Shown piece after piece: positions 1 to 64,000 of a stretch of DNA of 64,000 nucleotides. How positions within the stretch are numbered: position 1 is the first letter of the stretch; each line of letters opens with the position of its first letter. Origin of the DNA: an uncultured Planctomycetia bacterium (lineage in GTDB: Bacteria > Omnitrophota > Gorgyraeia > 1-14-0-20-64-10); NCBI GenBank assembly GCA_964373715.1, contig CAYJVR010000001.1, positions 21,164-85,163 on the forward strand. Direction: 5' to 3'. The notes beneath the pieces are model-generated. The model ran no database searches. It had not been told where the DNA came from and saw only the letters and a program-made list of their open reading frames with translations. The position numbers were made by a program, and so were the translations under genes.

Positions 1-907
1 GGCGGAAACGGCAGCTGATGGCGGCGGAAGCAGGCGCCTGTTCCGGATGGAGCAGATGTGCGAAAAGTTCCAGGCCTTCGATGAGACGCGGGCCTGCCCG
101 GTGAAAGAGACCGGTTTCCACGGCGAAAACCCGCTTGTTCCGGACGGCGCTTAGTTCTTTCCAGCCGGTCCGCCTCGTGAGCCGTTGTTTTTCTTTCAGC
201 GTCTGCGGGATTGAATAACTGCAGGGCATCACGATAATGACCTCGGGATCCATCCGCTTGATCTGTTCCCAGGAAAGCCACCGGGAGTCGGCCCCCTTCG
301 AAACCAGAGGGTCTTGTCCTCCCGCCAGCTCAATAAGTTCCGGAACCCAGTGGCCGGCTGCCATCAGCGGCTCAAGCCATTCGCAGCACCAGACCCGGGG
401 GCGCTCTTCAGCCCGGCTCACCCTCTTTTGAATCCGGGAGATTTTTTCTTTAAGGCGGCCGACCAGTTGACCGGCGGCCTTCTTCCGTTTTGTCGCTTTG
501 CCCAGCAGCATAATCTCGGAAAAAATTCCCTCCAGCCTGGTTGCGCTCAGGGAAATCGTTTGTGGTTCGGGAGAAATCTCCCGGAGGGCTGCCGTTACCT
601 CCGTGTGAGAAGCGGCGCAGACCGTGCAGAGGTTCTGGGTGATTACGAGGTCCGGCTTCAGTTTCTTGAGCGCGGGGATATTCAGTTGGAATTGGTGTTT
701 CCCCTCCCGCCGGAGTTTTAAAACCGCCTCATGAATTTTCAGGCTGTCCTGCGGCGCCAGTTGAGCGACCCGGCTGACCACCACCGTCGGTTTGAGGAGG
801 GCCTCAGGCGGGTAATCACAGTCGCCGCTGCGGCCGACGAGGTGGCGGCCTAACCCCAGGGCGTAGACCATCTCGGTGCCTGTCGGGAGGAGGGAACAGA
901 TCCGCAT
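1..907 (-). CDS. Cobalamin/Fe-siderophore-type periplasmic-binding-protein family 2 (BtuF-like) protein. Partial: the 3' end runs off the window. No signal peptide.
   Basis: Hand translation of the reverse complement from ATG (complement of 905-907) gives MRICSLLPTGTEMVYALGLGRHLVGRSGDCDYPPEALLKPTVVVSRV..., an uninterrupted frame to position 1 (>300 aa). Conserved BtuF-like N-terminus (LLPSxTE..YALG..vVG.s..CDYP). Absent from the ORF track because there is no in-window stop. Confidence 0.6.
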   Translation of the reverse strand, partial: MRICSLLPTGTEMVYALGLGRHLVGRSGDCDYPPEALLKPTVVVSRVAQLAPQDSLKIHEAVLKLRREGKHQFQLNIPALKKLKPDLVITQNLCTVCAASHTEVTAALREISPEPQTISLSATRLEGIFSEIMLLGKATKRKKAAGQLVGRLKEKISRIQKRVSRAEERPRVWCCEWLEPLMAAGHWVPELIELAGGQDPLVSKGADSRWLSWEQIKRMDPEVIIVMPCSYSIPQTLKEKQRLTRRTGWKELSAVRNKRVFAVETGLFHRAGPRLIEGLELFAHLLHPEQAPASAAISCRFR

Positions 908-1012
908 GGAATCACCCTAACACCCTGTTGTTGGGCGGTCAACGATGTTGCTACCGCTTTCTGAGGGTTCATTGGCCAGAAGATTTGTTGTGATGGAGGT
1001 TATAATGGGGGC

Positions 1013-1504
1013 ATGCCTAAATTTGTTGTGCAGGAACATCATGCGTCGCGGCTCCACTTCGATTTCCGGCTGGAGATCGGCGGAGTTCTGAAATCATGGG
1101 CTGTTCCGAAAGGCCCCTCAATGAATCCCTCGGATAAGCGGCTGGCAGTGCTGGTGGAGGATCACCCTCTGGTGTACGGCGGCTGGGAGGGTGTGATCCC
1201 CGGAGGGCATTACGGCGCCGGGCCGGTGGTGATCTGGGACAAAGGGACCTTCGAGCCGAGAGACCCGGCGGTCCCCGAGCAGGGGATTGAAAACGGCAAG
1301 CTGAGTTTTATTTTGAATGGGCAGAGGCTTAAAGGGGTCTTCGCTCTCGTCAAATTCAAGCGGCCTGGGATGAAAGGGAACGAATGGCTGCTGATGAAGC
1401 GCCCGGATGAGGATGCGGACCCTTCTTTTAAACTCGACACCGCGCTGACTCCCGCCAAGAGGGAATCCCTCGTTCTTCAAGAGCCTCCCTGCAGCACATC
1501 GTAA
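1013..1504 (+). CDS. Stand-alone LigD-type 3'-phosphoesterase (PE) domain protein
   Basis: 163 aa. MPKFVVQEHHASRLHFDFRLEIGGVLKSWAVPKGPS matches the LigD PE domain signature (HHA-R-LH-DFRLE...SWAvPKGPS). GGAGG 13 nt upstream. Confidence 0.7.
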   Translation: MPKFVVQEHHASRLHFDFRLEIGGVLKSWAVPKGPSMNPSDKRLAVLVEDHPLVYGGWEGVIPGGHYGAGPVVIWDKGTFEPRDPAVPEQGIENGKLSFILNGQRLKGVFALVKFKRPGMKGNEWLLMKRPDEDADPSFKLDTALTPAKRESLVLQEPPCSTS

Positions 1505-1543
1505 GTTCCGCGACGGGTTGAAACCCTGTATAATAACTTTTTC

Positions 1544-2314
1544 ATGGTTACCCCACCACCTGACTTAGGGCCCGACAGCCCGTCAAATCGGAGGTTCAAT
1601 CCGTCCCCGGCGGATAAGCCAAGTGGTGGGGTTAAGGAAAACCTGGAACGACTCCGGGCGCGGATCGCCCAGGCGGCCCGAAACGGGGGCAGGGAGCCCT
1701 CCTGCGTCCGCTTGATTTGCGCCACCAAAGGGGTGAGCGCCCAGCGTATCCAGGAGGCGGCTGCCTGCGGTGTTCAGGAGATTGGCGAGAACCGGGTCCA
1801 GGAAGCGAACGTCAAACAGCCCGAGCTTAACCGCCAGAAGCTCACGTGGCACATGATCGGGCATCTTCAGCGCAACAAGGTGAAAGAGGCGCTCGAGATT
1901 TTTGATGTGATCCAGTCGGTGGACCGCCCCGAACTGGCGGAGGGGATCCAGAAGGCGGCCGATGAGATGAAACGGTCCGTGGAGGTGCTCGTGGAGGTGA
2001 ACGTCGCCCGGATCGGGGGCCGTTCCGGCGTGTCGCCCGAAGAAGCGCCCGGATTGGTGGAGAAAGTGCGAGGGTTGAACCGGCTCCATCTTTTAGGGCT
2101 GATGGGGATGGCCCCGCTGGCGGAAGACCCGGAAACGGTCCGGCCGTATTTCCGTCAGCTGCGCGAGTTGGCGCACGGATTAGGCCTGAATGAACTTTCG
2201 ATGGGAATGAGCAACGATTTTGAGGTGGCGGTGGAGGAAGGTGCAACAATGGTCCGTATAGGTGCGGCGATATTTCACGAGGGGCACGGGGCGGGGGGCA
2301 TGGGGCGAGAATGA
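1544..2314 (+). CDS. yggS: YggS-family pyridoxal-phosphate homeostasis protein (alanine-racemase-fold PLP binding)
   Basis: VRLICATKGVSAQRIQEAAACGVQEIGENRVQE ... HMIGHLQRNKVKEA motifs. N-terminal 28 aa are low-complexity, so the true start may be downstream. Confidence 0.7.
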   Translation: MVTPPPDLGPDSPSNRRFNPSPADKPSGGVKENLERLRARIAQAARNGGREPSCVRLICATKGVSAQRIQEAAACGVQEIGENRVQEANVKQPELNRQKLTWHMIGHLQRNKVKEALEIFDVIQSVDRPELAEGIQKAADEMKRSVEVLVEVNVARIGGRSGVSPEEAPGLVEKVRGLNRLHLLGLMGMAPLAEDPETVRPYFRQLRELAHGLGLNELSMGMSNDFEVAVEEGATMVRIGAAIFHEGHGAGGMGRE

Positions 2315-3117
2315 AAAAGCTTTCGATTGGCGTGATTGGATGCGGCAATATGGGGCAGGCGCTGGTCCGTGGCATCCTGAAAGGGAAGCTGATTCCCGCC
2401 GGCGGCGTTGTTGTATGGGATGCCGATGCGAAAAAGCTCGGGCAGACAGGCCGTTCGCTCAAGGTCCGCTCCGCGAAATCCAACACGGAGGTTGCCGGTT
2501 CCTCGGTTATCCTTTTGGCCGTCAAGCCCCAGCAGATGGGAGCGGTCATCGATGAGATCAGACCGTTCCTCAAGCATAAGCCCCTTCTGATTTCGATCGC
2601 CGCCGGGATTTCCACCGGCTGGATCGAGAAGCGTTTAAATCAGGCGGTGCCGGTGGTGCGAGTGATGCCGAACACTCCGGCGCTGGTTGGCGCAGGGACG
2701 TCCGCTATTGCCGGAGGGCGGTACGCGACGGAGGTTTCTCTGGGGAATGCGGAGAAGATATTCCGGTGCGTGGGGGAGGTGGTCCGGGTGCCGGAAAAAT
2801 GGATCAACGCCGTGACCGCGGTCAGCGGGTCCGGTCCGGCCTACTTCTTTTTCCTGATGGAGCGTATGATCCGGGCGGGCGCTTCTCTTGGTCTTTCCGC
2901 CGATGTGGCCAAGCGCCTGGTTGTGCAGACGGCCTTAGGAGCGGCCGCGCTGGCCGCCTCTTCCAAAGAGGATCCTGCCGTTTTGCGCGGTAAGGTGACC
3001 TCCAGGGGGGGGACAACCGAAGCGGCATTCAAGACCTTCGAGAAAGGGGGATTGGGCCCTCTGATCGAAAAGGGTATTCGCGCTGCCGCCTCCAGAGCAA
3101 AGGAGCTGGGAAGTTAA
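2311..3117 (+). CDS. proC: Pyrroline-5-carboxylate reductase
   Basis: MKKLSIGVIGCGNMGQALVRGIL Rossmann N-terminus and P5CR C-terminal domain. ATGA overlap with yggS. Confidence 0.85.
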   Translation: MKKLSIGVIGCGNMGQALVRGILKGKLIPAGGVVVWDADAKKLGQTGRSLKVRSAKSNTEVAGSSVILLAVKPQQMGAVIDEIRPFLKHKPLLISIAAGISTGWIEKRLNQAVPVVRVMPNTPALVGAGTSAIAGGRYATEVSLGNAEKIFRCVGEVVRVPEKWINAVTAVSGSGPAYFFFLMERMIRAGASLGLSADVAKRLVVQTALGAAALAASSKEDPAVLRGKVTSRGGTTEAAFKTFEKGGLGPLIEKGIRAAASRAKELGS

Positions 3118-3119
3118 CC

Positions 3120-3416
3120 ATGTTTGTTTTCGGCAATCTTTTTACCGCGTTGGCGCAGATGGTGGACGGCACACTGACGATCTATACCTGGATTCTCATC
3201 GTCCGTGTCCTGATGAGCTGGGTCAGTCCCGACCCGTTCAATCCGATTGTCCAGTTTCTCCACAAGATGACCGATCCCGTTTTGGAGCCCGCGCGCCGGC
3301 TCATTCCGTCGATCGGCCCCTTGGATATCTCGGCCGTTGTGGTCCTTCTCCTCCTGCAGGGGCTGCAGCATTTCCTGGTGAGGACCCTGCTCGATATCGG
3401 CATGAGAATAAGGTAA
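3120..3416 (+). CDS. yggT: YggT-family membrane protein
   Basis: 98 aa. LIVRVLMSWVSPDPFNPIVQFL matches YggT/Ycf19. Conserved yggS-proC-yggT synteny. Confidence 0.7.
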   Translation: MFVFGNLFTALAQMVDGTLTIYTWILIVRVLMSWVSPDPFNPIVQFLHKMTDPVLEPARRLIPSIGPLDISAVVVLLLLQGLQHFLVRTLLDIGMRIR

Positions 3417-3420
3417 ACGG

Positions 3421-4239
3421 GTGACCCTTTCCGAGCAGCTTCAGGAGACGGTCCGTGCCGTCCGGGCGAAGGTTTCCGACACTCCCGATATCGGCGTGAT
3501 CCTGGGCACTGGCCTGGGCGGTTTCGGGGAGAAAATCCAGGATGCCAAGGCAATTCCGTATGCCGATATCCCCCACTTTCCTAAGACGACGGTGGAAAGC
3601 CATAAGGGCCAGCTTGTTTTCGGCCGGGTCGGAGGAAAGCGGGTGGTGGTGATGGAGGGGCGCTTCCACGTTTATGAAGGGTACACGGCCCAACAGGTTT
3701 CTTATCCGGTGAGGGCCATGCGGGCGATGGGGGCGGATACGCTGCTTATCTCCAACGCGGCGGGCGGGATGAATCCCTCGTACTCTTCGGGCGATCTGAT
3801 GCTGATCGCCGACCACATCAACCTGATGGGAGTGAATCCCCTGATCGGCCAGAACGACGATAAGGTAGGTCTTCGTTTTCCCGACATGTCGGTTCCCTAT
3901 GACGAGAAGCTGATAGACCTGGCCCAGAGGATCGCCGCGGAGGCTGCGATTCGGACGCACCGGGGTGTTTACGTGGCGGTGGCGGGGCCGAACCTCGAAA
4001 CAAAGGCGGAGTACAAGTTTTTGCGGGGGATCGGCGCCGACGCGGTGGGGATGTCCACCGTCCCAGAGGTTCTGGTGGCGGTCCACGGCGGGATGCGGAT
4101 CCTGGGGGTCAGCTGCATTACCGATATGTGCATTCCGGAAACACTCAAGCCGGCCGTGCTCGAGGAGATATTGGAAACCGCCCGGACCGCGGAGCCGAAA
4201 TTGACGCACCTGATCTCAAAAGTGATCGAACAACTCTAA
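3421..4239 (+). CDS. Purine nucleoside phosphorylase (trimeric PNP-I family)
   Basis: 272 aa, GTG start. GVILGTGLGGFGEKI ... RFHVYEG ... ISNAAGGMNP motifs of the PNP/MTAP family. Confidence 0.8.
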   Translation: MTLSEQLQETVRAVRAKVSDTPDIGVILGTGLGGFGEKIQDAKAIPYADIPHFPKTTVESHKGQLVFGRVGGKRVVVMEGRFHVYEGYTAQQVSYPVRAMRAMGADTLLISNAAGGMNPSYSSGDLMLIADHINLMGVNPLIGQNDDKVGLRFPDMSVPYDEKLIDLAQRIAAEAAIRTHRGVYVAVAGPNLETKAEYKFLRGIGADAVGMSTVPEVLVAVHGGMRILGVSCITDMCIPETLKPAVLEEILETARTAEPKLTHLISKVIEQL

Positions 4240-7073
4240 TGGACTACAAGAGTACGCTGAACCTGCCGAAAACCTCTTTTCCTATGAAGGGGAACCTGCC
4301 GCAGACCGAACCGGTCATGCTGGCGAAATGGGAGAAGGAGGAATTGTACAAAAAGATCCAATCTTCCCGCCAGGCAGCGCCCTCCTTTATCCTCCATGAC
4401 GGCCCGCCTTACGCGAACGGCGACATCCATATGGGACACGCGCTGAACAAGACCCTGAAGGATTTCGTCGTCCGGTACCAGACGATGCGGGGCAAGAGGG
4501 CGCCGTATGTGCCCGGGTGGGACTGCCACGGCCTGCCGATCGAATACGCTTTGATGAAAGAGATGAAGGTCTCCAAGCACCAGGTGGACATCGCCGACTT
4601 TCGGCGCAAGGCGCGCCAATACGCGCGCAGGTATGTCGGCATCCAGCGCGACCAGTTCAAGCGGCTCGGTGTCGCGGGGGACTGGGAGAATCCGTACCTC
4701 ACGCTGGATCCCGGTTATGTCACCGCCGCGCTGAATACGCTGGCGATGCTGACCTCTCGCGGGTTTGTCTACCGGGCTCGGAAGCCGGTCAACTGGTGCT
4801 GGTCCTGCGAGACGGCGCTGGCCGAGGCGGAGGTGGAATACGAGAAGCACACCTCGCCGTCGGTCTACGTGAAGTTCGAACTGACTCCGGAATCCTCCTG
4901 CAAATTGGCCGGAATGGCGGCTGGAAAAACACAGGCGAAGCGTTTCCATCTCGTGATCTGGACCACGACCCCCTGGACACTGATGGGCAACGTCGCGGTG
5001 GCGGTTCATCCGGTTTTCCGGTACGGCGTTTGGTGGAAGAAAGGGTCTGACGAAGCATGGATCGTTCTGTCGAGTCCTCCGCCGGGGGCCAGGGGGATGC
5101 TGGCTGCTCACGGGATGGAAGGTTCTGCGCCTCTGGCGGCGGAGATTGACGGCAAACAGCTTGAAGGGTTGGCCTACAAGCACCCGTTCGGCCTGCGGCA
5201 AGGGAAGGTGGTGCTGGCCGATTACGTTTCGATGGAGGACGGGACCGGACTTGTCCACACCGCCCCCGGATTCGGCGCCGAGGACTTTGCCACCGGCCGC
5301 AAGTATGGCCTCGAGGTTGTAGCGCCGGTTGACGCGCAGGGGAAATTTGCCGGTTTGCCGAAAGAGGCGGCTGAGTTCAACGGCCAGCAGGTGCAGGCGG
5401 CCAATCCGGAGGTGATCAAAAAACTTCAGACGGCCGGTGTTCTTTTGAAAGAGGCGGCGATCGAACATGACTATCCCCACTGCTGGCGCTGCCACAACCC
5501 GATCATCTTTCGGGCGACCGACCAGTGGTTTCTCAAGATCGAACATGAAGGTTTACGGCAGAAATTGTTGAGCGTGATCGACAAGGAGGTCCGTTGGATC
5601 CCCGCCGAGGGGAAGGATCGGATCTCGAGCATGGTGGGCCTGCGTCCCGACTGGTGCCTGTCGCGGCAAAGACTTTGGGGGATACCGATCCCGGCTGTCA
5701 TCTGCAAGAAATGCGGAAACGGCCAGCTTGATCCGCGCGTCATACAGAACTTTGCCAACGGGATCGAGGGGGACCCGGAGGGCAGTGACAAGTGGTTTAC
5801 CGAGCCGGTGGCGAAATGGATACCCGCCGGTTTTGCCTGCTCCTGCGGAAGCGCCGATTTTGACCGGGGAACCGATATTCTGGATGTTTGGTTTGATTCC
5901 GGTGTGAGCCATCAAGGGGTTTTAAAAAAGAGGGAAGGGCTCTGCTGGCCGGCCGATCTTTATTTGGAGGGGTCGGATCAACATCGCGGATGGTTCCAGG
6001 TATCCTTGATCACGAGTGTTGCGCTGGAGGGGAAGGCCCCGTACCGCTCCGTGCTGACCCACGGTTTCGTGGTGGATGGGGAAGGCCGGAAAATGTCGAA
6101 GTCGCTCGGCAACGTGATCGCCCCGCAAGAGGTCATAGCCGCTTCCGGTGCCGACGTGCTCAGGCTATGGGTGGCCTCTTCCGATTACCGGGAGGATATC
6201 CGCCTTTCCAAGGAGATCCTTTCCCAGGTCGCCGACTCCTACCGGAAGATTCGGAACACGATCCGATTCTGCCTGTCCAATGTTTCAGATGTCCAGGAAC
6301 CGGATCTGGTTCCTTTTCCGAAGATGGAGGAGTTGGACCGGTGGGCCGTCTCCCGGTTGAGCGGGCTGGTTGAAGAGGTGACCGACGCTTACGAGAGCTG
6401 TTCGTTCCACCGGGTCGTGAAGGCGATTCATGAATTCTGCACGATCCAGATGTCCAACTTCTACCTGGATGTGATCAAAGACAGGCTCTATACGAGCCAT
6501 CCCCAGAGCCCGAATCGGCGCTCCGCTCAGACGGCGCTGGTGGAGATCTCTAAATCGCTGATCCGGCTGATGGCCCCTCTTGTTCCCGTCACAGCGGAGG
6601 AGGCATGGTGCGCCCTTTATCCGGCGGCAGCGGCGCCGTCGGTTCACGCCTCGGCCTGGCCCGATCCGGTTGCTCTGCCGCGGGACAAGGGATTGGAAGA
6701 GGTTTGGTCCCGCCTCTTTAAGCTCCGGGATGAGGCGATGAAGGCGCTTGAAAAGGCCAGGCAGGAGGGGACGATCGGAGATTCCCTGGAGGCGGAGCTG
6801 GAGATTGCCATCAGAGACAAAGGGTTGTGGGATTTTCTTAAGGCCCGGCAGGAGTCGGTTGCGTCGGCCTGCATTGTCTCCAGCCTCCGGATGAATGAAA
6901 CAGCGGAGCTTGGGGATCCGGTTAGCTTTACCGTGCGCCGCGCGGCCGGGGAGAAATGCCAGAGGTGCTGGATGAGGCTGACCTCCGTGGGTTCCTCAGC
7001 CGAACACCCAACACTCTGCCGGAGGTGCGTAGAAAATATTTCGAAATCGGCCTTTTCAGCGGGTAAACTTTGA
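4239..7073 (+). CDS. ileS: Isoleucyl-tRNA synthetase
   Basis: HMGH and KMSKS motifs. C-terminal Zn-finger (CQRCW...CRRC). Start placed at ATG 4239 (MDYKSTLNLPKT), which overlaps the PNP stop. The ORF-track start at 4128 is an upstream extension. Confidence 0.9.
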   Translation: MDYKSTLNLPKTSFPMKGNLPQTEPVMLAKWEKEELYKKIQSSRQAAPSFILHDGPPYANGDIHMGHALNKTLKDFVVRYQTMRGKRAPYVPGWDCHGLPIEYALMKEMKVSKHQVDIADFRRKARQYARRYVGIQRDQFKRLGVAGDWENPYLTLDPGYVTAALNTLAMLTSRGFVYRARKPVNWCWSCETALAEAEVEYEKHTSPSVYVKFELTPESSCKLAGMAAGKTQAKRFHLVIWTTTPWTLMGNVAVAVHPVFRYGVWWKKGSDEAWIVLSSPPPGARGMLAAHGMEGSAPLAAEIDGKQLEGLAYKHPFGLRQGKVVLADYVSMEDGTGLVHTAPGFGAEDFATGRKYGLEVVAPVDAQGKFAGLPKEAAEFNGQQVQAANPEVIKKLQTAGVLLKEAAIEHDYPHCWRCHNPIIFRATDQWFLKIEHEGLRQKLLSVIDKEVRWIPAEGKDRISSMVGLRPDWCLSRQRLWGIPIPAVICKKCGNGQLDPRVIQNFANGIEGDPEGSDKWFTEPVAKWIPAGFACSCGSADFDRGTDILDVWFDSGVSHQGVLKKREGLCWPADLYLEGSDQHRGWFQVSLITSVALEGKAPYRSVLTHGFVVDGEGRKMSKSLGNVIAPQEVIAASGADVLRLWVASSDYREDIRLSKEILSQVADSYRKIRNTIRFCLSNVSDVQEPDLVPFPKMEELDRWAVSRLSGLVEEVTDAYESCSFHRVVKAIHEFCTIQMSNFYLDVIKDRLYTSHPQSPNRRSAQTALVEISKSLIRLMAPLVPVTAEEAWCALYPAAAAPSVHASAWPDPVALPRDKGLEEVWSRLFKLRDEAMKALEKARQEGTIGDSLEAELEIAIRDKGLWDFLKARQESVASACIVSSLRMNETAELGDPVSFTVRRAAGEKCQRCWMRLTSVGSSAEHPTLCRRCVENISKSAFSAGKL

Positions 7074-7091
7074 TATAATGCGAAGCTCACA

Positions 7092-7493
7092 ATGCTGAAA
7101 AAAGACCTGGACCGTTACAAGAAACTCCTCCAGAAGAAAAAGGAGGAGGTCTTCAAAGCGATGAAGCAGATCGAGCAGGACAACCTGAAGTCCCCGCGCG
7201 ATGCGGCGGGCGATTTGTCCGGTTACTCGCTTCACATCGCCGATTCCGCTACGGACAGTTATGATAGGGAGTTCTCCCTCGGCTTGGCGACGAACGCCCA
7301 GAAGATACTCTACGAGATTGACGAAGCCCTGAAAAGGGTGGATGAAAAGACGTTCGGCGACTGCCTTTCCTGCAGCAAACCGGTCAACCGCCGCCGGTTG
7401 ACGGCGATTCCCTATGCCCGCATGTGCATTGAATGCCAGTCGAAAGAGGAGACGAAACGCCGGGGCGTGGATTCTTTTGGGTTCGGCGGCTGA
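7092..7493 (+). CDS. DksA/TraR-family C4 zinc-finger regulator
   Basis: 133 aa. C-terminal CLSCSKPVNRRRLTAIPYARMCIECQ four-Cys finger, N-terminal coiled coil. Confidence 0.7.
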   Translation: MLKKDLDRYKKLLQKKKEEVFKAMKQIEQDNLKSPRDAAGDLSGYSLHIADSATDSYDREFSLGLATNAQKILYEIDEALKRVDEKTFGDCLSCSKPVNRRRLTAIPYARMCIECQSKEETKRRGVDSFGFGG

Positions 7494-7499
7494 GATTTT

Positions 7500-7940
7500 G
7501 TGGCGAATCGCATCCTCGCTTTAACCCTGGCGGTTCTTTTTCTGGACCAGGCCTCCAAAGCCTGGATGGTGAAATTTCTCGCCGGTGTTTCAAGCTACCC
7601 TGTCGTCCCTGGTGTTTTCCATCTGACGCTGGTAAAAAATTCCGGCATGGCTTTCGGCCTGATGAAAGGATACAGCATCCCGGTCTCCCTAGCCACTCTG
7701 GTGCTTGTCGTCTCGTTGTTTTGGTCTTTCTTCCGTCAGGTGGAATCGAGGGGGTTCCTTTTCCTTTTAAGTTTCAGCTTGGTGCTGGGCGGGGCGGTGG
7801 GCAACCTCATTGACCGGTTCCGGTTCGGGGGGGTTATTGATTTCCTCGATTTTCGTGTCTGGCCTGTTTTTAACCTGGCCGATTCCTGCATCACGGTCGG
7901 CGCCTGCCTGATCGCCTGGCAAATTCTACGTTACAATTAG
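7500..7940 (+). CDS. lspA: Lipoprotein signal peptidase II
   Basis: 146 aa polytopic membrane protein. LFLDQASKAW, NSGMAFG and FNLADS motifs typical of LspA. Confidence 0.75.
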   Translation: MANRILALTLAVLFLDQASKAWMVKFLAGVSSYPVVPGVFHLTLVKNSGMAFGLMKGYSIPVSLATLVLVVSLFWSFFRQVESRGFLFLLSFSLVLGGAVGNLIDRFRFGGVIDFLDFRVWPVFNLADSCITVGACLIAWQILRYN

Positions 7941-7959
7941 GATTAAAACAGCTTAGAAA

Positions 7960-8721
7960 ATGCACCCTATCCTTCTAAAATTCGGCCCGTTGACTTTGTA
8001 CAGTTACGGTCTCATGCTGGCGCTGGGGTTTCTCCTGGCGCTGTTTGTCGCCGAGCGGCGGGCGCGCGCCGCAGGGTTGGATCCGGTGGTTATCCAGAAT
8101 CTTGCCCTCACCGCTCTTGTGGCCGGTTTGGCTGGCGGCCGGGCGGCTTACGTTCTTCTGAATCTCCAGAGTTTTCTCGTAAACCCGCTGGAGATATTCC
8201 GGCTGGATCACGGAGGCCTGGTATTCTACGGCGGGCTGGCAGCCGGGATGGCGGCCGGAGTTTGTTTTATCCGGGCCAAGAAGCTTCCGGTCCTGCTGAC
8301 TTTGGATGTTATGATTCCTCCGCTGGTTCTGGCCCATGCCGTCGGCAGGATCGGTTGTTTCTTGAACGGCTGTTGTTATGGGAAATCCACCACTCTTCCG
8401 TGGGGGGTGATTTTCCCGGGGGATACCGTGATTCGCCATCCGGTCCAGCTTTATGAAGCCGGTGTTTTGCTGGTCTTTTACTGCCTGCTGAAGAGGATTG
8501 AAAAGGCCGGTTTCCGGGCCGGCACAGTGACGATTGTCTATGGGTTGATGTACGGCTGCTGGCGTTTCGTGATCGAGTTCTTTCGCGCCGATAACCCGGA
8601 AACAGCTCTCGGATTGACGGTGTTCCAGTGGTTCAGCCTCCTGCTGATCGCCGTCTCGATCTCCGCTCCCTTCTTAAAGAGAATGGTTTCGCTGGCGTCC
8701 AAAAACCGGCGCGGCGGCTGA
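7960..8721 (+). CDS. lgt: Prolipoprotein diacylglyceryl transferase
   Basis: 253 aa. YGLMLALGFLLA ... HAVGRIGCFLNGCCYG Lgt signature. Lies next to lspA. Confidence 0.85.
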   Translation: MHPILLKFGPLTLYSYGLMLALGFLLALFVAERRARAAGLDPVVIQNLALTALVAGLAGGRAAYVLLNLQSFLVNPLEIFRLDHGGLVFYGGLAAGMAAGVCFIRAKKLPVLLTLDVMIPPLVLAHAVGRIGCFLNGCCYGKSTTLPWGVIFPGDTVIRHPVQLYEAGVLLVFYCLLKRIEKAGFRAGTVTIVYGLMYGCWRFVIEFFRADNPETALGLTVFQWFSLLLIAVSISAPFLKRMVSLASKNRRGG

Positions 8722-8723
8722 AA

Positions 8724-9647
8724 ATGAAGGCCGTCTCCTCCGTGAGAAGCGAGCTGCATGTCGATGTTCCGGCGGGCGCCCTTTCTCAGCGGCTTGACCA
8801 GTACCTGACGATGATTATCCCGGATACCTCCCGTTCGAATGTCCAGCGCTGGATTGAGCAAAGGAGAGTGACCGTCAACGGCAGGCCCCAAAAATCCTCG
8901 CACCGTATTTCTCCCGGCGACCGGATCGACGTTAGCATTCCCCCTCCCGAGATCCTCGATTTGGAACCGGAACCGATACCTTTAAAGATCGTGCATGAAG
9001 ACAAATGGCTGTTGGTGGTGGATAAGCCGGCCGGCCTGGTGGTTCATCCCGCTCCCGGGCATCGGTCGGGGACGCTGGTGAACGCTTTATTGGCCCATGG
9101 AACGGCCCTTTCTTCCTCGGCCGGCTCCTTTAAACCCGGCATCGTCCACCGCTTGGATAAGGACACCTCGGGGCTTCTCGTCGTGGCGAAAGATGATAAA
9201 ACGCACAGGGCGGTCAGCCGCCAATTCGCCGACCGGACGGTCAAAAGAGTTTACCAAGCGATCGTCAAAGGGGTTGTTCAGCGGGATGAGGGGACGATTT
9301 CAGCGCCGATCGGCCGTGATCCGCACCGGCGTCAGAGGATGACCGTTCTCTATGGAGCGAGCCGCGACGCGGAAACCCGGTACAAGGTTATCCGGAGGTT
9401 TCCCGCGGCGACTTTTCTGGAGCTCACCCCGCAGACCGGGCGCACTCACCAGCTGCGGGTCCATCTAGCGCATGTGGGACACCCGATCCTGGGAGATCAG
9501 AGGTATGGGGTGAAGGCCGGGCTGGACCGGCAGGCCCTTCACGCCCACCGTTTGGGCTTCCTCCATCCCGGATCCCGCAAGAAGGTGGAGTTTGTTTCTC
9601 CTCTACCTGCCGATTTACGCGGCATGTTGAAAAAACTTGCGTCATGA
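8724..9647 (+). CDS. rluD: RluA/RluD-family 23S rRNA pseudouridine synthase
   Basis: S4 domain plus HRLDKDTSGLLVVAKDD catalytic motif. Start taken at ATG 8724, just after the lgt stop. Confidence 0.8.
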   Translation: MKAVSSVRSELHVDVPAGALSQRLDQYLTMIIPDTSRSNVQRWIEQRRVTVNGRPQKSSHRISPGDRIDVSIPPPEILDLEPEPIPLKIVHEDKWLLVVDKPAGLVVHPAPGHRSGTLVNALLAHGTALSSSAGSFKPGIVHRLDKDTSGLLVVAKDDKTHRAVSRQFADRTVKRVYQAIVKGVVQRDEGTISAPIGRDPHRRQRMTVLYGASRDAETRYKVIRRFPAATFLELTPQTGRTHQLRVHLAHVGHPILGDQRYGVKAGLDRQALHAHRLGFLHPGSRKKVEFVSPLPADLRGMLKKLAS

Positions 9648-9705
9648 AAAATGGGTGTGATACTATGGCGCAGTTCTTGGAGTTATACCGTTTGAACGGA
9701 GGAAA

Positions 9706-10548
9706 ATGATGGGGAAGCCCAAACTCAGCACCATCTTGTTATCGTTGGCTTTAATCGGCGCGCTTGTCGGCGCAGTGGTTATCTTCCTGGACAGGAATAA
9801 AGAACAGGCCCGCCGTATATGGGTTGAAGACCAGCTTGAGAAGATTAAAGCCGCTAAAGTTTCTTTGGAGCAGGAGAGGGATGAGCTCGCCAAGGTGAAG
9901 GAGACCCTTGAGACCCAGTTGACCGATGCTAACACTCAGGCGAAAAAACTGTCCGAAGAACTCGCCACAGAGAAACGTTCCCGGGATGCCGTATCGGACG
10001 AACTGAACAAGGCCAGGACGCAAGCCTCCGATTTGAATAAGAAGATGCAAATGGTGGAAACCGAAAAGAAGGCGGTTTCGGATGAGTTGGCCAGAGCCAA
10101 GCAGAGTTATCAGGCTTTGAGCAACGAACTGACGACCCTCCGGCAGGCGAAAGAGGCCTTGGAGCGGCGGGTCAAGGAGATGCTGACCGCCCAGAGTTCT
10201 GATGCGGAAAGGATTGTGGTCAATCCGGCTGCTGTTCCAGGAGCAGCCGCTGTTCCCGCAGCTGCGGCTGTTCGGGGCGCAAAGCCGGCGGCTTCCGCCG
10301 TTTCTTCAGGCGCCGGGTTGGAAGGGAAAGTTCTTGTCGTCAATAAAGAGTTTAACTTCGTTGTCGTTAACATCGGCGCGAAAGATGGTTTGCAAAGCGG
10401 CAGCCGCGTGGAGATCAGCCGATCAGGTAAAAAGATCGGATCTGCCCAGGTGGAGCGGCTCTACGACAATATGGCGGCTGCCACAGTCTTGATCGAGGAG
10501 CAGAAAGGGCAGATTAAAGAGGGGGACCTGGTTCAGGTCACCTCTTGA
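9706..10548 (+). CDS. Membrane-anchored coiled-coil protein with an Ala/Pro-rich linker and a small C-terminal beta-rich domain (hypothetical)
   Basis: N-terminal TM helix (LSTILLSLALIGALVGAVVIFL), about 130 aa of heptad-like coiled coil, an AAVPGAAAVPAAAAV linker, and a C-terminal about 80-aa domain (KVLVVNKEFNFVVVNIGAKDGL...). A strong terminator follows. Confidence 0.55.
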   Translation: MMGKPKLSTILLSLALIGALVGAVVIFLDRNKEQARRIWVEDQLEKIKAAKVSLEQERDELAKVKETLETQLTDANTQAKKLSEELATEKRSRDAVSDELNKARTQASDLNKKMQMVETEKKAVSDELARAKQSYQALSNELTTLRQAKEALERRVKEMLTAQSSDAERIVVNPAAVPGAAAVPAAAAVRGAKPAASAVSSGAGLEGKVLVVNKEFNFVVVNIGAKDGLQSGSRVEISRSGKKIGSAQVERLYDNMAAATVLIEEQKGQIKEGDLVQVTS

Positions 10549-10563
10549 TCCTCCCGTAGAGGC

Positions 10564-10608
10564 GAAGCCGTAAGGATGATCCACCGCTTCCTTACGGCTT
10601 CCTTTTTT
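10564..10608 (+). terminator. Rho-independent terminator (13-bp perfect stem plus T6)
   Basis: gaagccgtaagga (10564-10576) pairs with tccttacggcttc (10589-10601), followed by tttttt (10603-10608). Confidence 0.7.
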
Positions 10609-10622
10609 CCAGCATTTGCCCT

Positions 10623-11909
10623 ATGAGTGATATGACCGTTCATCCCGGTTCGTTCCTGCACGGAGAGGTTTCCTTTCCCGGAGATAAATCCATTTCCCAT
10701 AGGTCCCTCATGTTCGGAGCGATCAGCGAGGGGACGACACGCGTTTCCAACTGCCTCTGCTCGGTCGATGTCGAGATGACCCGGAAAGCGGTTCAGGCTT
10801 TAGGGGTTAAGATAGAAGAGGAAGGAAGGGACCTGCTCGTCTACGGGGCCGGGCACGGCAAGTTGAAAGCTCCCACCGGTTTCCTCGATATGGGGAATTC
10901 GGGCACGACGACACGCCTTTTGATGGGAATATTGGCGGGACAGCCGTTCAGCGCAACCCTTTTCGGAGACGCCTCCCTGTCAAAGCGTCCCATGAAACGG
11001 GTGACCGAACCTCTCGGAAAGATGGGGGCCAAGATTGACGGTCCCAACGGGCCGGACCGCCTTCCCCTGACAATCCATGGCGGCCACCTTCGAGGCATCC
11101 GCTACGCGCCCGCTGTGGTCAGCGCTCAGGTGAAATCGGCGCTTCTGCTAGCCGGGCTTTACGCCGAAGGGGTGACTACCGTCGTGGAACCTTCCGTGTC
11201 GCGGGACCACACGGAGCGGATGCTCCGCTTCTTCGGTGCGCTTGTTCGGAAGGAGGGGTTTGAAATTTCTGTGGAGCCCGGGGGCCGGATGAAGGGGCGC
11301 GATCTTGCTGTTCCGGGGGATATTTCCAGCGCCGCTTTCTTTCTCGTGGCGGCCAGCATTGTTCCGGGATCGTCGGTGATGGCCCGGGGGGTAGGGCTTA
11401 ACCCGACACGGACCGGATTGCTGGATCTGTTGACCCGGATGGGAATGAAATTAGAGATTTCTTCCCGGACCGGCGATGAGTGGGAGCCGGTTGGCGACAT
11501 TCACGCGGCGTACGGCCCTCTTCTGGGAATTACGGTGGAATCGGGCATGATTCCGCGCGTGATTGACGAACTGCCTATTCTTATGGTGGCCGCCACGCAG
11601 GCGCAAGGCCGGACGGTGATCCAAGGGGCGGGGGAGCTGCGGGTCAAAGAGACCGACAGGATCCATTCGATGATCACCGGTCTTGCCGCAATGGGAGCGG
11701 ATATCCGTTCGGAAGGGGATTCGGTCGTCATTGAAGGGCCGACCCGGCTCCATGCGGCGAGAGTGGACTCTTTCCAAGACCATCGGACCGCGATGGCTCT
11801 GGCCGTGGCCGCGCTGACAGCCAAGGAGCCATCGTCGATCACTGGTTCCGAGTGGGTGGATATCTCGTTCCCCGATTTCTGGGATAAGCTCAAGTTCATT
11901 CGTAGTTGA
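10623..11909 (+). CDS. aroA: 3-phosphoshikimate 1-carboxyvinyltransferase (EPSP synthase)
   Basis: 428 aa. LHGEVSFPGDKSISHRSLMFGAIS and NSGTTTRLL motifs. Confidence 0.9.
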   Translation: MSDMTVHPGSFLHGEVSFPGDKSISHRSLMFGAISEGTTRVSNCLCSVDVEMTRKAVQALGVKIEEEGRDLLVYGAGHGKLKAPTGFLDMGNSGTTTRLLMGILAGQPFSATLFGDASLSKRPMKRVTEPLGKMGAKIDGPNGPDRLPLTIHGGHLRGIRYAPAVVSAQVKSALLLAGLYAEGVTTVVEPSVSRDHTERMLRFFGALVRKEGFEISVEPGGRMKGRDLAVPGDISSAAFFLVAASIVPGSSVMARGVGLNPTRTGLLDLLTRMGMKLEISSRTGDEWEPVGDIHAAYGPLLGITVESGMIPRVIDELPILMVAATQAQGRTVIQGAGELRVKETDRIHSMITGLAAMGADIRSEGDSVVIEGPTRLHAARVDSFQDHRTAMALAVAALTAKEPSSITGSEWVDISFPDFWDKLKFIRS

Positions 11910-11994
11910 CACTCCTCGACGCCGGCTGTTAGAATAGCTGCGTTGTAAATCTTAGCAGGAAACACCCTTACCAACATTTTCGGGGAGATTCTCC

Positions 11995-13068
11995 ATGCCT
12001 AACAACGGTCATTGGTCCGACGAAGCTTATAACGGAGTTCTCGGTTTATTCTCCAACGATATGGGGATTGACCTGGGAACGGCCACGACTCTTGTTTTTG
12101 TTAAAGGGCAGGGGATTGTTTTGTGCGAGCCTTCCGTTGTCGCTATCCCTCGGGGCGGCGGTGAAGTACTGGCGGTAGGGGAAGAGGCCAAACGGATGCT
12201 TGGCCGGACGCCCGGTTCCATCTTAGCGATACGCCCGATGAAGGATGGGGTGATCGCCGATTTCGACGTGACCGAACAGATGCTCCGCCATTTCATCAAA
12301 AAGGTGCACAATCACCGGGTTCTCGTGCGTCCCCGGATGGTCATTGCCGTTCCTTCCGGCATTACCGAGGTGGAGAAGCGGGCTGTGCGCGATTCCGCGC
12401 TTCACGCGGGCGCCAGGGAGGTGCATCTCGTTCCTGAGCCGATTGCCGCGGCAATCGGAGTCGGATTGCCGATCCATGAGCCTGCCGGAAACATGATTGT
12501 GGACATCGGCGGCGGGACGACCGAGATCGCGGTCATCTCCTTGTCCGATAGCGTTTTCTCGAAGTCTATCCGCGTGGGCGGCGATGAGATGGATGACGCG
12601 ATCATCCAGCATTTGAAGAAAACGTACAATCTCATGATCGGCGAGCGGACGGCTGAGGAGATTAAGGTGAAGATTGGGTCCGCTTATCCTCTTGAACAGG
12701 AGGTCACGATGGAGGTCCGGGGGCGGGACCTCGTCGCCGGCTTGCCTAAATCGGTCGCGATCTCTTCTGAGGAAATCAGGGAAGCTTTGGCGGAGCCGAT
12801 TGCCCAGATCGTCGAAGCGGTCCGCATCACCTTGGAGCGGACGCCGCCGGAGCTTTCTTCCGACCTCATTGAGCGGGGCGTGGTTCTCGCCGGAGGAGGA
12901 TCTCTTTTGAAGGGTATTGACCGCCTTTTGGCGGAGGAGACGGGCCTGCCGTTTCACCTGGCCGACGATCCGATCACGGCCGTCGCTCTGGGCACAGGAA
13001 AGTATTTGAGCGACCTGAAGACTCTGCGCCGCGTCGCCACGGCTTCTTCCCGGTGGAGTGAATCTTAA
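11995..13068 (+). CDS. mreB: Rod-shape-determining actin homolog MreB
   Basis: [32 protein letters not shown], and [13 protein letters not shown] phosphate-2 motif. GGGGAG RBS lies 8 nt before ATG 11995. Confidence 0.9.
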
Positions 13069-13074
13069 AAACAG

Positions 13075-13150
13075 CCGTAAGGATTAAGCGGTAAGGATTA
13101 AGCGACACATCGCTTGAAGCGCTGGCTGCTTTGATCCTTACGGTTTAAAA
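13075..13150. repeat. Structured mreB-mreC intergenic element: tandem 14-bp direct repeat plus 10-bp inverted repeat sharing the CCGTAAGGA motif
   Basis: gtaaggattaagcg occurs twice in tandem (13077-13090 and 13091-13104). ccgtaaggat (13076-13085) and atccttacgg (13139-13148) form an inverted pair. The same motif builds the 10564 terminator stem. Confidence 0.5.
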
Positions 13151-13168
13151 CTTACGGCTCATTTTTTG

Positions 13169-13984
13169 ATGCGACGGAAGCTTGAACGTTACACTGTCCT
13201 TGTATTTCTAGTTGCCTCTCCTTTTTGGCTGCCCTCCATCCCCAAGGAGACAGGGGGTTCCCTGAGGTTAAAACTCGCCAGCTTGTTTCAGCCCGCGATC
13301 ATGGCAGTCCAATCCTTTCAGGTAGGTTTCCGGAGGTTAGGGGGAGGGTTGCTCCAGTGGCCTTTTCTCCAGGAAGAAAACCGGTTTCTCCACAAGCAGG
13401 TTGAAACCCTCTGGGCCCATGAAAAGGTTCACGGGGAGTTGTTTGAAGAGAATGCCCGCCTGCGGGCCCTGTTGGATCTGAAGGTTAAAAGCGCGTGGCG
13501 GCTTACTTCCGCCGAAGTGGCGTCGCGCGAGTTCAGCGTTTGGTCGCGGACGCTGTTGATTGATAAAGGAAGCCGTCATGGGATTCAGTCCGGCATGGCG
13601 GTGATTGTCCCTGCCGGACTTATCGGCCGGGTGTCGGAGGTGGGGCCTTCTTTGAGCAGGGTTACCCTTTTGAACGATCCGCATTTCCGGGTGGCGGCCA
13701 CAGCCTCCTCTTCGAGGGTCATGGGCTTGATGGTGGGGACCGCTTCGGGAGAGACGTTGATTACCTATGTGCCGCTTGACGCTCATCTCAAAGCGGGAGA
13801 ATTGGTCTCCTCTTCCGGAGGAACCAGTTTTTGTCCGGGGGATGTTCCCATCGGCATGATATCGGCCGTCATGGGAGATCCTTCCCACCTGTTCCAGTCT
13901 GCCCGGATCCGTCCGCTGGCCGATTTAAGCGCTGTTGAAGAGGTCTTGGTCGTGACATGGCCTTCCACAGAGTCTGCCTCTTAA
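13169..13984 (+). CDS. mreC: Rod-shape-determining protein MreC
   Basis: N-terminal TM/coiled coil, then the MreC beta-barrel region (GLIGRVSEVGPSLSRVTLLNDP...). Lies between mreB and mreD. Confidence 0.8.
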   Translation: MRRKLERYTVLVFLVASPFWLPSIPKETGGSLRLKLASLFQPAIMAVQSFQVGFRRLGGGLLQWPFLQEENRFLHKQVETLWAHEKVHGELFEENARLRALLDLKVKSAWRLTSAEVASREFSVWSRTLLIDKGSRHGIQSGMAVIVPAGLIGRVSEVGPSLSRVTLLNDPHFRVAATASSSRVMGLMVGTASGETLITYVPLDAHLKAGELVSSSGGTSFCPGDVPIGMISAVMGDPSHLFQSARIRPLADLSAVEEVLVVTWPSTESAS

Positions 13985-14472
13985 TCGTTTTTCTCTGGAT
14001 CATCGAGTTTCTTTTCCTGCCGATTATCCCTCTGGCGAAGATCCTGGTGGATCCTCTTTTTATATTTCTTGTGTTCCGCGGTCTTCAGGCTTCTTCCGGG
14101 CGGTTCCTGTGGGCCGAAGGGGTTTTCCTTGGCTTGTTGAAGGATTTGGCTACAGGAGGACTTTTCGGCGGGTTTGCCTGCTCGTTTGGATTTATCGGCT
14201 GGCTGCTCGGCCAAAGCCAGCATCTTGTTGAGAAGGAAGATCCGTTGATCCAGGCGGTTTGGGCAGGGTTTCTGACCGCTTTCCAATGGGTTGTTTATGG
14301 ATTATTAGTTGTTCTGGCGGAAAAAACGGTTGGTTGGGGCCGGGGATGGGGGCTTCTCCTTCCTTTGGCGGTCGCGGCCAACTGCGGGTCTGCTTTCTGG
14401 GTTTTTCCTTATTTTCGCCGGTTTCTCAAAGTCCGTGACAAGCGGAGGATTGACCTCTTCGTGGCTCAGTGA
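13957..14472 (+). CDS. mreD: Rod-shape-determining protein MreD
   Basis: 171 aa polytopic hydrophobic protein directly after mreC and before pbp2. Start uncertain. Confidence 0.6.
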   Translation: MAFHRVCLLIVFLWIIEFLFLPIIPLAKILVDPLFIFLVFRGLQASSGRFLWAEGVFLGLLKDLATGGLFGGFACSFGFIGWLLGQSQHLVEKEDPLIQAVWAGFLTAFQWVVYGLLVVLAEKTVGWGRGWGLLLPLAVAANCGSAFWVFPYFRRFLKVRDKRRIDLFVAQ

Positions 14473-14509
14473 ACGGACGAATAAGGGTTTTCCAAACCGG
14501 GATTTTCTC

Positions 14510-16234
14510 ATGAGGATTCTGATCCTCCAGCGGATCATTCTGGCTACCGTGGTTCTTTTATGGGGGGCCCTTTTTTCTTTCCAGGTCATCCACGGGGTGG
14601 AGTATCGGGGGAAGTCGGAGAAGAATAGGACGCGGCTCATCCCTCTTCCCGCCTCACGCGGGGCGATCCTGGACAGGCGCGGCGTTCCCCTCGCGGAGGA
14701 TCGTATGAGCTTTGAGCTGGCCGCGTTTCCCCAGGAGATCAAAGATCCCGGCGCTCTCTGGCAGAAACTCCAGCCGTTGGTGGGACAATCTCCCGAGGCG
14801 ATGGCTAAAGCGTACCGGAAAGGTTTTCAGGGCCCCTTTTCACCTGTGCCGATCGTCAAGAATCTTTCCAGCGAGGCGGCATTCCGGATTGAGGAGGATA
14901 AAACAGATCTTCCCGGCGTTATGGTCCGCCCTGTGCCGAAGAGAGATTATCCTCTCGGCGCCGCCCAGGGATCGGCGCTCGGATACATCGGCATTATCTC
15001 CCAGGCGGAGTTGACCCGCCTGAAGTCTTACGGTTATTCTTACCGCGATTACGTCGGCAAGGACGGCCTGGAGCAGATGTACGATAATGTCCTCCGCGGA
15101 AAACCGGGAGGCTTGCTTGTGGAGGTCAACGCCCGGGGGAAAATGGTCCGGCAGCTTGGGTTCCGAAAACCGGAAACGGGCCGCCAGATCACGGTCTCGC
15201 TCGACGGCCGGCTTCAGGAATTCTGCTATAAACTTCTTGATGAGAGACCGGGGGCGATCGTTGTGATGGACAACGCGACCGGCGAAATATTGGCCCTCGT
15301 CAGTTCCCCATCATTCGACCCCAATGCTTTTCTCGATTCGAACCGTTCGGAGGAGGTGCGTCGTTATCTCCACTCTCCGAAGAACCCGATGTTCAACCGG
15401 ACGATCTGGTCGGTTGTTCCGCCCGCTTCGACATTTAAGATAGCTGTCGCGGCTCATGCGCTCCAGCTGGGCAAGATTTCGGGGGACACCACGTTTGAAT
15501 GCAAAGGATTTTTCCAGCTTGGCGCGAGGGCTTTTAAATGCTGGTGGGCGGAAGGGCACGGTCGGCAGACGGTGACCGGCGCCCTGGAGCACTCCTGCGA
15601 CGTTTTTTTCTACAATACGGGGCGGCGGATCCGGGCGGATGGGGTTGCTCAGGCGGCGCGCCTCTTCGGGCTCGGTACTCGTACCGGGATCGATTTGCGG
15701 GGAGAGAACAACGGGTTCGTCCCGGATCCGGCCTGGATGAGAGAGATTGTCCATCAGCCTTGGCAGGAGGGAGACACCCTTTCTTTTTGTATTGGACAGG
15801 GGGCTTTGACGGCAACCCCGCTGCAGGTCATGATGCTTTTTGCCATCCTGGCCAATAACGGTTACTCCCCGCATCCCCACCTCCTCCTTAAAGTGGAAGG
15901 GGAGCCGGAGATGAGGGTGCCTGCTAAAGGCAGGCAGGTGGCGCTTCGGCCCGAGGTGATCGCGCGCGTGAAAGAAGGGATGGAAAAGGTGGTGAGTTCC
16001 GACACAGGGACCGGCCGCCTCGCCCAGTTGCCCGGCATTCCGGTTGCCGGCAAGACCGGAACGGCGCAGGTGACGAAAGGGCTTTCTCACGCCTGGTTTG
16101 GCGGATATGTGCCGGCGGATCACCCTAAGGTCAGTTTCATTGTTTTTCTTGATCATGGGGGGAGGGGCGGCGCGGAGGCCGCTTTCCTGGCGAGGGACAT
16201 GCTGGTATGTCTCCACGAGCTGGGGTATATTTGA
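14510..16234 (+). CDS. mrdA: Penicillin-binding protein 2 (elongasome transpeptidase)
   Basis: PBP dimerisation plus transpeptidase domains: STFK active-site serine motif, SxN and KTGT motifs. Start at ATG 14510, after the mreD stop. Confidence 0.85.
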   Translation: MRILILQRIILATVVLLWGALFSFQVIHGVEYRGKSEKNRTRLIPLPASRGAILDRRGVPLAEDRMSFELAAFPQEIKDPGALWQKLQPLVGQSPEAMAKAYRKGFQGPFSPVPIVKNLSSEAAFRIEEDKTDLPGVMVRPVPKRDYPLGAAQGSALGYIGIISQAELTRLKSYGYSYRDYVGKDGLEQMYDNVLRGKPGGLLVEVNARGKMVRQLGFRKPETGRQITVSLDGRLQEFCYKLLDERPGAIVVMDNATGEILALVSSPSFDPNAFLDSNRSEEVRRYLHSPKNPMFNRTIWSVVPPASTFKIAVAAHALQLGKISGDTTFECKGFFQLGARAFKCWWAEGHGRQTVTGALEHSCDVFFYNTGRRIRADGVAQAARLFGLGTRTGIDLRGENNGFVPDPAWMREIVHQPWQEGDTLSFCIGQGALTATPLQVMMLFAILANNGYSPHPHLLLKVEGEPEMRVPAKGRQVALRPEVIARVKEGMEKVVSSDTGTGRLAQLPGIPVAGKTGTAQVTKGLSHAWFGGYVPADHPKVSFIVFLDHGGRGGAEAAFLARDMLVCLHELGYI

Positions 16235-16238
16235 CCCC

Positions 16239-17342
16239 ATGCTTAACAGGCGTCAGTTTCGGGGGATTGACAAACCTCTCTTTTTTGCGGCCCTCGGTCT
16301 CTTGGCACTCGGGCTTCTGACTCTGTACAGCGCCTCTTTTCAGAAGGCCCAGGATTTAGGCGTCAGCTACATCAACCGCCAGCTCATGTGGGCGGCGATC
16401 GGGGCGGTCTTGGCGATCCTGCTGGTGAACCTCGATTATCACCGGTGGCTCGAGTGGTCCTACGCGTTTTACGCGCTGAATCTTCTTCTACTGGCCATCG
16501 TCTTGGTTGCCGGGGTCACGCGGGGCGGCGCTCAGCGCTGGCTGAGTTTCGGCGGATTGACGATTCAGCCTTCTGAGTTCGCCAAGATCACCACCATATT
16601 GGCTCTTACCCGTTATCTCGGTTCTCACCGGGAGATGACCAGTTTCAGCTGGAAGGCCATTTTCTTCGTGGGCGCTTTGGTCGTCCCTCCGATAGGCTTC
16701 ATTTTAAAAGAGCCGAATCTCGGGACTGCCTTCGTCTTCATTCCGGTGACTTTGGCCATGCTGCTTGTTTGGGGAATCCGTCTCAAGGTTTTGGGGATTA
16801 TTCTCGGAACGGGTGTCGCCGTTTCCCCTATTCTCTGGCACGGGTTGAAGGAGTACCAGCGTTCCCGGCTGATGGTCTTCATGAACCCGAACTTGGATCC
16901 TTTAGGCGCCGGCTATACGGTAATCCAGTCTAAAATTGCCATTGGTTCCGGCGGCCTGTTGGGGAAGGGGTGGTTTTCCGGAACGCAGAACCAGCTCAAC
17001 TTCCTGCCCGAGCGCCACACCGATTTCATCTTCTCGATCGTTGGGGAAGAATGGGGTTTTTTGGGGACGACCGTTTGTTTAGCCCTCTTCGTGGTGATCT
17101 TCTCCCGGGGCATCTTGATCGCGACCCAAACCCGCGACCCGTTCGGCCGTTTGCTGATCATCGGACTGGTGACGATGCTGTGGTTCCACGTTATGGTCAA
17201 CATCGGCATGACGATGGGACTGATGCCGGTCGTCGGTCTGCCTCTGCCGTTCTTAAGCTATGGCGGTTCCTGGACGCTGACCTGCCTTGTGGCCGTCGGA
17301 ATTATCCTCTCGGTCGGTGTCCGCAGGTCCCTTTACTCCTAA
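16239..17342 (+). CDS. rodA: SEDS-family peptidoglycan polymerase RodA
   Basis: FtsW/RodA 10-TM topology with conserved SEDS-family blocks. Start at ATG 16239, 5 nt after the pbp2 stop. Confidence 0.85.
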   Translation: MLNRRQFRGIDKPLFFAALGLLALGLLTLYSASFQKAQDLGVSYINRQLMWAAIGAVLAILLVNLDYHRWLEWSYAFYALNLLLLAIVLVAGVTRGGAQRWLSFGGLTIQPSEFAKITTILALTRYLGSHREMTSFSWKAIFFVGALVVPPIGFILKEPNLGTAFVFIPVTLAMLLVWGIRLKVLGIILGTGVAVSPILWHGLKEYQRSRLMVFMNPNLDPLGAGYTVIQSKIAIGSGGLLGKGWFSGTQNQLNFLPERHTDFIFSIVGEEWGFLGTTVCLALFVVIFSRGILIATQTRDPFGRLLIIGLVTMLWFHVMVNIGMTMGLMPVVGLPLPFLSYGGSWTLTCLVAVGIILSVGVRRSLYS

Positions 17343-17549
17343 GAGCCAGCTCTAAGCTCCTCCTTCCTTAATAATAGAGCTCTGTTGATCCCTTGTTGAG
17401 TTCGGATTGTTTGTGCAAAGTATAGTTTGCGTCTAGTTATCAGAACCTTGAATTAACAAGCAGGAATAATCCATACTTGCACCGAGTGGTCATCATCTGT
17501 GTATGGTGATCTTCAATGAAGTTAGATTGCAGATAATAGAGAGTCTTCT
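17343..17549 (+). promoter_or_regulatory. AT-richer 207-bp intergenic region, probable promoter/regulatory region for the pilus-associated genes
   Basis: This is the only sizeable non-coding gap in the first 25 kb, with a local GC drop. No confident -35/-10 or sigma-54 box was identified. Confidence 0.3.
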
Positions 17550-17729
17550 ATGGATCGATTGATGACAATAGAAGAGGTCGCGGCCTATATGCAGATAAGC
17601 CGGTTCACTGTTTACCGGCTGGCCAAGGATCGTTCCATCCCGGCGACTAAAATTGGTCGGCAGTGGCGTTTCCATAAAGATGAAATTGACCGATGGATGA
17701 GGGAAAGATGCCAAAGAGATCCCCAATAG
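17550..17729 (+). CDS. Small stand-alone helix-turn-helix protein (excisionase/MerR-like HTH_17 family)
   Basis: 59 aa, MDRLMTIEEVAAYMQISRFTVYRLAKDRSIPATKIGRQWRFHKDEIDRWM. Below the ORF-track size cutoff. Overlaps the next gene by 37 nt in another frame. Confidence 0.55.
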   Translation: MDRLMTIEEVAAYMQISRFTVYRLAKDRSIPATKIGRQWRFHKDEIDRWMRERCQRDPQ

Positions 17730-19168
17730 TAAAGTCGGATTTTTCTCTCGTGTCCCGGGGGCTCCGAGAGAAAATGATCGTCGCTTTTTGCCTGATGTCG
17801 GTTGTGCCCCTTTTGGTTCTCATTTACATCGTGACGACTTACGCCACCCCGCATCTAAAGACCTGGTGGGATATCGGGATACTGATAGGCATCTCGGCTG
17901 GCATCTCTGTTTTGGGTTTTGTCGTTACCCGTTCGTTTGTTATCCCGGTTGTGAGATTAGCCGAAGAGGCGAAAACGATTGCCGAAGGTAAGGTAGATCA
18001 GCAGGTGGAAGTGACGACCGAAGATGAGATCGGTGCCCTGGGAAAATCGCTTAATGAAATCACGCATAGGGTCAGGGAGAACATGGCCCAGCTGCAGGTC
18101 TACGGCGAGGAGTCGCGCCATCTGCATTTAGAGATCAACCGCCGGATAGTGACGTTTTCAAACCTTCTGCAGGTCAGTAATCTGATTACCCAATCGGCGA
18201 AGGTGGAGGAGATCGTCGCATTTATTCTGGAGAAGCTCAGCCATTTGGAAGAGGTGGAACTCAACCTCTTTCTCGAGCCTTCCAGCAGCCCAGATCTCTT
18301 TGTCGTCCGGATGGCCATGGGCGCGGACCGATCGAAAGCGGATAAGGCCGCGAACGTCTCGGTTTCTCTTCCTTGGCTCCACCGTTGCGCCTCGGAGAGG
18401 AAGATGCTCGTTCTTGACGCCAATACGGGAATCCAGGAGGAAAAGGATCTTTTATGCCGGTATTTCGGCATGCTGAACGCTGTTTGCCAGCCGCTGGTCG
18501 GCATGGGCAAAGTGATCGGGGTCCTGGTATGCGGAAACTCAAAAGAGAACTTTACTTTTGACGATGACTCGCAGGATATCCTGAGGGTTTTTGCGAAACA
18601 GATGGCGATTGCCATTGAGAACGATCTGCTCGTCAATCGGGCTAAGAAGTTGGAGATCCTCGATGATCTGACCGGACTTTACAATGCCCGTTACTCGAAA
18701 AACCGGCTGGAAGAGGAGATCCATCGGTCCATGAGGTTTCACCACCCCTGCTCCCTCATGATCCTGAATATCGATGGTTTCAAGAAGATCCAGGAGCGTC
18801 ATGGCCAGCAGTCGGCGAATAAGATTCTCGTGCGGGCGGCGGACCTGATACGCGGGGAGCTCAGCGATGTGGATCGGGTAGGGCGCATCGGTCCAGATGA
18901 ATTCTGCCTCATTCTTCCGGAGAGAAACAAGCGGGAGGCTATTCAGCTTGCCGAAAGGATCCGCAAGAAGATCGAGACCAGCGTTTTTGTGAAAGAGGGC
19001 CAGAAAATTCCAGAGCCTTTGACGATCTCGGGAGGGATCAGTGAAAATCCTTTGGATGGTTCAACGAGCGATGAGTTATTCAATAAAGCAATGGAGTTAA
19101 TGAAACTGGCCAAAGTGCAGGGGAAGAACAGGATTAACCCCGATCTTCCAGGCCACACCAAGGTGTGA
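17693..19168 (+). CDS. Membrane sensor with 2 TM, HAMP, GAF-like and GGDEF domains. The GGDEF motif is degenerate (GPDEF), so this is probably a c-di-GMP effector or inactive cyclase.
   Basis: TM helices at aa 28-50 and 60-82, a HAMP segment, and a GGDEF fold (DLTGLYNARY...LNIDGFKKIQERHG...RIGPDEFCLILPE). The signature reads G-P-D-E-F at nt 18890-18904. The RxxD I-site position reads SDVD. Confidence 0.8.
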   Translation: MDEGKMPKRSPIVKSDFSLVSRGLREKMIVAFCLMSVVPLLVLIYIVTTYATPHLKTWWDIGILIGISAGISVLGFVVTRSFVIPVVRLAEEAKTIAEGKVDQQVEVTTEDEIGALGKSLNEITHRVRENMAQLQVYGEESRHLHLEINRRIVTFSNLLQVSNLITQSAKVEEIVAFILEKLSHLEEVELNLFLEPSSSPDLFVVRMAMGADRSKADKAANVSVSLPWLHRCASERKMLVLDANTGIQEEKDLLCRYFGMLNAVCQPLVGMGKVIGVLVCGNSKENFTFDDDSQDILRVFAKQMAIAIENDLLVNRAKKLEILDDLTGLYNARYSKNRLEEEIHRSMRFHHPCSLMILNIDGFKKIQERHGQQSANKILVRAADLIRGELSDVDRVGRIGPDEFCLILPERNKREAIQLAERIRKKIETSVFVKEGQKIPEPLTISGGISENPLDGSTSDELFNKAMELMKLAKVQGKNRINPDLPGHTKV

Positions 19169-19181
19169 GGGCTACTAAATT

Positions 19182-20291
19182 ATGGGCGCGACAATCATTA
19201 CTCTGCAAGGAGAGACAGCGTTAAAGCCCCAGATGGAGCAGATGCTGAAGCTGATGGTCGAACGGAGAGCCTCAGACCTCCACCTGACAGTGAATTCCCA
19301 CCCGATGCTGCGTGTGGACGAAGGGTTGATCCCCTTAACCGAGTTTCCGGTTTTTTCCGGCGAAGACACGAGAGTTTTTGCCTACAGCCTGTTATTACCC
19401 GAGCAGAAAAAAATGTTCGAAACCAATAGAGAGCTCGACATCTCGTTTGGCGTCAGCGGCATGGGCCGCTTTCGCGTTAACGTTTTTCTCCAGAGGGGAT
19501 CGGTGAGCGTGGCTCTGCGGCTTTTACCGGCAGAAATACGAACATTTGAGCAATGCGGCCTGCCCGGAAAAATCATGGAAGAACTGTGCCGGAGAAAGAG
19601 GGGACTGATCCTGATTACCGGTTCCACTGGGAGCGGAAAATCCACCACGATGGCTTCGATGGTCGAGTGGATCAACAGCAACCGCAGTTGCCACATTATT
19701 ACGGTGGAGGACCCGATCGAGTACGTTTATAAGAATAAAAAAGCGATTGTCGACCAGCGGGAGGTAGGGATGGACACCCATTCTTTCGGCAACGCTTTAA
19801 AGCATATGCTTCGGGAAGACCCCAATGTGATCCTGATCGGAGAAATGCGCGACCTCGAGACGATTGAGTCGGCTCTCAACATCGCGGAAACAGGGCACCT
19901 TGTGCTGGCGACCCTGCACACGAACGACGCTGTCCAGACGGTGAACCGCATCGTGGATGTTTTTCCCTCTCACCAGCAGCAGCAGGTGCGCGTCCAGCTT
20001 TCCTTCGTTTTGCTGGCGGTTATGACCCAGCAGCTGATTCCAAAAGCGGGTGGAATGGGCCGCGTTCTCGGGATAGAAATCCTGATGGCCAATCCGGCTG
20101 TCCGCTCGCTGATCCGTGAAGGGAAAGCGCACCAGATTTATTCGGTGATCCAGACCAGCCATCGGGAAGGGATGAGGACGATGAACCACTCGTTGGCCGA
20201 GATGCATGTCCGAGGTGACGTCTCCTATGAAGAGGCCTTGGGGCGCTCATCCGATCCGGAGGAATTCCTGCGTTTGATTCATCACAAATAA
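19182..20291 (+). CDS. pilT: Type IV pilus retraction ATPase PilT
   Basis: 369 aa. Walker A GSTGSGKST, Asp box, His box (ATLHTNDA), and the PilT-family AIRNLIREGK-like motif. Confidence 0.9.
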   Translation: MGATIITLQGETALKPQMEQMLKLMVERRASDLHLTVNSHPMLRVDEGLIPLTEFPVFSGEDTRVFAYSLLLPEQKKMFETNRELDISFGVSGMGRFRVNVFLQRGSVSVALRLLPAEIRTFEQCGLPGKIMEELCRRKRGLILITGSTGSGKSTTMASMVEWINSNRSCHIITVEDPIEYVYKNKKAIVDQREVGMDTHSFGNALKHMLREDPNVILIGEMRDLETIESALNIAETGHLVLATLHTNDAVQTVNRIVDVFPSHQQQQVRVQLSFVLLAVMTQQLIPKAGGMGRVLGIEILMANPAVRSLIREGKAHQIYSVIQTSHREGMRTMNHSLAEMHVRGDVSYEEALGRSSDPEEFLRLIHHK

Positions 20292-20328
20292 AGAACCGAA
20301 GGGTAAGCCATGTCGCTGCGGGGGATGG

Positions 20329-20763
20329 ATGATAGCAAAAAAATTGGGCGAACTCCTGGTGGAGCGGAAAGTGATCTCCCCGGAGCAATTAAGCGAGGCA
20401 TTTAAAATTCAGCAGGAGAAGGGCGGCTTGCTGGGGCAGATCCTCGTTGAGCTTGGCTATTCCACGGAGGAGGCTGTCGCCCAAGCGCTTACCGCCCAAT
20501 ACGGTTTCCCGTACCTTCCGCTGAAACATTACGCCATTGACAATGAACTCTTAATCCTTATCCCGGAGAACGTCGCGAAGCAGTATTGTCTGATCCCCGT
20601 CGATAGGATTGGCAACACTCTCACGGTGGCGATGGCGGATCCGTTGAACGCGAAGGCGGTTGAAGACATCGAGATGCTCAGCCGCTGTTCCGTGCAGGTG
20701 TTTGTGACTACGATGAGCGATGTCATTGAGGCGATCGGGCGTTGTTATGGAGCCAAGCCATGA
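20329..20763 (+). CDS. Stand-alone MshEN / GspE-N-terminal (T2SSE_N) domain protein, a putative c-di-GMP receptor
   Basis: 144 aa. KKLGELLVERKVISPEQLSEAFKIQQ and LLGQILVELGYSTEEAVAQALTAQ resemble the two 24-residue MshEN c-di-GMP-binding motifs (RLGxxLVxxGxIxxxxLxxALxxQ). Ends in an ATGA overlap with pilB. Confidence 0.7.
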   Translation: MIAKKLGELLVERKVISPEQLSEAFKIQQEKGGLLGQILVELGYSTEEAVAQALTAQYGFPYLPLKHYAIDNELLILIPENVAKQYCLIPVDRIGNTLTVAMADPLNAKAVEDIEMLSRCSVQVFVTTMSDVIEAIGRCYGAKP

Positions 20764-22496
20764 CCAAACCGGACCCCTTGCAGAAAGCTTCCATGGGGAT
20801 CAGCGAGCGGCTTGCTGGAGTTCTTTTGAGCGAAAAACTTCTCAAGAAGGAGGATATCGAGAAGGCGTTGGCCCTTCAGCGGGAAAAGGGAGGATCTTTA
20901 AGCCAGGTTCTGATCGAGATGGGATTGGTGGAGGCCAAGGCCCTCGCGGCGGTTTTAAGCCGCACACTTCATATACCGATTATAAGTCTCTCAAAAATGG
21001 AATTGGATCCCGACATGGCGAAGCTGATTTCCCGGAAGTTGGCCATCCATTACCAAATTATTCCGGTTTCCCTCATGGGGAAACAGCTCACCGTGGTGAT
21101 GGCCGATCCGATGAATATCCTCGCGCTGGACCATCTCAGCCAGGCGACCGGAATGATCCTGACCCCTTTGATTACCACGCAGGAGGAGGTTCAAGACGCG
21201 CTCAACAGGTTATACGGAGGGGTCATCGCCGATACTCTGCAGGAACTTCAAGGAGGGCCTGTTTCTATCGAGGTTCTTGCCGAGAGGAAAGAGTCCAGCG
21301 GGTCGGAACAGGTCGAGGATCTGATCCGGTTGACAAAGGAAGGTCCTGTTGTTCGGATCACGAACGCGATCCTGACGGAAGGGGTGACTTTGAAGGCAAG
21401 CGATATATTGATCGAACCCTTTGAAAGGCGCCTTCGGATCCGTTACCGGGTCGATGGGGTCTTCCGGGAAGGGCAGTCGCTGCCTCCGGCGATGCATGCT
21501 GGTGTCGTATCGAGGATAAAAGTGATGTCGAACCTGAACATCGCCGAGCACCGTTTGCCGCAGGATGGGCGGATTAAATTCTCAGTGGCGAGTCGGGGTG
21601 TCGATTTCCGCGTTTCTGTCATCCCCACCTATTATGGTGAAAAAGTCTGTCTTCGGATCCTCGATAAGAGCCAAGTAAGGCTCGATGTGGACAAGCTGGG
21701 TTTCGATCCTGAGCCTTTGAGGGTTCTAAAGAAGGCGATGATGCACCCGCACGGGATGGTTTTGATCACCGGGCCGACCGGTTCCGGGAAAACAACGACT
21801 CTTTACGGACTGCTCAGCTTGGTGGATCGGCCGGAAAAGAATCTCGTGACTGTTGAGGATCCGGTGGAATACGACCTGCCGGGGATCAACCAGGTAGCCG
21901 TGCGTTCCGAAATCGGGCTGACCTTCGCTACGGTTTTGCGTTCCATCCTCCGGCAGGACCCGAATGTCATCATGATCGGCGAGATACGGGATGAAGAGAC
22001 GGCAGATATCGCGGTCAAGGCGGCTTTAACCGGGCACCTCGTACTTTCCACACTGCACACGAACGATGCGATCGGTGCGGTGGCCCGGTTGGCCAACATG
22101 GGGATCGAGCCTTATTTGATCGCCTCCTGCGTTCTTTTAGTCGGGGCGCAGAGGCTGCCTCGCCGCGTCTGTCCGCGCTGCAAGCAGCCGGTCCGGCATT
22201 CGAGAGAGCTTCTTGAGCGGATGGCGCTGCCTCTCGATGGCAGTTACATGAAGGGGAAGGGATGCGTCGAATGCCGCAGTACCGGGTTGGCCGGCCGTAT
22301 CGGCCTGCTTGAGGCTGTTCCGATCACCTCGGACCTGCGAAGATTGGTTGACCAGGGGGCTTCTTCCGTTAAGTTGCAGGGGGCTGCTCGGGCTGCCGGC
22401 TTTTATTCGCTCAGAGATTATGCGGTGGCAAAGGCAGTGGCAGGTTTGATCCCTCTGGAAGAGGTGGCCCGCACAACGGTTGGATTTCAAGAATAA
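20760..22496 (+). CDS. pilB: Type IV pilus assembly (extension) ATPase PilB/GspE, copy 1
   Basis: N-terminal GspE_N domain, Walker A GPTGSGKTT, Asp and His boxes, and a tetracysteine Zn motif (CPRC...CVEC). Confidence 0.9.
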   Translation: MTKPDPLQKASMGISERLAGVLLSEKLLKKEDIEKALALQREKGGSLSQVLIEMGLVEAKALAAVLSRTLHIPIISLSKMELDPDMAKLISRKLAIHYQIIPVSLMGKQLTVVMADPMNILALDHLSQATGMILTPLITTQEEVQDALNRLYGGVIADTLQELQGGPVSIEVLAERKESSGSEQVEDLIRLTKEGPVVRITNAILTEGVTLKASDILIEPFERRLRIRYRVDGVFREGQSLPPAMHAGVVSRIKVMSNLNIAEHRLPQDGRIKFSVASRGVDFRVSVIPTYYGEKVCLRILDKSQVRLDVDKLGFDPEPLRVLKKAMMHPHGMVLITGPTGSGKTTTLYGLLSLVDRPEKNLVTVEDPVEYDLPGINQVAVRSEIGLTFATVLRSILRQDPNVIMIGEIRDEETADIAVKAALTGHLVLSTLHTNDAIGAVARLANMGIEPYLIASCVLLVGAQRLPRRVCPRCKQPVRHSRELLERMALPLDGSYMKGKGCVECRSTGLAGRIGLLEAVPITSDLRRLVDQGASSVKLQGAARAAGFYSLRDYAVAKAVAGLIPLEEVARTTVGFQE

Positions 22497-22497
22497 G

Positions 22498-24225
22498 ATG
22501 GCAAACTCATTAAGACAGAAAGTCGTAGATCTCCTTGTCGAGACGTGCGGAGTGGACCGGGAGAAGCTGGAAACCGCGCTGAAATCGCCCAAGGCGAGGG
22601 AGAAGACCCTCAGCCAACTTCTGGTGGAGGAGGGTTTGGTCAGCCAGCAGGACCTTCTCGCCACGCTCGCCGAAGGACTTCACCTGCCGCCGATCAATTT
22701 GGCCCGCTATCAGATTGATCCAGCCCTCTCTGAAGTAATCCCTGAAAGGATGGCCCGCCAATACAGGGTTGTACCCGTTTCCCGGATCGGCAACCGATTG
22801 TCGGTGGCGATGGCCGATCCGATGAATATTTTGGCCTTGGATGATCTGGCGATGACGACCTTGCTCGACATCAGCCCTGTCATCGCGGCGGAAAGGGATG
22901 TGGATCAGGCTATCCAAAAGCTGTATCATCCCGGCTTCTCTCCGGAGGCTTTGAACACCGGTTCCCAGGCTGAATTTATGGGCGGTTCGGAGGAGATGGA
23001 GGAGGAATCCGATTCAGAAGAGGATGTCGTGGATCTGACCGCCTTCGGCATGGCCGGCCAAAAAGCTCCGATCGTTAAGGTGGTGGATATGATGATCATT
23101 GAAGCCTTGAAGGCGCGCGCCAGCGATATCCATGTCGAACCCTATGAGAAAGATATCAGAATCCGGTATCGGGTGGACGGTTCCTTGATAGAGGTTTTTC
23201 GCCTGCCGAAGAGGCACCAGAGCGCTCTCGTCACGCGCTTAAAGATCCTTTCCAAGCTGGACATCACGGAGAACCGACTCCCGCAGGATGGGCGTTTTAA
23301 AGTCCGTTCGGAGAACAGGGAGGTGGACTTCCGCGTTTCCGTGCTTCCGATCTCCTTTGGGAATAAGGTTGTCATGCGCGTGCTGGACAAAGGCAATCTC
23401 TCGGTGGGATTGGAAAAGCTGGGACTGCTGCCGGAGTCCCGCGCCGTTTTTGAGAAGGCGGTTGCCCGGCCCTACGGCATGCTTCTGATCACGGGTCCGA
23501 CGGGAAGCGGGAAATCCACGACCCTCTATTCCGTGTTAGCCCAGATGAATCAGCCGGTCCGAAACATTATGACGATCGAGGACCCGGTGGAGTACCAGGT
23601 GGAGGGTATCACGCAGGTCCAGGTCAACCCGGAGATCGGGCTGACTTTTCCCTCCACGCTGAGGTCATTTCTCCGGCAGGCTCCTGATGTGGTTTTTGTG
23701 GGTGAGATAAGGGACGGCGAAACGGCCGATATCGCGATCAAGGCCTCTCTCACCGGGCAGGTTGTCCTCTCGACTCTTCACACGAATGACGCCTCCAGCT
23801 CCATCACCCGGCTTATAGATATGGGGGTGGATCCCTTCCTGCTGGCTTCCAGCCTTATTTTTGTGGCCGCCCAGCGTTTGTGCCGCCAGGTCTGCCCTCG
23901 GTGCAAAATCCCCGAACAGGTGCCGCCGGAGCGCCTTAAAGCGGCGGGCCTGAAGCTGGAGAAGAACCAGCTCCTTTACAAAGGGCAGGGCTGCAGCTAT
24001 TGCCGTCAAACAGGATTTAGGGGACGCTTCGCTATTTTAGAGGCGATGCTGGTGGACGACGCGATCCGGGAGATGATTATCGCTCGAAAGTCATCCGATG
24101 AGATTAAAACATATGCCGTGGAACGCGGGATGAGAACGCTTCGGCAGGAAGGGCTGGTTCATCTGCTGGATGGCCGGACCAGCTTTGATGAGGTGCAGAG
24201 GGTAACCAGCGAAGACGAGGAGTAA
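22498..24225 (+). CDS. Second PilB/GspE-family ATPase paralog (copy 2)
   Basis: Same architecture: GspE_N, Walker A GPTGSGKST, CPRC...CSYC tetracysteine. About 45-50% identical to copy 1 by eye. An alternative ATG at 22480 is possible. Confidence 0.9.
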   Translation: MANSLRQKVVDLLVETCGVDREKLETALKSPKAREKTLSQLLVEEGLVSQQDLLATLAEGLHLPPINLARYQIDPALSEVIPERMARQYRVVPVSRIGNRLSVAMADPMNILALDDLAMTTLLDISPVIAAERDVDQAIQKLYHPGFSPEALNTGSQAEFMGGSEEMEEESDSEEDVVDLTAFGMAGQKAPIVKVVDMMIIEALKARASDIHVEPYEKDIRIRYRVDGSLIEVFRLPKRHQSALVTRLKILSKLDITENRLPQDGRFKVRSENREVDFRVSVLPISFGNKVVMRVLDKGNLSVGLEKLGLLPESRAVFEKAVARPYGMLLITGPTGSGKSTTLYSVLAQMNQPVRNIMTIEDPVEYQVEGITQVQVNPEIGLTFPSTLRSFLRQAPDVVFVGEIRDGETADIAIKASLTGQVVLSTLHTNDASSSITRLIDMGVDPFLLASSLIFVAAQRLCRQVCPRCKIPEQVPPERLKAAGLKLEKNQLLYKGQGCSYCRQTGFRGRFAILEAMLVDDAIREMIIARKSSDEIKTYAVERGMRTLRQEGLVHLLDGRTSFDEVQRVTSEDEE

Positions 24226-24229
24226 AGCG

Positions 24230-25432
24230 ATGCCTGTTTTTGCTTATGTTGCTAAGATGGACGATGGCCGGACGGTGAAAGGCTTTCTGGAGGCCCACTC
24301 CAAGTCAGCGATGCTCGAAACGCTCCACAGGCAGGGGCTCATCGTTCTGGAGGTTAATATCAAGAAAGTCGCCGGTTCGCCCGCGTTCGGCGGGAGGGTA
24401 AAAGCGGATGACCTGGCTATTTTCTCCCGGCAGCTGGCCACCCTCGTGGATGCCGGTATTCCGATCGTCGGCGGTTTAGAGGCGGTCTCGGACCAACTCG
24501 AAAATCCGCAGCTCCGGCAGGTGGTGATCAAGATCTATGAGGCGGTAGAGGGGGGCATGAACCTGACGGCTGCCATTGCCAAGCAGAACGCCGTTTTCTC
24601 CCCTTTGTTCGTCAACATGGTCAGGGCAGGGGAAGCCAGCGGCCATTTGGCCGATGTTTTGGACCGGCTGGCGACTTATCTTGAAAAGAGCGCCGCCCTT
24701 CAGAGGAAAGTCAAATCGGCCTGTATTTATCCGGCGATCGTTATCTCGATGGCTCTGATCATCACCACGCTGCTGATGATCAAAGTGATCCCCGTTTTTA
24801 AACAGATGTTCGAGCAGTTGGATGTGGATCTTCCTCTCCCGACACAGATTCTCATAGCCACGAGCGACCTGATGGCGGCCTTTTTCCTTCCCGGAATCGG
24901 TTTGATCATCGCGGCGGTTTTTCTTTTCCGCCGCCTGATTAAGACGCCCAATGGGCGCCTTTGGTTCCACCGCTTTTTGCTGAAAGCGGTCATTGTCGGG
25001 CCGATCGTTCGGAAGGTCGCGATTGCCAAATTTGCCCGCACCCTTTCCACGCTTGTCAGAAGCGGTGTTCCGATCCTTTTGGCGCTGGAGATTGTTTCCG
25101 AAACGTCGGGGAACCGCGTGGTGGAGCTGGCTGTTCTTCAGGTGAGGGCCTCGATCAAGGAGGGGGAAAATATCGCGGCACCGCTGGCGGCCAGCAAGGT
25201 TTTCCCCCCGCTTGTTGTCCGGATGATTGCCGTGGGGGAGCAGACCGGCCGGCTGGATGACATGCTCACCAAGATTGCCGAGTTTTATGAAGATCAGGCA
25301 GATACGGCAATAGCGGGACTGACTAGCGCCATCGAGCCGTTGATCATTGCCGTTTTAGGTGTTGTGGTGGGAGGCATCGTGATTTCGATCTTCCTGCCGA
25401 TCTTCAAACTGACGCAGGTATTTTCAGGCTAG
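24230..25432 (+). CDS. pilC: Type IV pilus inner-membrane platform protein PilC/GspF
   Basis: 400 aa with two repeated GspF domains and 3 TM segments. Lies directly after the ATPases. Confidence 0.9.
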   Translation: MPVFAYVAKMDDGRTVKGFLEAHSKSAMLETLHRQGLIVLEVNIKKVAGSPAFGGRVKADDLAIFSRQLATLVDAGIPIVGGLEAVSDQLENPQLRQVVIKIYEAVEGGMNLTAAIAKQNAVFSPLFVNMVRAGEASGHLADVLDRLATYLEKSAALQRKVKSACIYPAIVISMALIITTLLMIKVIPVFKQMFEQLDVDLPLPTQILIATSDLMAAFFLPGIGLIIAAVFLFRRLIKTPNGRLWFHRFLLKAVIVGPIVRKVAIAKFARTLSTLVRSGVPILLALEIVSETSGNRVVELAVLQVRASIKEGENIAAPLAASKVFPPLVVRMIAVGEQTGRLDDMLTKIAEFYEDQADTAIAGLTSAIEPLIIAVLGVVVGGIVISIFLPIFKLTQVFSG

Positions 25433-25576
25433 ATTTATAGCCAAATTTTTGTTAATTAACCCCCATTTAATTTCTTTAGAAAAGTCAGGTATACTTCAAA
25501 TCAGAGGTTATTAGATTATTGTAATTCATTAGATATAAATGAGTTGTGTAAAATTCGTAAATGGGAGGATTATAAA
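25433..25576 (+). promoter_or_regulatory. AT-rich (about 25% GC) leader/promoter region of the major pilin gene
   Basis: 144-bp AT-rich gap ending in a GGGAGG RBS 8 nt before the pilin ATG. No clear GG-N10-GC sigma-54 box was seen. Confidence 0.3.
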
Positions 25577-26017
25577 ATGCATACTCTAAATCGTAAGAAC
25601 TCCAAGGGTTTTACGCTCGTGGAGATCATGATCGTAGTCGCTATTATCGCGCTCATCGCAGCCATCGCGGTTCCTAACCTTTTGAGAGCGCGCCATAACG
25701 CCAATGAGACCGCGGCCATCGGAAATGTGAGGACGCTGCTGTCATCCTTGGAGTCGTTCCGGGCGGCGCAGAGCCCTCCAGCTTATCCGGATGCTTTGGA
25801 TGAGTTGAGCGCTGCGGATCCCCAGTATGTGCCGGATGAGCTGACGGATGGTGATCAGCAAGGATATGATTTTATTTTCACCCAGGTCAGCGATAACGAG
25901 TATACCCTGATTGCTACTCCAACAGTGGATGGCGTGACGGGAACGCGGCATTTCTTCGTGGACCAGACGGGTGTTATCCGGGTTGGTGATGACGACACGG
26001 GTACGCCGATCGAATAA
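25577..26017 (+). CDS. pilA: Type IV major pilin (PilA-like prepilin)
   Basis: 146 aa. Leader MHTLNRKNSKG followed by FTLVEIMIVVAIIALIAAIAVPNLL (class III signal: G-1, F+1, E+5). Strong RBS. Confidence 0.85.
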   Translation: MHTLNRKNSKGFTLVEIMIVVAIIALIAAIAVPNLLRARHNANETAAIGNVRTLLSSLESFRAAQSPPAYPDALDELSAADPQYVPDELTDGDQQGYDFIFTQVSDNEYTLIATPTVDGVTGTRHFFVDQTGVIRVGDDDTGTPIE

Positions 26018-26028
26018 ACAGCGGAGAG

Positions 26029-26101
26029 GCGCTAGCTTAACGCTAGCATGCCCAAACATGCAGGGGCGGCGACCCAAAGGTTGCCGCCCCTGCATGTTTG
26101 G
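26029..26101 (+). terminator. Compound stem-loop after the major pilin gene: a 6-bp gctagc hairpin plus a perfect 19-bp-stem hairpin. No T-tract, so it is more likely an attenuator or mRNA-stabilising element.
   Basis: gctagc(26031-36)-ttaac-gctagc(26042-47). Then ccaaacatgcaggggcggc (26052-26070) pairs with gccgcccctgcatgtttgg (26083-26101) around a 12-nt loop. Confidence 0.55.
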
Positions 26102-26119
26102 AGTGGGAAAGGGCGATCC

Positions 26120-26533
26120 ATGATTTTTCCCGGGGTGGATAAAAGAAGGCGCAGTGCGTCAGGCTTCACGCTGATCGAAGTATTGGTCGGCATGGCGGTT
26201 TTTGTCACGGCGCTTGTCGTTTTGTTGGGGATATACACCGGTATCGCTGCTCTCAGGGAATCGGGCCGGAATACGACCCAAGCGGTGGCGGATGCGAGGG
26301 CCGTTCTGGAAGCGATGAGGGACAGGTCGTCGACCGGTTTGTCTAACGTAACTGCGCAGGATTGGACCCAGTGGGCCGAAGATAACGGGTTGACCTCTCT
26401 TGACAGTGAGGTGATCACTGTCGATTACGTGGATACGTCAGCAGATCCGCTGGAAATCACGGTTCAGGTGGATTGGGTGGAGCGGGTAAGGGAGCGCTCG
26501 ATGACCATCAGCACTTTGATGACGCAGAGGTGA
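26120..26533 (+). CDS. Minor pilin / pseudopilin (GspI/PilV-like)
   Basis: 137 aa. MIFPGVDKRRRSASG followed by FTLIEVLVGMAVFV prepilin signal. The ORF-track start at 26048 lies inside the hairpin and was rejected. Confidence 0.7.
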   Translation: MIFPGVDKRRRSASGFTLIEVLVGMAVFVTALVVLLGIYTGIAALRESGRNTTQAVADARAVLEAMRDRSSTGLSNVTAQDWTQWAEDNGLTSLDSEVITVDYVDTSADPLEITVQVDWVERVRERSMTISTLMTQR

Positions 26534-26535
26534 GA

Positions 26536-27090
26536 ATGGATTTGATCCGGCACAGAGGCGGTTTTACCTTGATGGAGATGATGGTGACTATGTCGATCGT
26601 CGTCGGCATTTCAGGAGTGCTTGTGGCGGTTTTTCGGATGAACCAGCAATGCTGGGAGGTGGCTCAGGCCCACCTGTCTGTTTCGATGGAGCTCCGGAGG
26701 GGGATGGACGAGATGAGCCGGGAGTTGACCTCCACGCAGGTGGCCCAGGTGGATATCCCGGCGGACGGTACCTGGTACCCCTCGATCACCTTTTCGGTGC
26801 CGGAGGATGTGGATGGGGACGGAACCGTGCTGGATTCCTCCGGGGCGATGGAGTGGTCGGACTCGATTACCTACTCGTTAGGGGGGGAGACTGAGGAACA
26901 GGCGCTCCGGGAACAGGACGGGGAGTTGGACCGGGTTATCGCCAACGGCGTGACGGAACTTGAGTTTAAAAGAGACGCGGCGACTCCGACTGTGGTCGAA
27001 GTGCGCATCTCGGTTGAAAAGGTTGTTCATACGAAAGACTTTCCTCATACAGCGACCTTGTCAACCCGTGTTCGGCTGAGGAATAACTGA
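26536..27090 (+). CDS. Minor pilin / pseudopilin (GspJ/PilW-like)
   Basis: 184 aa. MDLIRHRGG followed by FTLMEMMVTMSIVVG prepilin signal. Size and position fit a J-type minor pilin. Confidence 0.7.
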   Translation: MDLIRHRGGFTLMEMMVTMSIVVGISGVLVAVFRMNQQCWEVAQAHLSVSMELRRGMDEMSRELTSTQVAQVDIPADGTWYPSITFSVPEDVDGDGTVLDSSGAMEWSDSITYSLGGETEEQALREQDGELDRVIANGVTELEFKRDAATPTVVEVRISVEKVVHTKDFPHTATLSTRVRLRNN

Positions 27091-27127
27091 TTTTGGGTAT
27101 AGTTTTCATAACAAGCGGGGGTGTGCG

Positions 27128-28177
27128 ATGAAAACCGTTTGCGGTAGGCGGACGAAAGAACGGGGCTTCATTCTGCTGACCCTCTCCATGATGCTTCCTG
27201 CCTTTCTCATCTTGGCTGGAGGGGTGATGGCGTATGTGTGGACCGATTCGAGGGCCTCGCAAAGATCCGAAGCCTCCATGCAGGCGCTTTATTTGGCGGA
27301 GGCGGGGGTCGATCAGGCGATATTGGAGCTCACCGATAATTTTGACTGGGCCGGAGGCGAAGGGAATCTCGAGAGAGCGGGGGAATACAGCGTCACTGTG
27401 GAGTCGCTGCCGAACAGCCGGAGGAGAATCCTTTCCCAGGGAACGAGCGATAATCTGGGCGCCCTCGTGGGCCGGACCGTCGAGGTGATTGTGGAGCAGT
27501 ACCCGCCTCCCGATTTCTACGAATACGTCATCTGGGCGGCGCAGGATTTCGACCTTAAGGGCAACTCCTACAGTGTGACCGGCAAGGTCAAGCACGGCGA
27601 CACGTCGCCCACGAACAACACGGGGAATGTGATCGGGCCGATCGTCTACGACCCAAAAGCGAACCCCCTGCCGAAGCTGAGCTATCAAAAGCTCTATGAA
27701 ATGGCGCAGGGGCAGGGGAATGTCTACGATGCCGCCCGGATCGGCAACGGGCACGGCGTTTTCCCGACATCGTTCTGGTACCAGGCGCCAACCGACCCGA
27801 ACGACCCGACCACCGGGATCCCGAACATAAACTACATCACGACCGACTTGGTGCTCAACGGCAATATCGGGACGATCGGGGGATTCTTCGTTGTGGTCGG
27901 CGACGTGATTACGAATCCGTCATCCGTCGAGGATACGACGCTCAACGGAAACGGCCGGGTGGCAGGGGCCATCTATTCCAGGGGGGACTTCCGCGTCAAT
28001 GGGGGAGGAGCCAGGCTGAATGTGGATGGCGGGATCTGGGCGGGCCAGCAGGCCAGGCTGAACGGGAAAGTGACGATGACCTACAACTGGAACTATATGC
28101 ACGCGATCCAAGGGCTGAATCTCGAGCCGGATGTTACGGTGATTTCTTGGAGCGAAAGAGAGAATCAAGCGGAATAG
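27128..28177 (+). CDS. PilX_N / GspK-like minor-pilin tip-complex protein, paralog 1
   Basis: N-terminal ERGFILLTLSMMLPAFLILAGGVMAYVWTDSRASQRSEASMQALYLAEAGVDQAILEL matches the PilX N-terminal domain. Confidence 0.7.
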   Translation: MKTVCGRRTKERGFILLTLSMMLPAFLILAGGVMAYVWTDSRASQRSEASMQALYLAEAGVDQAILELTDNFDWAGGEGNLERAGEYSVTVESLPNSRRRILSQGTSDNLGALVGRTVEVIVEQYPPPDFYEYVIWAAQDFDLKGNSYSVTGKVKHGDTSPTNNTGNVIGPIVYDPKANPLPKLSYQKLYEMAQGQGNVYDAARIGNGHGVFPTSFWYQAPTDPNDPTTGIPNINYITTDLVLNGNIGTIGGFFVVVGDVITNPSSVEDTTLNGNGRVAGAIYSRGDFRVNGGGARLNVDGGIWAGQQARLNGKVTMTYNWNYMHAIQGLNLEPDVTVISWSERENQAE

Positions 28178-28216
28178 GCGGCCGGAGGTTCTTAAGTCCC
28201 GAATGAAAGGAGACCT

Positions 28217-29269
28217 ATGGCTGGAGTATGGATTCGCCTGAAATCACAAAGCGGTTTCATGCTGATCACGATTTACATGATGATTCCGTTGCTGCTTGTG
28301 ATGGTCGGGGCGATTGTGGCCTACGCGTTTTCCGATCTGCACGCCGCCCAGCGGTCGCAGGCGGACATGCAGGCGCTGTACATGGCTGAGGCCGGAATTG
28401 ATGATGCGTTGGTGCAGCTGCGGGACAGTTACAGCTGGACCGGAGGCTCCGGAGTCGGCGCTGGGGGAGAATACTCGGTCACGGTCGAGGATCTCGGCAG
28501 CAGCCGTTTGCGGGTAATGGCTACCGGGATGGCTGACAAACTGCTCGCTGCGGCGGTCAGCCATGCTGTCGAAATCATCGTGGAACAGGCTATCCCGCCG
28601 AATTTCTACGATAACGCGGTTTGGGCTTCGCAGAACCTGGATTTCAAAGGGAACGCGTATTCTGTTGCGGGGGCCGTCCGCCACGGGGATACGACGCCTT
28701 CTTCGACCGGGAACGTCAATGGGTCCGTTACCTACGATCCGGACACCAACCCGTTGCCGCGGCTCGATTTCGAACAGATCTACGAGATTGCGCAGGCGCA
28801 GGGAAATGTCTACGATGCTGCCCGGATTGGCAATGGGCACAATGTTTTTCCGACGTCGTTCTGGTACCAGCAGCCGACCGATCCGACCGACCCGACCACC
28901 GGGGTCCCGAACGTGAACTACATCACGACTGATTTGGTGCTTAACGGCAATATCGGAACGATCGGCGGTTTCTTCGTTGTCGTCGGGGATGTGATTACCG
29001 ATCCCTTCGCTGTCGAGGATACGACGATCAACGGCAACGGACAGGTTGCGGGAGCGATCTATTCCAGGGGGGACTTCCGGGTCACCGGCGGTGGAAATGG
29101 CCTGAACGTCAACGGTAGCGTATGGGCGGGAGACGAAACCCGTTTAAACGGCAAGGTGACAATGACGTACAACTGGGATTACATGCACGCGATAGAGGGG
29201 CTGGGCATCAACCCGGATGTCACCGTTATCTCCTGGCAGGATGGAGGATCGGTCCAAGAGGACGAGTAG
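28217..29269 (+). CDS. PilX_N / GspK-like protein, paralog 2 (recent tandem duplicate of paralog 1)
   Basis: About 70% aa identity to paralog 1. The C-terminal half is nearly identical, and also at the DNA level (for example 27700-27915 versus 28790-29000). Confidence 0.7.
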   Translation: MAGVWIRLKSQSGFMLITIYMMIPLLLVMVGAIVAYAFSDLHAAQRSQADMQALYMAEAGIDDALVQLRDSYSWTGGSGVGAGGEYSVTVEDLGSSRLRVMATGMADKLLAAAVSHAVEIIVEQAIPPNFYDNAVWASQNLDFKGNAYSVAGAVRHGDTTPSSTGNVNGSVTYDPDTNPLPRLDFEQIYEIAQAQGNVYDAARIGNGHNVFPTSFWYQQPTDPTDPTTGVPNVNYITTDLVLNGNIGTIGGFFVVVGDVITDPFAVEDTTINGNGQVAGAIYSRGDFRVTGGGNGLNVNGSVWAGDETRLNGKVTMTYNWDYMHAIEGLGINPDVTVISWQDGGSVQEDE

Positions 29270-29314
29270 CGCTCAAAGAACCCGCCACATAGATTATTTC
29301 GGAGGTGAATCCGG

Positions 29315-30448
29315 GTGTACTCAACGAGGAAAGCCCAAAAAGGGTTTGTTCTGGTCACGATCTACCTGCTGGTCCCGCTGCTGATCATTATGTCGACCAG
29401 CTTGGTCGCTTTCGTGCTCCAGGATATCCGTTCCGCCCAACGGGTTTGGGCGGCCACGGAGGCTTTTTTTCTGGCGGAGGCCGGGATTGACCGGGCTATC
29501 GCGGAGCTCAAAGAGGATGCCGCCTGGACGAGTGGGTTTTCTGAGGAGCCGCTGAACTCGATGGGAACCTACACGGTGACCGTGGAGGATCTCGGCAGCG
29601 GCCGGTTCCGGCTCACGACCGAGGGCAGCAGCGAGCTGCTTTCCGCGCCGGTTGTCAGAACGATCGAAGCGGTTGTGGCGGTGTTTCCGGCCGGCCTGTT
29701 CAATTTCGCCCTCTTCGGCGATGACAGCGTTACGCTGACCGGCAACGCCATGACCGACAGCTATGATTCCTCCGAAGGTTCGTACAATGCGGCGACCGCC
29801 GGTTCCGAAGGAGATGTCGGCACCAACGGGATTGCTGCCGGAAGCATCACGCTGAACGGAAATGCCCGCGTGAAGGGAGATGCGCTGATCGGGTCTGAGG
29901 GGGATCCGGATACCGGCATCACGATGACCGGCAACTCCGTGATCACGGGGATTCAGGGAACCGAGGATGAAGAGAAGGATTTCCCCGAGGTGACGATCCC
30001 TGAGGGGGTTTCCAATGGCGGTTCGTTGAGCGTGTCGGGCAACAAGACCAAGACCTATCCTGCTGGCACCTACTGGTGGTCGAGCATATCGGTTTCCGGC
30101 AACGGTCGGCTGCAGTTTACCGGCCCCGCGGTTGTTTACGTCACCGGCAATGTGAGCATCAGCGGAAACGGGATAAACACCTCAAGCAACCTGCCGACCA
30201 ACCTGCTGATTTTCGTTGCTGGGAACCAGAGCGTCAGCGTTTCGGGCAACGGCAATTTTTACGGCGGGATTTATGCCCCGGACTCCAACGTGCACATTTC
30301 CGGCAACGGCGCTTTTTACGGCGCCGTGATGGGCAAGACAGCGACCAACAACGGCAATGGCGGGGTCCATTACGACACGGCTTTGCGGGACGCCGTTTCC
30401 AGCGATGGTGCCGAAGTCGATATCCTTTCCTGGCGGGATCTTTCCTAA
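29315..30448 (+). CDS. PilX_N-domain protein, paralog 3, with a divergent C-terminus rich in T/SGN repeats (beta-helix-like)
   Basis: GTG start with a GGAGG RBS. N-terminal QKGFVLVTIYLLVPLLIIMSTSLVAFVLQDIRSAQRVWAATEAFFLAEAGIDRAIAEL. C-terminal repeats VTLTGNA / VSGNG / ISGNG. Confidence 0.65.
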   Translation: MYSTRKAQKGFVLVTIYLLVPLLIIMSTSLVAFVLQDIRSAQRVWAATEAFFLAEAGIDRAIAELKEDAAWTSGFSEEPLNSMGTYTVTVEDLGSGRFRLTTEGSSELLSAPVVRTIEAVVAVFPAGLFNFALFGDDSVTLTGNAMTDSYDSSEGSYNAATAGSEGDVGTNGIAAGSITLNGNARVKGDALIGSEGDPDTGITMTGNSVITGIQGTEDEEKDFPEVTIPEGVSNGGSLSVSGNKTKTYPAGTYWWSSISVSGNGRLQFTGPAVVYVTGNVSISGNGINTSSNLPTNLLIFVAGNQSVSVSGNGNFYGGIYAPDSNVHISGNGAFYGAVMGKTATNNGNGGVHYDTALRDAVSSDGAEVDILSWRDLS

Positions 30449-30503
30449 AATACTCCCCTGAAAATTCTCTGAATAAAGTCTAAAGGATTCCGATTATTTC
30501 TGT

Positions 30504-31619
30504 TTGGACTTAGGCCTATTCTGCGGTAGAATTCAGACCAAGGTGCCTAATCCACTTCTAGCGCAGATAAAAGCCTTGCCGACCCGTTGGGCAGGCGTAG
30601 GAAAGTTGGTTCACCGTTCAACAGCCTGCATCGGTTTGGATGTCGGTTCTTTTTCCCTCAAAGCCCTTCTTGTTTCCGGTTCTTCCGCGGTTCCCCGGCT
30701 CAAGCGGATGGCGCTGAAAAGTTTCCCGCCGGGCGCTGATCAGCGGCAAAAGGCCGAGATCATCCGGTCGGTTGTGAATTCGTTGGATGGCGGCCGGGAA
30801 GTTTCACTTGTGACCGGTGTCGGAGGAGTCGGCACGGTACTCAGGTCTGTTTCCCTCCCTGAAATGTCCGAAAAGGAGCTGAAAGCGGCCTTCTCTTTTG
30901 AGGCGGAAAAATATATACCGTTCAAACTGGAGGAGACCTTCTTTGATTCGTGCATTCTAGGGAAGCGGCCGGGTGGGCGCATGGAGGTATTGGTAGCGGC
31001 GGCCAGGAAGGAGCTGGTCAACGCCCATTTGGAATTGTTGTCTGCCGCGGGGGTTACCCCTCATATTGTGGATTTGGAGTCTTTGACGTTGGGCAACGCA
31101 TGGGGGTTTTGCCGCCCGGAAGCCGTCGGGGAATCGATGGTGACGGCCCTTTTGCACGTGGGGGCCAGAGGGACCATCCTGGATTTCTTTGAGGGGTCTC
31201 AGCTGCAGTTTACCCGTGAGATTCCGATCGGAGGGGATTCTTTCACGAAGACGATTGCCGAGAGTCTTCGGCTAAATTCTGCTGAGGCGGAAAAGGTAAA
31301 ATGCCAGCAGGGAGACCGGGCGCCGGAGGTTCGCGCTGCGCTGGAATCTTTGTGGGAAGATTGGCTTGCCCAATGCCGCGTGTCGTTTGATTTCTTTGAG
31401 AACCAGTTTGGCCGCAAGGTAGAGCGGCTTGTGCTCAGCGGCGGGTCTGCCCGGCTTATCGGTTTTAAAGACAAGATACTCCATTCCGTTGGTTTACCCA
31501 CCGATGAATGGAATCCTACAGCCGGGTTTTTATCCGATGTAGATCAGCAGGAACTGGTTTCCGCCGGGTCTTCGCTGGCGGTGGCGGTTGGTTTAGCAAT
31601 TCGTGGAGTTGCCAAATGA
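30504..31619 (+). CDS. pilM: Type IV pilus assembly protein PilM (actin-like)
   Basis: IGLDVGSFSLKALLV ASKHA-fold N-terminus. The true start is probably a non-ATG codon near 30606. Confidence 0.85.
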   Translation: MDLGLFCGRIQTKVPNPLLAQIKALPTRWAGVGKLVHRSTACIGLDVGSFSLKALLVSGSSAVPRLKRMALKSFPPGADQRQKAEIIRSVVNSLDGGREVSLVTGVGGVGTVLRSVSLPEMSEKELKAAFSFEAEKYIPFKLEETFFDSCILGKRPGGRMEVLVAAARKELVNAHLELLSAAGVTPHIVDLESLTLGNAWGFCRPEAVGESMVTALLHVGARGTILDFFEGSQLQFTREIPIGGDSFTKTIAESLRLNSAEAEKVKCQQGDRAPEVRAALESLWEDWLAQCRVSFDFFENQFGRKVERLVLSGGSARLIGFKDKILHSVGLPTDEWNPTAGFLSDVDQQELVSAGSSLAVAVGLAIRGVAK

Positions 31620-31641
31620 GGAGTTTCTTTCGAGGCCGCGC

Positions 31642-32442
31642 ATGATTCGGATCAATCTGCTGCCGTCCGGTGTCCGCAAGTCAAGATCCCCCCTTCGAGT
31701 CAGCGTTCCTTGGTTGGAGATTCTTATCCTCATCGTTGCGGTTACGGCTGTTTATTCGGGATGGATTCTGGTTTCTTCCCAGGTTCAAGGAAGGAAACTC
31801 AAGAGGTTGACGGACCAATGGGAGAAGATGAAATCCGAACGGACGAAGGTTGAAACAACGGAAGCGGCTCTGCGTGCTTTTGAGAACAGGGAAGCGATCC
31901 TTAAAGAGATTAAATCGCCTCAGTCCCAGTGGGCGCCTCGCCTGAATATCCTGGCGGATTCCATCGTTGCAAAACTTTGGTTTACTTCACTGGAATATAA
32001 GCCTGAAGAGGCTTCTGACGAAGATGCAGAGGGAGGGAAGAAGAAGCGGGTTAAGCGCAAGAGTGGGGACAAAGCAGGGGAGTCGCCCCAGGCCAGTAAG
32101 AAGGCTGAGTCAAAGAAAAAGAAGAAGAAAGAATCTTCCAAAAGATCGGGTAAAGAATCCGCGGGCAAAGAGGGAAAGTCAAAAAAACCTTCGTCCCGGC
32201 AGGGCCAAGGGCAGGCGGTAGCCAGCGTCCCGCCTCCCGCGCTTATCTTAAAGGGCGCCTCTTTTGTGGCCGAGCAGGGAAATGGAGCGGCCGTTAACAG
32301 GTACATCCAGAATCTGGAGCAGCACCCCGATTTTAAGCTCCTCTTTAAAGGACTGAAATTGAAAACAATCGAACATCGGCAGATCCAAAAGGAGGAGGTT
32401 TCCGATTTTACTCTTGAGCTGTATCTCAAAGGCGGCAAATGA
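31642..32442 (+). CDS. pilN: Type IV pilus assembly protein PilN, with a lysine-rich low-complexity insertion
   Basis: MIRINLLP N-terminal PilN motif plus a TM helix. There is an about 65-aa K/S/E-rich insert (nt about 32005-32205). Confidence 0.8.
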   Translation: MIRINLLPSGVRKSRSPLRVSVPWLEILILIVAVTAVYSGWILVSSQVQGRKLKRLTDQWEKMKSERTKVETTEAALRAFENREAILKEIKSPQSQWAPRLNILADSIVAKLWFTSLEYKPEEASDEDAEGGKKKRVKRKSGDKAGESPQASKKAESKKKKKKESSKRSGKESAGKEGKSKKPSSRQGQGQAVASVPPPALILKGASFVAEQGNGAAVNRYIQNLEQHPDFKLLFKGLKLKTIEHRQIQKEEVSDFTLELYLKGGK

Positions 32443-33035
32443 TGCTTAATCTGAAGCTTCCTTTGCTCGAGGGGAAAGAGTGGAAAGCGATCGTTGCCGG
32501 CGCGGGGATTGTGGTGGGGCTGTTTGTCTGGTTGCAGCTCTTCATCATCCCGCAGCGCAGCAGTTTAATGGACAGCTGTTCTCGAAATAAAACGATTGTG
32601 AAAGATATGGCCCTTCTTAAGGAGAAGATTGCCAAGTTTCCGGAGATGGAGAAACAGTTGATCCAGTTGGCGGGCCAGTACGACCCCCGGATGGTAACGA
32701 CCCCTCCGGAGAAGCAGCTGCCTGAGATTCTCGAAGTGATTGCTCAGGCCGCGAAAGCATCGGATGTCCGCCTGCTGGGCGCGAAGCCGAGGATGGAGAT
32801 CAGCGATCTTTCTCCCGGCTCATCCGGTTTCTTGGAGCTTCCTGTTCAAGTGGATGCCTCCGGAGGGTATCATCAATTGGGTCTTTTCTTGGATTCTTTG
32901 GAGAGTTCGAGGATGCTTGTGCGTGTGCATGAGTTAAAGATACAGACCAACCCGGAAGATATATGGCATCATCAGGCAACATTCGTTCTCTGGACCTATC
33001 TGTTCCCTGTAGTAGGAGACCAGTCAAAATCGTGA
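32439..33035 (+). CDS. pilO: Type IV pilus assembly protein PilO
   Basis: 198 aa, N-terminal TM and coiled coil. ATGA overlap with pilN. Sits in the pilMNOPQ order. Confidence 0.8.
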   Translation: MMLNLKLPLLEGKEWKAIVAGAGIVVGLFVWLQLFIIPQRSSLMDSCSRNKTIVKDMALLKEKIAKFPEMEKQLIQLAGQYDPRMVTTPPEKQLPEILEVIAQAAKASDVRLLGAKPRMEISDLSPGSSGFLELPVQVDASGGYHQLGLFLDSLESSRMLVRVHELKIQTNPEDIWHHQATFVLWTYLFPVVGDQSKS

Positions 33036-33418
33036 GGAGAGTTCTTGCTGCGGCACTAGTTTTTTGCTCGTGCGCAGGTTTTCTGTCTGTTCAGCCGGCG
33101 TTCGCAGAATACCTCCCGAAAGGGAAAAGGGATCCGTTTGTCCTTTTGATTACCCCGGATGGGCAGAAGGTTTATCCCCCCGGTTTGGATGAGGAAGTGG
33201 CCGCCAGGGTGGACAGCTTCGCTCTTCAGGGGATTGTTTTTGATCCGAACGGAGATTCTTTTGCTGTGATCAACGGCGAGGTTGTCCATGAAGATGACGA
33301 GCTGGATGGGATAATAATCTTGAAGATAGACCCGGACATGGTGACGGTGCTGGTGGACGGCAAAGAAGACCAGCTTACCCTCAGCCAGCCAATAAAGGAG
33401 AATGAGACAGAGCCATGA
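33032..33418 (+). CDS. pilP: Type IV pilus assembly protein PilP (signal-peptide/lipoprotein-like)
   Basis: GTG start overlapping the pilO stop. Signal peptide VRRVLAAALVFCSCAGF, then a PilP-like beta domain. Confidence 0.65.
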   Translation: MRRVLAAALVFCSCAGFLSVQPAFAEYLPKGKRDPFVLLITPDGQKVYPPGLDEEVAARVDSFALQGIVFDPNGDSFAVINGEVVHEDDELDGIIILKIDPDMVTVLVDGKEDQLTLSQPIKENETEP

Positions 33419-35112
33419 GGTCAAACCTTGGTTGGAGAACGACAGTGTTTTTCGTGTGCGGTGCGGTGATTCTCGTGCAGGTCGAGCCGTTTGTCCGGAT
33501 GGCGGACGCCGACTCTGAAACGAACCAGCATGAGAGATCCAAGGTGGCCTCGTTAAGCCTGCAGGCTTCTGATGGAACTCCGGTTCCGGATAACCTGATA
33601 ACGCTTGATTTTAAGGAAGCGGACGTCCAGGTAGTCCTTCAAGCTTTGGCTAAAAAAGCGAGTATAAATATCGTCACGGCGTCCGATGTCACAGGGGCTG
33701 TCAGTCTTCACCTGAAGGATGTCACGCTGGAACAGGCGCTCGATACGATCGCCAAGACCTATGGTTTCGGCTATGAGAAGGACGGCAACGTGGTGCTGGT
33801 TTCCACCTTGGAAGAGTTAAAGGCGCGGCGTGAAACGATGAAGGACCTGGTGGAGATTGAGCCGGTGGTCACCAAAATCATTGAGCTCAGGTACATTGAC
33901 GCCGCCGACGCGCAGGATTTTCTTGAGCCTCAGCTGACCGCCCGCGGGCGAATTTCCGTCTTGGAAATAACCGGGCAAAAGGGATGGGCTTTCGGGACGG
34001 CCAAGCTGGGTAAGACCACGGATGACAAGCAGCGTAAACGGATACAGAGGGAGTCGGCCCGGTCCAAGGTGATTGTGATTACCGACACCCCGACGACCAT
34101 TGACCGTTTGGAGAGGATTTTGGCGAAGGTGGATGTCCTTCCGAAACAGATCCTCATCGAAACGCGCGTGATGGAGGTCAGCCGGGATTTGCTGCGCGAT
34201 ATTGATTTGGGCGCTGTGACCGGAGCAACCGCGGGAAGTTCTACGCTCACCGTGAGCAACCAGCCCGCCGCTAAGCAGGGCGGCACCTCAATCTCTGAAT
34301 TTGCGGGGACCCTTCTGCAGAGTTCCTTCACCCCGTCGACCTTTAACCCCGCCACGACAGGGCTGACCGCCGCGACGGCCGGGGCGCAGGTTTTCTTTCA
34401 GCAGTTGCGCGGGACGCAATTCTCCGCTTTGCTCCGGCTCTTAGAAGAGGATGTGCGCACAAACACGCTTTCCGCGCCGAATATCCTGACTCTTTCGGGC
34501 CAGGAAGCGAGAATCTTGGTCGGAGAGAAATACCCGATCCTAAAGACAGAAGTCGCCGGAACCTCGACGACGACCACCACGACAAGCCTGGATTACTACC
34601 AGAACATCGGTATTGAATTGTTCGTGGTTCCTTCGATAGGCGGTGAGGAACATGTGAGCATGCTGGTCCATCCGATTATTTCCACACGGGTCGGAACGGT
34701 CGGGACGAACGCTTACCCCATCATCAACACCCGTGAGGCTGAGACCCAGGTTGTCCTCGAGAAGGGGGATACGATCGTGATCGGCGGGTTGCTCAAGGAT
34801 CTCAAGGCCAAGTCAAGGATCGGGTTGCCCTTTCTTGGCAAGTTACCTCTTATAGGGCCTTTGTTTGCCCGTACCACGGAGGATATCGCTAAAATAGATT
34901 TGTTGATCTTCATAACGGCCAGAGTGATTGAGCCCGGAATGCTTTCTCCCGAAGAGATGGTGAGGCTGCAGCAGCAGTACCAGGAGTTTGTACATGAGCG
35001 GTTGAGCAGGAAAGGTAAACGGCGCCGTTCTGCGCCGGTTGCCTCGGGCGTTGCTTCGTCGGCAGCCACTCCTGTGTCGGGCAATAAGGGAGTTCTTTAC
35101 CAGAAGCCCTAA
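33415..35112 (+). CDS. pilQ: Type IV pilus secretin PilQ
   Basis: 565 aa. Signal peptide, N0/secretin_N-like domains, and a C-terminal secretin domain (VVLEKGDTIVIGGLLKDLKAKSRIGLPFLGKLPLIGPLF). Confidence 0.85.
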   Translation: MRSNLGWRTTVFFVCGAVILVQVEPFVRMADADSETNQHERSKVASLSLQASDGTPVPDNLITLDFKEADVQVVLQALAKKASINIVTASDVTGAVSLHLKDVTLEQALDTIAKTYGFGYEKDGNVVLVSTLEELKARRETMKDLVEIEPVVTKIIELRYIDAADAQDFLEPQLTARGRISVLEITGQKGWAFGTAKLGKTTDDKQRKRIQRESARSKVIVITDTPTTIDRLERILAKVDVLPKQILIETRVMEVSRDLLRDIDLGAVTGATAGSSTLTVSNQPAAKQGGTSISEFAGTLLQSSFTPSTFNPATTGLTAATAGAQVFFQQLRGTQFSALLRLLEEDVRTNTLSAPNILTLSGQEARILVGEKYPILKTEVAGTSTTTTTTSLDYYQNIGIELFVVPSIGGEEHVSMLVHPIISTRVGTVGTNAYPIINTREAETQVVLEKGDTIVIGGLLKDLKAKSRIGLPFLGKLPLIGPLFARTTEDIAKIDLLIFITARVIEPGMLSPEEMVRLQQQYQEFVHERLSRKGKRRRSAPVASGVASSAATPVSGNKGVLYQKP

Positions 35113-35142
35113 CTCTGGCTGATTGTCTAGCCGGTTGTTCCC

Positions 35143-36522
35143 ATGACAAAGACGGTCAAGGCTTACGCCCTTTTTATTCCTGAGATTAAGCAGCTTCTAC
35201 AGGCGGACGATAAAGCCACCCTCAAGAGTTTTTTAAAAGAAATCAATCCTGTCGATTTGGCGGAGGGGTGGAAGGAATTGTCGCATGAGGAGCAGCTTGC
35301 TCTCTTTGAACTTCTGTCTACCCGCCGGGCGGTCGTCTTGTTCGAAGAGCTGGATGTGCCCGAACAGTCGGCTCTGCTACAGGCGATGGGAGAGCAGGCG
35401 ACGGGGGAGATGCTCTCCGAACTGCCCCCCGGAGAAGTCGCGCACCTTTTCAGAAAGCTGCCGAGACGGGTAACTCGTCGTTTAAGCAACCTCGTGAAAA
35501 AGCAGGAAGCGGTGGAGAAGTTCGAGCGGGTATTCTCTTATCCGCCGAACACCGCCGGATCGTTGATGCATACCGAGGTGATGCGCCTGAAGGAGGGGAT
35601 GACTGCTTCCCAGGCGCTGGATCTCATCCGGGCGGTGACCCGGACCCATATCCACGAAGAGAAGATACTCTCGGTTTTGTACGTCACCAACGGAAACGGC
35701 AGGCTGGTCGGTTTTGTCCCGCTTCAAACCCTCGTGGCGGCGCCCCACGACAGCAAAGTCGGAGAGCTGATGTCTTCCGTGCGGGCCGTCGCGATTCAAG
35801 CTTCGTCGGACCAGGAGGAGGCGGCGCGGATCGTTTCCAAATACAACCTGCTTTCGGCCCCGGTGGTGGATGATGAGGGGCGGCTGATCGGCGCCCTTTT
35901 GGTGGATGATGTGCTGGACATCCTTAGCCAAGAGGCCAGCGAAGACATCGCGAAAATGGTCGGCACCCGGCTTGAAGAGTTCGGCCCAAAGTCGATTTTT
36001 CATGTTGTTTGCCTGCGTTTGCCGTGGCTCGTGGCTTCTATCATCGGCGGTTTTTTTGTCTCTTTTGTCGTGAAGCATTATGAAGGGACCCTGCGCGAGT
36101 TGATTGCGCTGGCCTCTTTCATGCCGTTGATCGCGGCGATGGGAGGGAATGTCGGCGCTCAGTCGGCGACGATCATTGTTCGAAGTTTAGCGACGGGCCG
36201 CCTGAAGATAAGCGATTGGCGGAAAGCGATGGCGCACGAATGCGCGGTCGGGTTACTGCTGGGATTGAGTTACGGCGTGTTGGTGGGAGTGTTTGCTTAC
36301 GCTTTGTACGGAAGGGAGCTTGGGGCGTATTTTGCATTGGTCGTTTCTCTGGGGATGTTGACGTCGATGGTTGTTGCCGCGACGATAGGAGGGATCGAGC
36401 CGTTTATTTTCGAGAGACTCGGGATAGATCCTGCGACGGCCACGGGGCCCTTGATTACCACCACGACGGACTTGATCGCAACTTCGGCCTATTTGGCTCT
36501 GGCGACGGCCATTCTTTTATGA
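35143..36522 (+). CDS. mgtE: Magnesium transporter MgtE
   Basis: MgtE-N domain, CBS pair, and a C-terminal 5-TM MgtE domain. Confidence 0.85.
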   Translation: MTKTVKAYALFIPEIKQLLQADDKATLKSFLKEINPVDLAEGWKELSHEEQLALFELLSTRRAVVLFEELDVPEQSALLQAMGEQATGEMLSELPPGEVAHLFRKLPRRVTRRLSNLVKKQEAVEKFERVFSYPPNTAGSLMHTEVMRLKEGMTASQALDLIRAVTRTHIHEEKILSVLYVTNGNGRLVGFVPLQTLVAAPHDSKVGELMSSVRAVAIQASSDQEEAARIVSKYNLLSAPVVDDEGRLIGALLVDDVLDILSQEASEDIAKMVGTRLEEFGPKSIFHVVCLRLPWLVASIIGGFFVSFVVKHYEGTLRELIALASFMPLIAAMGGNVGAQSATIIVRSLATGRLKISDWRKAMAHECAVGLLLGLSYGVLVGVFAYALYGRELGAYFALVVSLGMLTSMVVAATIGGIEPFIFERLGIDPATATGPLITTTTDLIATSAYLALATAILL

Positions 36523-36556
36523 GGGCACCCTTCTCTATGATCAAGGAGATTTTGCA

Positions 36557-36853
36557 ATGAAAAGGACAGCGTTAAGGGCTGTTTTTTTGAGTTCCGCATT
36601 GGTTCTTATTTGTGTTGGTTTTTTGTATGCCGCTGAATACCGGTCTTCCTACAGGGAGAAAAAGTCGGATTATGACGGGGGAGGTTCTGAGCAGTCGTTT
36701 GATCCGTCTCAGTTCCGGAAAGGGAACCCTGAGTGGGATACCCAGGAGCAGATCGCCAGCGGTTTTAAGACGCTCCACGAGGAGAATATGAAAATCTTGA
36801 AGGAGTTGAAGGAGTTAAAAGCAGCTGTCGAAAGACGGGAAGGGAGCAATTAA
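36557..36853 (+). CDS. Hypothetical small secreted protein
   Basis: 98 aa. Signal peptide (MKRTALRAVFLSSALVLICVGFLYA), AAGGAG RBS, helical C-terminus. No recognisable domain. Confidence 0.4.
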   Translation: MKRTALRAVFLSSALVLICVGFLYAAEYRSSYREKKSDYDGGGSEQSFDPSQFRKGNPEWDTQEQIASGFKTLHEENMKILKELKELKAAVERREGSN

Positions 36854-36863
36854 GGCTACTAGA

Positions 36864-38369
36864 ATGAAAGATCTCTTTATTAACATTGAGCCGATGGAGA
36901 CCCGTGTTGCTGTTTTGCAAGAGGGGTCTTTTGAAGAATTTTATGTGGAGAGGTCTTCACCGACCCCTCTATTGGGAAATGTCTACAAAGGAAAAGTCAG
37001 CTCCGTGGTGCCGGGCATCCGGGCCGCTTTTGTGGACCTTGGGATCGGCAAGAACGGTTTCTTGTACCTGACGGACATCATGGGTCCAACGCCGGATGTG
37101 GAGGATGCGGTCTCTCTGGAGTCGGCTCCTGAAAAGACCGAATCTTTGGCCGGCGCCCATATGCCGCGCATCCAGGATCTTGTTCGGATCGGCCAGGAAA
37201 TTCTTGTCCAGGTGATCAAGGAGCCGATGGGGACCAAAGGGCCCCGGTTGACCACCCACCTCACGCTGCCCGGCCGGTTCCTGGTTTTGATGCCTTTAGA
37301 CGCCACCTTTGGGATCTCGAAGAGGATTGATGATCCCAAGGAGCGGGACAGGCTTCGGGCGACTATGAAGGAGATGCATGTTCCTAAAGACATCGGTGTA
37401 ATTGTCCGGACGGCGGCGGACGGCGCGAACAAGAAGCAATTAGGAAGAGATTTTCGATTCCTGCTCTCTTTATGGAAGAGAATCAAAGTGCGGTCGGTCC
37501 GGGCTACGGCCCCTGCGTTGATCCATGAAGAGTACAATCTCCCTCTGCGGATTGTGCGCGACAACCTGACGGAAGACGTCAACAAGATCATTCTCGATTC
37601 CAGGAGCGAGTACCAGCAGCTGCAGCGTTTTCTCATGCAGACCGAGCCCCAATTCCGCTCGAAAGTGGAGCTCTACCAGGAGGATATCCCCCTCTTTGAG
37701 AAGAAAGGCCTCGAGAAAGAGATCGAGAAGATCTATAACCGCAAGGTGGAATTGCCCAGCGGCGGTTATGTCGTTATCGAGCAGACCGAGGGGCTTGTCT
37801 CCATCGACGTCAACAGCGGCAAGTTTACGGGAAGGAAAAACCTCGAAGAAACCGCTTTCGTCACCAATATGGAAGCGGCTAAAGAGATTACCAGGCAGTT
37901 GCGGCTCAGGGACTTAGGGGGGATCATAATTTTTGACTTCATCGACATGAACTCCCAGTCGCACAAGCAGAAAGTTTTTAATACCCTCCAGAACGCTTTA
38001 AGGAAAGACAGGGCGAAGACGAACATAAGCTTCCTCTCGGAGTTCGGCCTTGTCGAGATGACCCGCCAGCGGGTGCGCAGGTCGCTTGAATCGGTTTCCT
38101 TTCAGGAGTGTCCCACCTGCCAGGGGCGCGGGATGATCCGATCCTCTCTGACGGTTTCAATCAACGCTCTTCGTCAGATCAAGAGGGCTTTCCAGACGTC
38201 AAAGAAGCGTGTTGTCGAAGTGATGGTCCATCCGGATCTCGCCTCCCGCCTCTTCAACGAGGACAGAGATTCGATCGCCGCGATTGAAAATCAGCACCAC
38301 GGCCGCGTGCTGGTGAAGCCGGATCCTTCCATCCATTTGGAGATGGTCAAAGTTCAACCGCTTGATTAA
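36864..38369 (+). CDS. rng: Ribonuclease G (RNase E/G family)
   Basis: 501 aa. S1 domain (GNVYKGKVSSVVPGIRAAFVDLGIGKNGFLY) and an RNase E/G catalytic core. Size is typical of Rng/CafA. Confidence 0.85.
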   Translation: MKDLFINIEPMETRVAVLQEGSFEEFYVERSSPTPLLGNVYKGKVSSVVPGIRAAFVDLGIGKNGFLYLTDIMGPTPDVEDAVSLESAPEKTESLAGAHMPRIQDLVRIGQEILVQVIKEPMGTKGPRLTTHLTLPGRFLVLMPLDATFGISKRIDDPKERDRLRATMKEMHVPKDIGVIVRTAADGANKKQLGRDFRFLLSLWKRIKVRSVRATAPALIHEEYNLPLRIVRDNLTEDVNKIILDSRSEYQQLQRFLMQTEPQFRSKVELYQEDIPLFEKKGLEKEIEKIYNRKVELPSGGYVVIEQTEGLVSIDVNSGKFTGRKNLEETAFVTNMEAAKEITRQLRLRDLGGIIIFDFIDMNSQSHKQKVFNTLQNALRKDRAKTNISFLSEFGLVEMTRQRVRRSLESVSFQECPTCQGRGMIRSSLTVSINALRQIKRAFQTSKKRVVEVMVHPDLASRLFNEDRDSIAAIENQHHGRVLVKPDPSIHLEMVKVQPLD

Positions 38370-38376
38370 CTATGGA

Positions 38377-39408
38377 ATGAGTGGATTCCGCCGTCTGACC
38401 GCCGCCGGGTTGCTGTGTGTTTCGTTGTGCGCTTACCCGGCGGCGGTTTCTTTCTGTGAGGACTCAGGGGATTTTGCCGCTGCGGTCGTCGCCTACAACG
38501 ACCGCCGGCTCGATGATGCGCTTGTCCGCGCCAAAAAAGCTGTTCGGGAGAACCCCCGGCACGTGGACGCGCTTGCCCTTCTCGGAGAGCTCTATTACCT
38601 GAAGCAAGATCTTTCTCAAGCGAAGGAGACGTGGGAAAAGGCGTTGAGGCTGGCCCCTTCGCGGCAGGATGTCCGGCAGCGCTTAGGCCAGCTTCAAAGA
38701 GAGGCCCCGGTCGAGAAGAATATGGCCCGAAGCGACACCTATCCGTTTGTTGTCCGGTTCGCGGAGGGGCAAATGCCTGTTGATCTGGGAGAACTGCGCC
38801 TGCTCTTGCGGGACACATACCGGCTTGTGGGGCAGCAATTTCAATATTTTCCAGACCACACGGTCACGGTGATCCTGTATCCTCAGGAGGGTTTTAATCA
38901 AGTCAAGCAGCTGATCCATCAGGCGGTTGGCCTTTACGATGGGAAGATCCGGTTGCCTATTCCGCACAATCTTGCCGGGTCAAGGATACCCGCCTCGCAA
39001 GAGCTTAAACGGATTCTCTGGCATGAATACACCCATGCGCTTGTCCACGACCTGTCAAAGGGACAGTGCCCCATATGGCTTAATGAGGGGTTAGCCAGCC
39101 TTCAGGAGAGCCGCGTTTACGATATCCATCTGGATGATTTCCGCGAGGCCTTGAACTCGGGGGTTTTATTCCGGTGGGAACAGTTTTGGAACCAGCCTTA
39201 TGATCCCAAGCAATTGGCCCTTCAGTATCAGCAGGCTTATATGATGGCGGGGTATCTTGTCAAACGTTGGGGGTGGAGCACGATGGTGGTCTTACTGAAG
39301 AGGCTGGGCGAGGGGTACCCGATTGAAGATGCGATAAAAGCTGAGTATAAAACGGAGTCGGCTGCTTTAGAAAAAGAATGGCTCCTTTGGCTGAAGCGCA
39401 ACATGTGA
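38377..39408 (+). CDS. TPR-repeat protein with a C-terminal gluzincin-type metallopeptidase motif (Peptidase_MA-like)
   Basis: Signal peptide, TPR region, and a HEYTH motif followed about 19 aa later by NEG (HExxH...E). Confidence 0.55.
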   Translation: MSGFRRLTAAGLLCVSLCAYPAAVSFCEDSGDFAAAVVAYNDRRLDDALVRAKKAVRENPRHVDALALLGELYYLKQDLSQAKETWEKALRLAPSRQDVRQRLGQLQREAPVEKNMARSDTYPFVVRFAEGQMPVDLGELRLLLRDTYRLVGQQFQYFPDHTVTVILYPQEGFNQVKQLIHQAVGLYDGKIRLPIPHNLAGSRIPASQELKRILWHEYTHALVHDLSKGQCPIWLNEGLASLQESRVYDIHLDDFREALNSGVLFRWEQFWNQPYDPKQLALQYQQAYMMAGYLVKRWGWSTMVVLLKRLGEGYPIEDAIKAEYKTESAALEKEWLLWLKRNM

Positions 39409-39535
39409 GACGACAAGCGGAAGATTCTCCCGCGCCGGGGTATACTTGAACAGGGGAAGTGTGAGTTTCTGGCGGATATCTTAAAATAGCTACTCCCGAG
39501 CGGGAGGTTCTTTGAGGAGAACGTGGGGGTGTACG

Positions 39536-39979
39536 ATGCGTGTCCATTTATTCAATCGTCACGCTCGTGGTTTTACGCTGGTTGAAGTCATGATTGTCGT
39601 CGGGATCATCGCGCTGCTCGCCTCGATCGCTTTTCCGGCATTTTTAAGAGCGAGGATCAGCGCCAACGAGATGGTCTCCATTTCCACCTGCAGAACCCTG
39701 TCGACCAGTCTGGAGGGTTTTCGCTCTGCCCAGTCTCCTCCAAGCTACCCTGTGGGTTTGGAGGAGCTTTCCGACTCCTTGCCGGCTTACATTGATTCAA
39801 GTCTTACCAGCGGCAGCCGTCAGGGGTACACGTTCGAATACGAACAGCTCAGCGAGAACCAGTTTCAGATTGTGGCAACCCCGGAGATTCCAAATCTAAC
39901 GGGTGTGCGGGAGTTTTATGTGGACGAAACGGGCGTGATCCGGGTAGGTACGGACAATTCAGGCCCCCCTATTGAATAG
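39536..39979 (+). CDS. Second type IV pilin (paralog of the cluster pilin)
   Basis: Leader MRVHLFNRHARG followed by FTLVEVMIVVGIIALLASIAFPAFL. Downstream blocks shared with the 25577 pilin: FRSAQSPPSYP and FYVDETGVIRVG...PIE. Confidence 0.8.
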   Translation: MRVHLFNRHARGFTLVEVMIVVGIIALLASIAFPAFLRARISANEMVSISTCRTLSTSLEGFRSAQSPPSYPVGLEELSDSLPAYIDSSLTSGSRQGYTFEYEQLSENQFQIVATPEIPNLTGVREFYVDETGVIRVGTDNSGPPIE

Positions 39980-40025
39980 GAAATACTTGCCTCCCCCCTG
40001 AATCCGTGGTAACTTACTTCTCGCT

Positions 40026-40349
40026 ATGTATGCCATCATTGCTACCGGAGGAAAACAGTATAAAGTGAATCCAGGGATGCTCCTGGATGTCGAGCGGTTG
40101 AAGGGGGAGATCGGCTCCCAGGTCCGTTTAGAAGAGGTTCTTGCTGTCCGGACCGAGGAGAATCTTCAGGTTGGGCGCCCCACTCTTAAGGGGGCGGCTA
40201 TTCTGGCTGAGATTGTCGCTCAGCCAAGAGGCCCGAAAGTAGTTAATTTTACCTACAAACGCCGAAAAGGGTACCATAGAAAAGTGGGCCATAGACAGGA
40301 GCTTACCCGGTTGAAAGTTTTGGAGATCGTCACTAATGGCACACACTAA
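40026..40349 (+). CDS. rplU: 50S ribosomal protein L21
   Basis: [14 protein letters not shown]... canonical L21. Confidence 0.9.
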
Positions 40350-40578
40350 AGGGCAGGGTTCCACAAGAAACGGTCGCGATTCCAACGCGCAGCACCTTGG
40401 GATCAAAGCCTACGGCGGAGAGTTTGTCACTGCCGGTTCCATTCTTATCCGGCAGCGGGGAACCCGCTTCAAGCCGGGCCTGAACGTGGCTAAGGGCCGG
40501 GACGACACCCTCTTTGCCCTTCGCGACGGGAAAGTCGCTTTCCCCAAACCCCGGGTAATCGCTGTTCTTGCCGCATGA
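40336..40578 (+). CDS. rpmA: 50S ribosomal protein L27
   Basis: [24 protein letters not shown] canonical L27. Confidence 0.9.
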
Positions 40579-40627
40579 CCCTTCGAGGCCGCTCAGCTTT
40601 TTATGAGCGGACGGAGGAACCCAAATC

Positions 40628-41644
40628 ATGACCCGCTTTGTGGACCAGGCCATCATACGGGTGCAAGCCGGCCAGGGTGGCAAAGGGGTTCATTCCTACT
40701 ATAGAGATATGTGGACCCGGCATCCTCTGCCTGACGGTGGAAATGGCGGCAGAGGCGGGCATGTAATTGTCCGGGCCAACCCTCAGTTAACTACCCTCCT
40801 TGATTTCCAGACCCAGCGCCATTTCAGGGCCGGCGGAGGCGCGCACGGTTCCGGCAAAGGCAAGCACGGGGCAAGGGGCAAGGACGCCGTTATCCAGGTT
40901 CCTCTGGGCACGCTTGTCTATGACGCCGATACGGGGGAGCCGATACGCGAAATTCTCCAGCCGTCGGATGAAATCGTCGTGGCTCGCGGCGGCGCCGGCG
41001 GAATCGGCAACGGCTCCCGTTCCAGATCAAAAGACCTTCATGTCCGGCATTCGGAGGAGTTTCTTCATGGCGCGGCGGGAGAAAGGCGCAAACTCCGTTT
41101 CGAGCTGAAACTTGTGGCGGATGTCGGGATCATCGGGATGCCGAATGCCGGCAAGTCCACATTGATCGGCCAGATTTCCGGCGCGAAGCCGAAGGTCGCC
41201 GCTTTCCCCTTTACAACCCTCAGCCCTGTCCTCGGGGCTGTGGCCCTTCCATCAGGTCCTCAAATCGTGGCGGTGGATGTCCCCGGTCTCATTGAAGGGG
41301 CCCATGAGGGCAAAGGGCTCGGCGTCGATTTTCTCAGGCACATCGAGCGGACGCGTTTGCTTGTCCATATGATTGATATGGCTGGCACTGACGGAAGGAA
41401 TCCGGCGGCCGATTATAAAACACTCAACGCGGAGCTGAAATCATACAGCCCCGAAATTCCGCGCAAGCCGGTCATCGTTGTCGCCAACAAGATGGATTCT
41501 CCCGAGGCTAAGAAGAATCTCGCGCTCTTCAAGAGGCGGATAAAGGCGGTTGTGCTGCCGATTTCCGCCAGAACGGGTGAGGGGGTGCCGGCGTTGCTGA
41601 AACAGATATCGTCAAAACTTAAACGGCTGAACGGACATGAGTGA
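40628..41644 (+). CDS. obg: GTPase Obg/CgtA
   Basis: Obg fold N-terminus (FVDQAIIRVQAGQGGKG) and a GTPase domain with G1-G4 motifs. Confidence 0.9.
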   Translation: MTRFVDQAIIRVQAGQGGKGVHSYYRDMWTRHPLPDGGNGGRGGHVIVRANPQLTTLLDFQTQRHFRAGGGAHGSGKGKHGARGKDAVIQVPLGTLVYDADTGEPIREILQPSDEIVVARGGAGGIGNGSRSRSKDLHVRHSEEFLHGAAGERRKLRFELKLVADVGIIGMPNAGKSTLIGQISGAKPKVAAFPFTTLSPVLGAVALPSGPQIVAVDVPGLIEGAHEGKGLGVDFLRHIERTRLLVHMIDMAGTDGRNPAADYKTLNAELKSYSPEIPRKPVIVVANKMDSPEAKKNLALFKRRIKAVVLPISARTGEGVPALLKQISSKLKRLNGHE

Positions 41645-42776
41645 TCTCTCCAATCCTATGAAGATGGTGCAGTCGGCCAGCCGGGTCGTAATTAAGGTAG
41701 GCACCCGGATACTAACGACCCAGAAGAACGAGCTGGACCAGCGCAGGATCGAAAAGCTTGCCGAAGATATTGTCCGCTTGAGGAAGGAGGGCAGGCAGGT
41801 GATCCTCGTTTCCTCGGGGGCGATCGGGGCCGGGCTGGGCCTTCTTGGCTGGGCGGCGCGCCCTAAGGGGTTGGCGAAGTCTCAGGCCGCCGCGGCGGTG
41901 GGACAGGGCCGGCTGATGCAGGTCTACGCCGAGAAGTTCGGCTGCTACGGCGTCCGGGTGGCCCAGATCCTTTTAACGCGGGATGATATGGCGCAAAGGA
42001 ACAGGTACCTGAACGCGCGCCAAACGATGAAGGTTCTTCTGCAGGAAGATGTCCTGCCGGTTGTTAACGAGAACGACACCGTTTCGGTCGATGAGATCCG
42101 TTTCGGCGACAACGACGAGCTTTCCGCTCAAGTGGCGCAGCTGATGGATGCTCAGCTTTTGGTGATCCTGACCGATGTGGACGGTTTTGAGCTCCGTCCT
42201 GCGACAGGTCCCCGAGAGCTGATTCCTTTGGTGGAGAAGATCACCCCTGAGTTGGAGCGCTCCGCCGGCGGAGCGGGCCAGCCGACCTCGACGGGAGGCA
42301 TGGTCAGCAAGATTAAAGCGGCTAAGACGGTAATGGCTTGCGGTATTCCGATGCTCCTCGCCAACGGAACAAAAGAAGGGATTTTAGAGACACTGCTTAT
42401 TGAGGGAAGGCTCAAAGGGACGCTCTTCCTGCCCTCCGGGAAGCGCCGGATCGAATCCAGGAAACGCTGGCTGGCTTTTACCGGAAGGCCCGCGGGCATG
42501 GTTCAGGTGGACGCCGGCGCGAGGGATGCGTTGCTTTCGAAAGGGAAATCTTTGCTCGCTTCCGGAATTCGAAGGATAGAGGGCAGCTTCAAAAAAGGGG
42601 ACCTTGTGAGCGTCCGGGATGAATCGGGGGAAGAGTTCGCCCGGGGTTTGGTCAACTATCCGAGCGGTGATTTGGCAAGGATACGCGGGATGCGCAGCGA
42701 CGAGATCAGCAGTTTGTTGGGACAGAAAGCCCAAGAGGCGATCCACAGAGATTTTATGGTTATCCTGAAGAATTGA
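41637..42776 (+). CDS. proB: Glutamate 5-kinase (with PUA domain)
   Basis: AAK-family kinase N-terminus (VIKVGTRILT...VSSGAIGAG) and a C-terminal PUA domain. Confidence 0.9.
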   Translation: MSDLSNPMKMVQSASRVVIKVGTRILTTQKNELDQRRIEKLAEDIVRLRKEGRQVILVSSGAIGAGLGLLGWAARPKGLAKSQAAAAVGQGRLMQVYAEKFGCYGVRVAQILLTRDDMAQRNRYLNARQTMKVLLQEDVLPVVNENDTVSVDEIRFGDNDELSAQVAQLMDAQLLVILTDVDGFELRPATGPRELIPLVEKITPELERSAGGAGQPTSTGGMVSKIKAAKTVMACGIPMLLANGTKEGILETLLIEGRLKGTLFLPSGKRRIESRKRWLAFTGRPAGMVQVDAGARDALLSKGKSLLASGIRRIEGSFKKGDLVSVRDESGEEFARGLVNYPSGDLARIRGMRSDEISSLLGQKAQEAIHRDFMVILKN

Positions 42777-44047
42777 GGATGATGAAACCGCTCAAGCAGT
42801 ACGTTCGTGACTTAGCGTGCAAGGCGAAACAGGCGGCGTTTATCTTGGGGACCGTTCCCGCCAAGATAAAAAATAGGGCCCTGATCGGGATGGCCGACAG
42901 TCTGGAATTCGAGCAGAGGGAGATTCTGAACGCGAACGCCAAGGATATGAAAGCCGCTGAAGCGGCAGGCGTTAAAGGGGCTTTCCTCGACAGGCTCCTG
43001 CTGAACCCGAAGCGGATCGCAGAGATGGCAGAGGGATTAAGAGAAGTGGCCTGTTTGGAAGACCCGGTCGGGGAGGTGCTCAAGGAGTGGGTTCGCCCCA
43101 ATGGTTTGAAGATCCGGAAAGTGCGCGTCCCGATCGGCGTGATCGGGATCATCTATGAATCGAGGCCTAACGTTACGGCTGATTGCGCCGGACTGTGCCT
43201 GAAAGCAGGCAACAGCGTTATCCTCAGGGGAGGGTCTGAGGCGATTTGTTCCAACACGGCGATCTTTCGCCGTCTTGAAAAAGCGGCGCTGGCCCGAAAG
43301 CTTCCCAAGGGAGCTCTGAGTTTTGTGGCGACGACCGACCGGCGGGCCGTGGAGCTGTTGCTCTCGCAGGTCGGGTTGGTGGATCTTGTTATCCCCCGCG
43401 GGGGGGAAGGGCTTATCCGGGAGGTTGTGGAAAAGGCGAGAGTCCCGGTGATTAAGCAGTACAAGGGTGTCTGCCATACTTTTGTGGATTCCGGTGCCGA
43501 TTTGAAAATGGCAAGGGAGATTTGCTATAACGCCAAAGTCCAGCGGCCCGGCGTCTGCAACGCGATGGAAACCCTGTTGGTGCACCGGAAGGCGGCGCCG
43601 AAATTTCTTCCCGCGATGGCCAGGAGGTATGTCGAGGCCGGTGTGCAGCTTCGCGGCGACGCCGAAACGCGCCGGATATTGAAAGGGTTTCCGGTCAGGC
43701 CGGCCACCGAGAAAGACTGGTCTACCGAATATTCGGCCCTTATCCTATCGATCAAGGTGGTTGGGTCACCGGGGGAGGCGATAGGCCATATCCAGCGCTA
43801 TGGGTCGGGCCATTCGGATGCGATCGTGACGAAGTCGAAAGAAAATATCGAGAGGTTTCTCAACGAGGTGGATTCCGCCTGTGTTTACGCCAATGCGTCG
43901 ACCCGTTTTACCGACGGCGGCCAGTTCGGCATGGGGGCGGAGATCGGCATTTCCACAGATAAGCTTCATGCCCGGGGGCCCATGGGTCTGGAAGAGTTGA
44001 CCACCTACAAGTACCAGGTGATGGGACGGGGACAGATACGCAAGTGA
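42773..44047 (+). CDS. proA: Gamma-glutamyl phosphate reductase
   Basis: ALDH-superfamily ProA. ATGA overlap with proB. Confidence 0.9.
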   Translation: MRMMKPLKQYVRDLACKAKQAAFILGTVPAKIKNRALIGMADSLEFEQREILNANAKDMKAAEAAGVKGAFLDRLLLNPKRIAEMAEGLREVACLEDPVGEVLKEWVRPNGLKIRKVRVPIGVIGIIYESRPNVTADCAGLCLKAGNSVILRGGSEAICSNTAIFRRLEKAALARKLPKGALSFVATTDRRAVELLLSQVGLVDLVIPRGGEGLIREVVEKARVPVIKQYKGVCHTFVDSGADLKMAREICYNAKVQRPGVCNAMETLLVHRKAAPKFLPAMARRYVEAGVQLRGDAETRRILKGFPVRPATEKDWSTEYSALILSIKVVGSPGEAIGHIQRYGSGHSDAIVTKSKENIERFLNEVDSACVYANASTRFTDGGQFGMGAEIGISTDKLHARGPMGLEELTTYKYQVMGRGQIRK

Positions 44048-44652
44048 TTCGCCGGCGAAAGAAAAGTTCCACACCCGGCCTTCGGATCGGGATTTTCGGC
44101 GGCACTTTTAATCCCGTTCATATAGGCCACACGCTCCTTGCGCAGGGGGCGTTGGATGAGATCCCGTTGGATCTTGTTCTGTGGGTCCCTTGCCGGATTC
44201 CCCCGCACAAGAAGTTGAAAGGTGATGTTTCAGGGGAAGACAGGTATAGGATGGTCCGGCTGGCCGCCGGGAGCCATCCCCGTTTCCGGGTTTCCCGGGT
44301 CGAGCTTCAAAGGTCCGGCCCTTCCTACACGATTGATACCGTGAAACTTCTTCAGGCGGAATTTCCAGGACGGGTTGCCCGGTGGTATTTTCTGGTCGGT
44401 GCCGATTCCGCCAGGCAGTTATCCGCATGGCGGCAGATTGGGGAATTAAGAAAGAGGATTACCTTTATCGCGGTTCCCCGTCCCGGACAAAAACTCTGGC
44501 GCCGCGTGAAGGGTGTAAGGACGATTCTCGTGAAGACGCTGGACATCTCCGCCTCCGACATCCGGAAGAGGGTGAAAGAGGGCCGTTCCATCCGGTACCT
44601 GGTGCCGGATACTGTCCGCGCCTACATAGCACGTAAGGGATTGTACCGATGA
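44044..44652 (+). CDS. nadD: Nicotinate-nucleotide adenylyltransferase
   Basis: GIFGGTFNPVHIGH nucleotidyltransferase motif. Confidence 0.85.
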   Translation: MIRRRKKSSTPGLRIGIFGGTFNPVHIGHTLLAQGALDEIPLDLVLWVPCRIPPHKKLKGDVSGEDRYRMVRLAAGSHPRFRVSRVELQRSGPSYTIDTVKLLQAEFPGRVARWYFLVGADSARQLSAWRQIGELRKRITFIAVPRPGQKLWRRVKGVRTILVKTLDISASDIRKRVKEGRSIRYLVPDTVRAYIARKGLYR

Positions 44653-45668
44653 GTTCCTTGGAAATAGCCCTGCTAATCCTTTTCATAGCTGCCTCCGCCT
44701 TCATGTCTTTGGCGGAGATATCCCTCGTCGGCATTTCCAAAATCCGGCTGCATCACATGGTCACGAGGGGAGTCCGCCGGGCAAAAATGGTCCAGGGACT
44801 GGTGTCCCGCCTGGACCATGTGATTACCACGATTCTGGTCTGGAGCAACTTCATCAATGCGGCGTTAACCAGCCTGTTGACCGCCGCTTGCATCTATTGG
44901 TTTAAGGGAGACAAGGGGGTGTTCATCGCGGCCCTTCTTTCCGGAAGCGTCATTCTTCTTTTTACGGACATCCTTCCCAAAGTGTATGCGGCCCGGTTTG
45001 CGGAGAGGGTCGCGCTCGGGGTGGCTCCGGCCATGTGGGTTTTCGTCCGGTTTTCCCGGCCTGTCAGCGAAACGATGAACAAACTGATCAATGCCATCCT
45101 GAAGTTTGTTGGTGTGCCGGTTTCCGACCGGTCTCCGCTGGTCACCGAGGAAGAGCTGAAGCTGATGATCGAGCTGGGCAGGAAGGAGGGGTTTCTCGGG
45201 GAGCATGAGAGGAAGCTCCTGCACCGGATCTTCGAATTCGGCGATTTAAAGGTGAAGGATGTGATGGTGCCCCGCGACCAGATGGTGACAGTCCAGGATT
45301 CGGCCGACCATGAAGAGGTTCTGCGGGTCCTTACCGAAGAGGGGCATTTGAGGGTCCCGGTTTACCGGGACTCGCCCGACCATATCGTGGGCATCATCTA
45401 CGCCCAGGAGCTTCTGCACATCTGGAGGGAGGGGTGGCTGATCGTGCTGCAAGACCTGATCCATCCCCCGTTTGAGGTTTCCGCCGATGCGCGCGTCGTG
45501 GACCTGTTGGAGGAATTCCAGAGGAATCGCATCCAGATTGCGATTGTTGTGGATCAAAACAAGAAGGCGGTCGGGTTGGTGACGCTGGAAGACCTTGTTG
45601 AGGAGATTGTGGGGGAGGTTCCGGAGAAGCATAAAGAGGGCTGGCTTGACAGACCAGAGGGGGCATGA
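44649..45668 (+). CDS. CNNM/HlyC-family membrane protein (DUF21 plus CBS pair)
   Basis: N-terminal DUF21 TM domain followed by tandem CBS domains. Confidence 0.75.
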   Translation: MSSLEIALLILFIAASAFMSLAEISLVGISKIRLHHMVTRGVRRAKMVQGLVSRLDHVITTILVWSNFINAALTSLLTAACIYWFKGDKGVFIAALLSGSVILLFTDILPKVYAARFAERVALGVAPAMWVFVRFSRPVSETMNKLINAILKFVGVPVSDRSPLVTEEELKLMIELGRKEGFLGEHERKLLHRIFEFGDLKVKDVMVPRDQMVTVQDSADHEEVLRVLTEEGHLRVPVYRDSPDHIVGIIYAQELLHIWREGWLIVLQDLIHPPFEVSADARVVDLLEEFQRNRIQIAIVVDQNKKAVGLVTLEDLVEEIVGEVPEKHKEGWLDRPEGA

Positions 45669-45756
45669 TAGATTCCGGTTCGGTGCTTATTGAGGCGGCA
45701 ATTCCTGTTTTCGTTTTGCTCCGTTGTCTTGTTCATGAAACTTTAAAGGGGGGATC

Positions 45757-45897
45757 ATGGAAGCCTACTGTGTAAAGTGCAAAGCTAAGAAAGAGATGCA
45801 GGAAGCCCAGAAGGTCTCTATGAAGAATGGGCGTCCTGCGATGAAGGGGAAGTGCCCTGATTGCGGAACAGGCCTTTACCGGATTCTTAAGCCATAA
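45757..45897 (+). CDS. Small zinc-ribbon protein (DUF5679-like), missed by the ORF track
   Basis: 46 aa, MEAYCVKCKAKKEMQEAQKVSMKNGRPAMKGKCPDCGTGLYRILKP. CxxC...CxxC. Strong AAAGGGGGGA RBS 3 nt upstream. Confidence 0.55.
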   Translation: MEAYCVKCKAKKEMQEAQKVSMKNGRPAMKGKCPDCGTGLYRILKP

Positions 45898-45929
45898 CTG
45901 CCCGCACAACACGACAGATCGCGGTTGCC

Positions 45930-46262
45930 ATGGCCGAGGCGGCCTTGGATTCCAAGGCCGAGGAGGTGGTGATCCTAGATCTGAGAAAACTTTCGTTCAG
46001 TTTCGACTATTTCGTCCTCTGTAGCGCCACCTCCGACCGGCATTTGCAGACCGTTGCCGAAGGGATAGGTGAGCGGTTTGCCGGCAACGGATTCCGATCA
46101 ACCCACCGGGAAGGTCGCCCGGAAGGGGGGTGGGTGTTGCTTGATTACGGCCCGGTTGTGGCTCATGTTTTCCTGCCTGAAACCAGGGAATTCTACAGGC
46201 TGGAACGGTTGTGGGCCGATGCCCCGCGCCTGTCCGTTCCGAAAAAGAAGCGTTCCAAATAA
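45930..46262 (+). CDS. rsfS: Ribosomal silencing factor RsfS (Iojap)
   Basis: 110 aa. DYFVLCSATSDRHLQTVAEGI ... GWVLLDYGPVVAHVF match RsfS. Confidence 0.85.
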   Translation: MAEAALDSKAEEVVILDLRKLSFSFDYFVLCSATSDRHLQTVAEGIGERFAGNGFRSTHREGRPEGGWVLLDYGPVVAHVFLPETREFYRLERLWADAPRLSVPKKKRSK

Positions 46263-46277
46263 GCTGTTCCTGCAGGG

Positions 46278-47966
46278 ATGCCTATAATGCCTACCACATC
46301 GCTTGAGCTTACATTGCGGGATTTGATCCAGAAAGCGGTCGAAGAAGCTGGATTCCTGCCCAGCGGGGAGTCGGTTCTTCCGATCAGCTTGGAGATCCCG
46401 AGGATACGTTCGCACGGGGATATGGCAACCTCCGTGGCGATGCAGCTGGCTTCCAAACTCCGCAAACCCCCGCTGGAGATTGCCGAGACCGTTTCCAACC
46501 ATCTGAGAGGGTTGCTCAAAGATTCCCCGATTCAGGAATCGGTGGAACGGCTCGAGACCAAACCGCCGGGTTTCATCAACCTTTTCGTCAGCCGGAATTT
46601 TCTCTACCAGGTGCTCCAGGAGGTTCTCGAACAGGGGCCGGAATACGGCAGGTCAGACCTCGGAAAAGGGCGCAAGGCGCTGGTGGAGTTTGTCAGCGCC
46701 AACCCGACCGGGCCTCTTTCGGTGGCACACGGGCGTCAGGCGGCCGTGGGAGATGCGCTGGCACATATACTTGCTTTTACCGGGTACCGGGCCATGCGGG
46801 AATATTACCTCAACGATGAGGGCACTCAGATTGACTTGCTCGGGGAATCGGTTTTGGTCCGGGCCAAGGAGTCTCTTGGGATTTCCGCCCAGTTTCCGGA
46901 AAACGGCTATAAGGGAGACTACATCCGCTCGATGGGGGAGTCCCTGGCCAAAAAATTCGGTCGGGCCGTTTTGGAAAGCGGCAAGGCTAAAGAGATTTCC
47001 AAGAAATTCGCCGTCGGGGAACTCGGGCGGGTCATTCAAGGAGAACTGGACCGTTTCGGCGTGAAGTTCGGGCCCTGGTTTCCCCAGAGTTCCCTGAACA
47101 GGTTCGGCTATCTTACCCGCACTCTCGGCATTCTCAAGAGGCGCGGATATCTTTATGAGCAGGAAGGGGCCTGGTGGCTGAAGTCCACCGCTTTTGGGGA
47201 TGACAAAGACCGGGTGGTGATCCGGTCGGACGGCCGCCTCACCTACATCGCCGCGGATATCGCTTACCACAGAAAAAAATTCCAGCGGGGGTTTGAGCTG
47301 CTGGTGAATCTTTGGGGGCCGGATCATCACGGCTATATCGCCCGGATGAGGGCGGCGATTCAGGCGCTGGGTTTCCCTTCTGAGGCGCTGGAGGTGAAAA
47401 TCATCCAGCTGTGCACCTTAAAGAGAGGGGAGGAAACGATCCCGATGTCCACGCGGGAAGGGGAATTCACCACCTTGACCCAAGTGATGGATGAGGTCGG
47501 CATGGATGCCGCCCGGTTCTTTTTCCTTCTGCGGAAGTCGGATGCCCACCTGGAATTCGACCTGGAGTTGGCGAAGAAACATTCATTGGAAAACCCCGTT
47601 TACTACATCCAGTACGCGCACGCCAGGATATGCAACATCCTTGAGAACCAGAAGAAGGAGTCGGAAATTTCGGGTGCCCGGCCCGATTATTCGAAGATGA
47701 GCTCTCCCGAAGAGTTGGCCCTCTTAAGGCTGCTGCGGGAATTTTCCGGCGCGGTGGAGGCCGCCGCCCGGGCTTTGGAGCCCTTTGGGGTCATCTCTTA
47801 CCTGCAGGGCCTTGCCGAGGCGTTCCACCGTTTCTACGATGTTCACCGGGTGCTTGGCCAAGACCCTGCCCTTTCGGCCGCTAGGCTGGATCTGATCAGG
47901 GGTGTCAGGACCGTTTTAGCGACCGGTTTAAGGCTTTTAGGGGTTTCCGCTCCGGAAAAAATGTAA
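46278..47966 (+). CDS. argS: Arginyl-tRNA synthetase
   Basis: 562 aa. Class I core with a HIGH-like SANPTGPLSVAHGRQ motif and a C-terminal DALR anticodon-binding domain. Confidence 0.9.
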   Translation: MPIMPTTSLELTLRDLIQKAVEEAGFLPSGESVLPISLEIPRIRSHGDMATSVAMQLASKLRKPPLEIAETVSNHLRGLLKDSPIQESVERLETKPPGFINLFVSRNFLYQVLQEVLEQGPEYGRSDLGKGRKALVEFVSANPTGPLSVAHGRQAAVGDALAHILAFTGYRAMREYYLNDEGTQIDLLGESVLVRAKESLGISAQFPENGYKGDYIRSMGESLAKKFGRAVLESGKAKEISKKFAVGELGRVIQGELDRFGVKFGPWFPQSSLNRFGYLTRTLGILKRRGYLYEQEGAWWLKSTAFGDDKDRVVIRSDGRLTYIAADIAYHRKKFQRGFELLVNLWGPDHHGYIARMRAAIQALGFPSEALEVKIIQLCTLKRGEETIPMSTREGEFTTLTQVMDEVGMDAARFFFLLRKSDAHLEFDLELAKKHSLENPVYYIQYAHARICNILENQKKESEISGARPDYSKMSSPEELALLRLLREFSGAVEAAARALEPFGVISYLQGLAEAFHRFYDVHRVLGQDPALSAARLDLIRGVRTVLATGLRLLGVSAPEKM

Positions 47967-48002
47967 GAACGTTGCAGCTAAGTTTGCGCCAGCCGCCCGT
48001 TC

Positions 48003-49952
48003 TTGCAGAGCGCCTTCTTTATGTCTAGTTTTGATTCTATAAAAATCTGCAGGGGACAAGAACTGGACCTGCACGAAACGGTCCAGCAGCTTCTCGCCCA
48101 AGGGTATCAGCGCGTCGTCAAGGTGTCCGACCCGGGGGATTGTTCCGTCCGCGGCGGGATACTGGATCTTTTCCCTGAAGGTTTTGATGCCCCGGTCCGG
48201 ATCGAGTTGGATGACCAAACGGTAGAGGGGATCCGGTCAGTTCATCCTCTGACCGGCAAGCCGTTTTTCTCCCACGAGATGGTGATCGTTGTCCCGACGG
48301 TTTCGCTCCATCGCCGCTCTTTGAAAGCCTCCGTCAAACATCTGTTTCTGGGAGAGGAGTCCCCGCTGGACCCGTTCGTGGATATCCGGGTGGGGGACAT
48401 GGTCGTCCATGTGTCGCACGGGATCGGCAAGTATTTGGGGTTGAAGAAGGTCAGAGGGAAAAGCGGGATTGTGGAGCACATCGCGCTTGAGTATGCCAAC
48501 GGGGACCGCCTTTATGTGCCTCTGGCGGAATTGAATTTGCTCCAGAAATACATCGGGTTTGAGGGTAGACCCGCGCAGCTGTCCCGCCTGGGCACGAAAT
48601 ACTGGGAGCGGTCGAAGGAATGGGCGAGGAAAGGGGCGGCTTCGGTCGCGTTCGAGCTTCTGGCTCTTCAGGCCAAGAGGCTGAGTCGTTCCGGATTTGC
48701 CTTCAACCCGGATACCGATTGGCAGAAGGAGTTGGAGGAGGCTTTTCCTTATAAAGAGACAGGCGGCCAGTTGAAGGCAATGAAAGAGGTCAAGCAGGAT
48801 ATGGAGACCGCCAGGCCGATGGACCGCCTTTTGTGCGGCGATGTCGGGTACGGCAAAACGGAGGTGGCTCTGCGGGCCGCTTTCAAAGCGGTCATGAACG
48901 GCAAGCAGGCGGCACTCTTATGCCCCACCACGATTTTGGCGGAGCAGCATTACACCACATTTTCCGGCCGGATGAAACAATTCCCGGTGTCGGTGGCGAT
49001 GCTCTCGAGATTTCAGACCGCCGTGGCGCAGGCCGAGGTGGTCAAGAGACTCGCTCAAGGTGAAGTGGACATCCTCATTGGGACCCACAGGCTTCTTTCC
49101 AAAGATGTCCGGTTTAAAGATTTGGGCCTTCTCATCCTCGATGAAGAACAGCGGTTCGGAGTCCGCCACAAAGAGCATTTGAAGCGGTTGAAGACGGAGG
49201 TGGACGTTTTGGCGATGACGGCCACCCCCATTCCCCGGACGCTGTATCTTTCTCTCATGGGGGCTAAGGCGATGTCGGTCATTGACACCCCTCCGTTCGA
49301 GAGGCTTCCGGTGGAGTCGGTGGTGGCTGAGGAGGAGAATTCACTGATCCGGCATGCCATCGAACGGGAAATCTCCCGTTCCGGGCAGATCTTCGTGGTC
49401 TATCCGTGGATTGAAGGGATATTCAAGGTCTACAAGAGGATTGCTGCCCTTGTTCCCTCGGCCCGGATGGCGCTGGCCCACGGGCAGATGCCTTCCCGCG
49501 CATTGGAGAAGGCGATGCTCTCCTTCATGCGAAGGGAATTAGACATCCTGGTTTCCACGGCTATTATCGAGTCCGGCATTGATATTCCGAACGCTAACAC
49601 GATCATCATCTTCCGGGCCGAATCGTTCGGCCTGGCGGATCTTTATCAGCTCAGGGGTAGGGTAGGCCGTTTTACGCGGCAGGCCCACGCCTATTTTTTA
49701 ACACCCAAGGGGATGCCTTTAACCGGGGAGGCGAGGAAAAGGCTGAAAGCCATCGAAGAGTTCTCCAGCTTGGGTGCTGGGTTCCAGATTGCCCTCCAGG
49801 ACCTTCAACTGCGGGGCGCAGGAAATATGCTCGGAGTTGAGCAGCATGGCCACATCAGCGCGGTTGGTTTTGACCTGTACTGCCGGCTTTTGAAGGGAGA
49901 GGTCCAAAAGCTGAAGGAGCAGCAGGCGGCCGTTGGTTTGGCGGCTGGATAG
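48003..49952 (+). CDS. mfd: Transcription-repair coupling factor Mfd homolog, short form (lacks N-terminal D1a/D2 and C-terminal D7)
   Basis: 649 aa versus about 1150 for canonical Mfd. Contains the RNAP-interaction domain ([17 protein letters not shown]...YVPLAEL) and the SF2 translocase ([16 protein letters not shown]...DEEQRFGV...QLRGRVGR). Ends about 25 aa after the helicase core, and argS abuts upstream. Confidence 0.8.
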
Positions 49953-49963
49953 GGGTTTCGGGC

Positions 49964-49992
49964 TTGATGGGAAGATCGCTTCGTGGTAGACT
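49964..49992 (+). promoter_or_regulatory. Candidate sigma-70-like promoter (TTGATG-17-TAGACT)
   Basis: ttgatg 49964-69, 17-nt spacer, tagact 49987-92, about 70 nt upstream of the ppiC-like gene. A similar -10 hexamer occurs at 63634. Confidence 0.3.
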
Positions 49993-50062
49993 CTCGTAGT
50001 GTTTTTGGTAGTTTGCCAAGCCAAATGAACTGTTTCATAACCCGAACTTAGGAGAAATAAAC

Positions 50063-50974
50063 GTGTTTCGACATCCTTTTTTCCGCGTGAGAGGACTTCT
50101 TTTGTCCCTGGTGTTGATCGGTGTTGCCCTCACCTCAGGCGGTTGCGGTTCCGGGGGTAAGGTTGCCGCCGTCGTTAACGGACAGGTGATTACTCAGAAA
50201 GAGGTGGATCAGCGGATGGCTCGCCTGAATCCCGCCTACCGCCAGGCTTTAGGCGGGGACAGCAAGAGGCTTCTCGAAGAGATGATTATGGAGACGATTC
50301 TTATTCAGGAGGCGCGCCGCCGGGGTCTCGAGCGGGATGTCGAAGTGGATAAATTGGTGAAAGAGGCCAGAAGGCAGATCCTTCTTGGACGTCTTTTGGA
50401 GACGATCCGGGAAGGGAAGGCGTCGGAGCTGGGCGCCGCCGATGTGGCCAAGGCGTATGAGGAAAATAAGAAGTTTTATGTCGAGCCGGAGACCTTCCGG
50501 GCCAGTCATGTCCTGGTTGCCACTGAACAGGAGGCGCAGCAGGTAATCGACCGGTTGAAGGCCGGAGAGGATTTCGCCAAGGTGGCACAGGAGCTTTCCA
50601 CCGATCCGACCAAAGCCCGCGGAGGCGACATCGGTTATTTCTCGAAAGGGCAGCTTATCCCTGAGTTTGAGCAGGCCTGTGAAAAACTGCAGCCGGGGGA
50701 GATCAGCGGGGTTATCAAAACCCAGTTGGGCTGTCATGTGATCCGCCTTACCGAACGGAAAGCGTCCAGACAGCTCCCTCTAGAAGAGGTGAACGATCAG
50801 ATCAAGAAGCAATTAGTGTCCCAGCAGGAGCAGAAACTGGTGGAGACCTTCATCCAGCAGCTGCGGGCGAAAGCGCAGGTGCAGATCCGGGACGCCGCCA
50901 ATGCTGTTTCGAAGACCGCTCCGGCAAACAAGCCGGTTGCCCCTGACGCGAATCTTCCTGCCGGCGGTTCTTAG
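50063..50974 (+). CDS. PpiC/parvulin-type peptidyl-prolyl isomerase, probable lipoprotein (PrsA-like)
   Basis: GTG start after an AGGAG RBS. Signal peptide with a Cys (LTSGGCGS). Parvulin domain (FRASHVLV...GGDIGYFSKGQLIPEFEQA...GCHVIRL). Confidence 0.75.
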   Translation: MFRHPFFRVRGLLLSLVLIGVALTSGGCGSGGKVAAVVNGQVITQKEVDQRMARLNPAYRQALGGDSKRLLEEMIMETILIQEARRRGLERDVEVDKLVKEARRQILLGRLLETIREGKASELGAADVAKAYEENKKFYVEPETFRASHVLVATEQEAQQVIDRLKAGEDFAKVAQELSTDPTKARGGDIGYFSKGQLIPEFEQACEKLQPGEISGVIKTQLGCHVIRLTERKASRQLPLEEVNDQIKKQLVSQQEQKLVETFIQQLRAKAQVQIRDAANAVSKTAPANKPVAPDANLPAGGS

Positions 50975-51017
50975 CCGTCGGCGTTTTTATTTTAGAGAGC
51001 GGTTCCGGGGGTAGTTG

Positions 51018-52049
51018 ATGAGACAGAAAAGATTTACCGGCTGTTTTTTGAAGTTAACCCTCGGATTGTTTTTCCTGCACGTTTTCCTTCTGGACCCGTT
51101 TTCCCCCGCGGTTTGCCTGCATGCCGAACAGATGGGCATCGTGGCGGTCGTCAATGATGACGTCATTACACAGTCGGATTTGGATATGGCCCTCGCCCCC
51201 GTTTACCTGCAGATGCAAAACAGCACCGCTCCGGAGGAGATGGCCTCAAAAGCGGAGGAATTGCGCGAAGAGGTCCTTCAGCAGCTGATCGAAGAGAGCC
51301 TCCTTCTCCAGGAGGCTCATCAGCCGAAACCGGTGGAGTTCGGGAAGAATAAGATCGGCACGCCTTCCCCGATCGAGGTGACGGAGTTCGAGGTGGATAA
51401 GATGGTCAAACAGGTGACATCAAAATTCCCCACGGTCGAGGAGTTTAACCAGGCTCTCAAAGAACAGGGATTGACGATCGAAAACTTGAGGGATCGCTTC
51501 AAGAAACAGATCACCATCAAAAAACTGATCGGCAGGCAAGTCTATTCCCGGATCGTGGTGGCTCCGTCAGAGGTGACCTCCTACTACCAGGAGCACCAGA
51601 GGGAATTCATGCTCCCCGCCGCGGTCAAGGTGGCGGTTATCGTCATCCGCACTAAGAAAGGGCTTGACGCCTTGCATGCGAAGAGCCTCGCGGATAACCT
51701 CCACCAACAAATTTTAAGCGGCGGCGATTTTTATGATCTGGCGGCCCGTTATACCGACGGCCCAAATCCCAAGATGGGCGGCCGCATCGGGTTTCTGGAT
51801 CAGGGCAGAGGGATGAAAGAGATTGACGTGGTTCTGTTCAAGCTCAAAGCAGGGGACATCTCGCCGGTGATCGAGGCGGGCGGCGCTTTTTATATTTTCC
51901 GTGTTGAGGAGTTCCGGCCGGCCGAGCAGGCCACGCTCGATTCAGTCAAAGACCTTGTCCAGGATAAGCTTTTTCAGAAGAAAGGTTCGGTTGTCTACAA
52001 AGAGTGGATAGATAAGCTGAAGGAGAATGCCTACATCTCGATCAAGTAG
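51018..52049 (+). CDS. surA: SurA-like periplasmic chaperone/PPIase
   Basis: Signal peptide, SurA N-terminal chaperone domain (VVNDDVITQSDLD), and one parvulin domain. Confidence 0.75.
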   Translation: MRQKRFTGCFLKLTLGLFFLHVFLLDPFSPAVCLHAEQMGIVAVVNDDVITQSDLDMALAPVYLQMQNSTAPEEMASKAEELREEVLQQLIEESLLLQEAHQPKPVEFGKNKIGTPSPIEVTEFEVDKMVKQVTSKFPTVEEFNQALKEQGLTIENLRDRFKKQITIKKLIGRQVYSRIVVAPSEVTSYYQEHQREFMLPAAVKVAVIVIRTKKGLDALHAKSLADNLHQQILSGGDFYDLAARYTDGPNPKMGGRIGFLDQGRGMKEIDVVLFKLKAGDISPVIEAGGAFYIFRVEEFRPAEQATLDSVKDLVQDKLFQKKGSVVYKEWIDKLKENAYISIK

Positions 52050-52992
52050 GATCATCCGCCTGGCCGTGACGATGGGAGATCCGGCCGGGATCGGGCCGGA
52101 AGTTCTTCTCAAAGTCCTCGCCCATCAAAACTCTAACGTCTCCCTTTCTGTCATTGCGGATTTGTCATGGCTGAAATTTTGCGCCGGCCGGCTGCGTCTT
52201 CGGATTCCTTGGTCTCGCTACCGCTGGATTAACGCGGCGGATGTGCCCGCCCGTTTTTCTGTTGGAAAGATCCAGCCGGCGGCGGGCCGGGCCGCGCATG
52301 CTTGCGTGGAGGAGGCCGTTCGATTGCTGCGCGGCGGCGAAGTGGACGGTTTGGTGACCGCGCCTGTTTCGAAAGAGGCAATTGTCCGCGCCGGAATACG
52401 CTGGATCGGTCACACCGAATTCCTCGGCGAGTCGTTTCATGTCCGGACGGTGATGATGTTCATATCGGATTCGTTCCGGGTCAGCCTTGTAACGACGCAT
52501 GTTCCGGTGCGCCGGTTGTCCGGCCTGTTGACGAAAGAAAAGGCGCGCTTCGTGATCCGGATGACTCGGGAGGCTCTTCTCCGTGATTTCGGCGTGAGAA
52601 ACCCGAAAATCGGCTTATGCGCATTGAACCCCCACGGAGGGGAGGGAGGAATTTTCGGCGATGAAGAGGCCCGTGTTTTGCGTCCTGCCGCCCGAAGTTT
52701 CGGCGGTTCCCTGAAAGGGCCTCTTCCGGCCGATTCCTTGATCAAAGATGCGATGGAAGGACAATATGACGCTGTTGTCGCCATTTACCACGATCAGGCG
52801 TTGATTCCGCTGAAGCTGAAGGGGTGGAACCGGGCGGTGAACGTGACGCTCGGGCTTCCGTTTATGAGGACATCGCCGGTCCACGGGACCGCTTTCGACA
52901 TTGCCGGAAAAGGGAAAGCGGATGCCGGTTCGATGTTGTCCGCGCTTGATCTGGCGCACAGGTTGTCCGTAAGCCGGGCGACGCGGCAATGA
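52027..52992 (+). CDS. pdxA: 4-hydroxythreonine-4-phosphate dehydrogenase
   Basis: LAVTMGDPAGIGPEVLLK PdxA N-terminal signature. Start codon uncertain (an ATG lies at 52072). Confidence 0.8.
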   Translation: MPTSRSSRIIRLAVTMGDPAGIGPEVLLKVLAHQNSNVSLSVIADLSWLKFCAGRLRLRIPWSRYRWINAADVPARFSVGKIQPAAGRAAHACVEEAVRLLRGGEVDGLVTAPVSKEAIVRAGIRWIGHTEFLGESFHVRTVMMFISDSFRVSLVTTHVPVRRLSGLLTKEKARFVIRMTREALLRDFGVRNPKIGLCALNPHGGEGGIFGDEEARVLRPAARSFGGSLKGPLPADSLIKDAMEGQYDAVVAIYHDQALIPLKLKGWNRAVNVTLGLPFMRTSPVHGTAFDIAGKGKADAGSMLSALDLAHRLSVSRATRQ

Positions 52993-53837
52993 ACAGCCGC
53001 GAAATCAAAGAACTGGTCAGGCACCACCGCCTCGGCATTTCTCCCCGGCGGATGGGGCAGAATTTCCTCGTGGATCCCCGAATTCTTGCCCGGATTGTGG
53101 GTGCTCTCGGTCCGGTTCCCGGGGATACCGTGCTCGAGATAGGGGCCGGGCTGGGAGCTTTGACCGAAGGGCTGATTGAATCGGGAGCCTCCGTTCTCGC
53201 GGTTGAAAAGGATGCCGGTTTCTTCAGGGCTTTGTCCGACCGGTTGAAAGGGGTCGAACGCCTCCAGTTTATCCATTCGGACATCCTAAAGCTCGATCTG
53301 GGCTCGTACGCGGCAAATCTCCCCAAAAGCCTTCTTGTTGCTGGAAACATACCGTATTCTCTGACCAGCCCGATTTTGGAATTCCTTCTGCGGCATCGCC
53401 GATGGGTCAAGCGGGCCATTCTTACGGTGCAGAAAGAGGTGGCTTTAAGGATCGTGGCCGAACCCGGCACAAAGGCTTACTCCAGCATTACGGTGCTGGC
53501 AAAAGCGGCGTTTAAGCCGTCGGTGGCGTTCACGATCCCCCCCAACTGTTTTTATCCGCAGCCGAAGGTCACATCGGCGGTTTTGCTGCTCGACTCCCTC
53601 GAAAGCCCTCCGATTCCGCCGGAGGAAGAGGAGGCGGTTTTGAAGCTGGCCAGGAGTTTGTTTATGCACCGCCGGAAGACCCTTTTAAACGTTCTCAGCC
53701 TGTCGGAATCGGAACGGGAGAAATCAGAGTTTCGTCTCATCCTTGAGAAGGCCGGGTTAGACCCGGTCCGGAGACCGGAAACCCTCGGTCTGGCTGAACT
53801 TCTGCATTTGAAGCGGGCTCTCGCCCCGGCGCGTTGA
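52989..53837 (+). CDS. rsmA: 16S rRNA (A1518/A1519-N6) dimethyltransferase
   Basis: GQNFLVDPRIL...VLEIGAGLGALT SAM-methyltransferase motifs. Conserved pdxA-ksgA synteny. Confidence 0.85.
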   Translation: MNSREIKELVRHHRLGISPRRMGQNFLVDPRILARIVGALGPVPGDTVLEIGAGLGALTEGLIESGASVLAVEKDAGFFRALSDRLKGVERLQFIHSDILKLDLGSYAANLPKSLLVAGNIPYSLTSPILEFLLRHRRWVKRAILTVQKEVALRIVAEPGTKAYSSITVLAKAAFKPSVAFTIPPNCFYPQPKVTSAVLLLDSLESPPIPPEEEEAVLKLARSLFMHRRKTLLNVLSLSESEREKSEFRLILEKAGLDPVRRPETLGLAELLHLKRALAPAR

Positions 53838-53895
53838 TTTCTTTTCCCGTGCTGTGCTATGATTAATTTTGCGTATCCGGTTGGAAGGCAAAACG

Positions 53896-54189
53896 ATGGC
53901 CATCTCCTTAAAAGATGTCGAATATCTCTCCCATCTGGCGAGATTAGAGCTTACCCCTGAAGAGCTGCAGCGTTTCGCTCCTCAGCTTGAGGAGATATTG
54001 GCTTACGTTGAAAAGCTAAAAACAGCTCCGACCGAAGGGGTTGCCGCCACAACCCATGTTCTGAATTTGGCCAATGTTTTCCGGGAGGATAAAGTCCAGC
54101 CGTCGCTTCCCACGGAACAAGTTCTGGCAAACACCTCCTCCCGCGAAGGGCTGTTTTTCAAGGTTCCGAAAGTCATTGACTCCTCGTAA
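53896..54189 (+). CDS. gatC: Asp/Glu-tRNA amidotransferase subunit C
   Basis: MAISLKDVEYLSHLARLELTPEE canonical GatC. Confidence 0.8.
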   Translation: MAISLKDVEYLSHLARLELTPEELQRFAPQLEEILAYVEKLKTAPTEGVAATTHVLNLANVFREDKVQPSLPTEQVLANTSSREGLFFKVPKVIDSS

Positions 54190-54222
54190 CTCGGTGAATA
54201 TCCTTCCTGCTGGAGCATTGCC

Positions 54223-55662
54223 TTGACCGTCAGCGAAATCCACGCTCTGTATCAGAGCGGGAAAACCTCCCCCTCCGAGATTATCGAACAGGCCATCCGG
54301 CGTATTGAATCCCTGGATCCGAAGATCCATGCGTTTGCTTGGTTTGATCCTCAGTGGGTGCGGCAGCAGGTAAAGGTTTTGGAAGCCCGCGGTGGCGGCA
54401 GAGGTCCCCTGTGGGGAATTCCGGTCGTGGTGAAGGACAACATTTGCGTCCAAGGGGCGCCGGCGACCTGCGCCTCCAAGATTTTATCGGGATTTGACCC
54501 TCCGTACAACGCCACCGTGATTGAGAAGCTCCGGGCAGCTGGGGCCATTCTGATGGGGATGGCCAACATGGATGAGTTTGCTTTCGGGTCCTCGTGTGAA
54601 CATTCCTGTTATGGTCCGACGAGGAATCCGTGGGACCTCGGGCGCGTCCCCGGCGGTTCCAGCGGCGGTTCGGCCGCCTCTACGGCTGCTTCATTTACTC
54701 CGTTGGCTTTGGGCTCGGATACCGGCGGTTCGATAAGGCAGCCCGCTTCTTTCTGCGGCGTGGTCGGGATGAAGCCGACTTACGGCCGTGTTTCCCGGTA
54801 CGGTTTAATTGCCTTTGCCTCTTCTCTTGACCAGATCGGTCCTTTTTCGAGTACGGTTGCCGATTCGGCGCTGCTGCTCGGCGCTATCGCCGGTTTTGAC
54901 CCGAGGGATTCCACCTCGGGCAATGTTCCGGTTCCGGATTACCTTCAGGAGATCAAGCAGGGGGCCAAGGGGCTGAGGATCGGCGTTCCGAAGGAATGTT
55001 TCGGCAAGGGAATTGACCCCGAGGTGAATGAGGCTCTCCAACAGGCTCTTGAGCAATGCAAAAAACTCGGGATAACGGTTAAAGAGGTCTCTCTTCCGAG
55101 GACCGAATACGCGATACCTACCTATTACGTTGTGGCTACGGCCGAAGCGAGTTCCAACCTGGCCCGTTTCGACGGGGTCCAGTACGGCTACCGGTCCGCT
55201 TCCGGGCAGACGATCCTGGATATGTATGCCAAAACAAGAGGAGAGGGATTCGGCCCTGAAGCGAAACGGAGGATCATCCTCGGGACGTTTGTGCTTTCTT
55301 CCGGCTATTACGACGCTTACTACGGGCACGCCTTGAAGGTCAGGACATTGATCAAAGAGGATTTTGACCGGGTTTTTCGGGAGGTGGATTGTGTTGTCAC
55401 CCCCACCTCCCCGACGCCTGCTTTTAAACTGGGCGAGAAGCTTGCGGATCCGCTGACGATGTATTTGTCGGACATTTTTACGATCTCCGTGAACATGGCG
55501 GGACTGCCCGGTGTTTCTATCCCGTGCGGGTTCACCAAGGCAGGGCTGCCGATCGGGATGCAGTGGATCGGCCGTCCGTTTGAGGAGGGGGTCCTTTTCA
55601 GGGGTTGCCACGCTTACGAGCGGGCGGCCGGCTGGCACACGAAGCGGCCTCCCCTATCATGA
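54223..55662 (+). CDS. gatA: Asp/Glu-tRNA amidotransferase subunit A
   Basis: Amidase signature family with a GGSSGGSAA motif. TTG start. Confidence 0.9.
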   Translation: MTVSEIHALYQSGKTSPSEIIEQAIRRIESLDPKIHAFAWFDPQWVRQQVKVLEARGGGRGPLWGIPVVVKDNICVQGAPATCASKILSGFDPPYNATVIEKLRAAGAILMGMANMDEFAFGSSCEHSCYGPTRNPWDLGRVPGGSSGGSAASTAASFTPLALGSDTGGSIRQPASFCGVVGMKPTYGRVSRYGLIAFASSLDQIGPFSSTVADSALLLGAIAGFDPRDSTSGNVPVPDYLQEIKQGAKGLRIGVPKECFGKGIDPEVNEALQQALEQCKKLGITVKEVSLPRTEYAIPTYYVVATAEASSNLARFDGVQYGYRSASGQTILDMYAKTRGEGFGPEAKRRIILGTFVLSSGYYDAYYGHALKVRTLIKEDFDRVFREVDCVVTPTSPTPAFKLGEKLADPLTMYLSDIFTISVNMAGLPGVSIPCGFTKAGLPIGMQWIGRPFEEGVLFRGCHAYERAAGWHTKRPPLS

Positions 55663-57095
55663 ATTACACGACGGTCATCGGGTTAGAGGTGCATCTTCAG
55701 CTCAAGACGGCCACGAAGATCTTTTGCGGCTGCTCCAACCGTTTCGGCGCCGCGCCCAACAGCCAGGTGTGCCCGGTCTGCCTTGGGTTTCCGGGCACGC
55801 TTCCCGTTCTGAACCGGCAGGTTTTGGTTTCCGGGATCAGGGTGGCGCTGGGCTTAAGCTGCGGTGTTCAGCCGAGGATCGTTTTTCACCGGAAAAACTA
55901 TTTCTACCCGGATTTGCCTAAGGCTTATCAGATTTCCCAGTACGATTTGCCGCTCGGTTCCAATGGTTTTGTCCAGGTCGGCGGCCAGAAGGTTCGGGTC
56001 AACAGGGTCCACATGGAGGAGGATGCCGGCAAGCTGATCCATAAGGAGGGGGAGAACGCGAGCCTCGTGGATTACAACCGCTGCGGCGTTCCTTTGCTGG
56101 AGATCGTCAGCGAGCCGGATATGCGCTTCCCGGAAGAGGCGCATGCCTACCTGAAGACGCTCAAGGGGATATTGGAATACCTCGATGTCTCCGACTGCGA
56201 TATGGAAAAAGGGTCCCTACGCTGCGACGCGAACGTCTCCTTGACCCCGGATACCAAGGTGTTCGGTTCAAAGGTGGAGATCAAGAACCTGAATTCGTTC
56301 AAAGCGGTTGCCCGCGCGCTGGCTTACGAGGTGCAGCGGCAGGCCGCTGTTCTTGATGAAGGGGGCCGCGTTCAGCAGGAGACCCGCCTGTGGGACGATG
56401 TGAAGGAGATGACGCAAGGGATGCGCAGCAAGGAGTTCGCCCACGACTACCGCTATTTTCCTGAGCCGGACCTGGTTCCGTTTTCCGTTTCAAAGGAAGA
56501 GATTGGGGCTGTCCGGGCCGTTCTTCCGGAGTTGCCGGCCCAAAAGGCAGACCGGTTTGTCCGCGAATACGGGCTTCCGGCGACGGACGCGGCCGGTTTG
56601 ACGGCTGAAAAAGCGAGTGCCGATTACTACGAAGAATGCGTTAAGCGCGCTCCGGAAGGCAGCCAAGGCAAAACCTTAGCCAACTGGATCCTCAGCGACG
56701 TTGCGCGGGAGATGAACGAGCGCGGCCTGGACGACATCGGCGCGCTGGGTTTCCCGCCCGAACGGCTCGTTGAACTGGTCGGGTTGATCCAATCGGGTGT
56801 GATCAGCGGAAAGATGGCGAAAGAGGTTTTTATCGAGGCGGTGGAGTCGCGGCAGTCTCCCTCTGAGGTGGTGAAAGCCAAAGGGTTGGCCCAGGTGACC
56901 GATCGCGGCGCCATCCAGGAGGCGGCCTTATCCGTGATTCAGGAGCAGCCTCGCGCCGTTGAGGATTATCGCGGCGGCAAGGCGCAGGCGCTGATGTTTA
57001 TGGTGGGGCAGCTGATGCGCAAAACAAAAGGGGCCGCCAGCCCCGCGCTTTCGCAGGAGATTTTGCGCGAACTTTTGGAAAAGAAAAATGCTTAA
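55659..57095 (+). CDS. gatB: Asp/Glu-tRNA amidotransferase subunit B
   Basis: MNYTTVIGLEVHLQL...CGCSN GatB N-terminus. ATGA overlap with gatA. Confidence 0.9.
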   Translation: MNYTTVIGLEVHLQLKTATKIFCGCSNRFGAAPNSQVCPVCLGFPGTLPVLNRQVLVSGIRVALGLSCGVQPRIVFHRKNYFYPDLPKAYQISQYDLPLGSNGFVQVGGQKVRVNRVHMEEDAGKLIHKEGENASLVDYNRCGVPLLEIVSEPDMRFPEEAHAYLKTLKGILEYLDVSDCDMEKGSLRCDANVSLTPDTKVFGSKVEIKNLNSFKAVARALAYEVQRQAAVLDEGGRVQQETRLWDDVKEMTQGMRSKEFAHDYRYFPEPDLVPFSVSKEEIGAVRAVLPELPAQKADRFVREYGLPATDAAGLTAEKASADYYEECVKRAPEGSQGKTLANWILSDVAREMNERGLDDIGALGFPPERLVELVGLIQSGVISGKMAKEVFIEAVESRQSPSEVVKAKGLAQVTDRGAIQEAALSVIQEQPRAVEDYRGGKAQALMFMVGQLMRKTKGAASPALSQEILRELLEKKNA

Positions 57096-57127
57096 TCGAA
57101 TCCTTTTTACTGCGGAGGGTTAGCCGG

Positions 57128-58405
57128 ATGAAACGGTCCTCTCGGAAGCTGGTTGCGGGGGCGGTGTTTGCCGTTGCGGTCCTCACGGCTGTTTTCTTTT
57201 TTGTGCCGGGCGGATGGAGTGCTCCGAAAAAATCCACAGTGGAAGCACTCTACGATCAGGTGGAGCTGTTGGCCGAGACGATCACCATAATCCAGTCCGA
57301 TTATGTCAATGAGGTGGACCCAAAGCGCCTGATTTACGGAGCTCTTAAAGGGCTCGTGGAGTCTTTGGACCGGCACAGCCAGTTCCTTGACCCGGGTGCT
57401 TTCACGGAGATGCAAGTGGAGACCAAGGGGGAATTCGGCGGGGTCGGCCTCGAGATCACGATCTCCAAGGACGGCTATTTAACGGTCGTTGCCCCGATTG
57501 ACGACACCCCGGCATTTACCTCCGGTTTGCGGCCGAACGATAAAATCGTTAAGATCGACGACCAATCTACGAGAGGGATTTCTCTCCATGAAGCGGTCAA
57601 GAAGCTGCGCGGCCGGGCCGGGACGAAAGTAAACCTCTCGATCTTCCGCGAATCCGAAAACAAGATGTTGAAGGTGGTTCTCACGCGTGCTGTGGTCAAG
57701 ATACAATCGGTCAAGGACGCCAAGATCATGGACGGCAACATCGCCTACATTCGTTTAGCCGAGTTTCAGGATTATACCGGGATAGATTTAAAGAAAAAAC
57801 TCAGCCAATTTGCTCCGAAATCCTTGGACGGCTTGATACTCGATTTAAGGAACAACCCGGGCGGTCTTTTGGATGTTGCGGTCGAGGTGGCCGGCAGTTT
57901 CCTTCCCAAGGGCAGGCTGGTTGTCTCCACCAAAGGGCGCGTGAAGAGCCAGAATATGGAATTCTACGGCAAGGAGGAGTCTCCGCAGCTGGATTACCCG
58001 ATGGTTGTTTTGATTAACGGAGGGTCGGCTTCCGCTTCGGAGATTGTTGCCGGTGCTTTGAGGGATCACGAAAGGGCGATTTTAATGGGCACAAAAAGTT
58101 TCGGGAAGGGTTCCGTTCAGACCGTGATCCCATTGAAGGACGGGTCCGCCATCCGTTTGACGACCAGCCTCTATTACACTCCCTCCGGCAAGACGATTCA
58201 TGGGGAGGGATTACAGCCTGATATTTTAGTTGAGGATGCGGAACCTGACGCTTCGGAAAAAGAAGAGAAAGAAGAAAAAGAAGAAAAAGAGGAAAAAGAG
58301 CAGCCCAAATTGCCCGAGGGGCTCGATGCGAAGCAGATGAAAGATCCGGTTCTGTTGCGGGCGTTGGACCTTTTAAAGGGACTTAAGGTTTACAAGCTGA
58401 ACTAA
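57128..58405 (+). CDS. ctpA: Carboxyl-terminal processing protease (S41 family, PDZ-containing)
   Basis: Signal anchor, PDZ domain, and S41 catalytic region (GGSASASEIVAGAL...GTKSFGKGSVQ). C-terminal (EKE)n tail. Confidence 0.85.
   Translation: MKRSSRKLVAGAVFAVAVLTAVFFFVPGGWSAPKKSTVEALYDQVELLAETITIIQSDYVNEVDPKRLIYGALKGLVESLDRHSQFLDPGAFTEMQVETKGEFGGVGLEITISKDGYLTVVAPIDDTPAFTSGLRPNDKIVKIDDQSTRGISLHEAVKKLRGRAGTKVNLSIFRESENKMLKVVLTRAVVKIQSVKDAKIMDGNIAYIRLAEFQDYTGIDLKKKLSQFAPKSLDGLILDLRNNPGGLLDVAVEVAGSFLPKGRLVVSTKGRVKSQNMEFYGKEESPQLDYPMVVLINGGSASASEIVAGALRDHERAILMGTKSFGKGSVQTVIPLKDGSAIRLTTSLYYTPSGKTIHGEGLQPDILVEDAEPDASEKEEKEEKEEKEEKEQPKLPEGLDAKQMKDPVLLRALDLLKGLKVYKLN
58255..58310 (+). repeat. Low-complexity (GAA/AAA)n repeat encoding an EKEEKEEKEEKEEKE tail inside ctp
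   Basis: gaaaaagaagagaaagaagaaaaagaagaaaaagaggaaaaagag, a slippage-prone purine tract. Confidence 0.6.
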
Positions 58406-58429
58406 CAGTTAGGTCTTTTCGAACAGCTC

Positions 58430-59626
58430 ATGCCACCTCGTCCAACTTCCACCTTCGGTTTTTCTGCGAAGATGCTTGCGGGGATCTCCGGCCTGATCCT
58501 GCTGGCGATCTTCTTCATCGTGGGTCGTTCCGCTGATATGAATGCCGACGCTCGCAGCGCGCAGAAGATTACTGCGGCTGTTTTAAAGGCCCACGGGATC
58601 GGGCTGAAGAGAGATCTTATTGCCGAGGAGACCGTTCAACTCAGGCGAGGGAAAGCCCAGTGGAGTTTTCTTGAGCAGCGCTACAAAGTCGGATCCGGTT
58701 TCCGGATGGAAAATTTCCGCGACGCGCTGGGGAAAAGTCTCAAACCCCGCCATTTGGAGGTTCTTAAATCGGAGCGTGTGAGAAAAGGGAATGGGTGGGT
58801 TTTCAAAGCGGAGGTCGGCCGTCCGGATACCCTGTTCTACAGGGTGGTGTTGGCGGAACCGCCTGCCTCCGCGCCTCCGGCATCCTCCGTGCAGGTTCCT
58901 GTTCAGGCGCCCGTCCCTGTTTTCCCCCTCGCCTCTCCGGAGATACCGAGAGGCAAAGGAAAGATTGCGATCATCCTGGATGATTGGGGCTACAGCATGC
59001 GGCAGATTCCGGCTCTCGATGCCATCCGGCAGCCCTTGACCGTCTCGGTTTTACCGGGATTGCCCCACTCAGCCGATGTGGCGAAGGCGGCCAGGGGGGC
59101 GGGACATCAGGTGATGCTCCATCTGCCGATGGAACCGCTGAATTCCAACGCTCCGAGGGAGTCCCGGATGATTTCTTCCGGGATGCCGAAGAAGGATATA
59201 CTCCGAGTGATAGAAAGCTCTCTCGCCAGCGTTCCCTATGTTTCCGGGATCAATAATCACCAGGGATCAAAGGCGACTTCCGACAGGGAACTGATGCGGG
59301 TTGTTTTGGGCGAAGTTAAAAAGCGGGGTCTCTTTTTCGTGGACAGCGTTGTGACCGATCGGACCATATGCGCAGAAGTCGCAAAAGGAATGAAGATTAA
59401 GTTTGCTAAAAGGGCTGTTTTTCTCGATAACGAAGGGGATCCGGCGGCGATCCGCGCGCAGCTTCTGCGCGCGGCGGCCGAGGCCTCCAAGAGCGGCAAA
59501 GCGATTGCTATCGGGCACGACCGGCCGGCCACACTGAAAGTCCTCGGTTCCGTTTTACCGGACCTGGAGAAGGCAGGTTACAGTGTCGTGGCCGCCTCTG
59601 AGTTGACCGACCTCCAGGGAGAGTAA
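58430..59626 (+). CDS. Divergent polysaccharide deacetylase family protein (YibQ-like)
   Basis: N-terminal TM, and a C-terminal domain matching the divergent polysaccharide deacetylase family (KIAIILDDWGYS...NNHQGSKATSD). Confidence 0.7.
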   Translation: MPPRPTSTFGFSAKMLAGISGLILLAIFFIVGRSADMNADARSAQKITAAVLKAHGIGLKRDLIAEETVQLRRGKAQWSFLEQRYKVGSGFRMENFRDALGKSLKPRHLEVLKSERVRKGNGWVFKAEVGRPDTLFYRVVLAEPPASAPPASSVQVPVQAPVPVFPLASPEIPRGKGKIAIILDDWGYSMRQIPALDAIRQPLTVSVLPGLPHSADVAKAARGAGHQVMLHLPMEPLNSNAPRESRMISSGMPKKDILRVIESSLASVPYVSGINNHQGSKATSDRELMRVVLGEVKKRGLFFVDSVVTDRTICAEVAKGMKIKFAKRAVFLDNEGDPAAIRAQLLRAAAEASKSGKAIAIGHDRPATLKVLGSVLPDLEKAGYSVVAASELTDLQGE

Positions 59627-59690
59627 TCGCCTTAAGGGTTCCCCACATCTGCTGCTTGTTCCTCTTTCGGACGGGTGGTATCCTGAAGTC

Positions 59691-60713
59691 ATGCTTGTTT
59701 TGGGAATTGAGACCTCGTGCGATGAGACCGCGTTTGCTTTGGTCAAAGACGGCCGGGAGATTCTCGCTACCCAGGTCGCGTCCAGCCTTAAAGCGCATCA
59801 ACGGTACGGCGGGGTGGTTCCTGAGATTGCCAGCCGCGCCCATGTCGAGCTTTTAACCTACGAGCTGGAAGTGCTCCTATCCGCCGCGAAAATTTCTCCC
59901 GGTCAGATTGACCGGATTGCGGTGACGTATGGGCCCGGGTTGCCCGGTTCTCTGGTGATCGGTATCGCTGCCGCCAAGTCTTTGGGTATTGCATGGGGCA
60001 AGCCGGTGGTGGGCGCGAATCATCTGCACGCGCATCTTTATGCCGCTTTAATGGGACTGCCCCGCTGGTCTTTGGACTCTCCGATGATCGGTCTCGTCAT
60101 TTCCGGGGGCCACACGGCGCTGGTGCGGACGGAGGGTATATGGAAATTTTCCCTTTTAGGCCAGACCCGGGATGATGCTGTGGGGGAGGCGTTTGACAAG
60201 GTGGCGAAGCTGCTGGGGTTAGGGTTTCCCGGCGGGCCGGAGATCCAGAGGGTCGCTTCCTCGGGGAACGCCCGGGCTCACCGCTTTACCGTTCCGAAAA
60301 TAAAATCCGGGTCGGCCTATGATTTCTCTTTCAGCGGCATTAAAACCGCTGTTTTGTATAAGATCCGGAAACCCGGCTCAGAAGATTCCGGGAAACTGGA
60401 GTCTCAGCAGGTAGCCGATTTGGCGGCCAGTTTTCAGAGCGCTATAGTGGAGGAGGTTGTGATGAAGGCGGTGAAGGCCTGCCGGGCAAGCAGGATTCGC
60501 CACCTGGCTGTCGGCGGGGGAGTGATCGCCAATTCTAGGTTACGTGAGCGTCTTCAGGAGGTGTGCGCCGATCTCAAAATTGAGGCGGCGATCCCTCCGA
60601 TGGATTTATGCACCGATAACGGAGCGATGATCGCGGGATTAGGGTTTCATCTTCAACCAAGCGGTTTTTCAGAACTGGCGGCCATTCCGGACCTGCCTGT
60701 GGGGTTAAACTGA
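59691..60713 (+). CDS. tsaD: tRNA N6-adenosine threonylcarbamoyltransferase
   Basis: MLVLGIETSCDETAFALV canonical Kae1/TsaD N-terminus. Confidence 0.9.
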   Translation: MLVLGIETSCDETAFALVKDGREILATQVASSLKAHQRYGGVVPEIASRAHVELLTYELEVLLSAAKISPGQIDRIAVTYGPGLPGSLVIGIAAAKSLGIAWGKPVVGANHLHAHLYAALMGLPRWSLDSPMIGLVISGGHTALVRTEGIWKFSLLGQTRDDAVGEAFDKVAKLLGLGFPGGPEIQRVASSGNARAHRFTVPKIKSGSAYDFSFSGIKTAVLYKIRKPGSEDSGKLESQQVADLAASFQSAIVEEVVMKAVKACRASRIRHLAVGGGVIANSRLRERLQEVCADLKIEAAIPPMDLCTDNGAMIAGLGFHLQPSGFSELAAIPDLPVGLN

Positions 60714-60714
60714 C

Positions 60715-61173
60715 ATGTCGGACAGAGAGGTTATCTTAAGGTTGGTTCTGGCTTTTGTGTTGAGCGCTTTGGTGGGGTTGGAGCGGGAGGTGAGTGGCCG
60801 GGCGGCCGGTTTCAGGACGCACATCCTCGTTTGTGTCGGTTCAACGCTGATCATGCTCACCTCCATATATCTTTACGAGCAGTATAAAACGCTAGGCGGC
60901 GGAGTTGATCCCGGCAGGGTGGCCGCGCAGGTGGTCAGCGGGATTGGTTTTCTCGGCGCCGGAACGATCATTCAGATTAAGGATTCGGTCAGGGGGTTGA
61001 CGACTGCCGCCAGCCTGTGGGTGGCGGCCGGCATCGGGCTGGCTGTCGGGACCGGTTTTTACGTGGGGGCTCTGGGGACCACGGCTCTGGTGTTGATTGT
61101 GCTGTTCTTTTTATCCAGGCTTGAACGGCATGTGGTCGGCTCAAAGCGGTCGAATATGCCGGAGCCTGAATAA
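60715..61173 (+). CDS. MgtC/SapB-family membrane protein
   Basis: LRLVLAFVLSALVGLEREVSGRAAGFRTHILVCVGS MgtC signature. Confidence 0.8.
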   Translation: MSDREVILRLVLAFVLSALVGLEREVSGRAAGFRTHILVCVGSTLIMLTSIYLYEQYKTLGGGVDPGRVAAQVVSGIGFLGAGTIIQIKDSVRGLTTAASLWVAAGIGLAVGTGFYVGALGTTALVLIVLFFLSRLERHVVGSKRSNMPEPE

Positions 61174-61214
61174 GATGGATCGGCGGCGAGTAATCCGATA
61201 AGGAGGATGGCGAT

Positions 61215-61742
61215 ATGGCAATCATGGGAAGGTCAAAAGGCAAACCTGAGGAATCTCAATCCCGCGTTTTGGATGTGGCGGCTAGCATGCAGGGCTCCCT
61301 GATTTTTCAGGAGCCGGTTTCCCTGAGGATCAGTGGCCGGTTCGAGGGATCCCTTCAAACTAAGGGGGAGCTTACCATTGCCGAACAGGCGGTTGTTGAG
61401 GCGGATATTACCGGGGAGACGATCACGATTGCCGGCAGGGTGTCCGGCAAGCTTATCGCCAAGAATTCGTTGAGGATTGTCCCTCCGGCTTTGGTGACCG
61501 GGGAGATATGGACTCCGTCTCTTGAGGTCGAGGCTGGCGGCCGGATTGAGGGGGAGATCCACATGGGACAGCAGGGCCAGACGATGACACTGGAAGAGGT
61601 TGCCACGTATCTCGAAGTGGATAGTCGCACCATCGAGCAGTGGGCCCGGGAAGGGAAGATCTCAGGGATGCAGGAGAAAGGGAAATGGCAGTTCGAGAAG
61701 GTGAGAGTAGACAACTGGGTAGCCAGTCAGAAAAGTTCCTGA
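61215..61742 (+). CDS. Bactofilin-domain (polymer-forming cytoskeletal) protein fused to a C-terminal excisionase-type HTH (HTH_17)
   Basis: Bactofilin beta-helix repeats (LRISGRFEGSLQTKGELTIAEQAVVEADITGETITIAGRVSGKLIA...IEGEI). Then MTLEEVATYLEVDSRTIEQWAREGKISGMQEKGKWQFEKVRVDNWV. Confidence 0.7.
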   Translation: MAIMGRSKGKPEESQSRVLDVAASMQGSLIFQEPVSLRISGRFEGSLQTKGELTIAEQAVVEADITGETITIAGRVSGKLIAKNSLRIVPPALVTGEIWTPSLEVEAGGRIEGEIHMGQQGQTMTLEEVATYLEVDSRTIEQWAREGKISGMQEKGKWQFEKVRVDNWVASQKSS

Positions 61743-62071
61743 CGCTTGAAGAGGCTGCGAAGCGGCTGGATCTGCCGACGGATGTTGTGGAGAGCATGGT
61801 CCGTTCCGGCAAGCTGCCTTCTTTTCGGCTGGGGGGCGATATTCTCCGGTTGAAGGCCTCAGACGTGGAGGCGGTCAGGGCTGGGCTGGCGTGGCCTAAA
61901 CCGGATTTTAAGACGGCGGTCGCAAAGTCGGTTCCAGCGCCTGCGGCACGCGAGCCTGTTTCTCCGCCTGGCCCTGTGGACAGATTTGCCGATTTCCTCT
62001 ATTACAACGATTTTTACATCGTTGGTCTCCTCATTATCCTGACGTTGGTGGCCATCATTTTCGCTCTCTAA
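61685..62071 (+). CDS. HTH_17-type helix-turn-helix protein with a C-terminal TM anchor. Start uncertain; overlaps the preceding gene.
   Basis: LTLEEAAKRLDLPTDVVESMVRSGKLPSFRLGGDILRLKASDVEAV HTH, then a C-terminal hydrophobic helix (IVGLLIILTLVAIIFAL). The only in-frame ATG is 61685; alternatively a CTG near 61739. Confidence 0.45.
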   Translation: MAVREGESRQLGSQSEKFLTLEEAAKRLDLPTDVVESMVRSGKLPSFRLGGDILRLKASDVEAVRAGLAWPKPDFKTAVAKSVPAPAAREPVSPPGPVDRFADFLYYNDFYIVGLLIILTLVAIIFAL

Positions 62072-62098
62072 AAAAGACCGCGGGGTTTTCCTCTTCCA

Positions 62099-62866
62099 TT
62101 GAAAAAACAACTTGAATTGCTCCTTTTAAAATATAAAAAAGGCACGATGAAGCGTTCCGAACTTGTGGCGGCGCTGAAGGATTTTCCGTACAAGGATCTC
62201 CGGTTCGCGAAGGTGGACACCCACCGGGGTTTGCGGAGAGATTTCGCCGAGGTGATTTACGCCAAGGGAAAGACGCCGGCCGACATCGTGGCAATCGCCC
62301 GGGTTTTGCGCGAGTCGGGCCATTCCGTTCTGGTGACCAAGCTAGATTCCGCCAAGTCGAAGTCGGTCCGGAAAGAACTGCCCTGGCTGACCTATTTCCC
62401 GGAGGCCCGGATTGCCGCAAGCGGGTTTCCGCCGCGCCGGATCGGAAACGGCCGGAAGCCTGAAATGGCCGGTTCTGTTCTTATTGTGACGGCTGGAACG
62501 AGCGATATCCCGGTGGCGGAAGAATGTTTTGTGACGCTGAGGTCGTTCGGCATCCCGGCCCGGAAGATTTTCGACGTGGGAGTGGCCGGACTGCATCGGG
62601 TTCTGGCGCACCGCAAGCAGCTTCAGGCGGCCCGCGTTATCGTCGTGGTCGCCGGGATGGACGGGGCTTTGCCGAGCGTTATCAGCGGGTTGGTCGGTTC
62701 TCCGGTGATCGCTGTCCCCACCAGCGCTGGTTACGGCGCCTCCTTTAAAGGGGTCGCCCCTCTCTTAACGATGCTCAACAGCTGTTCGCCGGGTGTGGCG
62801 GTGGTCAACATTGACAACGGATTCGGCGCCGGCTACCTCGCCGCGGCGATCGTTAGAAATAAGTGA
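62099..62866 (+). CDS. larB: Nickel-pincer nucleotide cofactor biosynthesis carboxylase/hydrolase LarB (PurE-like)
   Basis: DLRFAKVDTHRGLRRDFAEVIYAKGKT... and a PurE-like C-terminal half (VLIVTAGTSDIPVAEE...VVAGMDGALPSVISGL). TTG start. Confidence 0.8.
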   Translation: MKKQLELLLLKYKKGTMKRSELVAALKDFPYKDLRFAKVDTHRGLRRDFAEVIYAKGKTPADIVAIARVLRESGHSVLVTKLDSAKSKSVRKELPWLTYFPEARIAASGFPPRRIGNGRKPEMAGSVLIVTAGTSDIPVAEECFVTLRSFGIPARKIFDVGVAGLHRVLAHRKQLQAARVIVVVAGMDGALPSVISGLVGSPVIAVPTSAGYGASFKGVAPLLTMLNSCSPGVAVVNIDNGFGAGYLAAAIVRNK

Positions 62867-63597
62867 ACCTCCTTTACATTGACGCCTCCGCCGGTTTAAG
62901 CGGCGATATGCTGTTGGCCTCGCTGCTGGATTTGGGACTGCCCATGTCGCTGGTCCGGGGAACGGCCCGGGCTTTAAAGCTGCCCCCGCTTTCCATGAGA
63001 ATGGAAAAGGTCAACTGGGCGGGGTATTCGGCAACCCGGGTTTTTATCCAGACCCGGCATGAAGATCCTTCTCTCAGGCATGCGGATGACCTTTTCCGCC
63101 GTTTGCGGGAGGCGGTTGGGTTTTCCCATGCTCTCAGGGAAAGGATATTCAGGACTGTTTCCGTGCTGACGGGGGCCGAGGGGGTCGTCCACGGTGTTTC
63201 TTCGAGAGAGGTGGTTTTTCAACAGCTTGGTTGCGTGGATACGCTTGCCGCGGTAGCCGGTTTCTGCGCCGGTTTAGATTATTTTGGGATTGATCGGATC
63301 CATGTGTCGCCGGTTCCGGTAGGGCAGTGGCATCAGGATCACTACGGAGCGTGGAAGGCCGAGCCGGGTCCCGCGACGGTGAGAATGCTGAAACGGTTTC
63401 CGACACGGTTTCTGAAAGAGCGTTTTGAGTGGACCACTCCAACTGGTTCGGCGCTTATCGCTGCTTTGGCAAAACCGGGCGCGGCTCCCCCGTTTACGCT
63501 ACTTAACGTGGGATACTCCGCTGGGCACAGGTGGTTTACCGGTCGGGCCGGTGTGTTGAAGGTTCTTTTAGGCAGGGAATTCCGAGCGTATCATTAA
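62863..63597 (+). CDS. larC: LarC N-terminal-domain protein (LarC1/DUF111 part of the nickel insertase). The C-terminal half is not adjacent.
   Basis: MNLLYIDASAGLSGDMLLASLLDLG canonical LarC N-terminus. At 244 aa it is shorter than full-length LarC (about 400 aa), so it looks like a split gene. Confidence 0.75.
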   Translation: MNLLYIDASAGLSGDMLLASLLDLGLPMSLVRGTARALKLPPLSMRMEKVNWAGYSATRVFIQTRHEDPSLRHADDLFRRLREAVGFSHALRERIFRTVSVLTGAEGVVHGVSSREVVFQQLGCVDTLAAVAGFCAGLDYFGIDRIHVSPVPVGQWHQDHYGAWKAEPGPATVRMLKRFPTRFLKERFEWTTPTGSALIAALAKPGAAPPFTLLNVGYSAGHRWFTGRAGVLKVLLGREFRAYH

Positions 63598-63610
63598 AAA
63601 TCTTTTAGTC

Positions 63611-63639
63611 TTGACATGACCCTTACGGTTGTATAGACT
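63611..63639 (+). promoter_or_regulatory. Candidate sigma-70 promoter TTGACA-17-TAGACT
   Basis: ttgaca 63611-16, 17-nt spacer, tagact 63634-39, 12 nt before the ATG region of the TPR gene. Confidence 0.35.
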
Positions 63640-63650
63640 TACCAATAACG

Positions 63651-64000
63651 ATGAAGGCAGACTTCAACAACGGCGACCATGATGTTGCTCAAACGGAAGA
63701 AGTCGTTTCCTTCGGGAAAACCCTCTCTCTCGATCGCATGAAACGGTATCCGAGTATCACTCCTATTCTCCAAATCAGCTCCTTATTCATGGCAGCGCTC
63801 TTCTTGACCGGTTCTGTCAGGCCGGGGGAGCTTTTGCTTGATCAGTCCAACTTTTACAGGGCTGAGGGGCGGGAAGCTCAGCTGACGGGTGATTTGGATA
63901 CTGCGGAAGCTTCCTATAGAAAAGCGATCATTAACAATCCGTATTTCGCAGAAGCCTATGTGGATCTTGGCGTGATCCTTGAAAGCCGCGGCAAGGCCGA
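63651..64000 (+). CDS. TPR-repeat protein (partial, continues past the window end)
   Basis: MKADFNNGDHD..., a TM-like segment, then TPR-like AEASYRKAIINNPYFAEAYVDLGVILESRGKA. Confidence 0.5.
   Translation, partial: MKADFNNGDHDVAQTEEVVSFGKTLSLDRMKRYPSITPILQISSLFMAALFLTGSVRPGELLLDQSNFYRAEGREAQLTGDLDTAEASYRKAIINNPYFAEAYVDLGVILESRGKA

What the first reader, a model, noticed from the sequence alone, without database searches (positions are those of the whole stretch)
20760..24225. Tandem duplicated PilB/GspE extension ATPases
Two full-length PilB-type ATPases (577 and 575 aa) are adjacent and co-directional. Each has a GspE_N domain, Walker A/B, Asp and His boxes, and a tetracysteine motif. They are clearly diverged paralogs, not a recent duplicate. 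Most T4aP systems use a single PilB. Paired extension ATPases could form hetero-hexamers, power different pilin sets (two pilin paralogs exist here), or differ in c-di-GMP responsiveness. The MshEN-like motifs differ between the two N-domains.
Basis: seen in the sequence. Interest (0 to 1): 0.6.

Follow-up and report, generated by a model that had tools for sequence, protein, structure and literature searches.

The report
Conserved paired pilus-extension motors in Omnitrophota
Two adjacent, anciently diverged copies of the motor that builds type IV pili, preceded by a separate small c-di-GMP-sensor gene, form a fixed three-gene unit in Omnitrophota relatives, which suggests that these bacteria extend one pilus with two non-interchangeable motors.

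Summary
Window 20760-22496 (578 aa) and 22498-24225 (575 aa) encode two complete PilB-type ATPases, 44% identical and 1 nt apart. Both are type IVa pilus PilB, not T2SS GspE and not TfpB. The pair is not a local oddity: in 70 of 70 related loci with enough sequence, PilB2 directly follows PilB1. Each copy forms its own clade. The two are as far from each other as from PilBs of other phyla, and both evolve slowly.

- A 144-aa stand-alone MshEN gene (20329-20763) overlaps the PilB1 start by 4 nt. It keeps the two glycines shown to be essential for c-di-GMP binding. Motif I glycine is absent from every PilB1 and PilB2 examined.
- Each copy has fixed replacements at residues that are near-invariant in single-copy PilBs. 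These are H203L in PilB1, and E281, N364, D387 and H413 in PilB2. Both keep the whole catalytic set.
- The upstream "diguanylate cyclase" has a degenerate GGDEF signature.

Best reading: two obligate partner motors, possibly a hetero-hexamer, on one pilus machine, with c-di-GMP sensed in trans. This is a new variant of a known kind; the closest precedents are Acinetobacter PilB+TfpB and PilT/PilU.

The parts
17693..19168 (+). Membrane HAMP-GAF-GGDEF protein with a degenerate active-site signature (GPDEF). It opens the tightly spaced gene run.
   Evidence: Pfam finds HAMP, GAF and GGDEF (114 bits). The signature reads GPDEF here; among 43 aligned sequences (this one plus 42 orthologs) only one has canonical GGDEF, and there is no RxxD I-site. 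It is conserved upstream of the motor genes in most related loci.
19182..20291 (+). PilT retraction ATPase.
   Evidence: TIGR01420 scores 474 bits against a cutoff of 319. It is present at this position only in the window's sub-clade of loci.
20329..20763 (+). Stand-alone MshEN protein (144 aa), the predicted c-di-GMP receptor. Its stop overlaps the PilB1 start (ATGA).
   Evidence: NCBIfam c-di-GMP motif NF053729 scores 65 bits against a cutoff of 38 at aa 5-57, and Pfam MshEN covers aa 58-142. It matches PDB 5HTL MshEN (1.5e-15) and PilF GSPII-B 8PDK (5.9e-11). It lies upstream of PilB1 in 69 of 70 loci with room. The family has 4214 hits, and the 120 best listed are all 144-160 aa.
20341..20499 (+). 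53-residue c-di-GMP-binding motif pair of the stand-alone protein: KLGELLVERKVISPEQLSEAFKIQ-QEKGG-LLGQILVELGYSTEEAVAQALTAQ.
   Evidence: Gly3 and Gln24 are present in both motifs. Position 1 is K in motif I and L in motif II, as in the 6 nM binder PilF GSPII-B (K167/L196). Across orthologs, motif I Gly is present in 120/120 and motif II Gly in 117/120.
20760..22496 (+). PilB1, a T4aP extension ATPase paralog (578 aa).
   Evidence: Identified. It has Walker A at aa 338-345, EDPVE at 366-370, Walker B plus Glu at 403-411, His box TGHLVLSTLHT at 424-434, and CPRC/CVEC. Its clade-specific mark is ASDIL where single-copy PilBs have ASDIH (L217, equivalent to Geobacter H203): L in 120/120 orthologs.
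22498..24225 (+). PilB2, a T4aP extension ATPase paralog (575 aa).
   Evidence: Identified. Its catalytic set is intact. Its clade-specific marks are FGNK (E281 lost), GITQ (N364T), RQAPD (D387 lost), TGQ (H413Q) and GKS.
24230..25432 (+). PilC platform protein. It is the only one in the cluster.
   Evidence: Pfam T2SSF scores 214 bits with two repeats. NCBIfam GspF and PilC models score about 400 bits.
25544..27090 (+). Three pilin-like genes (25544-26017, 26048-26533, 26473-27090).
   Evidence: Pfam N_methyl motif hits. The third is just below the Pfam cutoff and its start is uncertain.
27128..30448 (+). Three large proteins of unknown or minor-pilin-associated type (27128-28177, 28217-29269, 29315-30448).
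   Evidence: Two have no Pfam hit and the third matches DUF7305. Proteins at the same position in L001 carry DUF4900 and PilX_N.
30504..35112 (+). PilM, PilN, PilO, a PilP-like protein and the secretin.
   Evidence: Pfam PilM_2, PilN, PilO, a weak T2SSB/CdsD_C hit, and Secretin plus STN plus Secretin_N.

Best explanation
PilB1 and PilB2 are two ancient, co-inherited and non-redundant extension ATPases. They serve one type IVa pilus machine, which has a single PilC, one PilMNO set and one secretin.

Shown:
- Both keep every residue known to be needed for ATP binding and hydrolysis.
- Each has fixed a different set of replacements at residues that single-copy PilBs almost never change.
- Both evolve slowly and at equal rates.
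- The two genes are always adjacent, usually only a few nucleotides apart.

Inferred:
- Neither copy can replace the other, and they act as an obligate two-motor module. This could be a mixed hexamer, or two homo-hexamers that take turns on PilC (for example initiation versus processive extension, as proposed for TfpB and PilB in Acinetobacter). I put about 0.3 on each of these two forms.
- Control by c-di-GMP has been moved off the motors. Both N1 domains lost the glycine needed for binding. A separately translated MshEN protein, coupled to PilB1 by an ATGA overlap, keeps a high-affinity-type site and presumably docks onto the motor or its platform to license extension. In most relatives a REC-HD-GYP phosphodiesterase lies between PilB2 and PilC, and a degenerate GGDEF membrane protein lies upstream, so the motor genes are embedded in a c-di-GMP signalling module.
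For: Identity as PilB:
- TIGR02538 PilB scores 604 and 629, above TIGR02533 GspE at 568 and 581.
- The best solved relatives are Geobacter and Myxococcus PilB (488-538 bits), against EpsE/GspE at 353-398 bits.
- E. coli GspE and HofB fall outside both clades.
- The cluster has PilT, PilC, pilins, PilMNO and a secretin.

Co-inheritance:
- The same cassette appears in L001 and L002, in Omnitrophota genome loci and in about 75 metagenome loci.
- PilB2 follows PilB1 in 70/70 loci with room, and the stand-alone MshEN precedes PilB1 in 69/70.
- The median PilB1-PilB2 spacer is 7 nt.

Age of the duplication:
- Each copy is monophyletic (bootstrap 69 and 98).
- The PilB1-PilB2 distance (0.955) is about the same as the distance of either copy to PilBs of other phyla (0.94).

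Constraint: within-clade distances are 0.45 for both copies, against 0.60 for RodA and 0.79 for PBP2.

Reciprocal fixed changes, in two independent data sets:
- H203 is L in 120/120 PilB1 and H in 118/118 PilB2.
- E281, D387 and N364 are kept in 118-120 of 120 PilB1 and in 0/118 PilB2.
- H413 is H in 120/120 PilB1, and Q, E or H in 100, 12 and 6 of 118 PilB2.
- K331, E357, E395, R271, R286, H420, T411 and R455 are kept in both.
- H413 lies in the His-box segment that forms inter-chain contacts, and D387 lies in the RxDPD motif, where the PilT contact residue R195 probably sits.

Sensor in trans:
- Motif I Gly is present in 120/120 stand-alone proteins, 0/120 PilB1 and 0/120 PilB2.
- Mutating Gly11 abolishes c-di-GMP binding in MshE.
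- The K/L pattern at motif position 1 matches the 6 nM binder PilF GSPII-B.
- The REC-HD-GYP gene is supported.

Precedent: two extension motors act on one pilus in A. baylyi.
Against: - There is no experimental data. No Omnitrophota member with this cassette is genetically tractable.
- Distance-matrix co-evolution gave no special PilB1-PilB2 signal: partial r is 0.37, against 0.55 for PilB1-PilC.
- The best-studied paralog pair, PilT/PilU, forms separate homo-hexamers (title of PMC6821130).
- The C2-symmetric 2+2+2 cycle described for PilB does not fit a strictly alternating A-B ring.
- The curated c-di-GMP-motif HMM still matches 50/51 PilB1 and 39/51 PilB2 N-termini at E<=1e-9. Loss of binding therefore rests on the glycine positions alone. 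Motif II Gly survives in 33/120 PilB1 and 51/120 PilB2.
- The roles of H203, E281, N364 and D387 are not documented in the papers read.
- This window has no HD-GYP gene, and its GGDEF protein is probably inactive, so the source of c-di-GMP is not in the locus.
- The tree is neighbour-joining only and its deep nodes are unresolved, so acquisition of one copy by transfer cannot be excluded.
Confidence: 0.55

Rival explanations
1. The two copies are independent motors. Each forms its own homo-hexamer and builds a different filament, for example from the different pilin paralogs downstream, or works under different conditions. On this view adjacency reflects only co-regulation.
For: - Several pilin-like genes follow PilC, and another lies at 39512-39979.
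- Bacteria with several PilBs usually dedicate them to separate machines.
- PilT and PilU are homo-hexamers.
Against: - There is only one PilC, one PilMNO set and one secretin in the cluster.
- Extension ATPases are normally specific for their own platform.
- Strict 70/70 adjacency with a median 7-nt spacer over deep divergence and equal evolutionary rates point to stoichiometric co-use.
Confidence: 0.2
2. PilB2 is no longer a conventional extension motor. With its altered His box and the loss of E281, N364 and D387, it would be a weak ATPase acting as a regulator or adaptor of PilB1, or as the retraction-direction motor in cassettes that lack PilT.
For: - PilB2 carries four to five clade-wide replacements at positions that are 97-100% conserved in single-copy PilBs, including the first His of the His box.
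- Most related cassettes have no PilT within 10 kb.
- Tad-type CpaF shows that one ATPase of this family can drive both directions (abstracts listed).
Against: - PilB2 keeps the Walker A Lys, the Mg-binding E357, the catalytic E395, both Arg fingers, H420 and the zinc-binding cysteines.
- It scores higher than PilB1 on the PilB HMM and against solved PilBs.
- It evolves as slowly as PilB1.
- PilB1 has its own loss of an invariant His (H203).
- In this window PilT is present.
Confidence: 0.12
3. One copy is really a type II secretion GspE, with the rest of the T2SS encoded elsewhere.
For: - Both proteins also score highly on the GspE model (568 and 581 bits).
- Some database records name relatives GspE/PulE.
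Against: - Both copies score higher on PilB than on GspE and fall below the GspE cutoff of 630.
- Solved PilBs beat solved GspE/EpsE by 100-180 bits.
- E. coli GspE lies outside both clades.
- There are no gspC/L/M genes in the window.
- Both copies are always together next to PilC and PilMNO.
Confidence: 0.02
4. The pair is a recent redundant duplication or an assembly artefact.
For: None beyond the adjacency itself.
Against: - The copies are 44% identical.
- Each is monophyletic across more than 50 loci from many samples.
- Both are under strong constraint.
Confidence: 0.01

Closest known systems
Acinetobacter baylyi PilB + TfpB (two extension motors on one T4aP; Ellison et al. 2021, PMC8213720)
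   Same: Two phylogenetically distinct PilB-family ATPases are both needed for normal extension of one pilus. They are non-interchangeable, and whether they form hetero-oligomers is an open question.
   Different: Neither window protein is a TfpB: the NF053534 model gives 404 and 441 bits against a cutoff of 850. Here the two genes are fixed as a tandem pair with near-zero spacing in every related locus with room. They also come with a split-off MshEN sensor. The pair arose separately from TfpB, within or near this lineage.
PilT / PilU tandem retraction ATPases
   Same: These are adjacent paralogous hexameric motors of the same superfamily acting on one pilus, where the second depends on the first.
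   Different: They drive retraction, not extension, and are reported as separate homo-hexamers (PMC6821130, title). They have no N1 or MshEN domain.
Thermus thermophilus PilF (one ATPase with three N-terminal GSPII/MshEN domains)
   Same: Several MshEN modules serve one motor with unequal c-di-GMP affinity. The stand-alone protein shares the K/L deviation at motif position 1 with GSPII-B, the 6 nM binder.
   Different: In PilF all domains are fused in one chain. Here three MshEN domains lie on three polypeptides, and the ones fused to the ATPases lack the essential glycine.
FimX-PilZ-PilB (Xanthomonas, Pseudomonas)
   Same: c-di-GMP is sensed by a separate protein that then acts on PilB, and a degenerate GGDEF protein is involved (abstract of PMC8389850).
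   Different: The receptor domain there is EAL/PilZ, not MshEN. The partners are not encoded as a translationally coupled unit with the motor.
Vibrio cholerae MshE, Myxococcus xanthus PilB, Clostridium perfringens PilB2
   Same: These are PilB-family motors regulated by c-di-GMP through an MshEN domain.
   Different: In those proteins the binding site is in cis, on the motor's own N-terminus, with glycines intact. 64 of 78 and 53 of 78 single-copy PilBs sampled here keep the two glycines.

Membership tests
Type IVa pilus assembly ATPase PilB (TIGR02538) | Full-length match to the PilB equivalog model above its curated cutoff | tested here: not met
   Scores are 604.3 (PilB1) and 629.2 (PilB2) bits against a cutoff of 675.65. 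This is the best-scoring model for both and covers the full length, positions 2-563 of 564.
Type IVa pilus assembly ATPase PilB (TIGR02538) | N1(MshEN)-N2-CTD architecture with Walker A, Asp box, atypical Walker B plus catalytic Glu, His box and a tetracysteine motif | tested here: met
   One exception: in PilB2 the first His of the His box is Gln.
Type IVa pilus assembly ATPase PilB (TIGR02538) | Closest solved relatives are PilB, and the gene lies in a T4aP cluster (PilT, PilC, PilMNO, secretin, pilins) | tested here: met
   PDB 5TSG, 5ZFR and 3JC8 score 488-538 bits. The gene context is shown.
Type II secretion ATPase GspE (TIGR02533) | Score above the GspE cutoff, and grouping with GspE in a tree | tested here: not met
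   Scores are 567.8 and 580.9 against a cutoff of 630.25. E. coli GspE branches outside both clades. EpsE/GspE structures score 353-398 bits, against 488-538 for PilB.
Type II secretion ATPase GspE (TIGR02533) | Neighbouring gspC/L/M genes | tested here: not met
   None is found among the annotated ORFs of the window.
TfpB second extension motor (NF053534) | Score above the TfpB equivalog cutoff | tested here: not met
   Scores are 404.4 and 441.2 against a cutoff of 850.
MshEN c-di-GMP receptor domain: stand-alone protein 20329-20763 | Match to the 53-residue c-di-GMP motif model above cutoff, plus the MshEN_C subdomain | tested here: met
   NF053729 scores 65 bits against a cutoff of 38, and PF05157 scores 73.6 bits. 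PDB 5HTL matches at 1.5e-15.
MshEN c-di-GMP receptor domain: stand-alone protein 20329-20763 | Gly at position 3 and Gln at position 24 of both 24-residue motifs, and R/K/L at position 1 | tested here: met
   The motifs read KLG...Q and LLG...Q. In orthologs Gly is present in 120/120 and 117/120. The rules come from PMC5013675 and PMC11731258.
MshEN c-di-GMP receptor domain: stand-alone protein 20329-20763 | Actual binding of c-di-GMP | not testable with these tools
   Needs ITC or DRaCALA.
MshEN c-di-GMP receptor domain: N1 domains of PilB1 and PilB2 | Gly at position 3 of motif I (Gly11 of MshE, whose mutation abolishes binding) | tested here: not met
   The window has RLA and KVV at these positions. 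Gly is present in 0/51 and 0/120 for each paralog. The HMM still matches the fold.
Diguanylate cyclase (GGDEF domain): 17693-19168 | GGDEF domain present | tested here: met
   PF00990 scores 113.8 bits and TIGR00254 scores 111.5 bits.
Diguanylate cyclase (GGDEF domain): 17693-19168 | Catalytic GG(D/E)EF signature | tested here: not met
   The window has GPDEF. Only 1 of 43 aligned sequences has GGDEF, and there is no RxxD I-site.
PilT/PilU retraction ATPase (TIGR01420): 19182-20291 | Score above the subfamily cutoff | tested here: met
   474.3 bits against a cutoff of 319.1.

The most novel reading that the evidence does not exclude
PilB1 and PilB2 assemble into one obligate hetero-hexameric extension motor. 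This would be the first heteromeric ring in the PilT/VirB11 ATPase family. The reciprocal losses (H203 in PilB1; E281, N364, D387 and H413 in PilB2) would mark asymmetric N2D-CTD and His-box interfaces. The stand-alone MshEN protein would be a detachable third subunit that delivers a nanomolar c-di-GMP signal in trans. This would amount to a three-polypeptide version of the triple-GSPII motor PilF, fixed across a phylum of ultra-small, probably host-attached bacteria.
Probability: 0.27. Interest if true: 0.8.

Novelty: new variant of a known kind. Interest (0 to 1): 0.6.

Why it matters
A 2024 review of PilB control asks whether two extension ATPases acting on one pilus work as separate hexamers or as hetero-oligomers. 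The only studied case, PilB and TfpB in Acinetobacter, has not settled this.

The Omnitrophota pair is a natural, strongly constrained test case. The two genes are always adjacent, and their fixed complementary substitutions include positions in or beside elements that mediate inter-subunit coupling. They could be co-expressed and examined by pull-down and cryo-EM without needing the uncultured host.

The locus also shows a route by which c-di-GMP control is detached from the motor and placed on a small separate MshEN protein. That would extend the known repertoire of MshEN receptors.

Type IVa pili are proposed to mediate host attachment in predatory or parasitic Omnitrophota. The module is therefore likely central to their lifestyle. 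It is currently mis-annotated as "TadA", "GspE" or "hypothetical" in public records.

Tried and rejected
- Co-evolution test. I correlated pairwise distance matrices of PilB1, PilB2, MshEN and PilC across 19 loci, controlling for RodA and PBP2. All were dominated by shared phylogeny. The PilB1-PilB2 partial r of 0.37 is not higher than PilB1-PilC at 0.55, so the test is uninformative.
- Curated HMM test of c-di-GMP competence. NF053729 at E<=1e-9 matches 71/71 stand-alone proteins, but also 50/51 PilB1 and 39/51 PilB2 N-termini. The model recognises the fold and does not discriminate binding competence. The argument therefore had to rest on the experimentally validated glycines.
- Genome-collection scan with a PilB1 alignment. 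These were useful as outgroups, but not for a survey of Omnitrophota genomes.
- Promoter and terminator scan of 17000-27000. Counts were at chance level. The only suggestive site is a terminator-like hairpin at the end of pilC (25427-25442).
- Full-text search for the ASDIH motif to learn the role of H203. It returned nothing relevant.
- Initial reading of 17693-19168 as an active diguanylate cyclase feeding the sensor. I rejected this after finding the degenerate signature.
- The idea that the upstream ORFs of Verrucomicrobiota PilBs are equivalent sensors. I rejected this because they carry only the MshEN_C part, without the binding motif.
- T2SS GspE and TfpB assignments. Both were rejected.
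- Structure prediction was not run. The tool returns no coordinates or inter-chain contacts and accepts single chains only, so it could not address the hetero-oligomer question.

Full report
**1. The observation**

Window 20760-22496 and 22498-24225 hold two co-directional ORFs of 578 and 575 aa. The first starts at an ATG that overlaps the stop of the upstream gene (ATGA). The second starts 1 nt after the stop of the first. Gene calls on public contigs carrying the identical upstream protein use the same PilB1 start.

The two proteins are 44% identical over 550 residues. Both have Pfam MshEN plus T2SSE domains. Both have Walker A, the EDPVE Asp box, the atypical Walker B with catalytic Glu, and two CxxC pairs. 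Copy 1 is 578 aa, not 577. The His box of copy 2 reads TGQ...HT rather than TGH...HT.

**2. What the two proteins are**

- Both score best on the T4aP PilB equivalog model (604 and 629 bits). This is ahead of T2SS GspE (568 and 581) and far ahead of TfpB (404 and 441 against a cutoff of 850). All scores are below the strict equivalog cutoffs, so these are divergent members.
- Among solved structures, Geobacter and Myxococcus PilB score 488-538 bits, against 353-398 for Vibrio EpsE/GspE.
- The gene neighbourhood, all on the + strand, reads: MreB, MreC, PBP2, RodA, a HAMP-GAF-GGDEF protein, PilT (474 bits against a cutoff of 319), a 144-aa MshEN-only protein, PilB1, PilB2, one PilC, three pilin-like genes, three large unknown proteins, PilM, PilN, PilO, a PilP-like protein and a secretin.
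- No gspC/L/M genes and no further T2SSE ATPase were found among the other ORFs annotated in the window.
- The closest database relatives are all from Candidatus Omnitrophota MAGs.

**3. The pair is a conserved unit**

Contigs carrying orthologs at 83% and 54% identity have the same order: GGDEF protein, PilT, MshEN, PilB1, PilB2, PilC. A genome scan and a metagenome scan gave 163 loci, which I mapped with phmmer using the window proteins as queries.

- Of 81 loci with a PilB1-type gene, 70 have PilB2 immediately downstream.
- The other 11 end within 400 nt of PilB1, so there is no room for a second gene.
- None has room but lacks PilB2.
- The stand-alone MshEN gene lies immediately upstream in 69 of 70 loci with room.
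- The median PilB1-PilB2 spacer is 7 nt, and 35 of 51 spacers are at most 21 nt.
- About 70 loci from other phyla (Myxococcota, Desulfobacterota, Nitrospirota, Verrucomicrobiota, Firmicutes and others) show the ordinary single PilB, often followed by PilT and PilC. One Verrucomicrobiae locus (L010) has three PilB-like genes within 12 kb.

A neighbour-joining tree was built from 183 sequences and 557 columns, rooted on PilT, with E. coli GspE and HofB added from annotated records.

- PilB1 is monophyletic at bootstrap 69 and PilB2 at bootstrap 98.
- The two together are not resolved as one clade (bootstrap 13).
- The mean PilB1-PilB2 distance (0.955) equals the distance of either copy to single PilBs of other phyla (0.94).
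- Both sit in a weakly resolved group with Verrucomicrobiota and Hydrogenedentes PilBs. E. coli GspE and HofB lie outside.

The duplication, or a transfer of one copy, therefore predates the diversification of the sampled lineage. In 19 loci with all genes present, both copies evolve at the same rate (0.45). That is slower than RodA (0.60) and PBP2 (0.79), so neither copy is decaying.

**4. Paralog-specific fixed substitutions**

The 78 single-copy PilBs have 101 alignment sites that are at least 95% conserved. Single-copy proteins deviate at a median of 0 of these sites (range 0-6). PilB1 sequences deviate at a median of 8, and PilB2 at a median of 7.

I mapped positions to Geobacter PilB numbering through the alignment to 5TSG. 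The states below were confirmed on independent sets of 120 and 118 orthologs from the protein database.

| Position (motif) | PilB1 | PilB2 |
|---|---|---|
| H203 (ASDIH) | L in 120/120 | H in 118/118 |
| E281 (GEK) | E in 118/120 | E in 0/118 (N, G or Q) |
| N364 (GINQ) | N in 120/120 | T in 118/118 |
| D387 (RQDPD) | D in 120/120 | D in 0/118 (A, S or N) |
| H413 (TGH) | H in 120/120 | Q 100, E 12, H 6 |
| T332 (GKT) | T in 113/120 | S in 116/118 |

R250 is replaced in PilB2 and in about half of PilB1 sequences.

The following residues are kept in essentially all members of both clades:
- Walker A Lys (K331)
- the Mg-binding E357
- the catalytic E395
- both Arg fingers (R271, R286)
- H420, T411 and R455
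- the four zinc-binding cysteines

According to McCallum et al., T411 of one chain inserts between H413 and H420 at the closed interface. The His-box and Asp-box segments, and PilT residue R195, make the contacts between packing units. By my approximate numbering, R195 lies in or beside the RxDPD motif. At least H413, and probably D387, therefore lie in elements that couple neighbouring subunits. The roles of H203, E281 and N364 were not found in the literature available here.

**5. The c-di-GMP module**

*The stand-alone sensor.* The 144-aa protein (20329-20763) is a complete MshEN domain.
- The curated c-di-GMP motif model scores 65 bits against a cutoff of 38 over aa 5-57. Pfam MshEN covers aa 58-142.
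- It matches the c-di-GMP-bound structures of V. cholerae MshEN (5HTL, 1.5e-15) and Thermus PilF GSPII-B (8PDK, 5.9e-11).
- Wang et al. showed that mutating Gly11 abrogates binding and that the G11L and G40I variants show little or no binding, whereas changes at Arg9 or Gln32 cost less than five-fold.
- Neissner et al. extended the consensus to (R/K/L)LG. They showed that K at position 1 of motif I and L at position 1 of motif II, as in GSPII-B, give a Kd of 6 nM.
- The window protein reads KLG...Q / LLG...Q.
- Across orthologs, motif I Gly is present in 120/120 and motif II Gly in 117/120, and motif II starts with L in 117/120. In the locus set the glycine figures are 73/75 and 70/75.

*The motors' own N1 domains.*
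- Motif I Gly is absent from all PilB1 (0/51, 0/120) and all PilB2 (0/51, 0/120). The window has RLA and KVV at these positions.
- Motif II Gly is mostly replaced. In the locus set it survives in 1/51 PilB1 and 4/51 PilB2. In the database set it survives in 33/120 and 51/120.
- Single-copy PilBs of other phyla keep the glycines in 64/78 and 53/78.

*Caveat.* The curated HMM still matches most PilB1 and PilB2 N-termini. The predicted loss of binding therefore rests on the glycines alone.

*Flanking signalling genes.*
- The upstream GGDEF protein is probably not a cyclase. Its signature is GPDEF here and is variable in orthologs (GDNEF, GDDEF, SGDTF and others). Canonical GGDEF appears in 1 of 43 aligned sequences, and there is no I-site.
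- In 31 of 45 relatives where PilC is visible, a gene of about 1.1 kb sits between PilB2 and PilC. The examples inspected encode REC plus HD-GYP, with HHEHYDGTGYP present.
- The window's sub-clade instead has PilT after the GGDEF gene and no HD-GYP.

*Variants in other loci.*
- Some loci carry a second stand-alone MshEN between PilB2 and PilC.
- One locus has a two-MshEN protein followed by an ATPase-only PilB.
- Hydrogenedentes and Nitrospirales loci have an MshEN-DnaA-like ATPase protein with an intact motif upstream of a PilB whose motif II is degenerate.

**6. Mechanism**

Shown:
- Two catalytically complete PilB paralogs occur with one platform protein.
- They are strictly co-inherited and tightly spaced.
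- Both are under strong, equal constraint.
- Each has a distinct, fixed change at otherwise invariant sites.
- An intact MshEN site is present only on a separate protein.

Inferred:
- The two motors are non-redundant partners on one T4aP machine.
- The stand-alone MshEN protein conveys c-di-GMP status to them in trans.

Whether the partners form a mixed ring or two cooperating homo-hexamers cannot be decided here. The substitution pattern and the translational coupling favour a mixed ring. The PilT/PilU precedent, and the C2 two-by-two catalytic cycle, which does not fit a strictly alternating ring, argue against it.

**7. Comparison and novelty**

- Two extension motors on one pilus are known from A. 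baylyi (PilB and TfpB), and a 2024 review leaves hetero-oligomerisation open.
- PilT/PilU is the analogue on the retraction side.
- PilF shows several MshEN modules per motor.
- FimX-PilZ-PilB shows sensing in trans.

What appears new is the combination of three features:
- a tandem PilB pair fixed across this lineage;
- reciprocal substitutions, some in or beside elements that couple neighbouring subunits;
- a detached high-affinity-type MshEN subunit.

The two Omnitrophota genome papers in the library report that T4aP are nearly universal in the phylum and link them to host attachment. They never mention PilB duplication or c-di-GMP. I rate this a new variant of a known kind.

**8. Limits**

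- The tree is distance-based, with few named references.
- The metagenome loci carry no taxonomy, and one related locus is labelled Planctomycetia.
- The phylum-wide distribution was not tabulated per genome.
- No structure coordinates were available to place the substituted residues.
- All functional statements are predictions.

Noticed in passing
window 17693-19168: The HAMP-GAF-GGDEF protein that any annotation pipeline would call a diguanylate cyclase has GPDEF instead of GG(D/E)EF. Its orthologs show a highly variable signature, with canonical GGDEF in 1 of 43 aligned sequences, and there is no RxxD I-site. It is probably a non-catalytic sensor or adaptor.
   Followed up: yes
L092 12523-13593 and the same position in about 30 other loci: Most relatives have a REC plus HD-GYP phosphodiesterase gene inserted between PilB2 and PilC, and no PilT in the cassette. 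The window's sub-clade has PilT after the GGDEF gene and no HD-GYP.
   Followed up: partly
L012 13873-14304; L147 14064-14516; L149 14022-14474: A second stand-alone MshEN gene with intact Gly and Gln motifs lies between PilB2 and PilC in some Omnitrophota loci.
   Followed up: partly
L021 207-2627: This locus has a split PilB. A 366-aa protein made of two MshEN domains with an intact motif is followed by a 411-aa ATPase-only PilB, then PilC.
   Followed up: partly
L007 298-3078; L009 8278-9942: In Hydrogenedentes and Nitrospirales MAGs, a protein combining an intact MshEN c-di-GMP motif with a DnaA-like AAA ATPase domain sits directly upstream of a single PilB whose own motif II glycine is lost.
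   Followed up: partly
L010 10145-21168: A Verrucomicrobiae MAG carries three PilB-like genes within 12 kb, two of them in a PilB-PilT-PilB-PilC arrangement. Multi-PilB clusters therefore exist outside Omnitrophota, but not as a direct tandem.
   Followed up: no
window 11995-17342 and the same position in L001, L002 and many L08x-L15x loci: In the related loci long enough to show it, the pilus cluster lies directly downstream of the cell-shape genes pbp2 and rodA (preceded by mreBCD in the window and L001). This linkage is conserved over deep divergence.
   Followed up: no
database records for P0003, P0243, P0158 and others: NCBI records name these PilBs 'Flp pilus assembly complex ATPase component TadA' or 'GspE/PulE family protein', and name the stand-alone MshEN 'hypothetical protein'. 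JGI calls the 150-aa protein 'PilB'. These names are misleading.
   Followed up: yes
window 27128-30448: Three consecutive proteins of about 350-377 aa lie between the pilins and PilM. Two have no Pfam hit and one matches only DUF7305. The corresponding genes in L001 carry DUF4900 and PilX_N, so these may be tip or minor-pilin-associated proteins.
   Followed up: no
window 39512-39979: An additional pilin-like gene with an N_methyl motif lies 4 kb downstream of the cluster, after MgtE, RNase G and a TPR-peptidase gene.
   Followed up: no
window 1-64000: Every ORF assigned a function lies on the + strand, and GC skew is positive in all 32 two-kb bins. This is consistent with one long co-oriented stretch on the leading strand.
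   Followed up: no
L146 7785-9968: This is the only locus with room upstream of PilB1 that lacks the stand-alone MshEN gene. The 2.2 kb between RodA and PilB1 were not examined.
   Followed up: no

Follow-up and report, generated by a model that had tools for sequence, protein, structure and literature searches.

Three tandem solenoid-bearing minor pilins, putative alternative tip subunits, in the type IVa pilus operon of an uncultured Omnitrophota bacterium

A 64,000-nucleotide stretch of DNA from an uncultured member of the Omnitrophota (henceforth the window) contains a pilus operon in which three adjacent genes code for K-like proteins that unite a type IV pilin domain with a triangular β-solenoid. 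The three proteins are homologous and share one fold, their genes lie behind a single pair of I-like and J-like minor pilin genes, and their copy number varies among relatives. We consider it probable (roughly 0.6) that they are tip minor pilins of the kind exemplified by Thermus ComZ and the cyanobacterial PilX proteins, most likely acting as alternative first subunits of the filament.

The five minor-pilin genes form a block between the major pilin gene and pilM of the operon (Table 1). All five open reading frames given in the preliminary description (137, 184, 349, 350 and 377 aa) are present on the forward strand, and independent gene calls on public contigs yield the same five lengths. 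They are separated by gaps of 2, 37, 39 and 45 nt, each is preceded by a Shine-Dalgarno-like motif, and within this tight operon no internal promoter-like or terminator-like sites were found above the shuffled expectation. The major pilin, whose best NCBIfam matches are the N-termini of PilA and GspG, is followed directly 3' of its stop codon by a hairpin without a T-tract, which might have a role in setting the ratio of major to minor pilins.

Table 1. Features of the pilus operon, in coordinates of the window
Feature	Position	Strand	Remarks
PilT, stand-alone MshEN c-di-GMP-binding domain, two PilB-type ATPases, PilC	19182..25432	+	motor/platform
Major pilin, 146 aa	25577..26017	+	KG/FTLVE class III signal; N_methyl 1.2e-9
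Perfect-stem hairpin, 23-nt arms, 4-nt loop	26052..26101	+	inverted repeat I1, 96% complementary
I-like minor pilin, 137 aa	26120..26533	+	Glu5 present, PilV/GspI-like; N_methyl 5e-6
J-position (PilW/GspJ) minor pilin, 184 aa	26536..27090	+	Glu5 present; N_methyl 2.6e-4
Paralog 1: K-like solenoid pilin, putative tip subunit, family A copy 1, 349 aa	27128..28177	+	
Paralog 2: K-like solenoid pilin, putative tip subunit, family A copy 2, 350 aa	28217..29269	+	
Paralog 3: K-like solenoid pilin, putative tip subunit, family B, DUF7305, 377 aa	29315..30448	+	
PilM, PilN-like, PilO, PilP-like, PilQ secretin	30504..35112	+	PilM TIGR01175 170 bits vs cut-off 133

The machine encoded around this block is a type IVa pilus, because PilT (TIGR01420, 474 bits against a cut-off of 319) and PilM exceed their curated cut-offs. 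The other motor and platform genes have PilB, GspE and PilC as their top matches, PilQ reaches 244 bits with TIGR02515, under the cut-off of 284, and the Pfam labels on an identical public contig agree with the assignments from PilM to PilQ. A search for PilY1 among the larger open reading frames of the window turned up only housekeeping genes, no prepilin peptidase (peptidase A24) was detected among the window reading frames scanned, and the locus contains no GspH/FimU-like gene.

Both small proteins encoded ahead of the K-like genes contain the prepilin N_methyl motif. The labelling of the 137-aa protein as GspI/PilV-like gains support from its membership of a PilV/GspI-like set of positional orthologues, in which TIGR02523 PilV is matched by five of seven members (best 4.8e-12), XpsI by four of seven and GspI by three of seven; the window protein itself scores under the cut-offs (PilV 21 bits vs 52; GspI 20.5 vs 44). 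The 184-aa protein matches gspJ TIGR01711 weakly at its N-terminus (3.7e-4; 20.4 bits vs a cut-off of 64.85), and one of its orthologues an N-terminal match to PilW at 0.021. A PDB profile search, a Pfam scan of its orthologues and a homologue search return N-terminal pilin matches only, and the J domain is absent from all 12 homologues. In relatives the gene for this type of protein always follows the I-like gene, as for instance in a locus with the order GspH-I-J-PilX_N (L011); its gene position and size mark it as a putative J-like pilin.

The N-termini of the three K-like proteins (RG/FILLTLSMMLP, SG/FMLITIYMMIP and KG/FVLVTIYLLVP, with a slash at the end of the leader) have the features by which type IV pilins are recognized, namely a short basic leader ending in glycine and a hydrophobic α-1N helix of some 20 residues. 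The glycine at position -1 can be anchored in 105 of the 119 sequences of family A and in 91 of the 101 sequences of family B, and glutamate does not figure among the frequent residues of position +5 in either family. AlphaFold models of paralogs 1 and 3 (pLDDT 91 and 94) have the same build, with a helix of about 60 residues, a GspK-like four-stranded sheet, a β-solenoid resembling that of ice-binding proteins, and a last strand (residues 337-344 and 362-375) that bears a near-invariant tryptophan. The pilin-like N-terminal helices foreseen in the preliminary description are present in these models, where residues 9-70 and 2-67 are helical with pLDDT >90. Going by the order of secondary structure elements rather than by coordinates, the last strand probably packs on the pilin sheet.

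The best whole-chain structural match is Thermus ComZ, with which the K-like proteins have in common the joining of a GspK-like pilin fold to an ice-binding-protein-like triangular β-solenoid. The top-scoring fold matches are ice-binding proteins of the DUF3494 type, which are soluble. At the level of sequence, the profiles of families A and B retrieve nothing significant from the PDB. With GspK the K-like proteins share a pilin fold that lacks Glu5; the large α-helical domain inside the sheet of GspK is not found, and an all-β solenoid follows the fourth strand instead. The GspK/T2SS_K model NF037980 gives 14.7 and 16.4 bits (cut-off 130) and covers only the N-terminal ~60 residues. A Pfam scan yields no match for paralogs 1 and 2, and for paralog 3 a PilX_N (PF14341) score of 15.7 bits, below the cut-off of 25.5, as well as a match to DUF7305 (PF23981) over residues 260-359 with 68.3 bits (cut-off 27), a domain for which a literature search returned no paper. 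Precomputed PF14341 matches exist for many homologues of family B and for a few of family A.

All three proteins share the N-terminal domain, as had been proposed (paralog 1 vs 3, 35% identity over 144 aa, E 5e-29; profile-profile comparison of families A and B, 99.9% probability). Other statements of the preliminary description on their relationship have to be revised. Paralogs 1 and 2, said to be about 70% identical, have 64% protein identity over their full length (paralog 2 scores 518 bits with the family A HMM), and their C-terminal halves, thought to be near-identical DNA, are 75% identical in DNA and 77% in protein, with a best 90-nt window of 89% and a longest exact common run of 23 nt. 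The C-terminus of paralog 3 had been called unrelated, but the C-terminal parts of the two families align over 105 columns (95.5%, E 1.6e-8) and have the same fold, and a comparison of the whole-length profiles yields an alignment of 322 columns (probability 99.95%, E 2.7e-38). Between the two families, the first half of the solenoid can no longer be aligned. The C-termini are thus related, because the paralog 1 model contains a solenoid and the 64% identity of paralogs 1 and 2 extends over the full length. Paralog 3 does contain the (T/S)GN repeats ascribed to it, with 10 [T/S/N]GN motifs against three each in paralogs 1 and 2, and the β-helix deduced from them is present, but it is not peculiar to this protein.

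Recombination between paralogs 1 and 2, which the supposed near-identity had implied, has left no gene-conversion signal. Identity at four-fold sites does rise to 0.64-0.79 in codons 181-240, but a like rise (0.56-0.69) is seen in cross-genome pairs with both family A genes of the closest relative (locus L014), so that the peak reflects a constraint on codons or sequence and not recombination. In the N-terminal half the four-fold site identity is only 0.27, with the proteins 51-77% identical; judged from their sequences, the two paralogs go back to an old duplication and are subject to purifying selection. The pilin halves of the two are 51% and the solenoid halves 77% identical, and in family A 52 of the 140 solenoid columns are at least 90% conserved, as against four of 55 in the pilin sheet. 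A model with a conserved dock and variable adhesins predicts neither of these patterns.

A metagenome scan with the alignment as query provided 45 readable loci for gene-order counts, and a scan of genome contigs with paralog 2 gave only two loci. The commonest layout is I-J-A followed by PilM (31 of 45); rarer ones include I-J-A-X, I-J-B-A, I-J-X-B-B-B-A and duplicated I-J-K modules, and detached I-J-B-B modules also occur. The number of K-like copies per locus ranges from 1 to 5, the five being found in L032. Conservation of the three genes as a set had been put forward as a test of the original proposal; they are not conserved in this way, and the order A-A-B is seen only in the window and in L014, the first family A gene of which is 71% identical to paralog 1. 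Families A and B occur together in the window, in L014, in L009, L015, L002 and L063, and in the P0014 locus, and hence in several distant lineages, which could equally mean that they work jointly. Family A comprises ~119 clusters at 50% identity (E <1e-30) and has no Pfam model. Most relatives being single-copy, the triple is a local gene expansion and not a new system.

We propose that one K-like subunit, acting with the PilV/GspI-like pilin and the J-position pilin encoded ahead of it, would nucleate the filament on the PilC platform and would then stay at its distal end. Each such subunit is built from a prepilin-type leader ending in [K/R]-G, an α-1 helix that is long, hydrophobic and free of Glu5, and a small GspK-like sheet, with the triangular solenoid placed between the fourth strand and the final C-terminal strand. 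The solenoid might cap or plug the tip and contact the target, in place of PilY1, for which the locus has no gene. The three K-like proteins would compete for the same I/J base, and one operon could in this way produce pili with different tips; with all three genes transcribed together, alternation could only be of a stochastic or post-transcriptional kind. That K caps are interchangeable on a single I/J base is plausible: the variation in copy number, the lack of Glu5 and the steric argument made for ComZ are consistent with it, and the 35% identity that families A and B retain in the pilin domain, along with the diverged first half of the solenoid, fits a shared dock with different outward faces. 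The more specific notion that a shared I/J base and several co-expressed, Glu5-less solenoid caps give rise to mixed tips through stochastic choice of the first subunit is tentative and of rather low probability.

Alternatively, the K-like proteins (the whole trio, or no less than family A with family B) might join the I/J pilins in a single multi-solenoid tip complex, their solenoids packed alongside one another into a compound cap or claw. Such a complex would suit a single operon with short gaps and internal promoter or terminator signals no higher than chance, the recurrence of the A and B pair outside the window and L014, the B-B pairs that stand behind one I-J pair in L010 and L012, and the canonical tip positions left unfilled by a locus without GspH/FimU-like or PilY1-like genes. 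However, a single family A gene suffices in the I-J-A loci that make up the majority, and a hetero-oligomer is therefore not obligatory; the absence of Glu5, a trait of the first-assembled subunit, extends to all copies; the steric argument for ComZ admits a bulky subunit at the very tip only (PMC6561018); and where a second I-J pair is present it brings its own K-like gene (L008, L033, L036 and L086), which points to separate tip modules. We regard a compound tip as rather unlikely.

It is still less likely that the extra copies are redundant, retained for dosage or drifting, with only one K-like protein of importance. One copy is indeed the norm across the observed range, and the same conserved solenoid motifs are kept in both paralogs 1 and 2. 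Against this, the three reading frames are intact, each with its own ribosome-binding site, the duplication has persisted, as A-A-B is also the order in L014, paralogs 1 and 2 have been maintained by purifying selection since an old duplication, and families A and B are deeply diverged up to the loss of alignability in the first half of the solenoid.

That the K-like proteins are not filament subunits at all, but membrane-anchored or secreted β-helix proteins (such as surface adhesins, or ice-binding-like or glycan-binding factors) merely located in a pilus operon, is highly improbable, as the top fold matches to soluble proteins, the scant Pfam record of the three paralogs and an orphan family A gene adjoining a phosphate-transport operon are offset by a leader, ~60-residue helix and GspK-like sheet that constitute a pilin module, by the nearly constant position of the gene after an I-J pair and before pilM, and by the fact that the closest whole-chain structural match, ComZ, is itself a pilin.

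The Omnitrophota are uncultured nanobacteria, nearly all of which encode type IVa pili that are thought to attach the cells to a host or prey (PMC10066038); none of the papers we found describes their pilus tips. If the models are a fair guide, the tip subunit of these pili would gain a structural identity, that of the ComZ/PilX solenoid kind, at a locus without PilY1. The unusual conservation of the family A solenoid points to a conserved ligand, and the variation in K-like gene number per I/J pair provides a natural experiment on the choice of tip complex. Both the architecture and alternative tip sets have already been published and will not surprise specialists on pili; stochastic caps or a compound tip, if true, would represent a route of tip diversification not yet described, in a phylum believed to rely on attaching to host cells.

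In being Glu5-less candidate first subunits that would cap a GspI-GspJ (PilV-PilW) base, and in the position of their genes after those for the I-like and J-like proteins, the K-like proteins resemble GspK/XcpX and the Pseudomonas PilX. The insert of GspK is α-helical and lies between the third and fourth strands (PMC6561018). Unlike it, that of the K-like proteins is a β-solenoid after the fourth strand, and the GspH/FimU-like gene is missing from their locus. Myxococcus xanthus reportedly has three minor-pilin/PilY1 clusters, and the likeness lies in the notion that one pilus machine can be served by multiple gene sets for a tip complex; there, each complete minor-pilin set has a PilY1 of its own and a separate locus, whereas in the window only the K-like gene is multiplied and PilY1 is absent.

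The DUF3494 ice-binding proteins (for example 3WP9, 7BWX and 4NU2) have only 14-21% identity to the K-like proteins, which match none of the ice-binding Pfam families and, unlike DUF3494 proteins, have the fold grafted onto a pilin. Ice binding is not the expected function, and the authors of the ComZ structure likewise doubted it for ComZ (PMC6561018). ComZ of Thermus thermophilus (PDB 6QVI) is a GspK-like pilin in which a solenoid like that of ice-binding proteins is inserted ahead of the last strand, and has been argued on steric grounds to fit only at the tip (PMC6561018). Its gene also lies among minor pilins and its type of fold is the same; however, it is larger (crystallised chains of ~500-520 residues), its solenoid of ~380 residues is longer and more irregular, and it has no detectable sequence similarity to the K-like proteins. 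ComZ is, moreover, a DNA receptor that is present in single copy and has PilA2 as its partner, whereas the window has three putative tip pilins in tandem. The cyanobacterial PilX_Com and PilX_EPS are minor pilins in the PilX position with the same solenoid insert, which has been proposed to plug the tip in place of the absent PilY1, and where a genome has more than one type of PilX, these define distinct pilus tips (bioRxiv 10.64898/2026.02.12.705559). The K-like proteins are alike in design; in cyanobacteria, however, each PilX subfamily co-occurs with a PilV subfamily of its own, in many cases at separate loci, whereas in the window three K-like genes stand behind one I-like and J-like pair in a single operon.

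Five co-oriented ORFs, encoding proteins of 137, 184, 349, 350 and 377 aa, lie between the major pilin gene and pilM exactly where the preliminary description had placed them, and their lengths are reproduced by gene calls on independent public contigs with the same sequence. Each is preceded by a Shine-Dalgarno-like motif. The first begins 102 nt past the major pilin stop, the spacing among the five is 2-45 nt, and promoter-like or terminator-like sites within the block are not above shuffled expectation, so all five appear to share a transcript with the other operon genes. The surrounding genes encode a type IVa pilus machine: PilT (474 bits against TIGR01420, cut-off 319), a stand-alone MshEN c-di-GMP-binding domain, two PilB-type ATPases, PilC, PilM (above its family cut-off) and, downstream of PilM, a PilQ-type secretin. 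The other window ORFs tested are housekeeping genes, with neither PilY1 nor a prepilin peptidase among them.

Features of the window, and of loci in relatives (L and P numbers); I, J, A and B denote I-like, J-like, family A and family B genes, and X a more distant K-like protein
Feature	Location	Remarks
Operon start	17693-24225	GGDEF protein, PilT, stand-alone MshEN domain, two tandem PilB-type ATPases each with MshEN
Major pilin gene	25577-26017	
Hairpin	26052-26101	23 bp, 96% complementary, 4-nt loop, 35 nt past major pilin stop, without T-tract
I-like pilin	26120-26533, +	137 aa
J-like pilin	26536-27090, +	184 aa
Paralog 1	27128-28177, +	349 aa
Conserved solenoid stretch	27668-28090	Paralog 1 residues 181-320
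Paralog 2	28217-29269, +	350 aa
Paralog 3	29315-30448, +	377 aa
pilM	from 30504	
PilN-like protein	31603-32442	Long Lys/Ser/Glu-rich low-complexity insert (…KKKRVKRKSGDKAGESPQASKKAESKKKKKKESSKRSGKESAGKEGKSKKPSS…)
Second major-pilin paralogue	39536-39979	147 aa, 55% identity to the major pilin
I-J-A-X or A-X		Rarer layout
I-J-B-A		Rarer layout
A-B	P0014 locus, L015	
X-A-B	L009	
B-B behind detached I-J pair	L010, L012	
I-J-X-B-B-B-A	L032:1-8017	Five K-like genes after a single I-J pair; largest expansion found
Duplicated I-J-A-I-J-X modules	L008 (1445-5838), L033, L036, L040, L046, L077, L086, L049	Reversed in L049
Orphan family A gene	L006:10001-11035, L007, L021	Beside phosphate-transport operon
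MazE/PIN toxin-antitoxin pair	L013:9033-9688	
Contig breaks inside paralog 1	L004:1-457, L005:1-465	

L008, L009, L013 and the P0014 locus, all distant Omnitrophota loci, carry the gene set of the operon start as well; the set suggests regulation by c-di-GMP and the use of two extension motors. By attenuating read-through or stabilising the pilin mRNA, the hairpin may set the ratio of major to minor pilins. The second major-pilin paralogue is about 13.5 kb downstream of the operon, with housekeeping genes on either side. PilN-position genes are shorter in some relatives (188 aa in L009, 206 aa in the P0014 locus). The + strand holds all long ORFs that were tested or look real throughout positions 1-64000, and the full 64 kb shows positive GC skew.

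Both small proteins possess a prepilin motif with Glu5 (SG|FTLIE and GG|FTLME). The 137-aa protein scores under the cut-offs of the PilV, GspI and XpsI models; as its positional orthologues match PilV in five of seven cases (best 4.8e-12) and GspI in three of seven, the label "I-like" appears reasonable. Matches of the 184-aa protein are confined to its N-terminus, and "J-like" is based on size and gene order, as exemplified by a deltaproteobacterial locus with a GspH-like protein, proteins of 135 aa and 194 aa, and then a PilX_N protein.

Among the three large, K-like proteins, pairwise alignment gives 64% identity between paralogs 1 and 2 over their full length, and about 35% between paralog 3 and each of them across the first ~140 residues. 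We term the paralog 1/2 type family A, for which a Pfam search returned no match, and the paralog 3 type family B, which matches DUF7305 (68 bits). Homologues come overwhelmingly from Candidatus Omnitrophota MAGs, and both families display a basic residue and Gly ahead of the hydrophobic segment, with no Glu at +5. Profile comparison aligned 322 columns of the two families at whole length (probability 99.95%, E 2.7e-38); the pilin parts alone gave 99.9% and the C-terminal parts alone 95.5% (E 1.6e-8, last ~105 residues), while the two families can no longer be aligned over the first half of the C-terminal domain. AlphaFold2 models of paralogs 1 and 3 (pLDDT 91.1 and 93.8) predict the same layout, with a ~60-residue helix, four antiparallel strands, a long domain rich in beta structure and, at the C-terminus, one last strand; given its identity to paralog 1, paralog 2 probably shares this build. 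Thus, the beta-helix is not special to paralog 3, nor is its C-terminus unrelated, as had been proposed; its (T/S)GN repeats are real (10 [T/S/N]GN turns), and make just a more regular solenoid.

The C-terminal DNA of paralogs 1 and 2, earlier called near-identical, is in fact 75% identical, peaking at 89% in one 90-nt window, with a longest exact run of 23 nt. Their synonymous-site identity is elevated in codons 181-240; gene conversion was rejected, since the rise is equal against the two family A genes of L014, the closest relative of the window (0.56-0.69 in every pair), and hence not paralog-specific. Of three Logan assemblies from the same population, two are interrupted within paralog 1 at almost identical positions and retain its final ~150 codons, probably through assembly-graph ambiguity arising from the similarity of paralogs 1 and 2.

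To map gene layouts in relatives we scanned 14 protein-found and 80 metagenome loci with HMMs for the I-like, J-like, family A and family B proteins and the shared N-terminal domain; 45 loci were readable on both sides. The I-J-A layout accounts for 31 of these 45, with pilM next in nearly all. Among the loci scanned, the A-A-B triple occurs only in the window and L014 (71% identity to paralog 1), so the three-gene set is not a conserved one: relatives normally carry one K-like gene, and extra copies are lineage-specific. The second of the tandem modules comes with an I-like and a J-like gene of its own and encodes a much longer K-like protein (about 545-690 aa). The orphan family A gene (P0051, found in 49 blocks of the contig index) is directly behind a pst/phoU/PHO4 cluster and has no pilus gene within 10 kb. 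In L013 the toxin-antitoxin pair immediately follows the family A gene, the normal place of family B or pilM.

We propose that each K-like protein would be the first-assembled, tip-resident subunit atop the I/J base formed by the two small pilins, its solenoid acting as cap and contact surface in PilY1's stead. That several caps share one I/J base, or that one tip bears several solenoids, is a tentative reading, to which we give a probability of about one in four. The former option, close to the interchangeable K subunits of the preliminary description, is favoured by the lack of Glu5 in every copy, the applicability of the steric argument made for the Thermus thermophilus minor pilin ComZ, the sufficiency of one copy in most relatives, the existence of self-contained duplicate I-J-K modules, and the better preservation between families A and B of the pilin domain than of the solenoid's first half. 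The latter, a compound tip incorporating the K-like proteins together, is favoured by co-transcription and by the recurrence of A+B pairs across distant lineages. Neither neatly accommodates the conservation pattern of family A, in which conservation peaks in the solenoid, with 52 of 140 columns at least 90% conserved, versus 4 of 55 for the pilin sheet. The C-terminal part of the solenoid far exceeds the pilin domain in conservation and has motifs including FPxSFWYxPPTDPxDPTTGxPNV and NGNIGTIGGFFVVVGDV. Tip adhesins are not usually so conserved, which is a hint of a conserved ligand; combined with the greater divergence of the pilin half between paralogs 1 and 2, the pattern suggests that the ligand or a structural role is conserved, and speaks against adhesins that diversify rapidly. 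The original observation was largely right, and its interpretation is partly supported.

No solved relatives of the large proteins were detectable by sequence search; by structure, the closest whole-chain match is ComZ (PDB 6QVI), which Foldseek likewise places first (E 1e-7). ComZ has a GspK-like pilin fold with an ice-binding-protein-like beta-solenoid inserted ahead of its last strand, binds DNA and the neighbouring pilin PilA2, and has been argued to fit nowhere but the tip (PMC6561018). A 2026 preprint reports the same insert in all cyanobacterial PilX homologues, describes two pilus kinds primed by two PilX/PilV subfamilies, and proposes that the PilX solenoid stands in for the PilY1 plug (bioRxiv 10.64898/2026.02.12.705559). 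Type IVa pili of Omnitrophota have been linked to host attachment (PMC10066038). What is new here is the description of this architecture in Omnitrophota, together with the unannotated family A; as ComZ and cyanobacterial PilX share the architecture, the large proteins belong to the already known ComZ/PilX solenoid kind of tip pilin, locally expanded in tandem.

Follow-up and report, generated by a model that had tools for sequence, protein, structure and literature searches.

A naturally short Mfd of Omnitrophota that lacks D1a, D1b, D3 and D7 and retains a complete D2

The regulation of Mfd is usually explained through the E. coli D2:D7 clamp. The window analysed here (the whole 64,000-nucleotide stretch of DNA from an Omnitrophota contig) carries an mfd ORF whose product is only about half the size of E. 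coli Mfd, which raises the question of whether such a protein is a genuine Mfd and, if so, what remains of its regulation and of its coupling to NER. With regard to identity, the earlier note had called the product an Mfd homolog, and in this it was right. The score against the mfd equivalog model TIGR00580 (841.4 bits) lies above the cutoff of 800, and the best matches in a PDB search were Mfd structures (E 1e-174), although with the full-length model PRK10689, whose cutoff is 1329 bits, the protein reached just 613. Alignment with E. coli Mfd returned 49% identity over residues 474-987 and 35% over residues 132-193. RecG was also considered as a candidate, but all RecG models remained far under their cutoffs (410.8 bits versus 718 for the best, through the motor only), and the N-terminal part of the short Mfd consists of D2 and the RID rather than of a wedge domain. 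Across database entries, short Mfds are automatically annotated either as 'DEAD/DEAH box helicase' or as 'transcription-repair coupling factor'.

Counted from TTG 48003, the ORF (48003..49952, forward strand) encodes 649 aa and ends with a TAG stop at 49950-49952. While an ORF of this length had been reported in the earlier note and is indeed present, the true start is probably ATG 48021, giving 643 aa, as favoured by gene callers and the N-terminal consensus of the family. Upstream, argS ends at 47966 in frame with mfd, and our reading of the junction located in-frame stops at 47964 and 47979, with a gap of 36-54 nt between argS and the mfd start. Downstream, a SurA-like PPIase begins at 50063. 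The adjacency of short mfd and the PPIase is conserved across Omnitrophota, as is the gene order mfd-PPIase-pdxA-rsmA, with no space for D7 in between; the view that the neighbors leave no room for split fragments thus holds. An intergenic promoter proposed 3' of mfd did not find similar support, as 49953-50062 contains no match to a sigma-70-like consensus. Moreover, scans of both mfd flanks for sigma-70 promoters and terminators gave nothing above background.

The domain order of the short Mfd is D2, a disordered tether of about 25 aa, the RID (D4), and the D5/D6 translocase (Table 1). Here, the tether has a pLDDT below 50 around model residues 104-115, a low family identity (0.38), and, in a MAFFT alignment, scattered short matches only. 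The RID aligns to E. coli Mfd residues 474-547 and includes the 15-aa RID peptide at 48399-48443; its core, GD.VVH..HGIG.Y.G, is at least 90% conserved across the short-Mfd family. In D5, the Walker motif lies at 48837-48869, motif II (DEEQRFG) at 49140-49160, and another SF2 motif at 49218-49241, whereas motif VI (QLRGRVGR) covers residues 549-556 (49647-49670) in D6. The RID, SF2 motifs I-VI, and the peptides quoted in the earlier note all lie where it had placed them. However, its statement that the protein stops about 25 aa past motif VI needs correction, as QLRGRVGR is followed by 93 residues, among which lie the TRG motif and the hook helices, including GFDLYCRLL at 49866-49892. Using the TRG DNA-contact residues taken from Kang 2021, we matched Arg580, Arg604, and Gln614 to Arg929, Arg953, and Gln963 of E. 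coli Mfd. The short Mfd has every one of these elements, from SF2 motifs I-VI to TRG and the hook helices, and in its family they are conserved to at least 90%. The C-terminus of the short Mfd corresponds to the point at which canonical Mfd begins the linker to D7.

Table 1. Features of the short mfd locus, with residues counted from TTG 48003.
Feature	Residues	Position in window	Strand	Observation
argS, complete, upstream flank		46278..47966	+	Arg_tRNA_synt_N, tRNA-synt_1d, DALR_1
D2, UvrB-homology domain 2	13-99	48039..48299	+	PF17757 positions 1-88/91, E 3.6e-17
Linker/tether	100-124	48300..48374	+	in place of canonical D1b and D3 (~240 aa)
D4/RID	125-198	48375..48596	+	PF02559 at residues 129-184, E 9e-16
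Relay helix and D5/TD1	199-431	48597..49295	+	PF00270 DEAD, E 1.3e-25
D6/TD2	432-637	49296..49913	+	PF00271, E 1.1e-19; aligned up to E. coli residues 986-987
C-terminal tail, 12 aa, unconserved	638-649	49914..49949	+	family identity 0.12
SurA-like PPIase, downstream flank		50063..50974	+	110 nt beyond the mfd stop

In the short Mfd, D1a, D1b, D3, and D7, amounting to about 500 aa, are deleted. The absence of D7, as the earlier note had it, is borne out by the lack of a PF03461 match and by an alignment to E. coli Mfd that ends at about residue 987. Nothing in the short Mfd aligns to E. coli residues 1-131 or 194-473, so that D1a, D1b, and D3 are likewise missing and the domain boundaries fall at 132-193 (D2) and 474-987 (RID and motor). 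To look for separate ORFs encoding the missing domains, we derived profiles for D1a, D1b, D3, and D7 from 41 full-length Mfds and searched with them through the ORFs in all six frames of the window and of nine Omnitrophota loci. Neither the D7 profile (best E 0.36) nor those for D1a, D1b, and D3 (best E 0.057 or worse) found any of these domains there, and a tblastn search of the window with E. coli Mfd as query revealed none of them in any frame. When E. coli UvrB was aligned, only its residues 154-233 were matched at the short-mfd loci where it had a match (L003 and L004); at many full-length mfd loci, the alignment spans residues ~20-340.

Could the short form be the product of a frameshift, an assembly truncation, a decaying mfd, or a gene whose missing domains are encoded separately? 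Its unusual length invites such an explanation, but nothing else does, and we regard it as extremely improbable. Both junctions, near 48000 and 49950, were read for a frameshift or truncation and none was found, with the flanking genes being complete and the stops in frame. Three independent assemblies, made from different sequencing runs, encode the identical 643-aa product, and Ca. Velamenicoccus archaeovorus, whose genome is closed, has the short form as well. Moreover, 116 of the 120 best database matches, with identities as low as 56%, are 600-680 aa long and show the same Pfam domains; the homologs that agree with the short Mfd in length and have their catalytic motifs intact number more than 100. 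Separate genes are opposed by the lack of D1, D3, and D7 signal in all frames of the window and the nine loci; in addition, the accessible part of the Omnitrophota tables (Seymour 2023) counts mfd once and PF03461 zero times in a ~94%-complete MAG. Frameshift and assembly error are refuted, and the short Mfd is genuine. It is also an inherited form, conserved across Omnitrophota, with the short Mfds being monophyletic in both the motor tree and the D2 tree; a half-size Mfd is apparently typical of this phylum. We found no prior description in the literature on Mfd and Omnitrophota, on natural D7-less Mfds, or on Velamenicoccus. The suggestion that the TRCF domain is among the CheckM markers that Omnitrophota are reported to lack systematically was dropped, as those left out are TIGR03594, PF13603, and PF02978.

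Whether the short Mfd can still engage UvrA depends on D2, for which the earlier note was only partly correct. While D1a, D1b, and D3 are indeed gone, the UvrA-binding D2 is complete, both by its Pfam match and by its fold, and the conclusion that the protein is unable to recruit UvrA through D2 is not supported on this account. A D2 profile from full-length Mfds matched the short Mfd with an E of 3e-21, and the AF2 model of D2 alone (pLDDT 90) superposes with an rmsd of 0.9-1.1 Å on the D2 of Mfd structures. Among these, the D2 fragment crystallised with UvrA (4dfc_A) gave a TM of 0.93 and a rmsd of 1.1 Å, and the TM to 3fpn_B was 0.87. We took Arg165, Arg181, and Phe185 of E. coli Mfd as the only markers of the UvrA interface. 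The first is matched by Arg50 in RGGILDLFP (48150-48176) and the second by Arg66 in PVRIEL (48192-48209), while Asp70 occupies the Phe185 position, the third residue of the 'AAA' UvrA-binding triple of D2. Of the 116 members of the short-Mfd family, 115 have Arg at the Arg181 position and 73 have it at the Arg165 position. In E. coli, Arg165 and Arg181 act in both the D7 clamp and UvrA binding, and their retention despite the loss of D7 points to UvrA binding. Relative to the motor, moreover, D2 is conserved at the same level in short Mfds (0.45 for D2 and 0.67 for the motor) as in full-length ones (0.41 and 0.60). An origin of this D2 from UvrB is not favored, as it is closer to the D2 of E. 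coli Mfd (35%, 46.6 bits) than to E. coli UvrB (29%, 39.3 bits) and its tree is congruent with that of the motor.

Not all features of D2 are those of an intact UvrA-binding surface. The Phe185 position is Asp, Ser, or Glu in most short Mfds, a remodelled motif (RLGDTxTxYP) is found in about one third of the family, one subclade lacks the canonical Arg165 and Asp170, and Phe61 and Ser79 are family-specific invariants that hint at a changed D2 surface. Because of the Asp at the Phe185 position in particular, we retain as a weaker rival the reading that the short Mfd only releases RNAP. By this account, the motor and RID would act as in Mfd, D2 would not bind UvrA but be kept for structure, another partner, or regulation, and Omnitrophota would be without Mfd-dependent TCR. 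The family-wide replacement of Phe185, the subclade without Arg165 and Asp170, and the new invariants within D2 all fit it, as do the known Mfds without UvrA coupling in Buchnera, Wigglesworthia, and chloroplasts. However, those Mfds dropped the entire BHM, D2 included, in hosts without UvrABC, whereas D2 alone was kept here through three separate deletions in a phylum for which the partial tables list UvrABC. In addition, Arg181 is near-invariant despite the loss of D7, its other known partner, the modelled D2 departs from the UvrA-bound fragment by no more than 1.1 Å, and canonical Mfds do not all have Phe185 either, this position being Phe in 22 and Asp in 3 of the 40 nearest full-length sequences. 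On balance, we find a release-only function rather unlikely, and neither this role nor a different hand-off, both of which the earlier note had drawn from the architecture, is implied by it. It is still more doubtful that D2, although kept, now serves some partner in place of UvrA.

As for the partners of such a D2, tblastn searches of the 64-kb window and all loci, with UvrA and UvrB of E. coli as queries, placed no uvr gene in the window or near any short mfd. For this reason, the presence of UvrABC rests on the source tables of Seymour 2023, the accessible part of which lists uvrA, uvrB, and uvrC for Omnitrophota MAGs, these being genomes other than that of the source organism. Two candidates were set aside: a weak D2-like match beside mfd at locus L009, a possible uvrB, is a T2SSE ATPase, and a UvrA-sized window ORF of 981 aa is IleRS. 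The other large ORFs of the window encode PBP2, FtsW/RodA, T2SSE ATPases, a secretin, and similar proteins.

Taken as a whole, our preferred reading is that the short Mfd represents a lineage-specific, minimal TRCF without a clamp but with UvrA coupling retained, to which we assign a probability of about 0.6. In this arrangement, the RID would dock onto the beta subunit of stalled RNAP and the motor, like that of canonical Mfd, would move along the upstream duplex DNA and either drive RNAP ahead or dislodge it from the template. Since D7 and the D1a/D1b scaffold are both missing, a D2:D7 clamp of the E. coli type could not form, and so a de-repressed ATPase and translocation, together with a D2 surface that is always exposed, are to be expected. 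De-repression had also been put forward in the earlier note, and by analogy with E. coli truncations (Manelyte 2010, PMC3025350; Smith 2012, PMC3488230) autoinhibition by the D2:D7 clamp is expected to be absent. The tethered D2 would then recruit UvrA, such that transcription-coupled NER is kept rather than lost. From the domain content and the E. coli truncation data, we infer RNAP displacement, UvrA binding, and strand-specific repair, and the short Mfd probably still couples to NER. The wider proposition, that Omnitrophota (as sampled) carry out TCR by means of a tethered D2, the RID, and a motor, without a clamp or D7, and that an isolated, exposed D2 is sufficient for handing over to UvrA, strikes us as an even bet. 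The change from Phe185 to Asp may, on this view, adjust the affinity and keep UvrA from being sequestered.

A permanently active Mfd in cells was, however, judged unlikely by Smith 2012 (PMC3488230), who proposes regulation through the hook, relay, and TRG elements. For the short Mfd, a corresponding proposal is that D2 on its tether, or the interface between hook and relay, blocks the motor until RNAP is bound; it would be compatible with UvrA recruitment and would call only the de-repression into question. Conservation of the relay and hook helices suits such a mode of autoinhibition, and the invariant family-specific residues of D2 could form a new intramolecular interface. On the other hand, hook-relay control in E. 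coli acts via D7, which is absent here, and the linker between D2 and the RID is predicted to be disordered. Moreover, de-repression is seen in every E. coli truncation that lacks domains at the N- or the C-terminus, and T. thermophilus Mfd offers a natural case in which de-repression is tolerated. We therefore look upon continued autoinhibition by another route as unlikely.

If the clamp-less coupling factor with retained D2 is borne out, it would demonstrate in nature that a coupling factor can do without autoinhibition and without the D1/D3 body. As a conserved natural form, the short Mfd defines the minimal set of modules that evolution has retained for a coupling factor. It also offers a smaller and simpler protein for structural and single-molecule study of the UvrA hand-off. 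More practically, marker sets that expect the TRCF domain (PF03461) will miss Mfd in Omnitrophota.

Comparison with known systems places the short Mfd apart from each of them. It shares with canonical Mfd (E. coli, 1148 aa) D2, the RID, the relay helix, motifs I-VI of D5/D6, TRG, and the hook helices, but canonical Mfd has D1a, D1b, D3, and D7 as well as Phe185 in place of Asp, and its D2:D7 clamp and D1-D3 body would be impossible in the short form. With RecG, it has in common a homologous SF2 motor and TRG motif, though RecG carries a wedge domain and is devoid of both the RID and D2. A closer counterpart is E. coli Mfd-deltaD7, in which ATPase and translocation are de-repressed while strand-specific repair is kept in vitro and in vivo, the BHM being essential (Smith 2007; Manelyte 2010, PMC3025350). 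Here too D2 is present and D7 gone; this, however, is a laboratory construct that has D1a, D1b, and D3, whereas the Omnitrophota form is natural, conserved, and without those domains as well. Thermus thermophilus Mfd (978 aa) has a D1a-D2-D1b reduced to residues 1-191 and is constitutively de-repressed (Brugger 2026, PMC13453472). While it resembles the short Mfd in its reduced N-terminal module, and shows that autoinhibition is not universal, D1a, D1b, D3, and D7 are all still present. Lastly, the Mfds of Buchnera aphidicola, Wigglesworthia glossinidia, and the Arabidopsis chloroplast have lost the BHM and kept D7 and the hook-relay interface, with UvrABC being absent (Smith 2012, PMC3488230). 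These are likewise naturally truncated and retain the RID and translocase, but the short Mfd, with D2 present and D7 absent, falls outside this BHM-less atypical class. The pattern is in fact the inverse, since D2 is kept and D7 lost in a phylum with UvrABC (according to the partial tables), and this contrast lends support to the view that D2 is retained where UvrABC is present.

The ORF at the argS-PPIase junction is unbroken and begins with TTG, and an ATG six codons inside it, which the gene callers chose in the source contigs and which agrees with the N-terminal consensus of its family (MxxSxKIY...), would give 643 rather than 649 residues. As the 649-codon ORF, the end of argS, and the PPIase start are all as expected, the earlier note had the coordinates, length, and flanks of this gene right. 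Its product, the short Mfd, passes the NCBI curated mfd equivalog TIGR00580 (841 bits versus a cutoff of 800), falls below the cutoff of a model trained on full-length enterobacterial Mfd (613 versus 1329), and fails all RecG models. The closest solved structures are the mycobacterial, E. coli, and Thermus Mfds (E 1e-174 to 1e-150), and a structure search with a confident AlphaFold model (pLDDT 85, pTM 0.75) ranks Mfd first.

Features of the short mfd region (window nucleotide coordinates; residues of the short Mfd)
Feature	Nucleotides	Residues	Remark
T2SSE/MshEN secretion ATPases and secretin	20742-24225 and 33415-35112		two tandem ATPases (584, 581 aa)
DUF5679 ORF	about 45750-45900		46 aa, between CNNM/CBS gene and rsfS (2218-2358 in L082)
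In-frame stops	47964 and 47979		upstream of short mfd
argS	ends 47966		complete, upstream of short mfd, same frame
Short mfd ORF	48003..49952 (+)		649 codons
Internal ATG	48021
UvrB_inter (PF17757)		13-99	Pfam, 88 of the model's 91 positions
D2 subtype motif	48138-48176	46-58	xRGGxxDxFP
F61	48183-48185	61	E. coli S176
S79	48237-48239	79	E. coli V194
CarD_TRCF_RID		129-184	Pfam
DEAD		256-413	Pfam
Helicase_C		453-557	Pfam
Motif VI		549-556	QLRGRVGR
Region matching the fused mfd-PPIase junction	49950-50063		fusion in P0029/P0038
SurA-like PPIase gene	starts 50063		110 nt past short mfd TAG
Two tandem SurA-like PPIase genes	50063-52049		immediately 3' of short mfd

Against E. coli Mfd, BLAST returned exactly two segments, namely residues 17-78 (E. 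coli 132-193, D2) and 125-638 (E. coli 474-987, D4 to the end of D6); nothing but D2 and D4-D6 is matched. Since Pfam, BLAST, and a MAFFT alignment of 158 sequences agree on this map, we read the domain order as D2, a linker of about 25 aa (the sole long low-confidence stretch of the model, pLDDT <50), RID, relay helix, D5, and D6. Absent are D1a, D7, and an internal stretch of about 240 aa that comprises D1b and D3, which by alignment amounts to three separate deletions with D2 spared. The predicted loss of D7 is borne out, as the chain ends at the D6/D7 boundary and the Pfam scan found no TRCF domain. The chain was also said to stop about 25 aa after motif VI, but 93 residues follow it, and these hold the TRG motif and the hook helices. 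With these elements in place, and with R580, R604, and Q614 as equivalents of the DNA-contacting R929, R953, and Q963 (Kang et al., 2021), the motor is complete.

That such a protein is an artefact, a pseudogene, or one piece of a split gene is highly improbable. Flanking in-frame stops, together with an identical 643-aa product and the same neighbours on contigs from three different sequencing runs, rule against a frameshift or assembly truncation, and with all frames of the 64-kb window and of nine related loci searched, neither tblastn with E. coli Mfd nor profiles revealed D1a, D1b, D3, or D7, be it as separate ORFs or otherwise. E. coli UvrB aligns over about residues 20-340 with full-length mfd at many loci; the short-mfd loci that it hit, L003 and L004, match over residues 154-233 only. 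Among the best 120 database matches, 116 (identities down to 56%) have 600-680 aa and share the Pfam domains of the window protein, and the named sources are Candidatus Omnitrophica or Omnitrophota. In species-representative genomes, the short span occurs in 7/7 Omnitrophota-labelled loci, and D2 to the end of D6 spans about 2.6 kb in other phyla; one of these seven loci lies on the closed chromosome of Ca. Velamenicoccus archaeovorus LiM. When 1.84 billion representatives (50% identity) were searched exhaustively, only 2 of the best 150 were short forms, and the remaining 148 had 1017-1332 aa. The 117 short proteins group as a single clade in neighbour-joining trees whether motor or D2 columns are used, which indicates a single origin with D2 inherited vertically. 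These trees also speak against a D2 recaptured from UvrB, as does its closer similarity to the D2 of E. coli Mfd than to E. coli UvrB. A real, conserved, minimal Mfd with an intact D2 and without D7 is near certain.

In the relatives' loci, a PPIase gene directly follows the mfd stop, and the order mfd-PPIase-pdxA-rsmA-gatC is kept across Omnitrophota loci; the first PPIase of the window carries a lipoprotein-like signal (…LTSGGC). Two MAG contigs labelled 'uncultured Planctomycetales' (L007 and L011) also have the short mfd span with the PPIase gene of the Omnitrophota loci directly after it, followed in L007 by pdxA and rsmA; either these labels are loose or the short form may extend beyond Omnitrophota. 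In two Omnitrophota relatives (P0029 and P0038, 78% identical, both 941 aa), the mfd frame runs without a stop to the Met and lipoprotein signal peptide of the PPIase (LASGC/LAAGC) and is called as a single ORF, which may reflect a true loss of the stop codon or the merging of two gene calls. The window (1-64000) is a single long co-directional block, with all long credible ORFs on the + strand and a positive GC skew in 32/32 two-kb bins. Its secretion ATPases and secretin make up a cluster of the type IV pilus or T2SS-like kind, and a T2SSE gene adjoins short mfd at the related locus L009.

The earlier note held that the UvrA-recruiting element was lacking, and had itself named a complete D2 in the N-terminal region as counting against this. 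D2 is complete by Pfam, profile, and fold match. A profile made solely from the D2 of full-length Mfds matches with E 3e-21 (positions 2-73 of 79), and a D2-only model (pLDDT 90, pTM 0.82) superposes on E. coli Mfd D2 with a rmsd of 0.9-1.1 Å. [quoted passage not shown] Moreover, D2 is not decaying: its conservation relative to the motor in the short family (0.45 versus about 0.67) equals that in full-length Mfds (0.41 versus about 0.60). Among the E. coli positions for D7 clamping and UvrA binding (Manelyte et al., 2010; Brugger et al.), R165 corresponds to R50 (Arg in 73/116 family members) and R181 to R66 (Arg in 115/116). As D7 is gone, the simplest reason for R181 to be so nearly invariant would be UvrA binding, the other role known for it. 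The F185 position is Asp here and chiefly Asp/Ser/Glu in the family; even of the 40 nearest full-length Mfds, just 22 have Phe there.

Two D2 subtypes occur in the family. The canonical one is found in the window protein and Velamenicoccus. At least a third of the 116 members have the other, RLGDTxTxYP, in which the Arg sits one position off and the otherwise invariant Asp170 is missing; at the R165 position, 33 members carry Leu and up to ~43 a residue other than Arg. Moreover, F61 (116/116) and S79 (105/116) are fixed or nearly so in short Mfds but vary in full-length ones, and may belong to a new surface or make up for the lost D1 contacts. Both the second subtype and these residues are caveats on D2 function. 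Together with the Asp at the F185 position, the remodelled subclade would suit a protein that only releases RNAP, its retained D2 no longer binding UvrA. We consider this doubtful, given that three deletions selectively spared D2, that R181 is invariant without D7, and that truly UvrA-independent Mfds look different.

No uvr genes lie in the window or the flanks of related loci. In the portions used of the per-genome Omnitrophota annotation tables of Seymour et al. (2023), genomes 58 and 231 list one KO each for uvrA, uvrB, uvrC, and mfd, and four further genomes list TIGR00630 (uvrA, 4/4), TIGR00631 (uvrB, 3/4), and TIGR00580 (mfd, 4/4). For genome 58 (order B26-G9, a ~94%-complete MAG), PF02559 and PF17757 are listed, and PF03461 occurs nowhere in those portions. 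Judged from these entries, NER is present in the phylum with a single-copy mfd, and D7 appears to be missing genome-wide in at least genome 58.

Building on the observed domain inventory, motif integrity, conservation, and lack of D7, we propose, at a probability of roughly 0.6, that the short Mfd is a clamp-less minimal coupling factor with a de-repressed motor and a D2 that recruits UvrA. Following the E. coli literature, the RID would anchor it on stalled RNAP, and D5/D6, translocating along the upstream DNA, would either restart the polymerase or displace it. Because D7 and the D1 scaffold are absent, no D2:D7 clamp would form, ATPase and translocation would be expected to be de-repressed, and an always exposed, flexibly tethered D2 would recruit UvrA. 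Precedents support this mechanism: E. coli Mfd truncations without N- or C-terminal domains are de-repressed, and Mfd-deltaD7 keeps strand-specific repair in vitro and in vivo, with the BHM being essential (Manelyte 2010, PMC3025350); D2 alone makes the crystallised complex with UvrA (4DFC); and de-repression occurs naturally in T. thermophilus Mfd (Brugger 2026, PMC13453472). The earlier observation was largely right and its interpretation half right, since de-repression of a D7-less protein is expected by analogy while UvrA recruitment need not be lost. Autoinhibition by other means, through D2 docking or the hook-relay interface, seems unlikely, although it is compatible with UvrA recruitment; Smith et al. 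(2012, PMC3488230), for their part, judged a permanently activated Mfd unlikely.

The short Mfd is a new natural variant of Mfd, auto-named 'DEAD/DEAH box helicase' or 'transcription-repair coupling factor' in public databases, and for the transcription-coupled repair field it would represent a naturally clamp-less minimal coupling factor. In the literature searched, Omnitrophota genome papers included, we came upon no earlier account of this architecture, which with limited coverage is absence of evidence. It departs from canonical Mfd in two features (D1/D3 and D7) and keeps the functional core (D2, RID, motor, and TRG), and it is similar to the laboratory Mfd-deltaD7, with D1 and D3 also stripped. 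The 'atypical Mfd proteins' of Buchnera, Wigglesworthia, and Arabidopsis chloroplasts lack any BHM, keep D7 and the hook-relay interface, and belong to organisms or organelles without UvrABC (Smith et al., 2012); the Omnitrophota protein is their mirror image, with D2 kept, D7 lost, and UvrABC present.
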